Assembly: GCA_017654855.1 (NCBI GenBank)
Contig: CM030336.1
Span: forward strand, 682,001-746,000
Origin: Podospora anserina
Taxonomy: Eukaryota
Length of the DNA: 64,000 bases
Direction of reading: 5' to 3'
Made by a program: the position numbers and the translations under genes. This document shows positions 1 through 64,000 of this stretch, piece by piece (the first letter of the stretch is position 1; the number at the start of each line of letters is the position of its first letter). Below the pieces are notes generated by a model. The model was not told the DNA's origin and ran no database searches. It saw only the letters and a list, made by a program, of their open reading frames with translations.

Positions 1-335
1 ACTTTGTGCCCGAGAGATGGTTGTCAGTGGAGCAGGCGGGGCAGATTGGTGAAAAGATTGGCGACAGCGCTCTTGCGCAAGATGTCGAGCAGTTTTCGGG
101 GGATGTGCGCAGCGTTGTTCGTCCGTTCGTGGTCGGCGGCCGCGACTGCATCGGACAAAACCTCTCATGGGTCGAGTTTCGCGTTGTGTTGGCTCGGATG
201 CTGTGGAATTTTGACATGGAGGTGGTCAGGGAGGAGAAGTTTCCATCTTTTAACCAGTGGACAGATCAGAAGGCGTTTGAGCTTTGGCAGAAGGAACCTT
301 ATCATGTCAGCTTGACAGAGAGGACAAGTTTGTAA
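1..335 (+). CDS. Cytochrome P450, C-terminal part (5' end outside window)
   Basis: FVPERW motif and heme-thiolate signature PFVVGGRDCIG; stop TAA at 333-335. Confidence 0.9.
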   Translation, partial: FVPERWLSVEQAGQIGEKIGDSALAQDVEQFSGDVRSVVRPFVVGGRDCIGQNLSWVEFRVVLARMLWNFDMEVVREEKFPSFNQWTDQKAFELWQKEPYHVSLTERTSL

Positions 336-355
336 TATTTTCTCATTTCTTCGGT

Positions 356-2143
356 TTAAGTTAAAGGAATAAAATAGCCTACAGAATTCTGCAGTCGGGG
401 ACAACAACTTCTGTCGTACGTTTTGCATTCAACATGGATTATTAACGGGTGAGAGCCTCTGTTTCTCAGCAGTAGGAGAATCATATGATTCAGGTTTTTC
501 AACCCTGGGGCAGCACGAGCGCGTTGCAACGGCGCCAATCCATCCGCACCTATCGTTTCAATATCGGCCCCCTTTTTGAGGAGAAGTTCGACTACCGAAT
601 GAGGACCATCTGCAACGGCACTGAAAAATGCCGTGCGGCCACTTGCGTCCTTCCTTTCCAGGTCAATCGTTTGGACATGACTGCTTAGCAATTCAGAGTG
701 GCTCTTCTTTTTAACCAACCTCTCGCCTCTTTTGAGCAGCACCTCGACTACGGTCTGATGTGTCCTTCGATTCAATATTGACACCATGCTCAGTCAACAA
801 CCGTGTCGCATCCAAATGCCCACTTCCGGTAGTCCACGATAAACAGGTTCTGCCATCGTTGTCTTTGGATTCGACATCAGCCTTCTCGCTTGTCAGAAGT
901 TGTTTGAGAATGGCTACATCGCCAGCCTTCGCAGCCTTCGCAGCCTTCGATGATAAAGTTTGTCCATCTTCATCCTGCGGCTCAACACCAATCGCGCCTC
1001 GAGCCAGTAGTATTTCCATCACCTGCTCATGGCCCAGTTCTACGGCGCGGAAAACCATACTAGGTAGTTTGTCGCCTCGTGCCGGACGCCCTTTGCGGAT
1101 ACACATCCTTCGAAGCGGAAACATTGACCGTCAGTGTCTGCTCATGATGACGGGCTCGAAATCGTTACTCAAAACCCGCTCGAACTGTGTCATACCGTAC
1201 CGAACAGGCGATCTCGAAGATAGATAGCGATGGGTTTCTCCTCGACCTATTTTTGTCGACAATTAAGATCGATACCGATAAAACGAAGCTCTATGTGAAT
1301 TCCGCGGCCGCTGGCAGTCAAGGGAGTGTTGCCTAGGCTTCCAGGCGGCATAAATCCAACGATGTTGCCAGAGTTAAATAAACGCGTCCGGGGAAGTTGC
1401 CAAAAGTCCACCGCGAGTGTCCAATGACTTCCATACGAACAGACTGTGATCATCCGAGATCTTCATTATTTCCTATTGTAGTCGGATGAAAGCATTTTCC
1501 TTCTCTCCATACATTAGCGGCATATTGATATCGAATATTCCCAATAAACTGTAGACACGATCCTCGACTCTTGTTGTTTCCCTTCCAGCTGCCCATGACA
1601 TCATCTTCTGAGCGACACTGAAGCCATCAATATCACTCTCCCCGGCAAAAAGCACCGATGGTATCCGGATGCGGTTTGCCACGGCTCATTGTAGGCTCAG
1701 CTTTCCACCCAGATTTGTCCAGTTTTCATCGAAAAAGTTCACTTTGCGTGGTGCAATGAGCTCCTGGAGGGTCCACGCCCTAGAATGGAAAACCACCTGC
1801 TATCGGAGAACTGGGCTTGCGACGGTACATCGGCCAGGTAAGCGAGACAGACTTTGGCTTCTTGATACCAGCGCTACATGGAGTTGATAGCTTCTGAGAG
1901 CTCGGCGCTGCTCGTCTTATCGATGCAGCAGGTGTCGACCCAAGCATATTGGTATCGCTCTCTGGCGAGGGCGCAAAAGGCCTCGATCTTCCAGTATCTT
2001 TATTTCTCTATGGCGCAGCCCACTTCCATGTCCCAAAACGTTACTTCCTCGTAGCCCCAGGTGTGTAACAAGATGGTATAGGGGGGCACATTATTGTCTG
2101 TAAACTCCGCAAGTTTTAGGGTGGTTGTGTGCAGCAGGCGCAT
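356..2143 (-). pseudogene. HET-domain plus ankyrin-repeat pseudogene
   Basis: Hand translation from ATG 2143 gives MRLLHTTTLKLAEF..PPYTILLHTWG..EEVTF, YAWVDTCCIDKTSSAELSEAINSM*RWY and RAWTLQELIAP, then ETTRVEDRVYSLLGIFDINMPLMYGE. Ankyrin repeats (GRTCLSW..GHLDATRLL, GRTAFFSAV) lie at 356-1124. In-frame stops at about 2000-2002 and 1874-1876, plus a frameshift near 1785. Confidence 0.85.
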
Positions 2144-2428
2144 CCTGACGAATACTGGACGGACGGACCAAGGCGGTACGTTCTACGGTAGTCGGTGGTC
2201 GGGGTTCAGTCGTCCGATCAGATGAGGGATTAGGAAGGTATGAAGGGTGAGGGGATCACGGGGGAGTTCAGCCCAAATGGCCGCAGTGCTATCAGCATGA
2301 GTGGCACAGGACAAGGCGATTCTTCATTGGCCGCCTCACATGTCCCGTGATGAAAGGTGAAGAAGATGGTATGCTTTTTGCTTGTTTCTGAGCATATCCT
2401 CAAGTGTTACACTAGCCACGTATCCTCA

Positions 2429-4743
2429 TCAGTGGGCATTGCCATTCTTCTCGTTGTCATTGCAATTCCCATGCATCTTCTCCCAAGCGCTCCTCTTCAT
2501 CCAAATCTCCCCAATCGGACAACCATCCTTCTCAACACAGACCCAATCGCCAATACCATGCTCCTCTCCAGCACGCCTCACCCCTCTCCCACCACCACCA
2601 ATGATCAAATTTCCTGGCCGATATTTCTCGTGTGCCTTCATGCGGCGGATCACACTGCCATGGATACGGGCATCCTCAGGAATGTCACGAACTTCCCCGC
2701 AGGGGAGGGGCCAGCGAATGGGCTTCCAAGAGCCATCTTCTTGAAGGTCCATACGGCGGAAGGGGAGATACCTGGGAGGGCAACTGTTAGCCGGCCGGCA
2801 TACACGGTAAGGCAGAAAATAGTGGCTACGTACTCCATAATCTTCCAAGCTAACACTGAAGTCTTGCTCAGCCCGCAATCAAACTCGAGGGAGTCGTGAA
2901 TTCGAGCCGTGTGCGCTTTGTGCATCATTTCTCGGAACGACGAAGGCTTCTGCTGCCCGCTGCAGTCACCCTCCTTCTCGCCCGACCTTTTGGCACCACT
3001 GCTCCCGCCGTTGGCCTGAGAAAATGAGTCCTTGAAGCTGGATTGCTGGAACAACTTGGGTGTGCTCATACTCGAACTGCGGATCATGATGTTTGGAATC
3101 GGTGGGTTGGGCGGGCCCGAGGTCTCGTGAGGGGCAATCTCGTCATTGAGGGGCTGTTCCTGTCCTGACGACGGCGGCCTATACCCATGATCCTCGGTGT
3201 CGGGCTCGTCGTGGTCATGGAGAGCCTCGACGCAACCCATCTCGCGGACCTTCTCCTCGTCAAACGTCAGGCCTGCCTTGATCGCTTCGTGGACCATCCA
3301 GACCAAGGGAACGTGGCTGGCGACCTTGGAGTCCTCAAAGGTTTCCTCCCACCCACCACCAATATCCGCATGGCCTCCTGAGAACCACACTTCGTCGATG
3401 TCCTGATGGCTTTCCTCCTCGTCGCTTTCCTCACTCTCGGCAAATGATTCGGCGTCCTCCAGATGAGGATGGGGCTCGATTGATACCTCGGATTTGACGT
3501 CGTTCTCCGTCGGGCGCGCCGAAGCCTCGGTCTTGTTGGAGTGCCGTGATCGTGTCGAGTGGGAGCGCCTGCGATATGGTTCTGGATCCGTGGGCACGCC
3601 CAACGTGGGCCGTCGCCCTCTGTCGTCCTGGCCCTGTTTACCTTGGTGGGCGGGAGCGGCAGCGAATTTTCGTCTGTACTTCTCGTGGAGATTGTGGAGA
3701 CCATCGGACACTGGGTGATGGTGGTGCTGCTTCTTGCCGCTCTTGCTCTGGTACACCAAGTCCTGCCGGAACTTGGCGCGGCGCTCATCAATACTCACGG
3801 CGTGACGGACAACCTTTGCCGAGGTGCGCGCCGTGTAAGGAAACTTGCTCCTTTGCATCCAGGCTGCCTCAAACTGAGGTACACTGTTGACTGTGTCGAA
3901 GAGGCCGAGAAAGCGGATGCGGCGGACAGGGCGGGAGAAGGTCTCACGAAATCCCTTCATGAAGGTGTACATCTCCCTCTTCTTCTGGTTCCCTTCTGGA
4001 GTGTTGTCTCCCTGCCTGCTCTGCCAGTTGGAGAAGGCTTTCCACGCAAACACCACCATCTCCTCGTTACCGTGCGACAGCAGTCCGACATAATCCAACA
4101 TCTCGGCCAAGAATCGCGCAATGTACGCCCCACGCGAGAAGCCAAAGATGTAGATCTCATCTCCAGGGTTGTAGAACCTCATCAGGAACCGATAGCCTCC
4201 CACAACATGATGATCGAACGAGGACCCAATGGCACTGTCTTTGGCTTTCATGTACCAAGACTTGATACGCGCCACCGTTCCCGTGCGAGTCAAGCTGCTC
4301 GAGACAACATAGGTGCCAATTCCGGCTTCAGGATACAGTTTAGTACGACGCCCTACAACACAATGTAACACAATTCTTTATCACTCACGTTGATAATAAT
4401 GAACTAATCAGGTTGTCAGCACTCCAGTCAGATAATAGACGGTATCGAAATACTTACATTGATCCCTCGCTGTCCTGTCGAGCATTCGAAATATCTTCAA
4501 AATGTTGCTGTCGCTGTCGTCGCCATGGAACTTATTGCCTGTGCCATCGAAGCACAACACAATCTTGCTCGGCTTCCGGTGGCGAGACTGATGGTCTCTG
4601 TCTGGACCCATTGGAGTAACAGGACGAGATGGCAGATGTGTTGAGAAAAAGTCTTCGTGTGCGTCAATGTGGGACTCCCGATCTGGACTGGAGACTCTGA
4701 CACGGTTGCCCGGCCTCTCGGGCATGAGGTGCGACTTATCCAT
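2429..4743 (-). CDS. DUF2235 / Tle1-like alpha/beta-hydrolase (putative phospholipase), multi-exon
   Basis: Motifs IVLCFDGTGN, YIFGFSRGAY (GxSxG), LGLFDTV, HAVSIDERR and EVWFSGGHADIGGG across ORFs 4408-4818, 2650-4371 and 2429-2878. Start assumed at the first in-frame ATG (4743). Confidence 0.85.
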
Positions 4744-6344
4744 TTCTCTACAGTGGGCTGACCTCACAAAATTCCGACGCTGGGGTGGTGACACAGAAAG
4801 TGAATCAAGACGGCGCAAGAACCCGTAATCGCATCACCAATGTTCTGGGACAACACCAGCATTCCCCTTTTATCAATGCCACTTTCTCGAGGACCAATCC
4901 ACGACGCCAGCCTACCACCCCCTTCTGCAGGATTCCGTCATTTGAACGAGAGCCCCCGCTCTTGACACATTCACCTCCCTTCATGACTCTTTGAACCTCC
5001 CAATCTTTTTCCCCGACGCACTGATGCCGATCGCTGTGAGAGGTGAGACACTCTGCGAGGAGAAACCAGTCGTCCTATCAAAAAAGGAGGCACTGATGTC
5101 CACGATGCCGGTTGTCGGCTCATTTGCCATTGGTCGATGTGGCAGAAGGATGGCAGGTCGGGCATTAGTCCGTGGGTAGCGGTTCTTGATGGCCTATCAC
5201 GACGAGATGGGTAGTTAGAGTGCAGCAATGACCCCGGCCTTCAGCTGCTATGCGGTCTGCGCAAGGGGGCCGGATGGGGAAGTCAGGACGCCGAACCACG
5301 GCGGCAATTGCGGTCTTCAAGCCGAAGCAGACGGCTATCATTGGCTGGGTTTCAGCCTCTCCATGCACCAGATCGATACTAAAAGCTTTTTCAATCCCGG
5401 CCCGCACCCTGGGTGCTCGGATCGTTCCCGGGAGGAGGAACGGTACGGCGATCTTAGCGGATCATGGTGTCTTGGGCTCGACGCTAAACCGTCTTGGACA
5501 GCGATAATCACCTTGTAGCGGGCTTGGGTAGCGTCTTGATCGACCACAGTGACCCGCCGTCCCACAAGGTCACCCTCGTCGGTAATTGGCAGATGCACAA
5601 CCCTGCAGCCATTTCGACGACCTCACTTGACAGACCTGCATGCTCCAGTGGCATGGCCTGCCTTCCCCTATCCACCACTCATCGGCCATCAATGTCCACC
5701 AACTATTAGTAATTGTATTCCGCGGTCCATCGGCAGAGGTCAAAGTTCCTCAGCCATTTGCTGTCACCGCCTGGGCCCAAGAGCTACCGTTCCCCTGGGC
5801 GACACGTCGGTCCGCACAGCAATAACCATGTAGGTAGTGTAGTACTTTGATATGCGGTGCTTCGTTAAGGGTCTCTCGTGCTGCAAGGTTGATGTCCGCG
5901 TCTGGGTTGAACCCCTTCAAGCCACTCTGAATTCGGCGAGCACCCGAGTGCTGTGCACCTGAATAGGTTGGCCAGATAGCTCCCCTGTTGTTCAAGTCAA
6001 GCCACCAAGCAAGCCCGGCGGGGTTTGTCTCACCTGAAGATTTTCCCTTTTCCAACCATTCGATCTCCAAGACAAAAAAAGTGCGCGAGAGGCGGCATGG
6101 GGGGGCGGGTCGATCCCAGCTAGGGTGACATCACACAACACAGTCTCACGAGCTCAGGGAGACCGGGCCTCTCCTCGAGCTCTCGACATCCCTTCTTAAC
6201 CGGCCTGTCTGCAGCACTCTGTGCTTCCATTGCTTCATCTCACATCTCCTCATGACGTTTGGGAAAGCTACCATTGTTATCAATCCCGTCTAGTACTTTT
6301 GTTGTTTCATTTTATACCCATTATACCCCTTACAAGCTTTCATC

Positions 6345-9300
6345 ATGTCAGATTACAACGGCAACGGGCACAAGGCCTCGAACGGCACGGGAGTTACTGC
6401 TCTCAATGGCTCAAGCTCGAGCCACGGGAGCTCGTCTGCCCACCAATCACGCGAGGGAATGGAACTTGTCGCCAGTCAAGCAAAGCCAAGGCCTACTCCT
6501 CTTGACTTGAAGCCCACGGGTGCAAACAGAGCTGGCGTTGCCAATGCCTTTGAGCGGTATGGCCAAGTGATGCAGTCATCAGTTGCTCCGTTGCCAAATC
6601 AGCATGGCGCCGACACATTCAGCCGATCGAAGAAATGGGGCAAACTCAGAGACGATGTCAAGCAACTGCGGCTTGCTGGTAAGTGTCATGTGATGATGTG
6701 GTGACTGGTCCGGTCGGAACACCGTTACTGACCTCGAGACAGACTACAAGACCCTTCTTGGTGTGGTCAAAGCCAAGGTCAAGGGCGAGAAGATCAAGGA
6801 TGACAAGACTATGGCCATGGAAAAGGTCATCCAGCTTGTGTCCAACTTGCCTAGCAACTCCAAGACACGCACAGAGCTCACCAACTCGTTTTTGAGCGAG
6901 CTGTGGTACACCCTTGAGCATCCCCCTTCGATGTATGTGGGTGAGAAGTTCCAGTATCGCCAGGCTGATGGGTCATATAATGTGAGTTTGGGTTTGTCAT
7001 ATCACTCGATTGCTCATCCTCATGCTGACGCCTTTCCAGAATGTTATGTTTCCCCAGCTTGGTGCCGCTGGCACTTCGTACTCCAGATCGGTGGCTGCCA
7101 ATGTCGTTCGGCAGGGCGCTCTTCCAGACCCCAATCTCATCTTCGAGTCAGTCATGAAGCGGACGGAGTACACAGAACATCCGAACAATGTCTCTAGCAT
7201 TCTATGGTATTGGGCCAGTATCATCATTCACGGTAGGTGTTCCTGTCAGCTGCCGGTTGTCGACATAATCACTAACGCACTGTGCAGATCTGTTCTGGAC
7301 AGACTACAGGGACATGAGCAAGTCCAAGACCTCTTCGTACCTGGACCTGTCTCCTCTGTACGGCAGCAACCAGGACATGCAGGACACCATCCGCACCTTC
7401 AAGGACGGCAAGATCAAGCCTGACTGCTTTGCTGACAAGCGCCTCCTGGGCATGCCACCCGGTGTCGGTGTGTTTTTGATCATGTTCAACCGCGTCCACA
7501 ACCATGTGGCTGAGAACTTGGCCCGCATCAACGAGGATGGCAGGTTTTCTCCCCCCAGCCCCAACCTTGAGGGCGAGAAGAAGGAGGCTGCGTGGAAGAA
7601 GTACGACAATGACCTGTTCCAGCATGCTCGGTTGATCACCTCTGGTCTGTACATCAACATCACACTGCTGGATTACGTCCGAAACATTGTCAACCTCAAC
7701 CGTGTTGATACCACCTGGACTCTTGACCCCCGTGTCGAGACTGGCATAAACGTTGACACCAAGGAGGGTGCCGAGCGTGGTACCGGCAACGTGTGCTCGG
7801 CCGAGTTCAACCTCTGCTACCGCTGGCACTCGTGCATCTCGGCCAAGGATGACAAGTGGATTCAGGATTTCTACTATGATCTCTTCAAGAAGCCGGGCAA
7901 GGACCTCTCTATTCATGAGCTCATCATGGGCTTCGGCAAGTTCGAGGGCATGATCCCAGATGACCCTGCGGAGCGTCCCTTCAACAAGTTCCAGAGAGGG
8001 CCGGATGGCAAGTTCAACGACGATGACCTTGTCAACTGCATCTCAGACGCCATTGAGGACCCCGCTGGATCTTTTGGCGCCCGAAACGTGCCCGAGTCGA
8101 TGCGGGCGGTTGAGATTCTCGGGATCATTCAAGGCCGCAAATGGAATGTTGCTGGCTTGAACGAATTCCGCAAGCACTTCGGCCTGAAGCCCTACGAGAA
8201 GTTCGAGGACATCAACTCCGACCCGGGTGTTGCTGAGTCTCTTCGTCGCCTGTATGATCACCCCGACTTTGTGGAGCTGTACCCTGGTCTCGTGGCGGAG
8301 GAGAGGAAGGAGCCCATGGTTCCTGGTGTCGGCATTGCGCCTACCTACACCATCTCCCGTGTCGTCTTGTCGGATGCTGTGTGTCTGGTGAGAGGTGACC
8401 GCCACTACACCATCGACTACACGCCACGAAACCTCACCAACTGGGGTTTCAACGAAGTTCAGTATGACTTGAACATCAACCACGGTTGCGTCTTTTACAA
8501 GCTCTTCCTCCGGGCTTTCCCCAACCACTTCAAGTACAACTCGGTCTACGCGCACTACCCCATGGTGACCCCGTCGGAGAACAGCAAGATTCTCAAGGAC
8601 CTCAAGCGCGCTCATCTCTTTGACTTCTCCCGGCCAGGCAGGATCGCCACACCCACCGAGGTCACCTCGTACGATGGTGCCCAGCGCATCTTTGCTGCTG
8701 AGGACAAGTTCAAGAGCACCTGGAATGCTGGTGTCGCTGGCATCCGCGCCAAGGCGAGCCCTGAGCTTTCTGGCGATGCTGCTGTCCACGACAGGCACCG
8801 CACCACTGCATCTCGGTCGCTGTTCACCCCTGAGCTGGGCACCCAGATCAAGGCCTTCTACGAGAGCTTGACCGACAAACTGCTCACCACCAAAAGCTAC
8901 ACTTTGGTACCCGGCAGCAAGTTTGCTGACCTTGTCCGCGACATTGCCAATATCGTGCCAACCCACTTTGCCGCCAGTGTCTTCGGCCTTCCGTTGACAA
9001 CCAAGGAAAACAGAAAGGGCATCTACACCGAGCACGAGCTTTACGCCGTCCTCCAGATCATCGCCTCTGCCCTCTTCGTCGACTCGGAGCCTGTTAAGCT
9101 CTTCCCCGTGGTGGAAGCAGCCAAGACGGTGGCTGGTCAGCTCGGCACCCTCGTCGACAAGACGGTCAAGAGCCCCAAGGCAGCCAAGAACAGCGTCCTC
9201 AACACCTTCGGCGTCAACTTTATCAAGGAGCTTAAGAAGGCCGGTTTGGCCACGCACGACATCACTTGGAACCATGTCCTCCCCACCGCTGCGGCCCTCG

Positions 9301-9934
9301 CCTCGAGCCAAGGGGAGCTGTTCACCCAAGCAGTGGATTACTACCTCTCCCCCGAGGGTGCCGCGCACGTAGCGGACATTACCGCCATTGCCTCCCAGCC
9401 TTCATCTTCCCAGAACGACGCTCTCCTCTTGGGTTACGTCCTGGAAGGCATCCGCCTGTCAGGTTCAGCTCGGTCTCACTTTGAAGCCACAACCGCCGGC
9501 ACTGTCATGGCGTCCAATGGCACGGAGCTGCACATCCAGCCCGGCAGCAAGGTTACCATCAACTCTGTATGCCCCTCTTTTACCTTTTTGTCCCCTCCAG
9601 TACTAACCTCTCTTGTTTCTAGTCAACCGCCTCCCGCGACGCAGCTTACTTCCCCGAGCCAGAAACCGTCAACCCCCGCCGTCCACTGGACAAGTACATC
9701 CACTTTGACGCCGGTTCCCATGCCTTCCTGGGCAAGGAGATTAGCCAGATTGCCCTCACAGAGATGTTCCGTGCTCTGTTCAAGAGGAAGAATGTCCGGC
9801 GCGCGCCTGGTCCGCAGGGAGAGCTAAAGAAGGTGCCGAGGGCGGATGGGAACGGGGTGGATTACCTCAGGGAGGACTGGGGTGCTTTGACACCCTTCCC
9901 TGTTACCATGAAGGTGATGTGGGATGAGGTTTAG
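6345..9934 (+). CDS. Ppo-family fatty-acid dioxygenase (heme peroxidase plus P450-like domain), PpoC/10R-DOX-like
   Basis: YRQADGSYN, WASIIIH, TSSYLDLSPLYG, EFNLCYRWHS and VELYPGL motifs; several GT..AG introns; last exon ends ...PFPVTMKVMWDEV* at 9932-9934. Confidence 0.9.
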
Positions 9935-11500
9935 AGAATGGAAATGCGTTTTAGTGATGGGGAGGAGGACGTAATAGGTTATGCACCCGGACTGTCATGT
10001 CCAGGAAAATCCAACGCAGATTTCGGATGTCATACTGCCAAAAGCTGAGGAAGATTCCTCTCCCTCTCTTCTACACTCACACCCCTCAGTCTTCCAATAA
10101 ACCTAAATCATGTAAGCGTCGACAAAAAATAAAAATCGAAAATAAAACGGGCGATAAAAAGATATAGGTACGTCGGTACCTCGAGTTTGTTATTTTAAGC
10201 TCCTAGGCGGAATTACAAAGTATAGCTCTTTACATTTCTGGACACTTACTACTCCAATCTTTGTAGCCGAAATCATGATTATGTATATCCCATCGTAAGG
10301 AATGCGTTTTGCTGAGGATTCAGCTAAACAACTGGATCGCGCTTGGATTTCCGTGCGCGTTTGTACTGGACTTGGCTCATCACTGCGGCACAGCCCAGGC
10401 CAGCACCTCAGGTATATAGTTATTTGCTCCCTCTGGCCCAGACACAAATCTCGGGTCTTGGGATCTTTAATATCGGGGCGATATGCTATAATCCTGTAAG
10501 ATCTGGACGGCTTTTGGGATACCGGCGGTAAGGGGCTGAGAAGCCAAAGTGTAAGAGAACGAAACGATGGAGCATGCCCACAGAGGCAATATTTCCTTCT
10601 ATCTGGGAGGGAAATTGTCATCGGATGACGAAGACTGGACTCCAAACGTCGAGGCCGTTTGGGCAACGATTCGGTTCGCAATGACCACGGGCCGACTAAA
10701 ATACCTGACCGGCCAACCACCAGTCTCCACCGACCCTACACCTATCACCCTGTGCCACGGACAGCAGGTACCGCTTCAACCGCCGAAGATTGGACGCTGA
10801 ACACTTAAAGAACCAACTTCAAGCCAGCCTACTAACAATCTTACTAATCTACGAGAATCCGAAGAGAAATGATAAACCAGAGTGCATAAGCTAGAATGGA
10901 CTTTGCATGGGCTTTAAGGAGATTAGGGTATATTTTGGGAAATGTATGCTTCAATTGGTAATAGTTGCCCTTTTGGCTTAGCCGCCGGGCGTTAATAAAT
11001 TATTATTATTAATAACATTCGAGATGCTGACTAAGGCAGCTCGGCGCTTACGTGATGTTTCTCACAGCGCAATGACAAGTGAAGGTACCAATCAGCCTCT
11101 ACTCAAATACGTGCTATTCAATGCCAAGCTTGGCATATCTCCTTTCATCCTAGTTTAGCATCCCCCTTCGCTCAGCTATCCAGCATACACTTCCTACTCG
11201 CTCGCACTCGATTCTCATCCTATTATCAGCTCGACATGACCTGAATAACATTATTCGGCCCACCTTTTCGTGGAGCCAATTATGAATTTGGCACCGACGA
11301 CTTCACAACTCGCAATAAGGTCTGGAAAGCCCCAACATATGTCTATATCCAAACTAATGCGGCCAGCAAAATGATTTCGAAGCTGATAAAGAAGATGGCG
11401 TTATTAAAGGCGATGTAGCGGGTATCCCATATCAGTACTATAACTCAAAATAAGAGACGAACGGTAATAGAACTATTATCTCGGTCAGCTGAAAAGCGGG

Positions 11501-11909
11501 TGTCACAGTTAAGCCAACAGGCAAGACGGACCATGTGCGGGGCACAAGACGCACAGCCAATCGCTAGTGGAACCAATTATAGGACGGGAGGATGGACCAA
11601 TAAGAGGCGGATCATCCAGGGCATAGGGAATCATGAATGATTCCTGGGAATCATTATGATTCTCGAGAGTCAGCCATGATCCTTAAGGAATAGAATGGTC
11701 CAGGGCTTGGCAGTAGGTCTATATATACGGAGGAACTGGCTGGTGTAGATAGACAGTTCCGCAGTATGCAATTCAAGTTGTATTCACGGCATCTTGTGTT
11801 TATATTGAGACATCTTGTTGTGCACTGTTTAGCTGCACCGAACCAGGATTATTCAGAAGTACCTTCAACCAGTATCCCTTTCAGAGGTTCTGGATAGGGG
11901 TTCGTCACA
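11501..11909 (+). mobile_element. Solo LTR (409 bp), crapaud-like
   Basis: TGTCAC...GTCACA ends, a 5-bp direct repeat GCGGG at 11496-11500 and 11910-11914, an internal TATA box, and a 3' half shared with the LTR ending at 20141. Confidence 0.9.
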
Positions 11910-12695
11910 GCGGGCGAGGATAATAATTATTACTACTTCCCACAAAAACGAGGAGGGGAAATAGCGTTTTATAGTGGAGTCAGGTCCAGAGCAGTACGAT
12001 GATAATTTTAGAGGGTGGCTAGTATGCTCGCCCCGACACTAGACGAGGATCTCGTTGACGGCTCCCGGATCACTCACGTTCAGCGAAAAAAAGTAGGGGG
12101 AGCGAATTATTAAGTCGTCAGATCTCACGAAGAGACGCATACCCTTGCTCTCTAGAAAACGCACTTCCTTGCCACCTACCAAGGAAAAGTCCGCACTTTC
12201 TTCCCCTCCACAGCCCGTCAAGCAGAGCCCGCAGCTTCCCCAGGAAATAAGAGTTATATTTAAGATTTGGATTTATAGCCAAGAGCGAAACCGCCGTGCG
12301 CTCTTGCACTCTTTGAAGTGTTTGGCCACGGACCAGCCGTACTTGAGGAACATCGAGGTACCAAATGAATTGCTAATAGTGCTGACATTTGCCGGCGTTT
12401 GCGTGTTGACAGCCTGTCAAAAGTACGACACCGTAGCCACCAGGTAAATAGAGCAGTCCAACGTTTATATAATTTATCACACAGTACTATGGAGAGAAAG
12501 GTATAAACCTGTTAAGGCGAATATCTGCTGCGTTGTATAATGTAATTATTTGCTGCTTAACGTAGTTCGACCACATTAACGTCGGAGTATATATATCAGT
12601 AGATTAAAACTATATATATAGCGGAAACAAAATATTCTAAAGCAATAACGTCTTCTAAAACCTTCACTTAAGCCAAAATATTGAAACATATATTG

Positions 12696-15600
12696 TTATA
12701 ACACATTATGATGTCCAACCTTCCCATTGAAATCAAATCGAAAAAGCCCAACCTGGCCAGAAGCACATCCTAGGGCGATGGTACAATTGTGTACTGCTGT
12801 ACATGTTGGCCGATAGTTAGGAGGAAGCCAGATAAGGTTCTTCCCATATCGTGTAATCCACTTATTACCGACAAAGAGAAAACCGTTGCCCGGTTTTTGG
12901 TCGGTAAAGTTATTTGCTGAACTCGGGGTTATCCTCAGCAATCCTCGATCTGTTTCAAGGTTGTCATTATCCAAAAACGATAGACCATTAACAATGCTAT
13001 GCCCCTCGAGGGTCCGCCAGTGCTCGCCGGTAGCCACATCCCAGAGCCGTACCGTGTTATCACGTGAAGCTGACGCTAGTGTGGCACCATCCGGCGAGAA
13101 CGCTACCGCTGTAACAAACCCGCTGTGCCCCTCGAGGGTCCGCCGGTACTGGCCGGTAGCCACATCCCAAAGCCGTACCGTGTTATCGCCTGAACCTGAC
13201 GCCAGTGTGGCACCATCCGGCGAGAACGCTACCGCTGTAACCCATCTGCCATGCCCCTCGAGGGTCCGCCGGTGCTCGCCGGTAGCCACATCCCAGAGCC
13301 GTACCGTGCCATCGCCTGGACCTAACGCCAGTGTGGCACCATCCGGCGAGAACGCTACCGCTGTAACCTCACTGCCATGCCCCTCGAGGGTCCGCCGGTG
13401 CTCGCCGGTAGCCACATCCCAAAGCCGTACCGTGTTATCGCCTGAACCTGACGCCAGTGTGGCACCATCCGGCGAGAACGCTACCGCTGTAACAAAACTG
13501 CCATGCCCCTCGAGGGTCCGCCGGTGCTCGCCGGTCGCCATATCCCAGAGCCGTACCGTGCCATCGTATGAACCTGACGCCAGTGTGGCACCATCCGGCG
13601 AGAACGCTACCGCTGTAACCTCACTGCCATGCCCCTCGAGGGTCCGCCGGTGCTCGCCGGTAGCCACATCCCAGAGCCGTACCGTGCCATCGCCTGGACC
13701 TAACGCCAGTGTGGCACCATCCGGCGAGAACGCTACCGCTGTAACAAAACTGCCATGCCCCTCGAGGGTCCGCCGGTGCTCGCCGGTAGCCACATCCCAA
13801 AGCCGTACCGTGTTATCGCCTGAACCTGACGCCAGTGTGGCACCATCCGGCGAGAACGCTACCGCTGTAACCCATCTGCCATGCCCCTCGAGGGTCCGCC
13901 GGTGCTCGCCGGTCGCCACATCCCAAAGCCGTACCGTGTTATCGCCTGAACCTGACGCCAGTGTGGCACCATCCGGCGAGAACGCTACCGCTGTAACCTC
14001 ACTGCCATGCCCCTCGAGGGTCCGCCGGTGCTCGCCGGTAGCCACATCCCAAAGCCGTACCGTGTTATCGTCTGAACTTGACGCCAGTGTGGCACCATCC
14101 GGCGAGAACGCTACCGCTGTAACCTCACTGCCATGCCCCTCGAGGGTCCGCCGGTGCTCGCCGGTCGCCATATCCCAGAGCCGTACCGTGCCATCGTATG
14201 AACCTGACGCCAGTGTGGCACCATCCGGCGAGAACGCTACCGCTGTAACAAAACTGCCATGCCCCTCGAGGGTCCGCCGGTGCTCGCCGGTAGCCACATC
14301 CCAAAGCCGTACCGTGTTATCGCCTGAACCTGACGCCAGTGTGGCACCATCCGGCGAGAACGCTACCGCTGTAACCCATCTGCCATGCCCCTCGAGGGTC
14401 TGCAGACACGCGTTCCACTCTAAGTCAACCATTGGCAGTACTGGGATCCATTCAGGAATATAACCACAGAATATTCCCCTGATTATACTTTTCATTGGCG
14501 CAAAAATAATTGCGGAAGTATAAGTCTGAAGGGGACAAATGTCGATAATCTGGCGGAAGCTAAGAATAAATCGTACTGCATCGTGTAAAAACGCGGAGAT
14601 CGTGGAACTATTACCGGGCTATATATTTCGTGTTAGCGAATATTTATAAATCTACCTTTGTACGTCTTACACTAAGGAGACCCTGTAAATCCCTAATCAT
14701 TCCAACACTTGTAGATAGTCTCCCAAGGAGACTTAGCGCTTCCAGCCAGTGGAGGAAATGACGTTCGAGGAAGGTGTATACTTGATGGTTATCGCTTATA
14801 CGAGAACTGCTTTGCTGAAAGTGATAGACCCAATATAGGCACGCATACCGGACATCTGATGGCAAACATGAGTCGATGACTGACGACTCAATATCGGCAC
14901 GAGCTGTTCCAGGCATTCCCAGATCGCAGATGTCCTTCTTCAAGTAATGAGAAAGAAGCTCCAAGCATCTACTCGCAATTTTTCCGTGGGTTGCACCCCT
15001 GTCTATCCAGAACGAGTTGGTGCCCTGTTTGTTGGGATCAACGAGAAAGTCATGGAATGACAAATGAAACATCCTAACCGGGGATGTAGGAGAGACCGGT
15101 ACGCTAAGGACGGAGTGAAGTGTTTCAAGTCTGCGAATAACGACCTTCTCTTGTATATCAAGAAGTCGGGCTAAAGAGCATATCGGGAGAGGTTCGGCTA
15201 AGAGCACAATTGGGCCCACGACCATCCGGAATTCATCAAGAAGGGATCTGTTAGATACTTCGGAACCGACAAGCAGCCGATCAAGGACTGGGCGATATGT
15301 TTTGTCTAGGTTGTCGATCTCGGATTGCTGTGTTCCTGACTGATATTCCAGGATCTTTGCTAATTGATCACCGGGATCACACCATGCTGGGTCCCGGATA
15401 AAACGGCAAACAGTAGCTGCAAAGATAAAGAGGGGAACGGCCATCTTGACCAAGTCTTGGACAATCTGGGGACCAGGCCAATCGTGCGGAAGCTGCCGCC
15501 CACCAGGAGACAGATCATTATAGTCGTTTCGGATTTTTGCAAGCTCAGAGTCCAGATATGCAGCGATGTCGTGCTCGATAATTGACTCTGGGATTTCATG

Positions 15601-17309
15601 CAAGACGAGATCCTGGTATTTTCCCTTAATCTTATTGAAGCCAAGTCGGACTGGCAACTCAGGTCGGCTTGTGAGGAAAGCTCTTAGCCGTACTGAACTC
15701 AGACTCTTTGCTTGTGACAACAGGGAAATGATATCCCTGATATCATCGTCCTGTTCGCACTCATCAAGGGCATCAATCACCAGGACAATTGTCTTGATGT
15801 CGTCCAAACTGCCTCTTTGGTTTTCCAACGGCTTTAGGATCAGCTTCTCAAACTGCTTACTCGGCAGTTTGTTGCAGATGAAAGGGTCAGCCTCAATAGC
15901 AGCCTTGATATACGATGCCAAACTAGGCTCTTTGACAACAAGCTGAGCCGCAATGGTTGTAAACAGCAAGACGGCCTTGCTCCGGTCTCTCTCGCCTCTC
16001 TTAAAGAAGAAGCTGGCACCGAGAAGATTTTGGTCCGCAAACGATTGCGCGACTGTGCGTGATATGGTGGACTTCCCAGTTCCTGCCATGCCGTTTAGCC
16101 AGAAGATGCATTCGCCCTGCGGATCGTCCGCCCATGCCATTATGTCCCGCTGGAGGCCAACTCGGGTATCAGGGTGACATCGCGCATCGTGCTCGTCCGT
16201 GTGGGAGTCAAAGGCAGCACCGTTCGCAATGGTGAGCTTGTCAAGGATGGCATCGCGGATCGTCTGCGAATTCGAGCGTATCTCGTCAAGCACACCACTA
16301 CTGATGGTTAGAAACCTTAGAACTTGGAGTTGGGGGGTAGAACATACGTCATCTTCCCGTTAATCCACTGTTTAAGATCGTCAATGGAGTTATATCCCTC
16401 CGGCGGAATCTCAAGCGCTTCCAGAAGACCGTGTGGGGAGACGGGGGTGTCAAAAGACGCCCTTTTCGTCAAACTCTCCCTGAACCTAGTGCCATCTCTT
16501 GCAATTTCTTCGGTTGCCGTTGCCAACTCAGCTCTACCCCCAATCTTATTTGCGCGCTTCTTCAGTTTATCCTCCATGTAAGCCAAGCAGAGCGCATAAC
16601 AAAGAGCGTTGCCATGCGCCATATCTATCACGATCTCATCCTGGCGAGTAAGAGATGAACCCTTATACAAGAGCGGGTGTGCAAGCTTGTTGTAAAGATC
16701 TTCCGCGATAGTCGTGACTTGTATCTCGAACATCACGTCGCAGAACTGAGAAAGGGCTCCGCATTTCGCTTTTTCCAAGCTGACGCGATAGTTGCGAGTC
16801 TCGTAGGCACCGAACCGTGTTTTCCAGGACCGGCCAACCTCACGGTCACGGACGAAAATAACCGGCTCCTCTTCCTTCCGAAAACTTTCGTTGATGAAGC
16901 AATCGGCTTCCTCCATATCGTCAGCAAATTCGAGGATGATCCTGAGTCCGACAAGATCATGAATGTTACTGAATATGTCAGAGAAGCTCTCGAATTGCTT
17001 TTGGCTGCGATCCAAGAGCGCTTTCTCCCGCCGATCGAGTGACTTTCTGATTGAATCGACCTGCTTAGTTCTGCTTTTGACTTGGCAGTCAATAGCTCTG
17101 CACTCGAGAGCACTTTTGCAAAATTCCTCCAGTCTCTCCCTCATAGCGTCGTACTCATTTAGCAATTTAGGCCAGACGTCGTTGACGAAAGCGCTTTTAG
17201 GATCTGGGCTAACAGGCCCCTCGGTCATTTGATTGATTTTCACCCGCAGTGATTGATTTGGAGCATCACCGTCGCCCGCTTGAGGCGGAGCTTGCGAATG
17301 TACATCCAT
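12696..17309 (-). CDS. NLR: N-terminal RelA/SpoT-type nucleotidyltransferase + NACHT + WD40 repeats (about 1504 aa, 3 exons)
   Basis: Exons 17309-16348, 16300-14671 and 14618-12696 are joined by GT..CTAAC..AG introns and sum to 4515 nt, which keeps frame. RelA/SpoT motifs: SRTKQVDSI, IHDLVGLRII, GAYETRNY, FEIQVTT, LAHPLLYKG. Walker A GMAGTGKST, Walker B LVIDALDEC. Confidence 0.9.
13014..14399 (-). repeat. 11 tandem 126-bp WD40 repeats with high internal conservation
   Basis: Unit TLEGHGxxVTAVAFSPDGATLAxxxxDxTVRLWDVATGEHRR, nearly identical at the DNA level. Confidence 0.97.
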
Positions 17310-17930
17310 GGTATGCTGGCGGCGTAGTGTTCTACCAATCGACCAAATGAAGTGCTGATCGTGGAGGTGATGGGGCCTTGTCTCAAAGGTTGACGGACTC
17401 GTAGGTAGGCAGTACAGAAGTTGGATAAGGGAGATAATTAGCAGCCAAAGGCTCCTGGAGCGACGACAAGGAGCCAGGCAGCTGTTCCGCCATTGCATTG
17501 GGCATCCAGCTAATGCTGCAATTCCTGCAGCTACCTGTGTCTATCGGCCTACATGAGCGAATCACACCGTGCCACATGACGAAGATAAGGTCTGTGCTGG
17601 GTTTGAATCATGCCGTGCTACGCGACGCACATAGACGGCCTGCAACGAGGCACTTTGCAAGGCAGCCCAGGGCGGAAGGCTTACTGCGCCACAACCTCAA
17701 GCTGCACGTGATATTAGCGACATGCATATCGCACTACATAAGGCAGTCGAACAAGGTGCATTAATCTCAATCGTTGGACACTGAGAGTTCTTAACAGAAC
17801 TGCAATCTGAGGTTTGGAGACTTCCACGCTTATGAACTTGTACGGGGATTTACAAACCTCAAGCTGATTCTTACACACACTTCTTCCCTCTCCTTCAGAT
17901 CGCTATCCTTATAAAGGTTGGACGAGGAGG

Positions 17931-19418
17931 ATGAACTACGAAAAAGGATCATACAGAGATTTTGTCCAATCTCGATGTCAAACCAACCCTTGCGTCACTG
18001 GATTAGCCGACTATTTGAGATGTGGGCCTGGAGCTGCAAGTACCATCGTTACTCTCGACTACTCCCGGAATGGACAATCGGTACTGAATCCTCTAACGGT
18101 AGCCGAGGTTGATCTGGCCAGACTGATGGGCGCCACCTCTACAACCGCTGGCCGGATTGTGCTCGTCGAGAACATCCAACCCCATCTAGTCAGTTTTCTC
18201 GGCGAGATTTTTGATGTGGATCCAATCTTCTTTGCCGGCCACGTCACCACCGACTTCAAAGACATCGAGAGAGCACCGCCTCCTCCTTCACTTGCGTTGT
18301 TTCCATCCCAGATTGCTGAAAATGGCTATCTCCATCTCCACTATCAGCAGGTATTGGACCTGGGAAGCGCAGACGCGTTCACATCTTCGTACAGTCTGAA
18401 ATCGGACTCCAACGTTCCTCGAAATGTCAGACGCCTACCGCATCTATCAGGCCGACAGCTTGCTTTGGCTCGAGCGTGCTGTTCTATTCTAGTGAAAAAG
18501 ATCAAAGGCATATGGATTTGTAAGTCTTGCTCAGATATTCGGTGCATCTTGACGGCATCTCTAACAGTAGTAGGCCTAATCCTGGTGGATCCCCCTGTAA
18601 ATATGGTTCTTGAGACGTTGGGGTTAGGCGGCCGAAAGTCACATCCAAGTATGATGTTGCATGGAGGATTCGAGGAATTTGAGCAACCGACGTCTTTCGC
18701 GTCTTTCGGATCTACCACGAGCGATCGTTTACCAGATAAGAAGTCGATGCTCAGCAACCTGCTCCGCTACTTCCGCCACCAACCACCTGGGTTCATGATA
18801 GCCGAGCCTAGCATCTTGAGCCTCGGCTACTACCCGATACGCATAGTCTTAGCTGAGTGGATTCTTTACAAGCTCCTGATGAGTCGTTACTTGAAATATT
18901 ATGAATATACTCTGCACGACATCGAGAATCGACTGCACGATAGCGACATTATCGACCTTCAACGTTGGCGGCGGCGGAGCATGCAAAGCCGACACAAACT
19001 AATTCTTCTCTCTGAGTTCATCGATTATTGGTTACAACAGGAATCCAACAAGCAGCCGTGGGATTTTATACTGAAAGATATCAAGCATGTATCGTCACAG
19101 CTAGAGCTTTACAGCCGCTCGCTCGAGCATATGGTCCCAGTAGCAACATCGATGGTACAGCTGCTCGACTCGCGGCGGTCGATACAAGAGGCTGCCAACG
19201 TTAGCCGGCTCACTTTTATTGCGCTGGTGTTTGTGCCGCTGTCTTGGGTCGCCAGCCTTTTCAGCATGTCAGAAGATTACTCTCCAGGACACAAGAGCTT
19301 TTGGGTATATTTTGCTACTGCACTGCCAGTTATGATTCTAGTCTTGCTTTTATCAACTGTGCAATGGGATCGACTAGAGGGAAAACTGGACAGGATTTGG
19401 GTAGTTTTACGACGGTAA
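17931..19418 (+). CDS. CorA-like membrane protein (C-terminal two-TM hairpin)
   Basis: A coiled segment is followed by SIQEAANVSRLTFIALVFVPLSWVASLFSMS..FWVYFATALPV, which resembles the CorA TM1-loop-TM2 with GMN replaced by SMS. Probable in-frame intron from 18520 to about 18573. Confidence 0.8.
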   Translation: MNYEKGSYRDFVQSRCQTNPCVTGLADYLRCGPGAASTIVTLDYSRNGQSVLNPLTVAEVDLARLMGATSTTAGRIVLVENIQPHLVSFLGEIFDVDPIFFAGHVTTDFKDIERAPPPPSLALFPSQIAENGYLHLHYQQVLDLGSADAFTSSYSLKSDSNVPRNVRRLPHLSGRQLALARACCSILVKKIKGIWICKSCSDIRCILTASLTVVGLILVDPPVNMVLETLGLGGRKSHPSMMLHGGFEEFEQPTSFASFGSTTSDRLPDKKSMLSNLLRYFRHQPPGFMIAEPSILSLGYYPIRIVLAEWILYKLLMSRYLKYYEYTLHDIENRLHDSDIIDLQRWRRRSMQSRHKLILLSEFIDYWLQQESNKQPWDFILKDIKHVSSQLELYSRSLEHMVPVATSMVQLLDSRRSIQEAANVSRLTFIALVFVPLSWVASLFSMSEDYSPGHKSFWVYFATALPVMILVLLLSTVQWDRLEGKLDRIWVVLRR

Positions 19419-19737
19419 ATGGGAAGACGAAGGACTGAGGCAGTGTTAGCGTAGCTATACAAAATGTAACAATTGTGCTATAATCTACACGTTGCCTTGC
19501 GTTTTCCATTAGCTTTCCAGAGAGTTAATGTGAGTCTTAATGGATCACAGTTCCCGGCCGTACATTCGCTTTGAAATACAAAAATATAAACATCACGGCA
19601 CCGGCCGGTATTTTCGAAATTCCACCGGTACTGCCTTTTTTTTACCTTTCTCTACGTTATTATAATAGGCGTATTTATTAACCTTTAATATTTATACTAA
19701 CATTATTAACTTTACTTTTTCGATTTTACCATCTATA

Positions 19738-20141
19738 TCTCACGCTTTTGGAAGACAGTGGGGACACAAGGAACCAATCAGGGCTGGACCGGGCGATCGA
19801 GCGGGGCTCGCGGTGGTGGACAAACGGACCAGTAAGATGGGGACCGGGGACCGCGGCGGGGCTCACGGTCCACGGTCCAGTATCGGCCAATCAAGAGGGG
19901 ACCGAGGACCGTCTGTAAGTCAACGGTCCACGGTCCCCTGATCTATATATACGGAGGAACTGGCTGGTGTAGATAGACAGTTCCGCAGTATGCAATTTCA
20001 AGTCACAATCGTTGATATCTAGACTGTTGTGATTGAGACAAGTCATTTGCTGTACACTGTTTAGCTGTACCGAACCAGGATTGTTCAGAAGTGCCTTCAA
20101 CCAGTATCCCTTTCAGAGGTTCTGGATAGGGGTTCGTCACA
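19738..20141 (+). mobile_element. Solo or recombined LTR, crapaud-like (about 404 bp)
   Basis: The 3' half (TATATATACGGAGGAAC...GGGGTTCGTCACA) matches 11720-11909 and the 5' half differs. Start is degenerate (TCTCACG) and no TSD is visible. Confidence 0.8.
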
Positions 20142-20247
20142 CCCTGATTATATCCTGATTAGCTACTTCCTATCTAATCTAACGATTAGCTAAGCGAGCC
20201 CTGCGCCGCTCACACTGTTTGACCTACTTGTTGGCTTAACTGTGACA
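20142..20247 (-). mobile_element. Truncated LTR 5' fragment in opposite orientation
   Basis: The reverse complement begins TGTCACAGTTAAGCCAACA, identical to the start of the LTR at 11501. Confidence 0.8.
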
Positions 20248-20455
20248 CACGCGTAAGGAGAAAACGGAAGTTATAATTAATTTTAGTTACGGTAAGTATA
20301 GCCGAACCGTCCTTAGGCATACTTTAGCTTAGGGTAATGCTTACTACGCTCACCTTTTGCTCACCTTCTGAGACTAATACGGACAGAGCCCCAAGATATT
20401 GTCGGGTGTGACTATATAGGTAAATGTACTCTCGGAAAGTCTGACGAGAAGCTAG

Positions 20456-21200
20456 ATGATGATGATGATGATGATGACTGGCTTGTATCGAGGATGAAGG
20501 GTCTTTTGACTTCAGACAGGTACTCCGATATGACCATCTCCTGTGGCACCCAAAGCTGGAAGGTGCACCAAGCAATCGTCTGTCCCGCTTGTCCGCTGTT
20601 TGAAAAGGCGTTGTCTGGAGACTGGAAGGTAATTTGTAGAAGTTGTGAAGGGTGTTGTTGAAGCTTCTGACAATAGCTGCTCCACGCTTCTCACAAAGGA
20701 CCAATTACTCCATGGTTTTGATCAGACCGATCTGTCCACTGCTTTCACGACTCCCGACACCAGTGAGCGTCTCACGAGTTCGGGTTATCCTAATCGTGGA
20801 CTTTCCCCGGACCGTATCAGAGAGGGCCTTTGGATCTCACCGCAGATGTATATCCTGTGTGGAATCCAAAGGCTTTGTACCTTTGCCGCAGTCCGCTTTC
20901 ATGAGTTCGGCTCTCTTCTCTCTCACCCAGACTGAGGGTCAGATAGACACCAAAGGATGGAACATTCATCTAAATTTGTCCAATGGGTTGGAAAGATACT
21001 AATTTCGACGATCGATTCACTTTATTCAACTCTGTCGCGCATCTCGAGAGAGAAAAGGGCATACTTCACAGAAAGCTATGTCACCATTTGATGCGGTATG
21101 CAAGGGTTGAGGAGTATAGGGCGCAAATAGTTCTCATGGTGCAAAAGCATAACGAGTTCGCCTAAGATATTCGGAACATCTATCACCAACTGCACTTGGC
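20456..21200 (+). pseudogene. BTB/POZ-domain gene remnant
   Basis: LLTSDRYSDMTISCGTQSWKVHQAIVCPACPLFEKALSGDWK followed by a GTAATT donor. Downstream frames are broken and end HNEFA*. A (GAT)n run encodes poly-Asp. Confidence 0.6.
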
Positions 21201-21795
21201 GGCCCTGATGACCTTGACCACCACTTGTTGCCAAGTGTTGAGCGCGTGGATTACCTCGTTCACAATCCGGAGCTTCCGGGGATTTACATGTAGCATGAGG
21301 GGTTTGATAGACTCTTTAATAAAATAAAATGGGTTACCAATCGTCCTATTCCGGCCTTGGTCAGAGTGAATGCTTTGTCCCTTTCTCTCCAAAAACTGGG
21401 ATCAGCCCATGGTTGTTGTCAACATTTGATGTCGAGAGAAGAGCCAGATGCCTAACCACAGCAACAACAACTGAGATAAACTCCAGCCTAACATGAGTTA
21501 GCAATGCCTCACCTCCGAGCGTCTAGACAGAATATAGCAACCTACCAGGAAAGCGATTGGATGTCTAGAATACGAAAGGCCACGCCGCTATCCACCAAGG
21601 TTGATTTTGGGTCCAAGCCATGGCTTTGATGGTGCACCTATGTTGCGGATCCCATATGCACCTGTCGTTCGAGTGGTGAGCTTGAGAACGTGACCGGATC
21701 CAGATGGCCGAAACGTAAACATACCAATGCGATCGCCGAAGCTTTTGGTGACCCTTTATGTACCCTTCCACGTTGGTTCATCACTCTGTGATTCT

Positions 21796-22326
21796 CTAGT
21801 TCTCTCCCTTGCTCTTCACGGCGGCCACTGTGAAGGCGTATTGTCCCCACGGATCGTAAGCAGCTGAAGCGTTGGACTCGCCGGCGCAGTCAACATTGGT
21901 CTTGCAGTCGCTATCCTGCTCTCCAGTACCTTGCTCCTTGTCGCTGTCCAAGAGCGGCTTGAAAAGGGCGATCTCTCTATCGGTGGCGTAATGATGCCAG
22001 GGATCAAAGGTAGGATCGTTGGTGAAGTGGACAGTAACCTTGGCTTTGTACGACTCTGGCGAAGGCCGTTTGTCGGCCGGTTGGTGGCGGAGGTCAATGT
22101 TCAGCACGGCCTCCTCCATCAGATCCTCTTCGGTGAAGGTTGTGTCGCCGCAGTAGAAGCACTCGGAAGGCTTGAGATAGTGGTAGGTTGTGCCTCTCTT
22201 CTTGGGGCCGCGGCACTCGTCCCAGTTCTTGTGCTGCTTGTTGCAAGGCTTGAGGTCGATCTCCTGCGAGTCGATGGCAGCGCTGCAGTCCTTGCAGGCG
22301 TAGTGACAGAGGGTGAAGGTGCACAT
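21796..22326 (-). CDS. Small hypothetical protein with Cys-rich N-terminus (176 aa)
   Basis: MCTFTLCHYACKDC...KPC...DEC...ECFYC; coding-like GC3 bias; start taken at the second ATG of ORF 21796-22479. Confidence 0.6.
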   Translation of the reverse strand: MCTFTLCHYACKDCSAAIDSQEIDLKPCNKQHKNWDECRGPKKRGTTYHYLKPSECFYCGDTTFTEEDLMEEAVLNIDLRHQPADKRPSPESYKAKVTVHFTNDPTFDPWHHYATDREIALFKPLLDSDKEQGTGEQDSDCKTNVDCAGESNASAAYDPWGQYAFTVAAVKSKGEN

Positions 22327-22725
22327 CTTGGCGGTAGGAGTGACGGATTGGTATGTAAGTTGGGTGAAGGCGAGACGAAGAAAACAATCCTCTTGTGGCG
22401 TTTGTGAACAAAAGAAGTACAGAGTCGAGGGACAACGAAAGAGATTGCTATTTATGGCATCATCTAGCGGCCCTGGCACTCTATCCTGCAGCGGGGCTTA
22501 ATTCACCTTTGTTCACCTGGTCTATTGTGATTGAAGACAATGGCTTTGTCGCACCGGACGGCCAATTGGAATTGGCAGTATATAAGTTGCTCCCAATCCC
22601 TGACCCTGTAACGGACCGACATTCATACATTATACACTTCACTGAATCTATCTGATCAATCACAGAGCAACCTTAATCAGTCACAGGTCATCTAGTTCAG
22701 ATAACAGTGAGTCATCTCGGTCAAA

Positions 22726-24039
22726 ATGGCAACCAATTCCACATACTTTGTTGCTCTCTGCTCCTTCGTAGCCACCCGCTACGCGGAAGCCGGGATCCAA
22801 CTTGACGATATCGAGCGTGAAGAATTGCCCCTTACCCTCAGCACCTTCCTCAACACCATCTCCAACGGTCTTCGTGACCCCATTCCGGAGAAAAGAAAGC
22901 GCCGAGGTATTGACTTCGGCACGGAAACACTCAACGAGATTCCTCCTGCTAACTTGCATTACAGCACCAACAAAGGCCGCCAATGCCAGCCACACATCAG
23001 CCGGCATCGGGATTCCCGCTCGGGTATATCTTCAGGCCTTGTTCCCGAATACTTTGGCTGCCCGAGATGTCAGGGCACTGGAACCACCTGCCCAAACGCC
23101 AACATGACCGCCCTCATCAATCGTGAAAGCGGGCCCATTGCCAAGCTAGCCTCCGCAATCTACGCAGTCGACCAGGTCTTTCACAAATGGGTAGTCCACG
23201 CCTTCCCACCCGGCTTCTCCTGGGCCTCCCCCTTGGACAACTCCTACTCCCAAGCCGAGCTGACCACCTTCTTCAACCTCATCACCTTGTCCTACAACCT
23301 CCACACCCTCCGCACCACCCTCAAGGACCTCAGCACCCACATCAAATCCGTCTCCAGAAAAATCACCGCCTTCTCCGCCGCCCTCTCCTTCCTCTTGGGA
23401 ATCCTAATCCACATCTCGGAGAACCACGGAGTCCAAATCCCCCCTAACCTCCCCTTCACCTTCAAACCAGTCGACGAAACCGATTACCGCTGCCCCTTCC
23501 CGGGCATCACCAACCAGTCCATCACCAGACCCCCACACGACCATTACTTCACCCTCATCAAAAATTCCATCCTCCTCCGCCACGCCGTCACCCAACTCTC
23601 CAAATTCATCACCACCACGCTCGCCTCCCACATCCGCCTCGCCGTCATGTCCCTCGGCGCCTTGTCACAATCCCCCCCCGGAACTATCGACCCTTCTCTC
23701 CTCTGCCCAGGTAGGCTGGGCCAGTTAGCGGACAAGCTGGGAAACATGGAGGTCATCTCCATGGAGCAGGAACTCAAGCCTTTTCTCCAACAGCTCGAGG
23801 ACCATGCCGCGGATGTCAAGGAGAAGCTGGGTGGGTGTGATTTGGGGGACCAGGCGCTGGCGATGGATACCAGCCTGTCGAGGTCGTATGTCGAGATGTT
23901 GGCGGGCAAGTTTGGGGAGGTTCAGACGGCGACGTTGGGGAGTGGCGGGTGGATGATCCAGGTTGCGGAGGAGGGGGCGAGGGTGGTGGGTGAGGTTGCT
24001 GAGGGGTATAGGCTGTTGAGGCTGAGGGAGTATTGTTGA
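22726..24039 (+). CDS. Hypothetical protein (437 aa)
   Basis: Long uninterrupted ORF with good ATG context (CAAAATGG); helical composition; no family recognised. Confidence 0.7.
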   Translation: MATNSTYFVALCSFVATRYAEAGIQLDDIEREELPLTLSTFLNTISNGLRDPIPEKRKRRGIDFGTETLNEIPPANLHYSTNKGRQCQPHISRHRDSRSGISSGLVPEYFGCPRCQGTGTTCPNANMTALINRESGPIAKLASAIYAVDQVFHKWVVHAFPPGFSWASPLDNSYSQAELTTFFNLITLSYNLHTLRTTLKDLSTHIKSVSRKITAFSAALSFLLGILIHISENHGVQIPPNLPFTFKPVDETDYRCPFPGITNQSITRPPHDHYFTLIKNSILLRHAVTQLSKFITTTLASHIRLAVMSLGALSQSPPGTIDPSLLCPGRLGQLADKLGNMEVISMEQELKPFLQQLEDHAADVKEKLGGCDLGDQALAMDTSLSRSYVEMLAGKFGEVQTATLGSGGWMIQVAEEGARVVGEVAEGYRLLRLREYC

Positions 24040-24715
24040 TTGACATAGAAGTGGGAGATGGTGGGTGGACAGATCAAGGTATAGAGTTTGGTAGGTAGGG
24101 TGTAGTTTTCTTTAGGTTGTTGGGACTGTCACGACTGTCTGATGCCGTGCTTTTGGATATCACCTTTTACCAATTTTCTTCTTGTATAACACATGAACCC
24201 AGAAATGCTTACTACCTAATTTATTCTTTTACCACAACACACACAAGTCCCAGAAATGCAACAGTGAAACGTGACAAGTAGCAAGAACCAAACAGCACCA
24301 TGGTTTTATTGTCAACGGTGGAAGGGATGGATCCCGTGAACCACCACGTCAAAAGCTATGCTAGGTATCTATCTACCCAATAACAAAGCTCATCTTTCCC
24401 TTCCATCCGTGACGTCAGTTCAGAGACTGACATGTCCAATTCCCAGTGCTGACTGATCCCTGCCTTGAAAAATGTACCCTGGCCAGAGTAGAGAAGAGAA
24501 AAAGGAAAGAGGTATAAGAAAACAGAAAATAGAAAACACACTCATTGTTCGAGTGAGACTTGTGTTGTACAGGCCCTCCCCAATTGACCTCGACAACAGC
24601 AAAGAAAATGGAGCAAGAAACCCCCGCCGTCACCCGTCCCAGTTCCGTGACATGCTCCCAATTCCCCCATGTATGCATATATTTGTCCAAACCTTTCACT
24701 CTGCATGCCGCTCTC

Positions 24716-26754
24716 TTAGTTCTTGATATACCAATCAGGATGCTCACCAACCCACTTCTTGACCTTCAACCCAGAATCGATCTTGGGGAAGGGGTTAGTA
24801 GGCCAGTATGCCCTCCAGGCATTGCAGTTGTTGTTGTGCTGGTTCTTGTCCGCCTGGCTGAAACCGTTGCGCAAGTCATTGGGGCGCTCGAGATACTGCA
24901 CCGACAAACCGCCAGACACGTGCCAGGCAATGTGGCAGTGGAAAAGCCAAGCACCGGGGTTGTCAGACTTGAAGGCGATGAGCAGCCATCCGTTGGCGGG
25001 AAGCATGGCGACGTCGCGACGGACCGGGTTGGAGCTCTTGAGCAGGGCCATGTCAGTGGCGGGATTGAAGCGGTAGCGTGTCTGAGGAACGCCGGCCGGT
25101 TGGTCGGGGGAGCGGCCGACGACGAGGAAATCATGACCGTGAAGATGCATCGGGTGCGGAATGCTGAAGGGGCCGGTAGGGTCGTTCTCGATGAGCCAGT
25201 AAGTCCACTGGTTGACGCTGTTGACGGTGATGACGTTGGCTTGAGGAGGATAGCTGGTGTTTTGGGCAATGACGTAGTCAACAATCGGTTTGTCCCAGTC
25301 GACATTAATGGAGCTGCCATTGACCTTCCAGACAAAGAGGGGTGTGCCGCCGAGGGTCAAGGAGACGGGTAGAGTGTTGTTAGGGCGGGGAGTGAAGCCA
25401 CTAGTAGGAACGCTGCGGGAGACAACAGGTGTCAAGTTGTTGAGGTCCATGCAGTTGGCATCAGCAGCAGGAGTGCCAATGTTGGTCGGGAGAGTGTTAG
25501 GAGCTCCCTGGTAGCGGAAGACCGCAGCCGGGTGAGGATTGAGCGAAGCACCGCAGGCAAGACCGCCGCCAAAGGTGGCGTTGAACCAATAGTTCCCAAC
25601 ACTCTTGTTGGCGTCAATAGTGACATCGTAGCGCTGGCCAACGGCAAGGAAGAGACTGTCAACAGTCTGGGCCTGAACGGGAACCATGTCGGCGGCAATG
25701 ATGGTCATGGTGTGATTCTGGAGCTTCAGCTGGAAGTGATCGTGGGTCGAGGTGTTGATGATGCGGAGACGATGACGCTTGCCGGGGGTGAGCGTGACAT
25801 TGGCAAATTTACCAGCGCCGGTCTGGGGATTCTTTCCGTGCCCTTTGAAGAGAACAGTGTCACTGGGAGGGGGACCGCCATTCATGGTTTCCTCAACCAG
25901 GACATCAGCCGGCTTGTGGTAGTAGTCGGTGATGGGGAAGACACCAAGATCGATATCGTAGGGAACCGAAGCAGGACCATTGACCACGATGGTGCCAACG
26001 ACGCCGTTGCCGTATTGGGCCGAGAAATGCGAGTGGTACCAACTGGTGCCATATTGCTGAGCGCGGAACCTGTAGATGCGGCTGCCTCCCTTGGGCGGGA
26101 TAGGGCATTCGGTGACACCGTTGGCACCATCGTGCATGTTTGTTCCTTTCTGGTGGAGACCGTGCCAATGAATAGAGGTGCTGCGAGAAAAGAGTCAGTA
26201 CAAGTTCCATGGGCAGTAAACAATATCAATGTGAGAAACATACCCATTAGTCCTGAGATTGTTGATGACATTGACTTGAATCCAATCACCCCAGTTAGCA
26301 GTAATGGTAGGCCCTGAATCACCTGTTAGCATAGCCCTTGTCAGATGGTACGGCAGTGAACATACCAAAGATGTCACCATTGACAAGCATGACCTTCTGC
26401 TTAACCACGCCATCAGGACCGAGCCAGTTGTCAACTTCGGTCAAGGTCAGAGTATACTATAAGGCTGTTAGTAACCAGGGGCACCATGACTTCATCAAAG
26501 GGGCAAAAGCATACGGTGCGTGTGACTCCGGTGTTGGGAGTGCTGACTTCGTAGTCCGTGTTGATATCAAAACCAGGGGCCCAGCAAGCACGGTTGGCGG
26601 CAGTGTGGCACGAAGACTGCCTCTCTTCGACGGGACGAAGAAGATCACGAGTGACCTCACGGGGCACGCCCGGGAGAGAAGGTGCGGCCAGGACGGCGCT
26701 GGGTGCGACGAGGCCAAGCAGGAGCGCCGCGGCGCTGAAGAAGGACTTCATCAT
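24716..26754 (-). CDS. lac2: Secreted ascomycete laccase (AA1 multicopper oxidase)
   Basis: Signal and propeptide MMKSFFSAAA...VEER; Cu motifs HWHG, WYHSH, HPMHLHGH, HCHIAWH; introns 26457-26514, 26314-26365, 26181-26243; DSGL followed by a C-terminal extension. Symbol given from recalled resemblance to Podospora laccase 2. Confidence 0.93.
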
Positions 26755-29700
26755 GAACAAGAACTGAAGAGAATAGACCGAGAGGAGAACCGGGTGAGGA
26801 GGGGATGGAGAGGAGAGCTGGTGAGGATGAGAAGAAAGGGTGACTCAAAACGGACGGAGATGGTGACTCTTATAGAGGATCCATCAGATGGTACAAAGAC
26901 TTAGTCGATAATTCGAGATGTGATCAGCCAGGGTGATGGTGCTCGGTGCTCGTATTCTCGATGACCTCCCCTTTCCTCCTTTGGATATTGTCTGAGTTAG
27001 GGCGTCTCTAGTCTTCTTCGTCGGAAGACGCGGGTACCCGCTAGGTAGAGGCGTGTGTAGGACGCACGAGGGGCAGACGTGAGCGGCTCGGCACATGGAT
27101 GTCGATACCTGCTAGACTGCAATCTATCGAAGTTCCCATGACCTGGATCCAGCTGTCTGGGCGGCATGCCGAGAGTATTGGATGTATCGTGAGGGTGTGA
27201 GAAAGCTACGCTACAGATAGACATGATCTTAGGAACGGGGATAGCTTGACAGCAGGGTTATCGGGCTATGGCGACCCGAACACCCCATCCTGTCACGCCG
27301 GGTAAGCCCATGTTAAGGGCGGGGTGAGTAAGCCTGAAGCTGAACCGCAGCACAAGTTCGTGTGCGTTCAAAAAGAGGCATCTGCAAAGAGGGTCACTTC
27401 GGCTTTACGTGGGCAGATGTTAAGTCACAGGATTCGATAGTCTCATGAAGCCTTCCACTTCTTTGGGACTCAACGAGGGCAGCGAGGTGGGGAGCTTTAG
27501 GTGTCGTAGCTGTTGATCTGCGTCGTGATGGCTATTTGCGGAGCATCGCTCGAGGTGTGAAGAAGGGGAGTGGTGATAACTTCAATCACCATCCTGCATC
27601 AAAGTATTGGCTTGGCCCAAGCTGGGAATACTCTCCCAAAGATCGTGAACAAGGTACGTCGCTGCCTGCCTTGTGCCACACTCCATACCCCTGGACGAAC
27701 AGGCATGTAAAAGGAACGGGACGGCATGGAGAAGAGGCCCAAGAGATGCACATTTGACCCTTCAGCCGCGTCTTCGGCGGCTGTGCATGTGTACGACAAC
27801 GGGCACCAACCGCGTGATCGAGGAACCATCTTGGCAGGGGAAAAGCAGAAGGGAGGCCAGTTGTGGATGGGGTGGACGGTGCAATGCGTACCATAGCGTG
27901 GGCAAAAGCACAAGAGGGCACAAGATTGATATTTCGGTTTCTCGCTTCCCCAGAGACTAAAGTCAACAGCCACGCGGCACCCAAGATCTTGGTAGTAACG
28001 GAATGTTTCTAGAATGGAAACCCGGAATCGAATAAACCAAACAATATAGATGACACTGCCAGGGTAATTGGGGGTCCATGTTTGAAAACCAGTAAATTGT
28101 GAGCAGCAGCGGCGTAGTCATCTAGCGTTGAAAAGGGGGCACCGAACTGCAACCCAGTGGGCTACCCACGCAAGGACCATGGAAATGCCCAAAGGATCAC
28201 TTGGCCAGGGTGATGTGGGCAGGTTACCGGTCAGGGTCGCAATATGAGTGGATAGCGCTATATCCGGCAACGACGACGTCTCTTTGAGGGATGTCACGTT
28301 CTGAGTTTCATTCTCTCCGAGTAGCTCCCGACGAAGGCCTCGCTTCTGCCCTACCGGTATGATGATTAATTTGACATCCCGCTCGCCTCCTTGGAGATGG
28401 AACCAATGCTTATTGGCCACAGCTTATCTTGGCGGGGATAACAACATTTTCTCGGTGATAAGTTATGAACACTTGTATCTTGCAGTACAGGGTGGAACTA
28501 TTAGCTGATGGTATGAGTGAAATATCGTTCGACGGATCACCTGCGTCAGAACGCTCACAGTCGGCACTAGACGACTGGAAGCTTGGTTCAGGCCGAAAGG
28601 GTTCTCAGGCCAAGCGCCTAGAGGATACGAATAGGAAAGAAGAAAGGACAAGTTGAAGCTACTGGCGACATGAACTTTGGGAAAGGAACGCAGCAAGAGC
28701 TTGGAATAACTTGGCGGCAGAATCGGACCCGGAGCGGAAGTGAATGGTGGCCGGTAACCAGGCTAGTGTGTAATATGGCTTCCGAGGAGGCTCCAAGAAT
28801 GAGGTGCTGGGATGCCCAGGCCATGCAGGTGTGATAAGTCGTGTAACCTACATCGTAAGCTGAGAATGCAACTGTCCGCCTGGCACTTTTGAACAGACGC
28901 CGCATCGAAGAGGTGGCGTAAGGGGAACGCCAAATTGCGGATGCTAAGTTTCGAGGCGAGAGTCGAGTGTGCCGGACTGTACAGTTGGGTGGGGCTTGTA
29001 GGGCAAGAGCAGAAAGACGAGCACTGGGTTTGCTCAGACTTTAGCTGACCCCTATTGTCGTCGCTTGTGATGACTTGATTTGTTTCTGCGGCTCGACGGC
29101 TGCAACGCTGCAACGCTGCAATGCTCCAGCAGCGCGGTTCTGTGTAGTCAAGACTCGTATCATATCTGCGCTTGGGCAAGAAACGAAGAGACAGGCTGTG
29201 CCGTGCTCCTCCAATCTTACCAGTCTTACCGTCCTTACGCCGCAGTGTTCAACAATACCCCACAATGTGGAGGACAAGCCCTGGCCTTGTGGTTGACGAA
29301 ACCGAAATCGCCGTATGAGATCGTATCGTCTGGAGGCTGATGGACCCAAAGCAAGCCTCTTGGATGTGGGAAGCACCTGCAGGTGGGAGTGTTGAAGCTC
29401 TGGGCAAGCTAACCAAACTCGAATCAAAGTCGGTCCCGAGCCGTGTTGGCTTCTAAATAAAGCCAGTCTATTAGAACCCTGACCCCTTGTGCCCGCATTC
29501 GTCCAATCGCAATCGAGGCGCATTTTGAGTTGTTCCTTGCCCGCGGTGTGGCGCGCCCGGCACGGCAGGCAAGTATTGGGTTCGTCGTACGGAATCAGAC
29601 GAAATGCTCTTGATGGATTGTGGATGGGAAAAATGATTCGATGAAGGGTCGTTGAAAGCGGAGCCCAAGGATGCCAAAATAATCCTTTCCTAGGCGCAAC

Positions 29701-32700
29701 AATCCTTGTGTGGATCGGTGGGGAACGTGGGAGACTAGAAAGCGTAATAAACTCGAGAGACCAAGGTGAAGTCGTGATGGTTACCGCCCCAAATGCATCA
29801 CTAGTGTGCGGTGTGCAGCTCGGAGAACGCAGGGCCTTCAGGACCGAGCCTTGGACTTTAGATTTCCCGATGCCGGCCAGGTCATGGTCCTCGGACGTGA
29901 TAATTGACCGGGCACGAGACGAGAGCGGTTGAAGACAGGAGGTGGAAGGGTTGCTTTGGCGTGAGAACAAGGTGTCGTGTCAGAGTCGCCAGGCAGGAAC
30001 TGTGCATCAAAAGTCACCATGTTGGCCCAACTCGGACTTTCGGCAGTTGCCTGCCTCTTGGGTTGCTCTCGACTAGCTATCCACACCTAGCAGCACAATA
30101 GCATCTTTCCGAGGAGGGGAATAAGCTCTCCCTGACGTCGTGGGATATCATCTTTCGTCGTCATTGTCGTATGTACTTCGTACCGCTCACATGAAGGCAG
30201 CGCCGTCGTTGTTTGGTCCGCTTAGAAGATTTGGAAAAGTCCGCGTGAAGCTGCGCGCGACACACCGAGGTGTGTTGGTGGTGGTGGTGGTAGGTTGAAA
30301 TTGGTGGGGTAGGTACACGAAAGCCAGGGGCCAAGATAGCGGAGTGGGGGGTCGTTGTAGGGCGCGCCCCCAAGACATGGGCCAGTCGCAGCCAAGGACG
30401 TTGACAGCGATAGCGCCACGATAGTTGAGTGATTATGACACGGCCCATGCGTCCACTTCGTACAGACATAACATATTGGACAGTTTGACAGCTCCAGCCG
30501 ATAAGTATCACAAGCATCAAGACCAGCTTCCCCTCACTGTACGTAATACCATCTTCATCCGATGATTCCGATCACCTTCCGATCCGCTCCGCCGTTCATG
30601 GTCTTGTGCTTATTTGTGTTGGCGGCCGTTGTAGTGCGGGGGGGAATGCGTGAGCCCGGCCCGCTATTTTGCGTGCCCATCATCACAAACAGCTTTTGTG
30701 ATCTGTGTGAAATGGTCTCAGATTGCTTAAAAATCACAAAAGTCCTGGCACCTAATGCCGAGACAATATTGCTTCCAGAAACGTCCGATTGAGTCGGGCA
30801 AAGAAGAGGTACCGTAGCTTTCACTCCAATGCTACGGTGTTGTCTTCGGTTGCCAGTGTGCCTGTCCCCACGTGTTATTGATTCTGCGGGGCCATTTGGG
30901 TTACGGGGGTCCCTCTTTGAGCGGGAATGATCGGCAGCCACTGCTCGGGACGGGAACAGCGGCTGGAGGCTCGGCGGCGCTAGACATGGGGTCTCCAAAA
31001 TCTGGCGTCAACAGCTGTGTTCAGGGAGGCCCAGGCAGGTGAACTTTTGGAATGAAAGCAAACCGAAACTCATGGCCTGGTACTCCGTAGTAGCGACCTT
31101 TGCTCTGGAGATGGTGTCCCGAACTTTGGAGCAGAAGGATGGCTGGCTACCAAAGCAATCAGACAAGGACTCGACTCGGCCTAATATTCCTCCTCGCCGC
31201 AGACGGGCGTCTCCGCGGGCCCTGTGCCTGGAACCGAGATCCTGCGGGGGCGCGTGAGGCTGCAGCGATGCCTGAGAAGGGGAATAAGATGCGTTTCCCG
31301 TAACAAGGGGCCTCTTTTCTTCGCTTGATTTCACTCTGCGCGGAATTGAGTGGGAGGTACACCGGATCAGTCCCGTTGTCAACGCCCATCTTGCTGTTTT
31401 GCCCTCTTGCACCTGTACCCCCCATGCGCTGATATCGACTGGGAGCAGGATCTATGTGTAAGCGGGCGTAGTGTACATGGTAGGGATCTCCTCAGGGGCT
31501 AACCGATTTAACGCTAGTTTGTCGTATTTAGATCTCACGCCGATTCCGTCGCCCTACTGTCGAATGCTGATACTAGTGTGGTGAAGGGCGCAAAGTTGTG
31601 CTTCTTCTCAGGTGTACTGCATCTGTCGCTAGAGCTGAAGCTCTCAACTGGATACGGTCATGATCGTCAGATAAGCTCCCCTCCACCGCGGGTATTTTCC
31701 TGGGCTCGCCTAGAGTTGCAGTCGAATTGGAACTCCCGAGGCCGAATGCCGATGTATTATTATCCGCCAGGTGGTGTGAGAGCCCAACGCCATGAAACCA
31801 ATAACTGTCGATGGAGGGTCCTTGATCAAATGATGCCGTGTATTCTTGGTAGCTCGTATGATATCTGTACTCAAGATTTGGCAGCCTATGTTCGTCCGCG
31901 AGTTGTCACACCAGCCGCTGACCTCCAAGCTAAATCCGATACAGCTTCCACCGTGACCGGCGACAACAGGACGGTACGCGTCGGCGATGTGTCATGGAAT
32001 GAGGTTCGAGATGTGGGGCAGCTGAGGAGCATCCGCGATTGGGTTTGGAAGCGATGTCTGCCGGCAATGCCACACTTGGCTGCGACGTTGACGGGCCACC
32101 GCGGCTCTTCCGAGTGAACCTCAGTAATCTCCATCTCAGTTTCGGTGAGCGCCCAGGAGGATGGAGTGGGCCATCTCAAAGTTGAAAAAATCGAAGGAAT
32201 TGTCCGGGGTGAGTTGCGTTGTGTTGGAGGAAGTCAAGAGGCTCGACGGTCCGTCTATCCGCTTTGTCGACTTGTGGCTGCCAATAATTCGGTAGCCACG
32301 GTGAGCGATGGCGTAGAGGGTGCTGCTTGAAGTAAAAAGGGTGATAAGGTATTCAGGTTCCAAGCTCGCTGTTGCCATGTTTGATGTTGTTCATCCAGAT
32401 GATTTGCCGTTGTGCTCTTCTATTCCCCCTTTCCTCCCAATGCTCCCCTCCTGCCTTCCTTCCATTAGGTATCCCACAGGCCACCCCACTTTGCCGCTCT
32501 CTTCTCGACTGTGTGATTGCCTGCTGCAGATAGTATCGCACTTTTCGCTCAGGTAACAAGGGCTGAAATACTGGAATGTCGTTTCGGTGGTACGCTGGGC
32601 GCGATGGGTTCATTCATGAATTGTGTCGATGCGAAGAAGTTGGCTGATGAACAGAGAAAATAGCCAAGTATCGAAGAAACAAACCCGGACGTACCATTTT

Positions 32701-34614
32701 GTTCTGGGGTGCATAACACATATATGCCCCCTCATCCACGGACATCCGTTCCTTGGGTCGGGTTCGGTCAACAATCCTTTACCAATTATGAGAAAGTCCG
32801 GGACCACGCAACAGTAGCATCAGTGCATCACCACGTCACAACCGGCACTTTGACATTCGAATCGTCGAAGCCCAATCATCTATCAATCACACATAACAGC
32901 CTCGATATAAACACACAATAAGTCTTTCCAAACTGCCGGATATCGCGGGGTGGATGCTGATCGCTGTTTCAGATTGACAAGATCTGCGGCTCCTGCACGC
33001 CATCAATGCTGAAGGCCGAGAACTCTCCGGCTTCGGTAACAAGTGCGATATGCCCGGCCGATATATGTCTTCCCAGCCTATTATCTGCGCCACCTGTCAC
33101 GGCCCCTCCCGTTGGTCTCAGATCTTGGATCACATCTTGTACAGCCATGTGTGACAGCTGACGGATAGTATAGGAAAGCTCCGTGCTCGGCCGGTGATTT
33201 TGGACTTATCGCACAAAAGGATTCGGCATTCGGGCATGAAATGGGGTTTATAGCCGGGCGGACTTGACAAAGAGTCCTATTCAGTGTAGAGGCGGTATCA
33301 GCAGCTACCGCGTATCCGCGATGAACTTGCGAACACTGCTCATGAGCGAGTTTCACACCCAATCCATATTCAATAGCGGAGTGCATCATGCACCCCTTTG
33401 GGAATGCCAGCCATCCGGGCGTGCGGCATTGGACTCACATAAGCGTTTGTCAGCGCAATGGGAAGGACTGCTTCGTACATGTCTGGCCTATGAGGAGTGA
33501 CCTTTGGATCCTTGCCCTGTGAATAGGACCACGACGATGTCTAATAGGACGCAGCAGCTTGATTGAAATCAGACAGGTTTACTCCCTGAAGAAAGCAGTA
33601 TGTTAGTAGGAATTTTATCTCATTTCAATTTCCAATAAAAAGGCACGAAACGTCGCGTGCGAACTTGGTGATGCTCGCCACATACCTATCAATCCGCCAT
33701 CCAAACACCTCCGTCTGGCACTGGGAAACACCTTTAAGAATAAAGACTTTTACCAAAAAATACTGGCCATACGAGAGTAGAAGTCTCTAAATTGACCGCA
33801 TGTCTCAATCTCTTTTCTCATTACACATGTCACGTTGATTGAAAAGAAAAACTCTCGAAGGTCGCCTCCTTCGAATAACCCCACCCAGCCCCTGAGCTTG
33901 TTTACTTCGCTTGCCATGCCAAGTCGTCGTCCGAGCAGCCCTTGACATGGGTGATGACACCATCGCGTACCCTAACCCTTGACATTCAATCCCACCCTCA
34001 ACAAGAAAAACATCCATCGACGAAAACAATAGAGACAACATCTCTTCATGACAACAAAGTTCCAGAATTTCCACATGCCAACGGGCCTTCCAGCACAAAT
34101 TAATGACCATTCAAAAATCGCTCGGTCATTCTTCCCACCGAAACCCGGCCCGCACAGGAGCCCCACACCCTAAATGGTGACGTCAAATCCCCTACGGGTG
34201 TCAACCGTGATCTCGACCTCAAACAGCCGGATCGTTCTAGGCAATCGAGTCTCTCTTAACCCGCAGCCTTTTATGGCATGCGATCCTAAATTAGCGGGGA
34301 AGTTCAAAGGTTAAAATACTGCAATGATGTGGAGCTGCAGTCCTAACTAACGCCGAGCCAACCTCTTGATGTCATCATGACCGGCGCATACCGCACATCA
34401 CTCCTCCCCTTTTCTTAAAATGCGCCCTTCCGCCTTCGCCTCAACGCTCCCATACCAATTGATTTGCCAATCATTTTCCAATCCCCCACCACCGTTGTGC
34501 AACATACCTCTTCATTAACATCAAGTTTTGACATACAAAAACCAAATCAACCCGATCCCCAACACAAACCACCTGTTCCACACCTAGCAATCCAACCACC
34601 CCAACACCTTCAAA

Positions 34615-34971
34615 ATGTCCAACATGGCCCGCAACCGCGTCATCCCCGCCGTCATCGCCTCCGGCCTCTTCGGCGGACTCCTCTACTCGACAGCCGGTGG
34701 CTCCAATCAGCCTCGCCCCCGCGCCCGCCACGACGCAGCAGCCACCAACCTCAACGTCTCTGAGTCCCTCGAGTCCATCGCCGGCACGGGCGGTAAGCAC
34801 ACCCGCAAGCAGTCCGACATACCCTCCGAGATCGACCCCAAGAACACTCGCATCGCGAGCCACAACCCAACCGCCCACGCCAAGCGGTCGCCCTCCAAGA
34901 CGCTCGACCTCGGGGACGGAAGTGAGCCCAGCCAGCTGCCCAAGAATGTCGGGCCTCATCGGGATCTTTGA
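34615..34971 (+). CDS. Small protein (118 aa) with an N-terminal hydrophobic segment
   Basis: CAAAATGT start context, strong C-ending codon bias, VIPAVIASGLFGGLLY hydrophobic stretch. Confidence 0.65.
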   Translation: MSNMARNRVIPAVIASGLFGGLLYSTAGGSNQPRPRARHDAAATNLNVSESLESIAGTGGKHTRKQSDIPSEIDPKNTRIASHNPTAHAKRSPSKTLDLGDGSEPSQLPKNVGPHRDL

Positions 34972-35504
34972 GCAGAGAAGAGGTGATAGGAAAAGGAACA
35001 TGACGAGGGAGATCAAAGTGTAGGATAACGCTGGTGAGGCAACATGCCAGAAAAAGCAAAGCGCCTCAAACGGAGGAGGGGAGCCAGCCGTAAGGAGATA
35101 CGGTTGGAGTCTGCATAGTCTGGCGTTTGGTTGCTTTGAACAGCATAGTAATATGTAACAAAATAGATAACATGATGCAAACCTTTGTGGTGTCCCCCGA
35201 TATTCGACAATATTCAAGCTGGTCAAAGAGCGGAAGCGTACCTTATGACACGCACGCATCAAATCCAGGTCAATTTCATGAACACGTCAAAGAGCCAATC
35301 GGAAATGAACGTCAGATTAAACACAACTGGAACAGAATTTCTTTCAGCGTACTTCTCCTACAACTTCAACACCACATTACTCTCATCTTTCAACAACTAT
35401 CCCCATCTAAGTCCTACCGGTAAAACGACGACATATGTGTTAAAACTTCATATCGCCACCCAAAACTGCCCATATCTCATTCCACCGCTCTCATTTGTTG
35501 TAGC

Positions 35505-36788
35505 TTACAACAGCGTCATCCCGACCACAAGACCAAGAACTAACAAATTGACAGACCATTGAGCCAGTGTCGCGATGCTAGTAACAGCAGTTTGTCCCGA
35601 TGGTGGTGGGGCCTCCACAGGAGTTGGCGGTTGCGAGCTACTATTGCCCGCGATTGAAGCATTGGCCCCCAATCCTCCCGTGAGTGGTGTCGTGCCATTG
35701 GAGTGTACCAAGACAGGAATGATTGCCGTCACATCTGCCAGGTTGAAGCACTGCCTCCGGTGGCTGGCGTCGTAGTCAAGGGAAAAGACAGTAACAGCAC
35801 TGAGGCACTTGGGCGCAACGGTGCTTACCGTGTCGGTAGCCTCAAACTGATTGTAGCCAGCATCGGTGTGCATGCGGTTGAAGACGCCGCTCTTGTGGTT
35901 GTACGCAACCTTGACTCCCACGTCCTGGGTGGCCCGTGTCAGAACAAAAGGGGGGTTCGTGCATTCATCGCTTGTCTCGGATGTGATGTAGGGCAAGTCG
36001 ACAGTCACACCGTATCCCTCGGGAAGGACTCGATCTCCGTTTGCCTTGCTGATGAAAGCTTGCACAAGGTTAGAGGCAAGGCGAGCATTGATGGTGGCGG
36101 GATCCTGGAGCCCAGCTTTGGTGCTAGTGTTGAGTGACGAATAGACGGTGGCTTCGTTGCCAGTCCAGAATGCCATGGCGGGGATTCCACGCTCAATAGC
36201 AACGTAAGTGGCGGCCATGGCCCCGGACAAAGTTTCGAGAAAAGCACCTGAGTTTGACCCAGAATTGGGACCCGAGATGACGAGGTCGGGGGCTTCGAGC
36301 CGACAAATGGTAGGATATATGTAGTCCAATGCCACCAGCACCTGCGCTGTCGCTGTGCCATTGTAATACCATATGTGGTTGTCGGTCGGATCAGTTCCAA
36401 GGGACGGTGCGCCAGCTTTCACGAGACCTGCATGTCACCACATGGGTCAGCAACACGTCTTCAAGCAGCAGCTATGTGGGAGCACATACCCCAATCTCCA
36501 TCGGTGTCCAGTCGGGGGTTGGTGGTGAATTCGGCATGGAGACCAGCACCCGTCTGCGCAGCAACAGAGGCAACGACGTAACAATTGTGGCCGATGGAAG
36601 TCATTTGGCGGTAGAGTTCGCGAACACTGGCGGTTCCAAATCCGTCAGCGTTCTGCGTGCCAGTTCTGTTAGTGCATGTCAGGAATGAATAAGTGAGGTT
36701 GTTGATGACAAACCGTGATAAGGATGTTCAAGGCCTCCACGTGAGAAAGCAGAGCAGCAGCGGCTGCAACAAAGGTGACGGTGTGCAT
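35505..36788 (-). CDS. Secreted SurE-like (5'/3'-nucleotidase/acid phosphatase family) protein with a C-terminal GPI/TM tail
   Basis: Signal peptide then ALNILIT|NADGFG; WYYNGT; PDLVISGPNSGSN; two introns; hydrophobic C-terminus. Confidence 0.85.
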
Positions 36789-37593
36789 GTTTGTGGCAAT
36801 GTGTCGGTGCCTGTACAAGATAGCGTGTTGTATTTGAAGAGTAGCAATGAGCAAGGCCAGGTGCAAGAAACAAAACTGGTGATGGTGTTGGAAGAGGATC
36901 AAGTCAAATGTTTCGAGAAAAAGCTGACACCTGTCCTGTCATCTTGTTGTAGGGTTCTAATGCCACGAGGAAGGGACGGACAGGTCGACGAGGTGAATAT
37001 CCTCCGGTGCCTTCCACTCAATCTATCAAACGTCATTGCGGCCGGTCAACTCAGCTGCCTGATGTGGAAGAACTCCCAAGGAAGGAAGGAAGGCTGGTAG
37101 GCTTCGTACGAGAGTGGGAACAGGAGACGGTTTGGTGGTGATGGTTAAGGGGAAGTTGCACTTGCCATCCCCACCATCGAGGTATTATCCAACATGTCAT
37201 GATGGTATGATGCCATGTCGCGCCCACTGCACTTGACTTTGAGGGTCGGTGGAGGTGTGAATCATAAGTTGGGGCGTGGGAAGTGGGGTCCTCGGTGTTG
37301 CTCCTTCACCTTGCTCGCAGTGGGCAGGCAGTGTGACATTGCAGCCTGGACATGGAAGGCTTAAAGGCAGTAACGATCCATGCAGTGTGTAATGTCTGCA
37401 CTGAGTTGGCATCTTCGAGGAAACAAGAAAAACAATAGCAAGTTGGAATGTCCTGAATTCGAGGGCCCGACACCTTGTGGTCGACTTTTGACTGTCACCC
37501 TCAGACGTTCTGCTATTTACAAAGCTTAGCAAGGTTGTCAAATCCCATCCAAGAGCCCTTCCCATCCAGCATTGAAACACATTCCGCCAACTG

Positions 37594-37989
37594 TTAGAAT
37601 CCCAGAGCAGAGTTGAATGCATCCGCGGTTGTCGCATCCTTGGTTCCCAAAGCCTGAACTTGGGCTTTCGCCTGCTCACACAAAGCTTTGGCCGCATCAT
37701 TTGCCTCGCAAACGTTGGTGAGCTGATCGCAGACCCTATTGGTGATGATGTTCGGGTTCAGCGCCTCCTGCTGGCCTTCAGCCACAAGAGGATCGACAGG
37801 CAAGAAAGTTCCCTCATCCGCCTGACGACCGGGGCGACCGAGGACGAAGTCGATGCTGGGGTTGCAAAGCCCAAAGTCGGGGCCCGCATTGGCGCCGTTA
37901 TTGCCATTCTGGTTCTGGCGAGCGCCAACAGCGGCAGCGGATGCGGTTGAGGCCGCGAACAAAGCAACGAGGAGAGTCTTGGCGTACAT
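37594..37989 (-). CDS. Small secreted protein with 4 Cys (131 aa)
   Basis: Signal peptide MYAKTLLVALFAAS, ARQ processing-like site, PDFGLC...ALNPNIITNRVCDQLTNVC. Confidence 0.8.
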   Translation of the reverse strand: MYAKTLLVALFAASTASAAAVGARQNQNGNNGANAGPDFGLCNPSIDFVLGRPGRQADEGTFLPVDPLVAEGQQEALNPNIITNRVCDQLTNVCEANDAAKALCEQAKAQVQALGTKDATTADAFNSALGF

Positions 37990-39104
37990 TTTGGGAGATT
38001 GATGTTGGATGGTAGGTTGGTAAAGACCGACTGGCGGTTGGATGCAAAGATATGTACGTTCAAAGAATGAAACAGTTCCCAGAACTGGAAGTACGAGATC
38101 AACTCTGAAAGAAAGGACTGAAGAACGGCTGTTGTTGATGGATGTAAAGAAAAAGTCGGAACCGATAGGCCACCCACGGCATCTTTAAAGAAAATATGGA
38201 TTGCGCCTACAATGGCCTCTGCATTCTTGAAACGGCAATTTGGATCTCGCCTGGGCGTAGATCATACCGAGGTGTCTGAGTGACACGGGTAGAAAGACAA
38301 GACGAGACAGCGTCAAAATGCAATGCGGTCTTGGCAACCACAACTTCGCCAAAGATCATTGACAATAGTGTCGATCTTTACCATTGGCATGCCAGTCTGT
38401 CATGCGGACGGCATATCTGAACCTGATCAGCAGTTGGTGATTTACGCTCCTTGCCCTCAATCTTCTTTGCCGTCTAGCTCAAACACAACATGACCTTGTC
38501 ACCTCTAAGGATCCACGTGGGCTTCGTCTGATGCGTCCAAGGGCGTCGCGACGATATACCATACAACCTATGACATATGTTGAATGGGAATGGATTGTCT
38601 TGGAATTGTGCAGGTTGTTATTAGGATTATTCTTTTGTTCTTGATACCGTTAGAATAATGGACATGTACACTACCTTGTAATACCTCTTGGCTGTCATTT
38701 GCTATGGCTCTACCACACCTCTCTCGTGTCAGATACCTTCATTCACATAGAAAGGAGTAAGACCTCTGTCAACCTTTATTTCTCGCATCATTCACGTGGA
38801 CCACACCTCAGACACATGATGCACTCCCGCCTTTCAGTGATATTTTTAGGCCTTCTTCTCGTTGATAGTTTGAGGTTTTAAAAGATAGTTCAAGTGCTTC
38901 GAAAGGTAGTCCAGAGTCTCAAAAACATTTGAGAGCCCTTATATGATAGCGAAAAGGTGTATTACATCTCGAAAAGCCATAACAACAATTGATAGATCTA
39001 GGCTCGATGAAGGCTGGATTGAAGGGAAGTACCGAGAAAATAATGTCACAAAGGAAAACAAACTGGTGACCGCCGAAGAACAAGGAGTCTACTGTCCACC
39101 TCAA

Positions 39105-42100
39105 TTAAGTACCTCCATAAATACCCCACAACACACCCTGGCCATTGCTGCTACCCGAGCACTCCATCTCGCCTCTGGCAGCCACTCGCCCGTTCTTGCC
39201 GAACTTCTGTACCGAATCGTTGATGATGTCGATGACATCCTGCCCGCCCACCCGGAAATCGACGTTCAATCCTATATGCGTTGCCTCGATTCCGAACCGG
39301 CAAGACCCAAAACTGAGAATCTCTCGGTGCGGCTTGCCGGCCACCTGGTGTCTCCACTCGGTAGTGCCGTCTCCTTCGATGTTGCGGATGATTTGGAGAC
39401 AATCAGAGATCAAGGGGGAGCCGCCGTGGGTTCGGTCCTCAAAGGTGGACATGCCACAGTAGCCACGCCCCGGGGGAACGTCACAGGGCCAATTCGGTGT
39501 GGAACCGTGTGCACTGCTGTCCCAAGTCTGCCTCGCTCGCTCCGGAGAGCAAACAGGGAGCTTTATGAATCCTGGTATCCTGATGTTGAGATCATACAGG
39601 TCCTTCTTGACGTTTGAGTCGAAGACATTGGGACTGCCCGCAAGAGGATCGCCGTTTTGGCGGCCATTGGCAACCCACGTATTGACAGACCCAAAGATCA
39701 AATCTTCCTTGGTCACTCCACCATATTCACTGATAGAGCCGAATCCAGGCGGCAGTATGAACTTGGCCCAGTTGCAATCTCCGCCTTCCGAGCATATGCG
39801 GGCTTTGTCTTTGTCAGGCATCACGAGGTAGTATCTGCGGCCGTTCACACACACACCCGCCTTATTCATCGTGTCATCCGAGAGGTAATCCAACACTGGC
39901 CTGTTGGCATTGCAGTCGGCACCGGAGTCAAGAATGAAGGCGTATGATTTGGAAAAGCGCCAAAGATGCGGAATACCAAAAACCAAAAATCGTCTTGGTA
40001 GTTTGGTCTCGGATTGTGCTGGCCGTCGGCTTGTCCGGTCGCACCACGTTGTCGTCAATTTTCCCTTCACTCAGTTGTCCATTCTTGATCATATCCCACA
40101 GCTGATCAAGTGCGGCATCATCTGGGACGTCAAAGAAACGCAACAGTGACTTTTCAGAAGCATAGGACCAGCCGTTGAGAACCTCGCCCAAATAGCTCGA
40201 GAACTTGTTCTGGGCTTGGGGATTCCAGTCGGTTCCTTTCGCTGGAGGCAATAGCTCCTTGGCAATCGACGTGGTGGTACCAATGACGCCCATAGTAAAA
40301 TCCTTTGCGTTGTTCAATGAGCTCTCGCGTGGAATGAAGTAGGGAAGGGTTCTCAGGAAGTTGTTGAAGAACTGTGCGGCCACTGTGAGGGTCCCCAAGC
40401 CGACGAGGTCCAGTAGGATTTTAACCCACTTGTCATCGTCCTTGGGTGGCGGGATGGAGGCAAAATCGTCGTGCATGCTGTTGAGCTTGGGGGTTACAAA
40501 GGCGGCGGCATCAACGAGGCTGTTGTGGTATTCGTGGTGCATCTGGTGGATATATATAAGAGCGTCAAAAATTAGCTTCGCTGCCGGTCCGGACTTTTCT
40601 TCATCCAAGCCCTTCTCGCATTCAATTGCGTTGTCGCAGTTGTCTCCCGTCAATAAAAACGAGTAGCATTTGGGGCTGGACCCCAATCGGAAGATCTGCT
40701 CCAATCTCTCCATCAGCTTCCTCCTCTGAGGTCTGAATGTCTCTTTGTAAAGCTTGATGCCCTCCCTCCATGCAGTATCCGTGTCTAGAGCGTGCCAACG
40801 GTATGATGGAGAGCCAACCGTGTACAGATCCGTGATGGCCTGATGCGTGCAGCTGTACGTCTTCCACCTTCCTGGAGGCGTTGACACGGTGTTGTTGAGC
40901 TTTGGGTCTTCCCCAGCTTTGATCTTGGCGATGTGGCTGTCTGGCTCTTCATTCCAGCTCTTGCTCGGTGGCGGGGGATCGTTGAAGACTTGCATGTCAC
41001 TGGCCCAGTCAATTAAGCCGCCCATGCCCAATGACGCATAAACGGCCGCACGAATCTCCTTGGACTCTTCGGACATGTAAGAAACCCACTGGTCATTGTC
41101 GTAGACCAAGATGTCGCTATGGCTGGCTGTGTCGATGTACCGCGTGACCACGCGGCTGCCCCTTGCGCTGATACCGTTGCCCCCTCCGTTGATAATCTCG
41201 TTGATCTCGGCATCTGCAATGTATCCACTGGTGTCGGTACATCTTCCAGGGGTTGCAAACGAGGTCAAACGGTCGCCAGTGAAATGGCAGCTGGGCCCCC
41301 AGCAGCCAGGTTGGGCCATCTGGAAAGACCTGCCATAACTGGTGACGCCGACGAGTATCTTGTGCCCGGGAACTCCGGTCTTGGTTATCATGGCCAGCGA
41401 CTGCGCTGTCTCGGTCATGTTTGTTTGGCTACGGAGACAGTTACCCGTTGGGCATCCCTCTTGAGACCATCGCGAACCGGCATCCCATTGTCCATGTAGA
41501 TCGTACGTCATGTAGACAATGTAGTCGACCACCGTTCCTATTTGCTGAATGGGGAACTGTTTCAGATACCAGTAGGATTCAGGGGCTGCAATGGCAGTTG
41601 ACCGGCCCGGCAGCAAAGTTTTGAGTATGATCAGGAAGGCAAGGTAGTTGGGACCGTCTTCGGCCTTTCCGGGATCAAACTCTGGAAGATCAGGGGCTCC
41701 TAGATACTCCCAGTCAATGTCGATGCCGTCGAGACCATGTTTGATGATGAAATTTGCGATGTTTGTTGCCATACGGCGACGGTTTTCGGGCTTGACGCCA
41801 TTTCGGAAGATCAGATATGTCGCTGGGTCAGTGGAGAAAGCCCAACCTCCAAAAGACAGGATCCTCTTGACATTGCGGAGGCGCTTGAACTCGCGGAACT
41901 GGTACTGAGCCAGTGTGTCGCCAACCTCAACCTCGTAATCAGGGGTCAAGGTGCCGAAGGCGAAGTGCAGATGTGTGTATTTGGACGTGTCGATCTGGGA
42001 GGGATCCTGATAGAGACCTGGGCGACTCAGAATGTAGCCTTGAAAGTAGGCAAGCTTGATGGCACCATTTCCGGTTCCTCGGATGATAGCATTTCCGCAG

Positions 42101-43429
42101 TTGGAAATACAGCTATGGGTACCTGGAGCTGCTGTCCCTGGAGCACCGTTGCCTCTCGTATCAACGCAAAAGTCTTTCGACACACCGCACTGACCCCAGA
42201 TATTGCAGCACGATCGCAAGGGACAGGGGTTCATATTGGCAATATTGGAGCCATCTGTCGGCCGTGTTGAACCTGGCTTCTGAGGGCCACACACAGCGTT
42301 GGCGACGGGGGCCAGGAAGGGGGCTGTCCCTGAGCTCAAGCACATCCTCGTTCCAACCCACAGCAACTGGCACCCATTCCAGCCCCAGGTGTTCTTGTTG
42401 AATGTCTCGATATCGATCACCTGTAGGCCGTATTCGGCGGCACGGTTGGCACAGTTGTCGTCCGGCTTGACCGAGTAATCGAAGCAGGACCCGTCCGCCT
42501 TCGTCTTAGGTCAAAGGTCGGGAAGGGTCCCCTCGGTAAAGCAGACATGTTGCTTGGGACGAAGAGAGCCGCAAATCCCGGGGTTGAGCCGGTCAAAGTT
42601 GAAAGGAGTGATGCCGCACTAGACTGCCAGCTCGGCGCAGCCATTGCCTGCTTCCACCTGCACGGTTCTGCAGGTAGCTCGTTGTTGGAGTGCCTGCGAG
42701 CGCTGCTGAAGTCCATGTCGGAGCGTTCTCGCACGTAGTGTGGAGTTGGTTTGTGTTGTGTTGTCGTGCAAGAGCGTGGAGTTGGCACGAAGAAGTGGGG
42801 TCAAGAATTTGGCCTCACTAGGGAAGGTGGTCGACTCGGTGAAAGAAAGGCAAGTGGCATTGGCCCAGCCTTTGATGGCATCTTGAATAGGTGAAAAGGT
42901 ACTATTACTCATGATAGCGACGCCAAACACATGGGTGCTGTCATAGCCGGACCCACAGAGCTGCATAGCGAGCTGTGGTGTCGAGACATTGAGCCTGTCG
43001 AGGTTGTCTTGCAGAATGCGTAGAGCGGATTCGCCAAGTCCCTGGTTCAGAAGGCCCTGACCAATGTAAATACCGAGTGTAGCCTGGCCAGACTGACCGA
43101 AAATGATGAAAGGCGTGTCCGTCGCGCCATGTCCTCGAGCAACATAGGTACGGATTTGCTGGATCAGGGAACGAATGCCAGCGGCAGGCAATCTAAAGCC
43201 TTCTTCCCACCATCAAATCTCAAGATTGACCTCCATAGTCTCAGCAGTTTCCACATCGGCACTGGCCACAGCCTCCGAAGTTGGAATCTGTTCGAAATCT
43301 GGGCCAAAGGAAGAGCAAGCCTGGATGCGGTGTCCGCACAGGAGGCTCAAACCCCATTGCAGCCACATCTGTGGACAGCAAGAGGCCTACAGCCCCGAGG
43401 ACTGTCGTCTGCCAGGATAAACGAGGCAT
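39105..43429 (-). pseudogene. Subgroup C (killer-toxin-like) GH18 chitinase: LysM x2 + CBM18 + GH18 + C-terminal Hce2/Ecp2-like domain, disabled
   Basis: GH18 motif LDGIDIDWEY; hevein CCNIWGQCG; LysM CRTVQVEAGNGC; Hce2-like CGMSTFEDRT..SPLISDC..VGGQDVIDII..LWGIY. Stops at about 43213, 42619-42621 and 42511-42513; +1 frameshift in a T run near 39980. Confidence 0.88.
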
Positions 43430-44164
43430 GGAAATGTCTCCTGAGCACCTTGCTAAGCGTTAGCCAGCACTTCAAGAAAAGCTGTGTAACGGTGCAAGAC
43501 CTAACTGACAAGATATACACGTGCCCGTGACCTAGAGACCAGAGCAAGCCGAGAGGTGATGATAGTGAGTTTCTCAACGAGATGCTTGGGAATTGTACTC
43601 ATATAATCGAGGTCCTGCATTGTGTGGGACAGAAAGTCCATGTGTGAGCCCTGCACACAGATTTCGAGTACCGCTAGCCCCTTGTTTCTGTTGGCGCTGT
43701 TGGTGAAAAGGTCCATGGACACAATAAAGTGGTACTCATGAAGGCCGGTCACCGTTGCAGACTGTTGCCTTGGGTAGGCATTCTTTTGTCCCTGTGGGGA
43801 CCATTGAGTCAAATGATACCACTTACACATAGGGGAATACCGATGTATTGGGCCTCGAACAACTGAGGAGGCTCAAACCAGCCCACCGCCCAGATATTCG
43901 AATGACCACCTGCATAGAGTCATGGATGACATGGACATGGGGAAGTAACTTGGCCTTGCCCCTTACTCCTGATTTTCAATGAACCTCTATCGTGTGCCAT
44001 GGCCCCTGACCTCCCGCCACCATGTCCTTGCGGGGTGCTAATTTAGGTACATCAATAAAGTACGTACCTGATGAGAAGATTAATCCCAGTAGTTCCGGGC
44101 AGTGAGAGAAACGAATATGAAGAGAACTAATTATGTTGCCACTCCCAACATGCAGATCGTTGGC

Positions 44165-44953
44165 CTACGCCAAGAAGCCAACCATGACAATAGCAACAGC
44201 GAGGCATTTTATGCCTACCGCAGCACCGGACTGCGCCGCGTTATCCTTGGTCGTGCAATCAGCGGGGCGGTCGGGGTTGAGGGCACTGCACAATCTCTCG
44301 CGAAGGTTATTCTGGATCCTTTCGGCCGTAGGCTCATCAATCTTTACCCGGCAGGGGTCTGAACTGACACCTACGGGGTTGGAAGCGTCCATCAAAGCAC
44401 AAGAGCCCTTGTCTGGGAAGGAAGGAACGGCCGTCATGTTAGAAATGTTGATGGAAACACCAGGAGAAGCATTGCAGGGCTCGTCGTTGGCCGTAACGGC
44501 GACAAGATCCGTTGCCGGGGCGTCCTTTTTGACAATGAAGTGCAAAAGCTCGGTGGAATCATCCCTGACGATCTTGTTTCTGCCGCTGGTCTGGTTGCAA
44601 TATATCCAGCTGGTGGACCAGAATATTTGGAACGCCCCTTCCGCGGTCATGTTGATGAAGGTGTAGGCAAAGTAGGGTTCATAATCGGTCCAGCTGACAT
44701 TGAGGAAGAGGTGATGATTCGAGGGCCCTGACTGGCCAAGGTCGGATATGTTCCGGACCTGATATGAGATTGATGGCTGAAGAAGGGGTCCAAGCTGGGC
44801 GTTTCGGATTGCAAAGACGACTGGCATCTGCTGATCGGTCGTGTATGTCTCGTTGCGTGGGAAAACAAGATCAACTTCCATCACATTGGCAGCATGGGTG
44901 ATGGCTCCAAAAACACCCAGAAGGGGCCACAGGGTCCCGACAAGAAGACGCAT
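44165..44953 (-). CDS. Secreted, probably GPI-anchored Cys-containing protein (DUF7136-like)
   Basis: Signal peptide MRLLVGTLWPLLGV, EVDLVFPRNETY motif, many N-glycosylation sequons, hydrophobic C-terminal tail. Confidence 0.75.
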   Translation of the reverse strand: MRLLVGTLWPLLGVFGAITHAANVMEVDLVFPRNETYTTDQQMPVVFAIRNAQLGPLLQPSISYQVRNISDLGQSGPSNHHLFLNVSWTDYEPYFAYTFINMTAEGAFQIFWSTSWIYCNQTSGRNKIVRDDSTELLHFIVKKDAPATDLVAVTANDEPCNASPGVSINISNMTAVPSFPDKGSCALMDASNPVGVSSDPCRVKIDEPTAERIQNNLRERLCSALNPDRPADCTTKDNAAQSGAAVGIKCLAVAIVMVGFLA

Positions 44954-46159
44954 GGGATTGCAATCTGTTGGGGGGGCGATGCTGTGCTGGTGCGTTGCTG
45001 TCTGGTCCTCCGATGAGGTCCGGGTTGTTGGATGGAGGATGGTGGACTTGGATGGTGTCGAAAAGGAATCGGAATTTAAGGACAATACTTGGGTCAAGGA
45101 GTGCTTGATTCAAAGTGTAAACAAGGCAATATGGAGAAAGCATACTGTGTAATGTGCAAAATAAACGCGTGAGGTGTTGCACCACTAGTCGCCAACCAAA
45201 TTGTGGTCAGAACACGCAAGGGTTCGCACGACCAAGGGCCAATCACAAATCAAAAGCTGGCTGCATACGACCCATTTATGGTATTCTTCATGACTAACGT
45301 CCAAGCATTTACTGATGATCTAGGTCGCCCATATCTGCAAGGGACCAGACGTTACATCAGGTCAGTCGGACCGCTCCTTCCACCTTCGCTTCCGGGCCGC
45401 TGCCGCTGCAACTGCACAGTCCCTTTCGATGAGGCACAGTCAGCCGATCACCTGCGGTTTGCCTTGCGTTACTATCGACGTCGCTGAATGGCGGTCTAGA
45501 ACAATTTAAGAGTCGATGCAACTAATATTTGACAGGGCTGAATACGTGCTGATCCAACTGTTCAGGTTACCGAATATTATCGTTCTGAGGAGTGGATGGT
45601 TTCGTGCATTGTCACGGGTGTCCCTTGATGGCGAGATGTAACGTCTCTCCTTGGTATGCAATTGGCTGTCACCGAGAATAACACTTGGCATACAGGAACT
45701 TCCGAGGTGCCCATCGATATACTGCTAACAGGGTCTTGTCGGTGTTGGTGATAGGATCTTGTCAGGACCATCTTTGCTTGACATCCGATCCATTGTTGGT
45801 CCACAACATGATTCACCTGGCAAGAATTAGGTGGTATCGCATTCTGCGTTGGAGGCGTAGCTGAAATCTTCTACAGGCAGAGTCTGATTTCACTTTCGAT
45901 GGTGTCTTCCTCGAGTCCCGTCGGGAACACGAAGACTGCTTCGTAATCACATCATGTTGCTTGATGGGTTGAGTCGGTACCTTTGGTCCAGATCCGCGTG
46001 TCTAGTTGTAACGATCTCAACCGTTCTATGCTGAGGTATAAGATCCACGTCAACCCCAAGAGTATCATAACCTTCGTCAGTTGCCTGCATCTCCCATCAC
46101 ATTCTTTAACCCCCTAGGTAGCTTGGTCTTACTGTTTCATACCTTACCTACTCTGCAAG

Positions 46160-49100
46160 ATGCAGTTGAGACGTTTCATTCCCCTCTCCGGGCTCCTCCT
46201 TGGTCTCGGGTCGTGTCACAAAGGTTCGCCGCAGAGTTGAATGTTATCTTGATGCCGCTCCCGACAGCAACACGCTCACATGCCAGGCCTTTGCAAACCA
46301 CTGGTACATCACTCTTGCCGACTTCCAGCGCATTAACCCCAACGTGAACTGCCCCAACCTCGACATTAGGGTGGATGACCAGGAAATGGCCCACCCACGG
46401 ATATGGACCACCACCCCCACACCAGCCACACAACCTTAATGAGATTACCCCTGAATGCTTACACTCCCCACAACAAGACCAATATTGGGTCAATTTCTAT
46501 GGAATTTATACCAAAATGTAGCTCAATCACTGTCAGAGTCAGACATTTCGTCTGCTTCCCTCTTACGCCGGGTTTGAACCCGATAACGTGTGCTACGCCG
46601 CACAGGCTCGGCTGGCTCCGGCTGCTCCACATCCTCCTTAGGCACCACTTCTTCCTCCACCACCCTCCCTTCAATACAAGCCTCTTCCAGGTCACAAAGC
46701 CTTACAAACTTGGAATTCGAATCTTCTCTATTCAACTTGCGCCTTTTCTTTGCGTCCTGGGCTTTGTGGGCGTTTTGTTGGTGCCTTGCCGCATCAGCTT
46801 TGTGGATGGATACCTCAGATCTCAGTGTGAGTATAGTACTGGTGAGAGTCCTTGCCGCAAGCCGTTTTCCGGCCGGCGTATGGTTCTTGAGTAGGTCCTT
46901 GACCTTCTTGGCCACCTGGGAATCCCCCACGGTATGGAAAGTAGGTGTTTTTGAAGAGAGATCCAACGGCACCACAGGGACTACCACCTGGCTTGAAGAG
47001 AGCGGTTTGCGCCTACGTATGGGCTATAATCCTGTCCCACGCCAGCCGCCGGCAATATTCTCTTTCCTGAAGCCCTGCTTGCGGGTAAAGTTATACAGCC
47101 GGACCAAGTCGACCTTGCCGTCAGGCGTACAGTTAGTGAGGGCATCGTTTATAGTTATAAGCCTCTTATACGCCTTCTTTACACTAGAAAAGCAGCCAAT
47201 ATTAAGGGGTTGAAGGACGTGAGAGTAGTGGGGGGGTAGGAAAAGAAGGTAAATATTATTCCTGTAGTACTAAATTATAAAGTCGTTAGTGGTATGTGAG
47301 CCATAGCCATTATAATTAAGAAGACGTAGTTCTGATAGGTCCTTTGGTTAAGTCTTTAGGATAAAGACCTCTTTAAGCTATCTAACGGCTAGTTCGTTAC
47401 TGGTCTAACCGTTCGATAATACGGCTATATACTAGTCCTTATCGAATTAGTCCTTGAACCATTACTTTTAAAGGTCTTAGCCTTTGAAGATTACCCCGGG
47501 GGGGAGGACTCTCCTATCCTGGGAGATACATTCTAGCATAGTAGTCTAGGTCCTTTTTCCATTTTATTTAACGTATATAGACTTTTTATCCCTCATGGAA
47601 GACCCCACAACTAAGCCGTTCTCTCCCTGACTTTCTATTATTCCTACTTTATTATAGTTATACCTGTTCTTGGGCTTGATCTAGTTAACGGTAGAATAAA
47701 GGTTAAAGAACTTATTGATATTCTCCGGGGTAGCTTCGTTAACTCTAGCGTAATCAATCTTCTTTCCTACCTTCGTTTTAATACTGGAATGACGGCCAAT
47801 AAAGCGGGTTACCCAGTGCTTCCCAATGGAGTAAATATCGGCTTGTTCAGCCAGTATACTGGCCGCTAGAGCTCTTACGTTGGCGTGGGTGGGAGCGTAG
47901 CCAAGGCTTTCCTGACGAAGGATCCATTGAACGATGAGGTCTTCCTGGCCCTGAGTAAGCCGCTGTTGATTTTCATGGGCCTGTTTGCAAACCTGGGTTC
48001 CTAAGATGCGGTGCCTCAGTGTAGAACGTGGAACCCCGTGCTTGTCGGACGCTTGGCGCTGGCTTATACCAGCAAGAATGTCTTGTTCGGCATTTGCGAG
48101 ATCTTCCTCGGTATATTTGGCCATTGATGGGTACCTGGAGCAAAAAGAAGAAAAAGAAATGGTCCATTTTTGACCTCTGGGGGTGGAATATAAAGTTGGG
48201 GGGGCTTTCGGAGGTCCAGGGTTGTTGAGGGTTTAATGTGGAAAATGGCACTGGTAAGTTCAAGCCAATGTGGGCCACCTCTGTGGGTGGGCCATTTCCT
48301 GGTCATCCAACCTAATACCTCGTATTGCGTTTACGGCGACGTTCTCCCGGAGCCTAGCTCCTCTTCCACTGTCACCCTTCTCACCTCAACTTCATCATTC
48401 TCAAGCACCCCGCTCACCACAACGACCTCCACCTAGAGCTCCATCGTCACTTCTTCTCCGCCTTCATCGACCATTTCAACTCGGCCTTCGTCGACCGTCC
48501 AGCCGTTCGGCACCTCTGCTCCCAGTCCGAGCGTCTCCCCGCTCTTACCTGGTGTTGTCAACAACTGCAACCGCTTTTACAAGATTGTGCCTGGTGATGA
48601 GTGCGACATTGTTGCCGCTAAGAATGGCATCACCACAGCTTAATTGAGAAGCTGGAACGTGATCAACACATGTATGTACCTTATCTTCAAAAAGCCTCCA
48701 TCAGAAGATTCTTTTACCTGACAAGATTCAAAATTAGCTTGCTCAAATCTCTGGCTCGACTACTATGTGTGCTTCGGCATTCCCGGCGTGACCCCAAGCT
48801 CTCCCATCATAAGCACAACAAGCTCCGCCCCTACCCCTACCGTCTCCTCTGTCATGCCCGGTCACGCATCCAACTGCAACCGCTGGGACAAGGTTCGTTC
48901 CGGTGACCAGTGTGACACACTTGCCGGCCGGAATGGTGTTTCGGTCGCCCAGCTTCGCAGCCGGAACACACAAATCAACGCACAGTGCAACAATCTGTGG
49001 CTCGACTACTACGTCTGCGTTGGCATTCCAGGCGTAACTCCATCTCCAACGACAAGCACACCCACGTCTGACCCGACCCCCACAGTTTCCCCAGTCATGC

Positions 49101-49661
49101 CTGGCTACGCATCCAACTGCAACCGCTGGTACAAGGTTCGTTCCGGGGACCAGTGCGATACCATTGCCAGCCGTAACGGTATCACCATAGCCCAGATCCG
49201 TACTTGGAATAGCCAGGTCAACGCTGGTAAGTTGAGCCTTCTTCCATACATCTGTCTGCGTGACTGAAGCAAGTTCTTTCGTACCCCGACTGACAAACAG
49301 GACAGGCTGCACCAATCTCTGGCTCGACTACTACATTTGCATTGGCGTCCTTGTCACCGCACCGTCTCCGCTCATGCCTGGCACCGCTGGTACCTGTAAC
49401 CGTTGGCACTTGGTTGCATCTGGGGACCAGTGCGACAACATCGCCTCGAGAAACGGCATCACCGTGGCCCAGTTTAGGTCTTGGAACACGCAGGTCAATG
49501 CCGGTAAGTCTACCCATTTGTCTCGTCGACGACAGACCCCTACTCCAGTGCTGACATGACTTGATTGTACCTACCTAGGCTGCACCAATCTTTGGTTGGG
49601 TTACTACGTGTGCACCCGTGCTGAGCCTGCTGCGGGGGCTTTGAGATGCTTGGTTTTATAA
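46160..49661 (+). pseudogene. Secreted multi-LysM protein (5 LysM domains) disrupted by a transposon, a frameshift and stops
   Basis: Repeats of NCNRWxKVxSGDQCD..NGI..QxRxWN..CxNLWLDYYVC. Frameshift near 46220, TE at 46369-48312, stops at 48434-48436 and 48641-48643. Confidence 0.88.
46369..48312 (-). mobile_element. pogo/Fot1-like (Tc1/mariner superfamily) DNA transposon, 1944 bp, RIP-inactivated
   Basis: About 30-bp TIRs GG(G/T)TGGATGACCAGGAAATGGCCCACCCAC; TA target duplication at 46367-46368 and 48313-48314; transposase starts at 48124 with MAKYTEEDL..GVPRSTL (HTH); the DDE region is full of TAA/TAG stops. Confidence 0.95.
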
Positions 49662-50266
49662 GTGATGAAGGAGGCTGTGGTTTTACGGTCCTTCTGCCGG
49701 TTGGGAGTCTGCGTCAATCAGCAAAGTCCCAGGCTGAGATCACCGTTCTGGATTCATCTCAAGAATCAATCGAGGATTCTAGAGACAGGAGGTTTACAAA
49801 TATGGTGATTATGTAATTGTGGAGATAACCGCCGCGGAGTCCGATCTGGTTCCATGGCACGGATGACGTCTGCGGAAATCAACGACAAGCAATGGTGCTC
49901 CGAATTGTCCATGTACTTACTGTTCATCCAACATCTCATAGCACTGTGATTATCTTTGTTGTGTCTGTCATTTCCAGTGTATCTACTCGCGATCGGGTGT
50001 ATTATTGCGTCTTCTTTTTTTCGGCTTTTGGGGAACCATTTTTGGGGAAAATGGCTCCTGTAATTAACCCGCAAGCATCAAGTCTCCAAGATGGCCAAGC
50101 ATTTCTCCACGTCGAGCTTTGGGAAGATTACTAATGACCATTGGCCCATTTGACAGCTGAACTTTGAATATATCTACGCATCCTCATCATGTAAACTGAC
50201 CATACGTTTCTCTAAACTTGAGATTTCGTCTCACACAGCATCGACTCTAGTTCTCCAATTTCCGTC

Positions 50267-51479
50267 ATGCCTATTCCAGAGACATACAAAGCCTTCAGGC
50301 GCACCACCGGCGACCTGCCGAGGACCATCGTCCCCTCAACTGAACCCATGGTGCAAGAGCTTGCGCCGCACGATGTCCTCCTCAAGATCCACGCCGTCTC
50401 CCTCAACTTTCGTGATGTCGGCATGCTGAACGGGCGCTACCCAGTGGATGTGATTGAGCGTGGCATTCCGTGCTCCGACGCAGCTGCTGAGGTTGCGGCT
50501 ATCGGAAGCGCGGTGAAGGATTTCGCCATCGGAGACCATGTTTCGGTCAATTTCGATCTCGGCCATCTTGTTGCAGGCGATGACGAGCCGATGCAGGCAC
50601 TTGGGGGTGATGTTGATGGCGTTCTGAGGGAGTATGCGGTTTTTGAGGATAAGGAGCTTGTGCAATTGCCCAAGCACTTGTCGTGGGAAGAGGCATCCAC
50701 TATCGCGTGTGCCGGTGTCACGGCTTGGACTGCTCTCGACAACTTGAAAGCGCCGAATCCTAGAAGTGCCTTGTTGCAAGGTTTGTGTCTCATTTACTGA
50801 CCCATGATAGTGAAATAGTGACTGACGGATTGAGCTAGGCACGGGAGGCGTCAGTCTGTTTGCTTTGCTGATATGCCTTGCCGCGGGCATCAAACCAATC
50901 ATCACGTCCTCCTCTGACAAAAAGCTTGAGGAAATCCGAAAGCTCAGCTCTGATGTCGGTACCATTAACTACAAGACCGTCTCTGACCAAGTCTCGGAAG
51001 TGAAGCGCCTCACCGACGGCAAGGGCGTCGACTTTGTCATTAACAACACTGGACCGGCGTCTCTTCCGGAAGATATCAGTTTCTTGCGTTCACGTGGTGG
51101 TGTCGTCTCTCTTGTTGGCTTTTTGGCCGGTTTCAATGGCGACTGGCAGCCAAGTGCTATCATGGCGTTGATGTCGAAGTTTGCGAAGTTGAAGTAAGCT
51201 ATTTCCACTGCCATAAAAGAATATTCTTTGTTCTTTTCCTTTGTTTCTTTTTTCTGGATTGCCAAGGACAATGATTTCACTAACGATGAGTGATCCAGGG
51301 GTATTGGTGTCGGCTCCAAGCAGGATTTCGTGGAGCTGAATCAGTTTCTGGCTGAGAAAAAGGTATCCCTTGCCCCGCTCGTTGACCGAGTCTTTACGTT
51401 TGATGAATCACCGGCCGCGTTCGACTATTTGTACTCTGGCAGCCATGTGGGCAAGGTCATTATCAAGGTGCAGGACTAG
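50267..51479 (+). CDS. MDR-family (zinc-type alcohol dehydrogenase-like / quinone oxidoreductase-like) protein
   Basis: AVSLNFRD, IPCSDAAAEV, EASTIACAGVTAW, LLQ|GTGGVS, HVGKVII; two introns. Confidence 0.9.
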
Positions 51480-52489
51480 ACATGACCTCCTTAGCACATT
51501 GCTAGCTGGAGGTCTTGCGGGAAGACGAGTTTGCAGGCAACTGGTGGCATGATGTTCATTTTGAAGGATGTGGGCAATTGTAATATGATCCAACGGATTC
51601 TGCATGGGATGAAGATATGAGGGTGGCTTTGGCACGCGAACGGAATTAGGGAACAATGTTTGTCTGGTCTTTGCATCGAAGTGTCTTCACATGTTCTGGG
51701 CCTTGAGTACATCCTCTCAGAAATTAACAGTTTTTAAATACAAATAGAACGTCTCCCGCTAGTTTCCATTGGCATGGGAATCTCCAACCTTGCTCAAGGT
51801 CTCCAAACATATATTAATCAGGCATTTCTTCATGGGCGTGGTGCTGTTATCAAACACTTTACTACCTTACGGAGGTTGAGATGAACAACTGAAGAAGCTG
51901 AGAGAAACGACTGAAGTAGCTGGGATTTGGCTGAGGCTAAGGATCAAGAGAGCTGGGACAAAGGGTTACTAGGTAGGTAACAAGCTCATATGGCCTTAGA
52001 CAACTGGCCCTGTCACCCATTTCAACCATTGTTCACAGAGCAACACACCCCGCAATATAATCCTTCTGGATACCACACCGTCACAATACTCCACAATATC
52101 TCCCCTTCTCTCCTTACACAGCCTCACCAGCAGATCTTTCCAAACACGAGGTACTTATGCAGAAGCCGCCCCATTGGACTTGCCTACCTACTGTGGTATA
52201 TTACTGAAAGGCAGGAGTGCACTATGTCTTTGAGGTAGTACCTATCTTACAATGCATTGTGGTTTATTGTGTAGGCATCTATCTATAGGTACCTTGGTGG
52301 GCAAACCGGTGCCAAGTCATATCAAGCGAGTGTGGGCAATGAAACGCCTATTTCCCTCCCTGACAGTTACATGTGCTTACTGAGCGCATCTCTATAGAAC
52401 CTGAATAAATCACTCTCACAACCTTCAGTTTTGCGTCCCATGCTGGACCAGAACCCCAACCTTGACACGCCCATCAACCTGAGAGTTAC

Positions 52490-53406
52490 TCAGCTATCCG
52501 AGTCAGGGTTGAAGCCAGGCACCTGATCACCGGCCGCCGCCTTCAGAGCAGCAGCAAAGTCGGCATCATTGAGCTTCGGCTTGGCATCCTGGTGGAAGTT
52601 GACCAACTTTGTCCGCAAGTCAACAGTCGGGTAGTGGTTCCATCCGACCAGCTCACCGAGAAACCACTCGCCGGTGTAATTCTCGATATCATCGTCGGCC
52701 TCGGCGGCCATCCTGACGCAGTGAGTCCGGGCACCATCCTTGTGGTAGACGATCTTGGCGCGTGTGCCATCGTGCAGGCGCGGCTCGTTGGTAGCTGTCG
52801 GGTACTCATTGTGGCATGAGGGAGCGACACGCTTGACTTGGTCGTCCTGGACGAACACAATGACGTGCTCCCAGTCGTGGGGGTGACCGTTGCCCCAGGC
52901 GGGACCGCAGATGAGCTGGTCCTTCTCGAAATAGTACTCGTACATGATGGCACACCATCCCTGGTGTCAATCGCGAGTTAGCAGGTGATTGGAAAACTCC
53001 GCCGGAAGGGGGAACTTACATTGTTGCACCGCGCGCGACTGTAGACGTTGTTGCTTTGCAGGCGGTTCTCCTCACGGCAGTTTTGGGCCAGGCAACCAGG
53101 GGGCACGCCGTCACCGGGGTTATGGATTCCGTTGTTGAGGTTGCCCTGGTCGTCCATGGCCGAGGTGTAGTAACAGCCATCGCCATCAAAGTCCAAGACA
53201 GGTTGGAACCGGTGCTCAATGTCGTCGGCACCGTTGGGCAATCTTCCGATCACATCACGCTTGGTGATGTTGACCTCGGGGTCAAGGCCAATCGTCGTCA
53301 GGAACGAAGGCGTGGACACAGCAGCGTTGGCGCTGGCGACGGGGGAGGCACGCACGCCGGAGAGAACAGCGGCGCCGACGATGAAGGCGGCGGTAAGGGA
53401 AGACAT
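52490..53406 (-). CDS. Nep1-like protein (NPP1 domain), secreted
   Basis: Signal peptide; FQPVLDFDGDGCY; AIMYEYYFEKD; heptapeptide GHPHDWE; one intron at about 52962-53019. Confidence 0.92.
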
Positions 53407-55175
53407 GTCGAAAATGTTTTTCTGTTGGTTCCTGAAGTCTAAGGTATGGCTGCTTGCTCTTGTTGGGCTTTGTGAGGCTGGATGAGGATGAGAAGGGGAA
53501 AACAAGACTTCATGTCGACATGAACTGGGTTTTATATACCTGTCCTAAGCATTACCGACAGGACGTAAACTACAAGTTATCTCTTCAGTCTTGGTGTAAG
53601 GATGCGCAAGGCATTCCATCGCCATAGTTGGTTAGGTCTTCAACTCCCAGAGTCCGAGACCATCCTTCAGCTTACTGTCGATCTGTGAAGCTGCAAGGTT
53701 GCCCGCCGTAAAGGTTTGATCACTTAAGTAAGAGGAAGTTGACAAGATCAACATGATCCTTGGTTTATTCTGTATCAGGTATATCAAAAGGACTGCTGCG
53801 CTGGGGACCACAAACGCCGACTCCCACGTGTAGAAGGTAGCACGCTGAAATGGCACAGCCCTAGTTACGTCAGCTCTGTTAGCCGAGCCTTAGCGCTAGA
53901 TGTGCTATGATTTGGTAGGAAGAGGGTATGACGCAGTGAAGATAGGTGGTATTGGAGGCGCTTACCTGTATTGTTGATGTTCCTTCGGGCCACCTTGGCA
54001 GAGGATGAGTCCGGCGCAGTGGTACTACATGTTATTGCTTTTCCGACCTTGCCTCGAAGCCGTTTTCTTCCAGACTACAGAGAGCACCTCAGCTCCAGTA
54101 AACCAAGCTATGACACGACGTATCTCGAGGAGAATCTCGATGGACAACCTGACAACGATCGTCAGCCTGACCATGAGTGGTGTCATGTGGGGCACCAAAG
54201 GGCCCAGGTTTTCCCAGACCCACACCGGTTTGCTCTTGGGGCTGGATTTTCTTACTGTTTACTTTTAAAAACAACCAACTACTGTAATACCAATTTGCTT
54301 ACCATTTTTTGGCCATTTTAGCCTCATTTTCGCAGCCAGTGACTTTCCTAGGTCGCCAGCCCAACACGTCAGCATAGCTCCGAAAGGCATCTCCTGGGAC
54401 CCCAGCTACCCAAATGACCTGGCCTATATGGAACCCACTCCTCCTGTGATATCATAGGCAATGGCCGCACGGGACCTGGTGACCTCAGTGAGTACTGGTA
54501 ATCTTCTTACGGATATAGAGACTCAAATATGTTCTTCCATCACCCACTTGCACCTGAACATCGTCAGCAGGGTTTCTGACTTTCTTGGATCAGCCAAGTC
54601 ATTGTCGATTGGCTGTTGTACTCAAATCGAAATGAATACCTATATGCAGACTATCGCGTAAACTAATGCATGGAAGCCGGACCTTCATTCTTGGTCAGAT
54701 CCGTGGCACCCAGACAGGAACAAAAGTTGGTACAAAGAGGCACGGCTCCTCGGACTTCAGCTTCCTCGCCCGGCAGGCAAGTCCTTTTAGGCTGCTGCGC
54801 AGTCACTTATTGATCGTCACTGCTCTCGTCAGCAGCCTAACTGCTCAAATTAATGATCACCAGTGCTAACTCCTTCTTCTGTTCTATTTTCGAGAGGTAG
54901 GTATACAAAATTTGCACGCAAGGCTTGGCCACCAAGTCACCACCTAGGTGGATCTGCCGTATTCCCTCCCAATCTCAAGTGCCCCCAGCCCCTTTCTTTT
55001 TTCCACATTACCAGTCTGACCTTGGATTCATTTCACCCAGGACGTCATTGATGTGCCTCATCATGTCCATTTTTCATCACCAAGAAGCTCCCTTCAACAG
55101 CCGGGAAGACCTGGACTATACAGCAAGTTAGTACCTAGGTAGATAGATACCCTATCTCCATGACCTGTACCCTCA

Positions 55176-56410
55176 TCAAGGACCCGAGGGAGAAACAGGA
55201 TGCTGCCAAGCCTGGTACGCAATCCATGTCTGGTAACAGGTGACCGCCAACGACGCCATACCAAGCAGCACAGCAAAAGCAACACCGCAGAGGGTAGCCA
55301 TCAGCATGTACCTCGCCCCGCTCTTCCGTTCCAGTCGCCTGCCCAGCCAGCCCCGTGGCCTGGGAGTCTGCAGCTCATTGTGCAGCGCGGCCAGCCTGTC
55401 GGCGAGAAATACGTATTCGATGCTCTCCTCGCCTGTCTTGCGTATGGTGCTGACCTCCAGGTGCTGGATATCAGGATCAAGAGAGTATTGTTCTGTCAGA
55501 GACCGGAGAAGCCTTTTTGACTTTGGATCGCTCAACGGAAAGATGATGGTTTGGAGGGAGTCTAGAATCTCGAGAACCAGTTGACGCGGGAGAGCTCCAC
55601 TGTTGTGTCGTTAGACAGCTGGTTTCTCTTTTGTTTCGGAGGGAACTCAGATACTTACACTCTGATAGAGTTAGATGGAAGGGAAAAGTCTCCATCACTT
55701 TTCGTCAGCCGAAGCTGTTCTTTGAGGAACGCGGTATGGTGATATATTTCGAGTGTATTCTGGTTTCGATCCAATTTCAAGTGGTCCTGAATATCGTGGG
55801 TATCCCGAAACCGCATTCGTAGTCGTTTTTGGAGTTTGACGGCACGAAGTTCTGACTTCATCTCGATGGAAGAAAGGCTTTCGTTGAAGCTGAGAATCGG
55901 ATGGTTCGTGGTGGGAAATAGGTCCTGTATGTATTTGCTAAATGGAACGTCATCCTTCCAGTGGAGCCTGTATGTACCCGTCTCTAGACGGTCCGGTGAC
56001 TGATAGAGCGCTGAGCAATCTATCATGGTGAGGACATTGACCACAAGACTGCTGGCATTGAGTAGATTACTTCGCCTTGGTTCTCTGTGGGCCCCTTGAT
56101 TGGCGATGAAGGCACAAAGCTCTGCTCGGGTGAGATCTGGGTTTGCCTTTAATTGGAGAATCGCATGGTGAAGATCCTGGTGTGTTTTGAATAGCCTGTT
56201 TTCGGGAGAGCAGCTGTCGACATAGTTCAAGATCAGTGCTTTGTAAAACTGGAAAAAGCGTCGAAGTTGGCCGATTCGTCGATGAGGACAGCTCCTTGAA
56301 TTGCACTCTTTCCCAGACTCAAGATCATTGCAAAATTCCCAGCCCCAAAGGACTTTTCCCAGCCTTGGGAAGAGTGAATCTTCGACAGAATTCAGTGGTA
56401 GTGCAGACAT
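55176..56410 (-). CDS. Hypothetical protein with C-terminal transmembrane segment(s)
   Basis: ORFs 55655-56437 and 55176-55535 are joined by a GTAAGT..CTAAC..CAG intron (about 55600-55658); C-terminus YMLMATLCGVAFAVLLGMASLAVTCYQTWIAYQAW. Confidence 0.75.
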
Positions 56411-56858
56411 GGCGGTTCGTAGATCCAAGAAAATCAATCTTGGTGAAGGAAATCAAGCCTCGATCACAAGTCTGTAGGTAGGTGATTGAAGTATTGTAAC
56501 ACACCTCCATGACTGGCTTCGGGTTTCGGTGAGGGGGTACAACAGCTGCCGATGCCGGACTCGGGGAATGCTTGCGCATCTAGGCAACGCAGTCCAATCG
56601 CAGATCTTGGCTCAAGCCTTCACGCATCGCGGGCGGCGGCGCAGTTGCTCAGCCTTTGGGCAGCCAGCATTGGGTACCGATTAGCAAGTGCGGGGATATA
56701 GGCCTCGTTCTGCGTGCAATTGTGTCTGGATGGATCATCCCGTAGGTACGTCAAGCGAATTTTGGATGACTGCGGAAGGCATCCTCTTCCGACATCTTTG
56801 TCTCCCTCCCCCTTTCCATCGACGACCACTGGAATTCTACCTTTAATTACCTGTTAGC

Positions 56859-59050
56859 ATGACGTCTCTACTTCGCGCGATCAAGATTCAGAACCACAGT
56901 TCCGACAATACTGCACTTCTGCCAATGCGAGTCAACCCTCCTCGTGCTGAACCGGATGCTGCCCAGCTGAAAGAGAAGCTTGCTTCTCTGAATCTAAAGG
57001 GCGATGTTTCCGCTGCACAAATCAGCGCGGAGCTCGAAAAGTCTCCCAGTCCGCAAGATGCGGATGCATTCTCTGTAGCCGCGAGCGGAGCCGATTCAGG
57101 CTACGGGTCAACTGCCTCCACTCCCCAAGAAAACAAACACAATTTCTTGGATCGGACATCGGTCCCTGTCTCTGTTCCTCAGGTCTTCGACAAGCCAATT
57201 TCCGACGACCAACGGGATCGTTTCTTCGACTTCAGATACCAATACACCAACTCGCTCTGGAAAGCGATATCCAAGGGGAATAAGAAAGCGCACCCGGGGG
57301 ACATTTCAATGAAGTTGAAGTACATGGGCTCTGACGAGGAGTCGGCCAAGCTTTTCATCGTTATACAGTGTGAGAAACGCGTTGCAAAAAGGGTGAGACA
57401 CTTTTTTGCTCAGGAACACATCCAACAAGATCTGAAGCCCGATTTCGAAGTCTATATCTTAGACAAGGGTGTAATACGCCTGTCAACAGAGGACACGCTT
57501 GACGTCTTTGCCCATCTTGACGGGAGAGTTACGTTTTGCGGTATGAGCATCCGTATGGTGGTCGATGCAGCAGAAACAATTGCAACATTTGGCGGCTTAA
57601 TAACCGTCACCAGAGGAGAAATCACTGAAGTGTTTGGGCTCACAGCAAGTCATCCAGTGGAAGGGAGCAATGACCTTGACCGGTCGGATGACGATGATTT
57701 CGACTCAGAGGAGTTTACAGACACAGATTCGATATCTGAGCTAAACGAGAGCGACGCATACCCACAACCGAGCCACTCTCCGAAGTTAAATGCGATGACC
57801 TCGATTGGTAAAGTCGCCCATGATTCCCTTCGCCTTTCCTCAACAACTTCAGCCAACCATGACTGGGCTCTGATTAAGTTGAACACTGCCGTTCTTCTCC
57901 CCAACCTCGCCCCCGATAGCCACCCGCCAAGCATTTTTGGAATCAATCTGTTAGCCTCCAGAGTGCCGTTGCAACCACAGCAGAAGATAGACGTGGTTGT
58001 TATGACCAGCCACGGTCTCCAAAAGGGATCTCTAGTGTCTAATGGGTCATCTATCATGATGTTCCCAGGAAGGACCTTTTTGCAGACTCTAGACCTCGTC
58101 CTGCGCTCCGACTCAGGTATGATGGTCAACCCTCGCCCTTTCCATGCTGACACATAGCTAATATCTATTTAGAGCTCCGTCCTGGAGATTCGGGATCATG
58201 GGTGGTGAGCGAGACCACACACGAAGTATACGGTCACGTCATATCTGTGGATGCGCTTGGCGAGGCTCATGTAGTCCCTTTAGAGAGCACATTGTCTGAT
58301 ATTCGAGCACAGCTTGATGTGGATGAAGTCGCTCTCCCAACAAAGGCCGATCTGGAACTGTCTTGGACCGAAACGCCAAAGATTACAGGGAATTCCGCTA
58401 TGCCCATGGGCGACTATGAGCTTGGCCAAGACCATGATATAGCAGAGACCCAACACAAAGTCGGCTTGCATGGCCTCACCCAAGAAAAGCATCAGCCAGC
58501 TTGCACGATACGAGAGATTACGGACTCCTCAGACAGCGCCTTGTCAGTTCTGCAGCCCGTTCTTAGAGTTCCACTGCCTCTGAGCGCCCTCGCGGAGCAA
58601 TCCAGGCAATTCGCCAAAAAACAGAACGAAGTCTATCTTTTCAGAAAACTATTAGACAGCCACGTGACAACTCTTGGGGAGCAGTCTACACCCACCCTAC
58701 CATCTTTGCACCCTATGACAGAAGCCCTGTCAGGGAGCTCGAAAAGAAATGGAAAGCAACGATTGAGCGGTCTATATCACCGACTGAAGGTGAGGCTTTC
58801 GAGAAGGAACAAGGTGCTGGAGACTCGTGAAAGGGTGATGAACTGGGTGACCCCTCCGTCCGCGACTTCATATCCCTGTGTTTCGCCCTATAGCCAGGTC
58901 GATTCACCGCATCATCAGCAGAGCGTGCATTCGTCTGCAAAACCTTCCATCGAGCCTGACTCGGGTTATTCATCCATGATTAGCTCGCCGGCGCCCAGGC
59001 CACTTTTGTCAACTGATTCGCCAAGCAACCTCTTAGAATATTCCGGTTGA
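56859..59050 (+). CDS. Protein with a trypsin-like (PA clan) serine protease domain
   Basis: GLTASH (His), HDWALIKL (Asp) and, after intron 58117-58172, LRPGDSGSWVV (Ser); splicing keeps frame into ORF 58202-59050; no signal peptide. Confidence 0.8.
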
Positions 59051-59283
59051 CATCTTGAGTGTCAGGTGGGTGTCTAACTACAGACCAGGGGGTTAAGGCC
59101 CAATCTATAGATCAATAGACGTTGGATAGCCCTGAAGCCGTCCTTACCTCGATGCTTACCTTTCCAGATTTCGTGTTTGTGCTGTGCCACCTTATGCATG
59201 CCATGATCCAACATTACCCCGCACTCCAAGACACGCGGATCACCATTTATCCACAAGGCACTATCTACCTCTTGAAGCCAAAC

Positions 59284-61507
59284 ATGGATCGAAATATGAA
59301 GGCAAAAACCCTCTGCCCAGAATGTGTCGGGATCACTTTCGATGATGTAGCGGGCGACGCAATTGGAGCATTGGACCTCATGACTTGCTGGGAGAGAGGT
59401 GACACGCTCCCGGACCTACCTCACTTCAGCTTGTCGGCAAAGAACGGTTGCAGCTTTTGCGCATTCCTTTGCCATCTGCTCCGGGAACGACTCCCTAAGC
59501 AATATGCCGCCGTTACAGAGACAGCAGGGTGCCCTCGGGTTGTTACAGTTAAACTGGACACCCCGGCATATACGATGCGCTCAGACTTGATGGTTGTCAC
59601 GAATGATCTCGCTGGAAATAATGACGCCGAGGAAGAGGATGGCCTTCACTCACTTTGTTTGACCTTTGGGTCTAAGGGATGGCCGCAAGACTGGCGGGTG
59701 CGCGTGAGGGTATATCAACATCCCGGCTCCAGTACGTCGCTCTTGATGTCCAAGTTGGTCGTTACCGAATCGAGGGCTTACATACATTGCAGCGGCTGTC
59801 TCTGAAAGTCTGGGAATTACTCTGAAAGTACCATCAACCGACGTACTCAACCAGGGTAGTATACAGACTCTTGAAACCTGGCTGAGAACCTGCGACGACG
59901 AGCATCCAAGTTGCCAAAACGTGGACTCCAGCTGGCTTCCCACGAGGCTCATATACATAGGAACACATGATGGTATAACCCCCCGTTTGATTCAGGTCTC
60001 CGGGGCCAGCCTTCCTTTGACGACGCGGTACATTGCCCTAAGCTATTGCTGGGGTCCCCCATCTCAGACCCGACCACAGCTAACCACCACCATCGCAACG
60101 CTGCCTCAACGGCTTGAAACAATCCCAGAGCATATAATGCCAGGCACCCATCGGGACTTGGTCCTCTTGGCCCGTCGCCTAGGCATACAGTATATCTGGA
60201 TAGATGCTCTCTGCATCATCCAGGACAACCGTAAGGACTGGGAGACCGAAGCGGCATTAATGTTTCGGGTGTACCGCCACGCCTATCTGACTGTCGTTGC
60301 CGCAGCTGGAGATTCATGTCATTCTGGGTTCTTGTCTCGACCTGGAGTTGGCCCACTTGCTGTTGTCCCCTTTCAGTCACGATCGGGAACCGTGTCAGGC
60401 TCGTATCTACTCTCTTGGCATCAAGAGTACAGTGCCTGGGACGCAAACAACCCCAGCCATATGTCTGGCTGCTCGTGGGCGACGCGTGGCTGGACGCTGC
60501 AGGAAGATGTCCTGTCGAGCAGGGTGGTGTACTTTCGGGACACGACGTCGTTCTTTCGGTGTCAGACACAACGGTGTTTGGAGCATAGCACTACAGTCTA
60601 CAGAAATGTTCATCGCTGGCAGGAAAGACTTAGTTCTTCTGCCTTGGCTGGTCCATCAGACGACAACAGCAGCAAGACGACAGAGGGAAGAGACAAGACG
60701 AACCTCTACAAATTGTGGCGGGCCATGGTTGCGGAGTACTCCCTCCGGAACCTCACGGTCGAGGAAGATAAACTGCCGGCAATATCCGGTCTGGCTCGGA
60801 GCTTCAATGTTGGACTTGATGACCAATACTTTGCAGGACTATGGAGAGGTGACTTTGTGAGGGCGCTGCTCTGGTCCACCCGCCACGACGCGGTCAAACC
60901 AGCCAAATTCTGTGCGCCGTCTTGGAGCTGGGCTTCGTGGAAAGGTGAGGTTGGATGGTCAAAGTCTCATTCCCTTCCACTGGTAACGGAGTGCAAGATT
61001 CGCCACATTTATGTGGCGCCCTTGGGTTCAGATCTATTCGGCAGGGTGAAAGGTGGTTACGTCGACCTGACTGGGTCGTTGCGTCCGGTTTCGCTACGCC
61101 CAACAGACGTTAGCGTTCTGGCTGATAATGATCCCTATAGGGTTGATTTGTTTCAAGAGGGGGTTGTGGAGGCGTGGGCTCGAGGCGCAATAGATGGCTT
61201 CACGTCGTCGGGATTGAGGAACAATGGCAGTTACAAGGAGCCAGATGTTGCCAAACTGGACTGTCTTACAGATATTCAGGCATTAGTTCTAGCCTTTGGC
61301 TCGGCTCCAGTGGGTGTAGATCCTGACACAGACGATTTGATATTCTCGCAGCCGGAGTATCCAGTTGGCCTGCTGGTGGTGGCAGAGAAGAACAGCAGTC
61401 TGATGGATATGCCCACATACAGACGAGTTGGCGTTTTTCAGGCGCAGACTACGGCGGCTCAGGGACTACAGGCTGAGAAGTCCGTTTTCGATATCAGGCT
61501 TATTTAA
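59284..61507 (+). CDS. HET-domain (PF06985-type) protein
   Basis: LPTRLI, YIALSYCWG, YIWIDALCIIQD, WATRGWTLQE, DKLPAISGLA, APSWSWAS; N-terminal CxxC motifs; intron 59732-59792 keeps frame. Confidence 0.92.
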
Positions 61508-63449
61508 ACTGTATTTCTCAGGCTGTTCGTTGCTCCGGTTTAAAATATGTTAGTTATCAGTAAGTACGGTGAAGTTGTTGCAGACAACTGCTAAGACCAT
61601 TAAATCCAATAAGCTTGCGACAAGGCCTTGATTTCTGCCCTCGCTGTTTACATTCATCTGGAAGGGTCCAGGGAGGAATCACCCCTTATCGAAATACCGC
61701 GCTTGTTTGGTGTTGTTTGACCGGGGAGCAATGTCAGTTCACGGCGCAGACGCTCCCTCGCGCGCCTCAGTTATGCGAGGGTGTAACATTACCACCACAG
61801 ATGTGCATTCCAGTTTACAAACAAGGATGGAGCCGAGGATGAGAGGTAGTAACGGGTTAAGTAAGTAGAAATCTTGAGCGATAAGCTTGAGCTGTTGAGC
61901 TTGCTGATGCAGACAATGGAAAGCTTCAATTGGCAATCCAGGATCTCACCTGAGGCTGCGGTTGCAGAAGACAGGGAGGGATGCTTTGCAAAATGCAAGA
62001 CTGACGCTGAAAAGCATTGTGCTAGTGTGGAATCTAATTTGGTGTTGGTGTTGGTTGGGTCTCGCCAGGAGCCTACAGTCCATGAGAAGAACCAACATGA
62101 TGAACACCGGAAATATTCTTGTGATGAGGAGATTTAAGAACTTCTCCAAAAAAAACTGGTCCGTGCTGTGTGGTTGGAATATGTGGAGTAAGCCAATTCA
62201 GGCTTGGTGGGGTTTGATCTTGCGTGCCGCAGAACCCCTCTGTTTTCCTCGATTCTTTGCTGCCTACACCATGTCACAAGAAATCCATTGCCAGCTTCCT
62301 CTTTCAACCTGGTGCCGACATTTTGCCCACAAAGATACGAACGACAGAGAAACATCAACGAGAAATGCTATTTGTACCACCGTCAGCCTGCATCACGAGT
62401 CGGTCCGCGTCCCTATGCTTCAGCCCTAAACGATGCTCTGGGTGGCCAGATGCCATCCGATAAAGAGCTGGTTCGATAAACCCTTCCCACCAAGGACAAC
62501 TGGCTGGGCTCGTACACTGGCACGGGAAGCTTACCGCATACATAAAACCAAGATTTGATGGCAATGGGTGTTGGGATGGCACCACCACCATGGAAACACC
62601 ATCTCGAGGCTCCGAACTGCCGCCAGCCGCGGGCGCTAAATGCACCCCTTCTTGGCAGGTCAGCGTGCGCTAATTGACTAACCTCTCTAGGGCGTTGGAT
62701 TTTGCCGTTGCGCCAACACTCGAGACATGAAGACCACCACGATTGAGATGCGTCAATCTTCCCCGCGATGCAACTGATTGCCAAAATCGCTGAGGTCCTA
62801 CACAAGCCAGATCGGCTTACACATAATGCACCCCTTCAGCACTCTCAGCAGGCGATTCCGGTGTTTTATTCGAACCGGCTTGCGAAGGTCCGTCGCAGGA
62901 TGTTGCTGTTTGGGGGCGCTCCGGGGGCGGCCCAGCAAAATTGAGCACCAAGGCCGTCGTGATACCTATCTCTTGTGTGTCGGTCCTCTCCGGCCCCGGC
63001 CGCGAGACAGTGGTCCTATGATTCTCTTCAGACACCTTCAACATCACCGCCCCCCGTTATCTCAATGGCAATGCACCCATCTAGCTCCGTGCATGCACTC
63101 TCTTGGTGTGCCGGCTTCCAGCCCGGATCTGGCGATCGCCCAAAGGGGGTCATGTAGCCCAGAGGCTGAGCTCAGCATGCCCCCGTCGTGATTGGGCTGC
63201 TTGTCCTGATGACGGGGAAGGTCGCAAGGCTCCCTGGCACGCCCACCGTGGTGCTCAGTTTCGTCCCCTGCGGCATCCATCGTCGCTGTGCCAAGGTTGC
63301 AACAAGCGGCGCGGTTGTGTGGTGCTCTCCAGACCACAGCCCACACGTACGCAAGCTTTCAGCAGCAAAAATCATTTCACACATGCGACTCTGCGGCCAA
63401 CGTCGCCGATACATCTCGACCACACTCACGTCTCCCTCTCTCGCCTTGT

Positions 63450-63492
63450 GCTTGCCTGCCTGCTTGCTTGCTTGCTTGCTTGTTGCTTGCTG
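63450..63492 (+). repeat. Imperfect (GCTT)n microsatellite
   Basis: GCTT/GCCT tetranucleotide run. Confidence 0.7.
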
Positions 63493-63732
63493 GTCTTTTC
63501 GCTCCTCCCCCGCCTTCCCGCAGCTCTCTCCGACCCCAGGCTGCCATCCCGATACCCGAAAGAGGTGTTGCTGATGTGCAACCAAACCACTTCGAGAGCG
63601 TCAAGCCAACCTCCTGCTGTGCCCCATGCGGCCCAGCGCCTGACGACCCTCCAACTCTTCTCCTTTGTTTGAGATACCCATTTGCCGCTTTCTCTGTCCG
63701 TGTTTATACCGTCCCAGGCGCTGCTTGTCAGC

Positions 63733-64000
63733 ATGGCCTCCCCCCAGAGGTTTGCCCCTCCGCGCATCGATGCCTCGACTTCCTGGTTAATGCTCGAAGA
63801 CGAACCCCTCGAAGCGCGTTTGCTCAGCGTGGTTGCTCAGGTCTTGGGAATCGACACGGCAACACTGCGGATACAGGCCTCCTTCAGAGAGTTGGGAGGT
63901 GACGAACAGAGCGCCTCTGCGCTAAGACAGGCTTGCCTGGATGCTGGGATGGATATTGCTGTGGACGACATTCTTCGATGTTCGACCCTCGCCGAGTTAC
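63733..64000 (+). CDS. Start of an NRPS-like protein with an N-terminal carrier(PP-binding)-like domain (runs off window)
   Basis: Hand translation: MASPQRF...RLLSVVAQVLGID..ASFRELGGDEQSASALRQAC..MDIAVDDILRCSTLAEL. Confidence 0.7.
   Translation, partial: MASPQRFAPPRIDASTSWLMLEDEPLEARLLSVVAQVLGIDTATLRIQASFRELGGDEQSASALRQACLDAGMDIAVDDILRCSTLAEL

Follow-up and report, generated by a model that had tools for sequence, protein, structure and literature searches.

A RelA_SpoT-headed NLR gene and a divergently transcribed CorA-like gene form a recurrently linked pair in Pezizomycotina

Two divergently transcribed genes with a common intergenic region were characterized within a 64-kb stretch of Podospora DNA (the window; Table 1). 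The minus-strand gene encodes an NLR whose N-terminal 320 aa are 96% identical to P0121 (PODANS_5_1230), identifying it as an nwd5 orthologue. Pfam recovered RelA_SpoT, NPHP3_N/NACHT, and WD40 domains in an intact reading frame, confirming the intact RelA/SpoT-NACHT-WD40 NLR reported by the first-pass annotation. The exon-2 ORF carries the NOD (NPHP3_N, E = 4.5e-31; NACHT, E = 4.5e-8), WD40 was matched in 11 stretches, and the array DNA comprises 11.2 copies of the repeat unit with 93% matches (TRF). An N-terminal effector, a NACHT domain, highly similar WD40 repeats, and orthology to PODANS_5_1230 place this protein among the fungal NWD-type NLRs, and in Podospora the RelA_SpoT enzyme is the N-terminal effector head of NWD5. 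The plus-strand gene encodes a CorA-superfamily membrane protein, and its ATG lies 621 nt from that of the NLR, matching the spacing of about 620 bp given earlier.

Table 1. Features of the NLR/CorA-like locus, in window coordinates
Feature	Position	Strand	Details	Evidence
NLR gene, nwd5 / PODANS_5_1230 (Pa_5_1230) orthologue	12696..17309	-	ATG at 17309; stop ends at 12696	ORFs, gene model, splice joints
NLR exons (three)	17309-16348, 16297-14671, 14618-12696	-	Product 1503 aa; stop counted in	
NLR exon 1, N-terminal effector module	16350..17309	-	320 aa, with RelA_SpoT domain at about aa 70-225	
NLR intron 1	16298..16347	-	50 nt, at effector module/NOD boundary	Joint 16297/16348, contigs of 4/4 runs
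NACHT (NPHP3_N-type) P-loop NTPase core	15652..16143	-	Exon-2 ORF aa 73-236	Pfam
NLR intron 2	14619..14670	-	52 nt	Joint 14618/14671, contigs of 4/4 runs
WD40 array	12995..14400	-	11 highly similar repeats, 126-bp units	TRF, Pfam, repeat families D1/D2
Common divergent intergenic region	17310..17930	.	621 nt	Sequence, transcript contig ends
CorA-superfamily membrane-protein gene, QC763_501220 orthologue (Pa_5_1220-type numbering)	17931..19418	+	ATG at 17931; stop ends at 19418	Pfam, orthologues, splicing
CorA-like exons (two)	17931-18519, 18574-19418	+	Product 477 aa	
CorA-like intron	18520-18573	+		Joint 18519/18574, contigs of 4/4 runs
TM1 + loop + TM2 of CorA-like protein	19200..19364	+		AF2 helices, profile alignment
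S-M-S codons, in place of CorA G-M-N	19263-19271	+		Profile alignment to CorA chains

In each of the four public runs (four studies), spliced contigs were recovered for the NLR and for the CorA-like gene, and both reading frames are intact, as claimed. Within the intergenic region, NLR contigs extend to 17503 at most, and CorA-like contigs begin at 17777-17851. In Table 3 of PMC3689799, nwd5 appears as 3.62-fold up during incompatibility. The "TE-littered island" of the first-pass annotation was only weakly confirmed: dinucleotide indices are RIP-like in the 1-kb bins of 12001-14000 and 19001-20000, and the gene pair lies between the copies of a direct repeat (about 200 bp, 87.5% identical), but the ten long flanking ORFs scanned with Pfam comprise seven ordinary genes, three without a match, and no transposon proteins.

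The RelA_SpoT head matches PF04607 at 39 bits (cut-off 27; E = 1e-9) over aa 156-294 of its ORF. It contains the catalytic and ATP-binding motifs of a synthetase: R-x-K-x3-S, D-x-x-G-x-R, E-x-Q, and H-x3-Y-K. The 48 NLR homologues share conserved R-x-K...S, H-D-L-x-G-x-R, F-G-A-Y, F-E-I-Q, and H-x-L-x-Y-K motifs; among 52 more diverse members, R80, K82, R94, Y215, and K216 do not vary, and conservation of D118, G121, R123, E195, Q197, and H211 is 90% or higher. The AlphaFold2 (AF2) model of the head (mean pLDDT 86.2) has the small alarmone synthetases RelQ/RelP as top Foldseek matches (2be3, E = 1.8e-8, target TM-score 0.72; also 5dec, 5ded, and 6ewz), with CapRel (7ztb) a weaker match (rank 33, E = 2.4e-6). 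Judged from its motifs and modelled fold, the enzyme looks active. Like RelQ/RelP and CapRel, it combines the synthetase fold and catalytic motifs with the lack of a hydrolase domain. However, identity to these proteins is 15-20%, the fungal domain is joined either to a eukaryotic NLR or, on its C-terminal side, to about 230 aa of helical sequence, and no antitoxin-type neighbour was recognized; in comparison with toxSAS modules, in which a small antitoxin or hydrolase adjoins the toxic enzyme, the conserved neighbour is the 477-aa CorA-like protein alone. The Y-x-x-x-H position of small alarmone synthetases is altered to N-Y-R-V or N-H-H-V in fungal heads, so the acceptor substrate cannot be assumed. 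The PADLOC candidate model PDC-S33 matches a stand-alone enzyme of the lichen type described below at E = 7e-12, but the window NLR only at E = 0.0065.

The CorA-like protein matches Pfam CorA at 42.2 bits (cut-off 27; E = 8e-11), and its Podospora orthologues are 92-96% identical. The AF2 model of orthologue P0003 (pLDDT 86.7), with helices at 357-427 and 437-458, aligns to Thermotoga maritima CorA over about 440 columns (Foldseek, E = 3e-10), pointing to a complete CorA fold, both C-terminal TM helices included. The N-terminal alpha/beta domain, the long stalk helix, the TM helices, and the F-x-P-L-(S/T) signature of TM1 are in common with T. maritima CorA (3jcf, 4i0u, 8tmb), whereas identity is 10-13% and the G-M-N signature for magnesium selectivity at the end of TM1 is absent from the fungal protein. 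S-M-S is aligned there, profile alignment to CorA chains placing "LFSMs" opposite "IYGMN"; F426, S427, and M428 are near-invariant among 86 members of the CorA-like family, and a lichen-type relative carries S-M-N instead. With G-M-N lost, the protein may conduct no ions at all. A further difference from T. maritima CorA is a near-invariant basic stretch, Q-R-W-R-R-R, in a cytosolic helix, and 11 positions are K/R in at least 90% of the 86 members.

The first-pass annotation had made its reading depend on linkage of the two genes in other genomes, and adjacency was found. Fifteen same-species pairs, selected because the contigs carrying the two proteins are equal in length, were checked: GenBank accessions are consecutive in 13, and locus tags are consecutive in one, Pyricularia grisea, where adjacency recurs in two assemblies (PgNI_12016/12017 and MCOR25_009598/009599). 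The Madurella pair lies on one 583-kb contig, yet its accessions are 28 apart, and a further Stachybotrys assembly has consecutive tags (S40288_04663/04664). Adjacent pairs were identified in Podospora, Parachaetomium, Chaetomium, Schizothecium, Apodospora, Cladorrhinum, Fusarium (two species), Clonostachys (three species), Stachybotrys, and Pyricularia, thus ranging over Sordariales, Hypocreales, and Magnaporthales; all species with the pair are Pezizomycotina. In metagenomes, a RelA_SpoT gene adjoins the CorA-like gene in 8 of 19 loci (L001-L019; tblastn, Pfam, and HMM), representing five locus types, two of which derive from a clade that has lichen fungi as its named relatives. Orientation is head-to-head in L001, L002, L015, and L010/L013 and tandem in L004/L014/L017. 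Ten of the 19 loci contain no RelA_SpoT gene and L011 holds a fragment only, most unpaired loci having less than 3 kb of flank.

Linkage is not universal among the genomes visible. A same-contig or adjacent-tag CorA-like partner accompanies 17 of the 48 RelA_SpoT-NLR matches when partners are sought among the best 120 of 162 CorA-like matches (8000 candidates scored). The 31 others include the P. anserina and P. pseudoanserina orthologues, for which no CorA-like match of the same species is named among those 120, although the window itself shows the pair arrangement, and some further misses reflect different assemblies or the restriction to the best 120 of 162. Apodospora has four RelA_SpoT-NLR matches on four contigs, only one of them with a CorA-like gene, and a second CorA-like gene (P0015) on a fifth contig. 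Within the best 120 of 162 matches, CorA-like relatives also occur in species without a listed RelA_SpoT-NLR, such as Fusarium graminearum (FGSG_04860).

Where the pair occurs, the CorA-like gene goes with the RelA_SpoT domain rather than with the sensor, even where NOD and repeat type differ. CorA-paired NLRs have NACHT-WD40, NACHT-ANK (Stachybotrys, L010), or P-loop-TPR (Cladorrhinum PSN332) architectures, and in L004 the CorA-like gene is paired with a 437-aa RelA_SpoT protein that stands alone, no NOD lying downstream of it; in such stand-alone partners, Pfam matches PF04607 alone. No third gene is common to the locus types: for the flanks of L001, L004, and L010 the window contains no match, and flanking genes differ even at a Sordariales-like locus with a CorA-like gene of 77% identity. 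In particular, no conserved signal-degrading gene was found at the compared locus types (window, L001, L004, and L010). L004 and L013, which represent paralogous pair types, share an assembly accession prefix.

The two genes also co-diverge. The CorA-like and RelA_SpoT trees, whose congruence the first-pass annotation had proposed to check, are almost alike in topology over 20 pairs, with Stachybotrys and Cladorrhinum at the same unexpected positions in both, and their patristic distances correlate at r = 0.983 (0 of 5000 permutations as high), although this congruence is confounded by common species history and could reflect that history alone. Two lichen-type pairs have diverged equally in both genes (CorA 52.6% and RelA 50.7% identity). 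The CorA-like protein is the slower-evolving member of the pair: between L001 and L002 it is 84.7% identical, compared with 57.6% for the enzyme.

Conserved linkage, congruent trees, and the tracking of the RelA_SpoT domain together provide good support for a functional two-gene module, and the two genes probably work together. Our best reading, which we hold at about even strength, is that the conserved unit is a RelA_SpoT-type pyrophosphokinase whose signal synthesis gates a dedicated CorA-superfamily membrane effector. Under this reading, a ligand on the WD40 repeats would trigger NACHT oligomerization, as expected from NLRs in general, and oligomerization would gather and switch on the synthetase heads. 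The heads would then move pyrophosphate from ATP to an acceptor nucleotide, producing a small polyphosphorylated messenger, perhaps akin to (p)ppGpp or (p)ppApp, perhaps of another kind. The messenger would bind the cytosolic funnel of a CorA-like pentamer, with its 11 conserved basic positions including Q-R-W-R-R-R, and the CorA-like protein, having lost the magnesium filter, would open or otherwise disturb the membrane, resulting in death or arrest. A broader reading, which we advance tentatively and rate somewhat short of even, is that an old, portable death module of Pezizomycotina, consisting of a RelA_SpoT-type synthetase and a messenger-gated CorA-derived protein, has been plugged repeatedly under NLR sensors (NACHT-WD40, NACHT-ANK, and TPR) and also exists in a sensorless form with the stand-alone enzyme.

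Because toxic RelA_SpoT enzymes of bacteria need no partner to kill, the existence of an effector is not a logical necessity. It is conceivable, if unlikely, that the head is itself the executioner, through ATP depletion or tRNA pyrophosphorylation as in toxic small alarmone synthetases of bacteria, and that the CorA-like protein is a guarded host target, decoy, or modulator that has stayed linked to its receptor. The intact synthetase motifs and the presence of CapRel, a tRNA pyrophosphokinase, among the structural matches are compatible with this role, as are the placement of RelA_SpoT among direct effector domains by Dyrka et al. (PMC4986451) and the fungal precedent of an NLR linked to a monitored protein, PLP-1/SEC-9, named in PMC10197012. 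However, for a guarded target one would expect co-variation with the sensor, whereas linkage follows the enzyme through three NOD/repeat architectures and a sensorless form, and the CorA-like protein is the slower-evolving of the two.

CorA proteins in general are gated by cytosolic ligands, and stand-alone RelA_SpoT partners lack a recognizable sensor domain, both of which could suit a reversed order in which the CorA-like protein senses ion or membrane status and controls the synthetase, the nucleotide product being the output. We consider this order improbable, because most paired synthetases are already carried on an NLR with its own sensor repeats, and the lost G-M-N filter speaks against ordinary cation sensing by transport. 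Tight co-divergence is the pattern of physically interacting partners, and the head might instead bind or covalently pyrophosphorylate the cytosolic domain of the CorA-like protein, with no diffusible messenger. Such direct contact appears distinctly improbable: no motif or homotypic segment is common to the two proteins (BLASTP E of at least 11; hhalign probability 0.2%), and in several genomes RelA_SpoT NLRs outnumber linked CorA-like genes, which is more in keeping with a shared diffusible signal. Finally, although adjacency can persist passively within Pezizomycotina, to which all paired species belong, and species history alone could give tree congruence, inherited synteny without functional meaning is highly implausible, given the unconserved flanks even at the Sordariales-like locus, the retention of adjacency through a change from head-to-head to tandem orientation, the exchange of NLR bodies while head and neighbour stay together, and the paralogous pair types under one accession prefix.

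Among known systems, the NLR belongs with nwd5 (Pa_5_1230) and the RelA_SpoT class of fungal NLRs, being the same gene or an orthologue with RelA_SpoT-NACHT-WD40 architecture and highly similar WD40 repeats. The pair resembles type III-B CRISPR (Cmr), where, as described in PMC10600005, a CorA-family protein binds the nucleotide messenger SAM-AMP with membrane disruption as the presumed outcome: in both, genetic coupling links a nucleotide-forming enzyme with a membrane protein of the CorA family, messenger binding being conjectural for the fungal one. However, the synthase is Cas10 in CRISPR and a predicted RelA_SpoT pyrophosphokinase in fungi; the CRISPR CorA is described as having an N-terminal domain of unique fold and about 172 CorA-like C-terminal residues, whereas the fungal protein aligns along T. 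maritima CorA; and the CRISPR systems include Cas10 and an obligate messenger-degrading neighbour (NrN, DEDD, or SAM lyase) (PMC10600005), whereas the fungal locus types compared have neither an NrN nor a lyase gene beside the pair. Identity as a CRISPR type III CorA effector was rejected, PADLOC PDLC01174 matching residues 392-456 (the TM region) alone at E = 0.003. The earlier functional reading is supported in part. Its two-gene module is well supported; its signalling step, a (p)ppGpp/(p)ppApp-like signal that would open the CorA-like protein and so cause cell death, is proposed by analogy. The likeness to the CRISPR CorA is functional only, the fungal protein lacking the defining features of that family.

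The pair also resembles NWD2/HET-S-type clusters as portrayed in PMC3321046, in which the NLR and its presumed partner are adjacent, clustering is conserved with variable orientation, and the unit is seemingly inherited whole. In those clusters a short amyloid motif is common to the NLR N-terminus and the effector C-terminus (PMC3321046), whereas the RelA_SpoT head is an enzyme. An amyloid-signalling pair was rejected, no common motif being found (best BLASTP E = 11; hhalign probability 0.2%).

Catalogues of fungal NLRs have included RelA_SpoT heads since 2012-2014, and the available text of four papers treats the domain as a stand-alone effector with unassigned output, with no mention of the CorA-like neighbour (PMC3321046, PMC4986451, PMC3689799, PMC12258605); a 2023 review calls them a "minor yet intriguing clade" and, in its accessible sections, names no output (PMC10197012). 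In the available text of PMC3689799, PMC10197012, PMC13449251, and PMC9815663 the string "CorA" occurs 0 times, and in that of PMC4986451 it occurs as "coral" alone. We found no published description of the pair, consistent with the initial view that it is undescribed in fungi.

Collectively, a conserved, dedicated neighbour provides a concrete, testable partner for the output question of RelA_SpoT NLRs, and Podospora is a tractable, non-pathogenic model for such work. Chimeric NWD receptors with known ligands exist in this fungus. If the messenger model is true, NWD5 would be an NLR that relies on an alarmone-like second messenger to signal to a membrane executioner separate from itself, bringing alarmone-type chemistry into immune signalling within a eukaryote and representing a second, independent recruitment of the CorA family as a nucleotide-gated effector. 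The fungal rule of an NLR plus a clustered effector gene would then stretch from amyloid and protease relays to small-molecule relays, providing a fungal counterpart to bacterial CBASS and type III CRISPR and to plant TIR-NLR nucleotide signalling.

Best protein matches of 92-96% identity place the window in the Podospora anserina species complex, and its NLR is the known gene nwd5, carrying an N-terminal module 96% identical to that of PODANS_5_1230, whose counterparts in other Podospora records are annotated 'NACHT and WD40-domain containing NOD-like receptor 5'. Bidard et al. (PMC3689799) report that nwd5 is induced 3.62-fold during incompatibility. The first-pass annotation had placed a synthetase NLR beside a divergent CorA-like gene, and this arrangement is confirmed by the gene models, the Pfam matches and the distance of 621 nt between the two ATG codons, which lie on opposite strands. 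CorA-like orthologues of sister species bear locus tags of the QC76x_501220 style. Contigs from four public runs (four studies) span both the NLR and the CorA-like gene and lack all three introns; therefore, both genes are transcribed and spliced, where the RNA label of the runs is itself a guess. The NLR contigs extend to 17503 at most and the CorA-like contigs start at 17777-17851, which leaves a short promoter region for the two genes to share. In two of the four runs (X1 and X7), contigs skip exactly ten WD40 units, reflecting either a strain difference in repeat number or an assembly collapse of the repeats.

Features of the NLR/CorA-like gene pair and its surroundings in the window
Feature	Position	Strand	Description
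NLR gene	ATG 17309, stop 12696	minus	three exons
NLR exon 1		minus	320 aa; RelA_SpoT, Pfam 39 bits against a cut-off of 27
NLR exon 2		minus	NPHP3_N/NACHT NTPase
NLR exon 3		minus	WD40 in 11 stretches; 126-bp unit, 11.2 copies, 93% matches
CorA-like gene	17931-19418	plus	two exons, 477 aa; C-terminal Pfam CorA, 42 bits against 27
Introns	16298-16347, 14619-14670, 18520-18573		GT..AG ends on the coding strand
Segment skipped by contigs	13125-14384		1260 bp
Direct repeat	11718-11909, 19942-20141		~200 bp; 87.5% identical, 95-nt core 95%
Tle1-like (DUF2235) phospholipase	2650-4377		long ORF
Haem peroxidase	7269-9827		long ORF
Multicopper oxidase	24716-26194		long ORF
GH18 chitinase with chitin-binding module	39928-42510		long ORF
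Diverged ~145-nt units	48740-49509		three copies, 243-277 bp spacing, 72-76% identity
HET-domain protein	59747-61507		long ORF

The HET-domain and lipase-like genes lend this region an incompatibility/defence flavour. The copies of the direct repeat lie 8.2 kb apart and flank the whole two-gene module; they may represent a small dispersed element present twice, or else mark the ends of a unit that was mobilised. The ~145-nt units are probably repeated protein modules of a local gene.

Homologues of the two genes are also linked in other genomes, where the first-pass annotation had held that a lack of linkage would refute the proposed module. In 15 species, NLR and CorA-like matches on contigs of equal size were compared and their accessions then checked; 13 of the 15 species pairs have consecutive GenBank numbers. 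The locus tags of the pair are consecutive in two assemblies of Pyricularia grisea and in a further Stachybotrys assembly, and in Madurella the two genes lie together on one 583-kb contig, with accessions 28 apart. The paired receptors comprise NACHT-WD40, NACHT-ANK (Stachybotrys and metagenome locus L010) and P-loop-TPR (Cladorrhinum PSN332) types. The first-pass annotation had also proposed comparing the trees of the two genes, and these proved congruent: maximum-likelihood trees of the two genes for 20 pairs have nearly identical topologies, with Stachybotrys (Hypocreales) and Cladorrhinum in the same unexpected positions in both. Patristic distances correlate at r=0.983, a value that shared species history inflates and that none of 5000 label permutations matched.

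Strict coupling is countered by 31 of 48 RelA_SpoT-NLR matches, for which no CorA-like partner is visible among the matches listed. These include the P. anserina and P. pseudoanserina orthologues, with no same-species CorA-like entry among the matches listed. Apodospora has four RelA_SpoT NLRs on four contigs, only one of them paired, and CorA-like relatives occur in species that have no RelA_SpoT NLR among the matches listed. Such orphan counts are upper bounds, drawn from best matches across mixed assemblies, but some orphans look real. Several orphan receptors with one common effector would fit a diffusible messenger, and would fit independence of the two genes equally well. No messenger-degrading gene conserved beside the pair was found in the comparison of locus types and the window.

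A scan with the CorA-like alignment matched 39 metagenome loci. A RelA_SpoT gene lies beside the CorA-like gene in 8 of the 19 loci L001-L019, representing five locus types, in head-to-head (L001, L002, L015 and L010/L013) or tandem (L004/L014/L017) orientation; L011 has a RelA_SpoT-like fragment only, and the remaining 10 mostly have less than 3 kb of flank. The 20 weak loci L020-L039, none of which has a RelA_SpoT match, were rejected, as they match in the C-terminal region only and appear to be ordinary prokaryotic CorA. Relatives of the L004-type enzyme occur in metagenome-assembled genomes of lichen fungi, e.g. Usnochroma, Protoblastenia and Letrouitia. The L004 partner is a stand-alone RelA_SpoT protein of 437 aa, with no NOD-sized long ORF in the 2.6 kb downstream of its gene. 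An all-against-all ORF comparison found the RelA_SpoT and CorA-like genes alone to be common to the locus types, and the flanks of L001, L004 and L010 have no match anywhere in the window. Because the pair has been kept despite changed surroundings, a change of orientation and an exchange of the receptor body, the unit is argued to be 'synthetase domain plus CorA-like gene'; the same persistence speaks against the view that the sensor monitors the CorA-like protein.

The two lichen-type pairs are equally diverged in both genes (identity 52.6% for the CorA-like and 50.7% for the RelA_SpoT gene), and L004 and L013, one locus per lichen type, share an assembly accession prefix. The flanks of L004 (~14487-14714) and L010 (~14433-14675) have in common a dispersed noncoding element of ~200 bp with 81% mean column identity, in which no tRNA was found; this element suggests a single genome as the source of both loci. 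The data fit, but do not prove, a scenario in which both genes of the pair were duplicated together inside a single genome. Separately, short RelA_SpoT-like fragments (HMM E 5e-8 to 3e-6) were observed in L010 (9198-9377), L013 (9233-9454) and L011 (50-328); at this lichen-type head-to-head locus they fall in the interval that separates the NLR from the CorA-like gene, and they may be relics of another synthetase copy.

For the head, the N-terminal 320 aa of the NLR, an AlphaFold2 model built on a 52-sequence alignment reached a mean pLDDT of 86.2 (core >90). Structurally, the model comes closest to small alarmone synthetases, including 2be3 (E 1.8e-8), B. subtilis SAS1 (5dec/5ded) and S. aureus RelP (6ewz), with CapRel at rank 33, and a PDB sequence search returned the same family. 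Because the motifs R-x-K...S, H-D-L-x-G-x-R, F-G-A-Y, F-E-I-Q and H-x-L-x-Y-K are kept across 48 NLR homologues, the head appears to be competent for catalysis and subject to purifying selection. The Y-x-x-x-H position of small alarmone synthetases reads N-Y-R-V or N-H-H-V in the head family, and therefore GDP or GTP should not be assumed as the acceptor substrate. One homologue, P0159 of Fusarium austroamericanum, is a RelA_SpoT-NACHT model that also carries amine-oxidase/FAD-type Pfam domains, owing either to an unusual insertion or to the merging of gene models.

The model of P0003, a spliced orthologue 92% identical to the CorA-like protein, has a pLDDT of 86.7 (86-sequence alignment) and aligns over ~440 columns with full-length Thermotoga CorA (E 3e-10), predicting a complete CorA fold rather than a CorA-like tail alone. 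G-M-N is the magnesium filter of canonical CorA. In the profile alignment to CorA chains, 'L-F-S-M-S' sits against 'I-Y-G-M-N'; the S-M pair is nearly invariant across the CorA-like family, and one lichen-type relative has S-M-N. At eleven cytosolic positions, including Q-R-W-R-R-R at 326-331, 90% or more of the 86 members have K/R. Judged from these residues, loss of G-M-N together with the basic cluster fits a protein that has given up Mg2+ selectivity and might accommodate an anionic ligand. An ESM Atlas search returned solely Ascomycota CorA-like clusters. A complex prediction for the head and the CorA-like orthologue gave no answer (score 0.00) and speaks neither for nor against binding. 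The Clonostachys byssicola and C. solani CorA-like models (P0059 and P0071), which still adjoin a RelA_SpoT NLR, carry a C-terminal Pol-beta-type nucleotidyltransferase (PF18765/PF01909) after TM2; this fusion, which was left out of the evidence, may stem from the merging of two gene models or may be a genuine third component.

NWD2/HET-S-type clusters have a motif in common between NLR and effector, whereas the fungal RelA_SpoT/CorA-like pair has none, and an amyloid or homotypic-motif model was rejected accordingly. In function, the closest analogue is found in type III CRISPR, with its SAM-AMP/CorA arm (PMC10600005). Membership of the CRISPR-CorA family, as far as that family is described there, was rejected, since the fungal protein lacks the unique N-domain, the defence-system model match and the obligate phosphodiesterase. 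RelA_SpoT heads are catalogued in Dyrka 2014 (PMC4986451), Wojciechowski 2022 and a 2025 Sordariales survey; the main-text passages covered, and literature searches directed at the pairing, contain no mention of a CorA-like neighbour of RelA_SpoT NLRs.

Collectively, there is strong support for a conserved two-gene module, which is undescribed as far as the literature searches reached. A messenger-gated effector mechanism, in which a nucleotide signal would open the CorA-like protein as the first-pass annotation had proposed, is the best-supported reading of this module, and we regard the chances of its being right or wrong as about equal.

What the first reader, a model, noticed from the sequence alone, without database searches (positions are those of the whole stretch)
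16348..17309. Eukaryotic small-alarmone-synthetase-like domain with altered motifs
Seen: the catalytic-type motifs RxK..S (SRTKQVDS), DLVGLR and EIQ are retained. The usual EIQIRT reads EIQVTT, GYxSxH reads AYETRN, and no hydrolase domain is present. Inference: substrate or product may differ from ppGpp, as in toxic SAS enzymes that make (p)ppApp or pyrophosphorylate tRNA, so the domain could be directly toxic. Fungi lack a canonical stringent response, so a bacterial origin is possible.
Basis: partly seen in the sequence, partly recalled or inferred. Interest (0 to 1): 0.7.

Follow-up and report, generated by a model that had tools for sequence, protein, structure and literature searches.

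The report
Alarmone-synthetase effector of fungal NWD5 receptor
This is the already described Podospora immune-receptor gene nwd5, whose front end resembles a bacterial stress-signal enzyme; the parts that bind ATP are intact but the pocket that normally reads guanine is rebuilt, so what it makes in a fungus is an open and easily tested question.

Summary
The motifs are real, but 16348-17309 is exon 1 of a spliced 1503-aa RelA_SpoT-NACHT-WD40 NLR. It is Podospora nwd5 (95-97% identity), whose RelSpo-like N-terminus is in print since 2012 (PMC3321046).

What I add is inference. ATP-donor and metal residues are near-invariant across about 140 fungal rows (R80 138/138, D118 139/140, E195 132/132). 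The guanine-reading side chains of RelP are replaced (N149→G167, E189→A210, A186→N207).

The nearest non-NLR relatives are a patchy ~430-aa bacterial SAS family (414 GTDB loci); no tree was built.

Best reading (0.4): an NLR-gated ATP pyrophosphotransferase acting on a non-guanine acceptor, arresting or killing the cell. No activity data were found. The scan holds no look-alike sequence, only one analogous bacterial NACHT+SAS note.

The parts
16348..17309 (-). Exon 1 (962 nt): RelA/SpoT-type synthetase (SAS) effector domain, aa 1-321 of NWD5
   Evidence: covered by spliced contigs
16659..17075 (-). Pfam RelA_SpoT core (aa 79-217)
17052..17072 (-). ATP-donor motif R80-x-K82-x3-S86
   Evidence: 138/138 rows at each of the three sites; roles by analogy to FaRel2 R64/K66/S70
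16941..16961 (-). HDLVGLR: metal-binding D118, adenine-stacking R123
   Evidence: D 139/140, R 128/139; roles by analogy
16791..16811 (-). G-loop GAYETRN: G167 (RelP N149), base-stacking Y169 (RelP Y151), N173 (RelP H155)
16677..16727 (-). E195-x-Q197-x-T199 strand and following helix with N207 (RelP A186), A210 (RelP E189), H211 (RelP H190)
16298..16347 (-). Intron 1, 50 nt, GTATGT...CTAAC...TAG; joins SAS to NACHT in frame
   Evidence: skipped in contigs of 3 of 3 RNA-guessed runs (3 studies), not in the 1 control run
14671..16297 (-). Exon 2: NACHT (NPHP3_N/T-NACHT type), Walker A GMAGTGKS aa 390-397 (16069-16092), Walker B VIDALDE from aa 494
   Evidence: NPHP3_N E 4.5e-31, NACHT E 4.5e-8
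14619..14670 (-). Intron 2, 52 nt, GTAAGA...GCTAAC...TAG
   Evidence: skipped in 3 of 3 RNA-guessed runs, not in the control run
12696..14618 (-). Exon 3: end of linker and WD40 sensor, to the stop codon
13014..14399 (-). Eleven 126-nt WD40 repeats with high internal conservation (mean pairwise DNA identity 93.6%; repeats 1 and 5 identical); amino-acid variation clusters at repeat positions 7-8 and 23-28

Best explanation
The domain is the N-terminal effector of the NLR NWD5. SHOWN: one spliced, intact 1503-aa ORF SAS-NACHT-WD40, with SAS fold and intact ATP-donor and metal residues. INFERRED from the NWD/HET-E model: a ligand binds the hypervariable WD40 propeller, the NACHT oligomerises, and the SAS domains are brought together through their C-terminal helices as in RelQ/RelP. 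INFERRED from the pocket: the activated domain moves pyrophosphate from ATP to the 3'-OH of an acceptor that is not GDP/GTP, most simply an adenosine (ADP/ATP, or a tRNA CCA end). With no RSH hydrolase detected in the genome the product is not readily removed, and the cell arrests or dies.
For: Gene; identity to annotated nwd5; 4 of 4 metagenome loci continue from the SAS exon into a NACHT-like exon. Catalysis: R80, K82, S86 138/138; D118 139/140; E195 and Q197 132/132; H211 129/133 among 154 rows of 151 proteins, kept while the domain is joined to NACHT or NB-ARC and to WD40, ANK, TPR or HEAT. Acceptor: RelP reads guanine with K147, N149, Y151, A186 backbone and E189 (PMC13710873); here G167 132/134, N207 132/133, A210 116/132 (Glu 4/132), and the K147 position is variable. 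The Glu is also absent in 2 of 2 adenosine-acceptor tRNA toxins read (Tyr in PhRel, Leu in CapRel). Oligomer: four copies score ipSAE 0.68 with best of 3 controls 0.00, runs agree in at least 80% of contacts, pLDDT at least 78; the mark was reached by 21 of 30 solved homodimers and 0 of 23 single chains (eukaryotes 17 of 29 and 0 of 30); interface mainly aa 201-249. No HD_4 in the genome. [quoted passage not shown]
Against: No activity was measured and none was found in print. The fold is closer to housekeeping RelQ/RelP (Z 15.4-17.0) than to CapRel (11.2), Tas1 (10.6) or FaRel2 (7.7). PhRel and CapRel keep the His and Arg lost here and replace the His kept here, so the pocket matches no characterised toxSAS read. 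The Lys that binds ATP phosphates (FaRel2 K74) is Ser/Thr in 134 of 138 rows, with a Lys one place earlier in 93 of 138. Y169 is Phe in 13 of 134 rows, and Tyr-to-Phe is the impaired mutant used for FaRel2. A210 lies in the predicted interface, so it may reflect packing and not base choice. The oligomer pass may come from likeness to solved RelQ/RelP tetramers, and the job had four copies where the calibration had two. Groups were assigned by eye, so the His/Asn contrast is partly by construction. I could not read Tas1, FaRel or FaRel2 at these positions.
Confidence: 0.4

Rival explanations
1. It is an NLR-gated (p)ppGpp synthetase, as the published annotation assumes, used to kill the fungal cell by GTP drain or to manipulate bacteria.
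For: Best structural and sequence matches are RelQ/RelP; Y169 and H211 are kept; Dyrka 2014 proposes this role (PMC4986451); overproduced (p)ppGpp can be toxic (PMC12691689 abstract). The invariant N207 or N173 could replace lost guanine contacts.
Against: The listed guanine-reading side chains (K147, N149, E189) are not conserved, and His155 and Arg178 equivalents are also changed. The domain is part of a cytoplasmic-type receptor, which suits manipulation of bacteria poorly (inference).
Confidence: 0.25
2. It is a pseudo-enzyme or nucleotide-binding oligomerisation module that signals to a partner and transfers no pyrophosphate.
For: Several acceptor-side and one donor-side residue differ from all characterised synthetases read here; Tyr169Phe in 13 of 134 and R123 changed in 11 of 139 rows; the domain is predicted to self-associate (0.68 against best control 0.00).
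Against: Metal and ATP residues are invariant or nearly so across rows that fall to about 36% identity with the query, which a scaffold would not need.
Confidence: 0.2
3. It is an active enzyme whose product is a second messenger for a separate downstream effector and is not itself toxic.
For: Alarmone synthetases are listed among signal-generating effectors of bacterial NACHT proteins (bioRxiv 10.1101/2022.07.19.500537). The bacterial sister family carries a tentative HEPN-like C-terminus (74 of 77 with a loose RxxxxH-type motif; only sub-threshold Pfam hits), which could be a signal-activated nuclease.
Against: No partner was identified; the only neighbour examined is a divergently transcribed CorA-like gene, and a CorA-like partner was not tested in other loci.
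Confidence: 0.15

Closest known systems
Podospora NWD5 (NACHT and WD40-domain containing NOD-like receptor 5; PODANS_5_1230)
   Same: Same gene: SAS exon 95-97% identical; annotated P. pseudoanserina protein has the same exon 1-2 junction; RelSpo-like N-terminus stated in PMC3321046.
   Different: This allele is intact with 11 conserved WD40 repeats; the database entries hold 0-2 of the repeat motif, and the S+ allele was set aside as pseudogenised, absent or under three repeats (PMC13449251).
RelA_SpoT class of fungal NLR effector domains (Dyrka 2014; Bonometti 2025); divRel/FunRel SAS groups
   Same: Same architecture, including RELA_SPOT-NACHT-WD40; fungal divergent SAS without hydrolase noted in PMC3153485.
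   Different: These papers assume ppGpp synthesis and give no residue analysis or assay in the passages I saw. Whether this clade is FunRel could not be checked: the name appears once without members.
Housekeeping SAS RelQ (SasB/YjbM) and RelP (SasA/YwaC)
   Same: Same fold (Z 15.4-17.0), same ATP and metal residues, predicted oligomer through C-terminal helices.
   Different: About 16-22% identity; far below the NCBIfam YjbM cut-off (23.7 against 320 bits); guanine-reading residues, His155 and Arg178 replaced; fused to an NLR.
toxSAS (PhRel, CapRel, FaRel2, Tas1)
   Same: Same donor site; absence of the RelP E189 Glu in PhRel and CapRel; a sensor-gated immune role as in CapRel.
   Different: Lower structural scores (Z 7.7-11.2); PhRel and CapRel keep GYxxxH and EVQxRT and have Glu at RelP H190; no antitoxin domain or gene here.
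Uncharacterised standalone ~430-aa bacterial SAS family (EIQVASVLMHAWxEVEHD), with a few standalone fungal members
   Same: Nearest non-NLR group among the top 150 of 2825 profile hits; HHalign 99.86% over 220 columns; shares the Arg loss.
   Different: Keeps His (32/32) and mostly Glu (26/32); has a tentative HEPN-like tail and no NACHT; 414 loci in GTDB, no conserved neighbour (at most 5 of 80 loci share one).

Membership tests
RSH synthetase domain (PF04607) | Profile score above the curated cut-off | tested here: met
   39.7 bits against 27
RSH synthetase domain (PF04607) | SAS fold with aligned metal Asp and Glu | tested here: met
   Z 17.0 to 5dec; D118 and E195 align
RSH synthetase domain (PF04607) | Pyrophosphate transfer from ATP | not testable with these tools
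   needs an assay
Fungal NLR, NWD family | Effector-NACHT-WD40 in one reading frame | tested here: met
   1503-aa ORF; both introns skipped in 3 of 3 RNA-guessed runs
Fungal NLR, NWD family | Walker A GxxxxGK[ST] and Walker B Asp | tested here: met
   GMAGTGKS aa 390, VIDALDE aa 494; criterion as in PMC13449251
Fungal NLR, NWD family | WD40 repeats with high internal conservation | tested here: met
   11 repeats, 93.6% mean DNA identity
Fungal NLR, NWD family | Ligand-triggered cell death | not testable with these tools
   no ligand or phenotype found
RelQ/RelP (p)ppGpp synthetases | NCBIfam YjbM equivalog cut-off | tested here: not met
   23.7 against 320 bits
RelQ/RelP (p)ppGpp synthetases | Guanine-reading K147, N/S149, E189 | tested here: not met
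   variable, Gly 132/134, Ala 116/132
RelQ/RelP (p)ppGpp synthetases | Homo-oligomer through C-terminal helices | tested here: inconclusive
   model supports it (0.68, best control 0.00) but may recall solved tetramers
toxSAS toxin-antitoxin modules | Adjacent or fused antitoxin | tested here: not met
   neighbours are the fused NACHT-WD40 and a divergent CorA-like gene; no HD_4 in genome
toxSAS toxin-antitoxin modules | Active-site pattern of tRNA-targeting toxSAS | tested here: inconclusive
   shares loss of E189 but differs at H155, R178 and H190 from 2 of 2 read; Tas1, FaRel, FaRel2 not read
toxSAS toxin-antitoxin modules | Catalysis-dependent toxicity | not testable with these tools
   needs expression test
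FunRel subfamily (Jimmy et al.) | Assignment by subfamily HMM or tree | not testable with these tools
   members are in preprint supplements that I could not see

The most novel reading that the evidence does not exclude
Sordariomycete fungi took a SAS from a bacterial, possibly defence-related, family, wired it to NLRs and rebuilt its acceptor pocket (G167, N173, N207, A210), so that NWD5 is a eukaryotic immune receptor that kills by pyrophosphorylating adenosine nucleotides, tRNA ends or an acceptor not yet described for RSH enzymes, switched on by NLR-driven oligomerisation.
Probability: 0.3. Interest if true: 0.8.

Novelty: already known. Interest (0 to 1): 0.4.

Why it matters
The gene and its domain have been named since 2012-2014, so the finding itself is not new. 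What the domain makes was not addressed in the papers I could search. If it is active on a non-guanine acceptor, it would be a eukaryotic counterpart of bacterial toxSAS immunity such as CapRel, a new cell-death chemistry for fungal NLRs, and a new RSH specificity class. NWD5 is the only PF04607 gene detected in this genome, is transcribed and spliced in related strains, and lies in a laboratory model genus, so the question can be tested directly.

Tried and rejected
Standalone SAS protein: rejected. The frame's stop at 16317-16319 lies inside intron 1. Short 'near' homologues are at least partly exon-1 calls: P0039 and P0041 map to loci that continue into NACHT-like exons. Five proteins with NLR-type motifs (P0101, P0104, P0108, P0142, P0148) show only RelA_SpoT in Pfam, so non-NLR forms are not excluded.

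'EIQIRT to EIQVTT and GYxSxH to AYETRN mark a toxSAS': rejected for the 2 toxins read.

Pseudogene or RIP-damaged allele: rejected. One open frame; TA/AT 0.54-0.55 in exons 1-2 against 0.66 for the window.

Bacterial contamination: rejected by spliceosomal introns and fungal neighbours.

dN/dS and a phylogeny were planned but not run (script machine lost), so direction of transfer and selection are untested.

No run was on record as RNA; the three runs laid are RNA by guess, supported only by their intron-skipping contigs, and are about 95% alike to the window, so they come from other strains or species.

PADLOC gave the window domain only a weak PDC-S33 hit (13.8 bits). Defence context of the bacterial family: 10 of 62 hand-picked immediate neighbours of at least 200 aa (9 of the loci) hit PADLOC at 1e-10; there was no control, so this is a lead only. 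GTDB tallies at aa 203-211 are forced by the search pattern and were not used.

The first AlphaFold model (16 sequences, pLDDT 65) was superseded. The ESM Atlas returned only RelA_SpoT clusters. PMC10802352, PMC6793942, PMC7983052 and PMC12691689 gave no role for the His155 or Arg178 equivalents in the passages seen. A phage search with the bacterial domain found only distant SAS (13 records).

Full report
OBSERVATION. The minus-strand frame from ATG 17309 carries all motifs as described. It scores 39.7 bits on Pfam RelA_SpoT (cut-off 27, E 6.8e-10, aa 79-217). All 8 PDB sequences that it matches at E up to 10 are GTP pyrophosphokinases of the RelQ/RelP kind (best E 6e-4). An AlphaFold2 model from a 66-sequence alignment (pLDDT 88.5, pTM 0.77) aligns best to RelQ (5dec, Z 17.0, rmsd 3.0, 181 residues) and RelP (6ewz, Z 15.9); unrelated folds start at Z 8.2.

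WHAT IT IS. The interval is exon 1 of a three-exon gene. Downstream on the same strand lie a NACHT exon (NPHP3_N E 4.5e-31) and a WD40 exon. Canonical introns at 16298-16347 and 14619-14670 give one 1503-aa frame. Contigs from 3 of 3 runs guessed to be RNA, from three studies, skip exactly these two stretches; the 1 control run does not. Those contigs are about 95% alike to the window, so they show splicing in close relatives. Walker A and B are intact. The sensor has 11 repeats of 42 aa with 93.6% mean DNA identity and variation clustered at a few sites; that such sites are the ligand-facing ones in HET-E/HET-D is recalled, not tested. The best database hits are Podospora 'NACHT and WD40-domain containing NOD-like receptor 5' proteins at 95-97% identity. 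It is the only PF04607 match in the genome, and HD_4 finds no hydrolase there.

WHAT IS IN PRINT. Daskalov 2012 states that the NWD5 N-terminal domain is homologous to RelSpo (PMC3321046, passages). Dyrka 2014 lists RelA_SpoT among 12 fungal NLR effector classes and suggests it might manipulate bacteria through ppGpp (PMC4986451, passages). Bonometti 2025 counts 14 T-NACHT NLRs as 82% of the RelA_SpoT class in Sordariales (PMC12258605, passages). Wojciechowski 2022 only mentions the profile (bioRxiv 10.1101/2022.03.16.484565, passages). Atkinson 2011 notes divergent fungal SAS without a hydrolase and suggests transfer from bacteria (PMC3153485, passages). A FunRel subfamily is named once in the Jimmy preprint (10.1101/575399, passages). 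PMC13449251 (passages and first part of section 6) treats nwd5 as an NWD gene; its supplement could not be read and may hold domain and allele data. PMC12222747 had no hit for my terms. Searches showed no assay or residue analysis of the fungal domain; the library lacks most subscription papers.

THE FAMILY. A profile search over 1.84 billion representatives gave 2825 hits at E up to 0.001, of which I saw the best 150. Of long homologues, 30 of 31 list a NACHT-type or NB-ARC domain (one list is cut), and 34 of 41 show one among their top five families; the other 7 show only repeat families there. C-termini are WD40, ankyrin, TPR or HEAT. All 10 looked up are Sordariomycetes. In 4 of 4 metagenome loci the SAS exon is followed by a NACHT-like exon.

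ACTIVE SITE. I tallied 154 rows from 151 NLR-type proteins against 32 standalone proteins; groups were set by eye, and rows include fragments and near-duplicates. Donor side, by analogy to FaRel2 R64, K66, S70, K74, R77, D90, G93, R95, E145, Q147 (PMC11782079, section 8): R80 138/138, K82 138/138, S86 138/138, R93 131/138, D118 139/140, G121 135/140, R123 128/139, E195 132/132, Q197 132/132. The K74 position is Ser/Thr in 134/138, with Lys one place earlier in 93/138. Acceptor side, by RelP guanine contacts K147, N149, Y151, A186 backbone and E189 (PMC13710873, passages; numbering checked): the K147 position is variable, N149 is G167 (132/134), Y151 is Y169 (120/134; Phe 13), A186 is N207 (132/133), E189 is A210 (116/132; Glu 4). 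H155 is N173 (133/134), R178 is T199 (114/132), and H190 is kept as H211 (129/133). So the ATP half is conserved and the base-reading half is rebuilt in a family-wide, non-random way.

COMPARISON WITH TOXINS. PhRel (Phrann gp29) and CapRel SJ46 (identical to 7ztb) are tRNA pyrophosphokinases. Both lack the E189 Glu (Tyr, Leu) and have Glu at H190. The fungal domain shares only the loss of E189. I could not read Tas1, FaRel or FaRel2 at these sites. Structural scores to toxins are lower (CapRel 11.2, Tas1 10.6, FaRel2 7.7).

ORIGIN. The nearest non-NLR group is a standalone ~430-aa SAS family. It matches the fungal profile at HHalign probability 99.86% over 220 columns, and a Streptomyces member matches the window at 30% identity, E 8.7e-18. 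It occurs at 414 loci across many bacterial phyla (80 fetched), with no conserved neighbour and a tentative HEPN-like tail (74 of 77, loose pattern, no control). It has lost the Arg (Ala 27/32) but keeps His (32/32) and mostly Glu (26/32). At least two standalone members are fungal (Talaromyces, Rhizodiscina). This fits bacterial origin followed by fusion to NLRs and pocket remodelling, but no tree was built, so direction and order are untested.

MECHANISM. Shown: gene structure, fold, conservation pattern. Inferred: WD40 ligand binding drives NACHT oligomerisation (NWD model); the SAS domains then self-associate. Four copies of the domain score 0.68 against a best control of 0.00, with runs agreeing in at least 80% of contacts and pLDDT at least 78; 21 of 30 solved homodimers and 0 of 23 single chains reached the mark (eukaryotes 17 of 29 and 0 of 30). 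The interface is mainly the C-terminal helices (aa 201-249), the region that oligomerises RelQ/RelP, so the pass may reflect that likeness; A210 lies in it. Inferred: the active domain pyrophosphorylates a non-guanine acceptor and, lacking a hydrolase, arrests or kills the cell. I put this at 0.4, (p)ppGpp synthesis at 0.25, pseudo-enzyme at 0.2 and second messenger at 0.15.

VERDICT. Real, correctly seen, and already known as a gene and a domain class. The acceptor-pocket pattern and the bacterial sister family did not appear in my searches and make a long-untested annotation directly testable. Interest 0.4. The scan's index held no look-alike sequence and nothing nearby; one note on a bacterial two-gene NACHT plus SAS pair is an analogy that I did not test.

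Noticed in passing
window 11501-11909 and about 19942-20141: Two copies of a dispersed repeat flank the nwd5 plus CorA-like block in direct orientation, about 8.2 kb apart. The left copy runs TGT...ACA over 409 nt and has at least 51 matches in the genome: solo-LTR-like. A 51-nt inverted pair also links 11496-11546 with 20202-20252. Such flanks could favour deletion or exchange of the block.
   Followed up: partly
window 17934-19418 (+): CorA-like gene (PF01544) divergently transcribed from nwd5, about 620 nt from its start; a stop-riddled relative lies on contig C4.
   Followed up: partly
L003-L082 (bacterial loci): Uncharacterised ~430-aa SAS family with a tentative HEPN-like tail, patchy across phyla; 10 of 62 picked neighbours hit PADLOC (HamB, Drt2, Dsr1, AbiTii, AriA-like, REase, MTase and others, no control). 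A candidate single-gene defence system. In 4 Streptomyces loci a second RAK-motif SAS-like gene lies nearby.
   Followed up: partly
P0154, P0162 (and probably P0146, P0182): Standalone fungal SAS proteins (Talaromyces islandicus, Rhizodiscina lignyota) keep the His and mostly the Glu of the bacterial family, so fungi seem to hold two SAS types.
   Followed up: partly
window 59119-61507 (+): HET-domain gene (PF06985, E 3.1e-29).
   Followed up: no
window 39105-42510 (-): GH18 chitinase with chitin-binding region (39928-42510) overlapping, in another frame, an Hce2-domain ORF (39105-40070); may be one gene split by an intron or a frameshift.
   Followed up: no
window 2650-4377 (-), 7269-9827 (+), 24716-26194 (-), 35505-36434 (-), 44165-45109 (-): Tle1-like/DUF2235-type phospholipase domain, haem peroxidase, multicopper oxidase (laccase-like), SurE-like and DUF7136 genes.
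   Followed up: no
window about 17369-17406: Two of the laid contigs carry about 87 extra letters just upstream of the start codon relative to the window (table 8): an upstream indel between strains.
   Followed up: no
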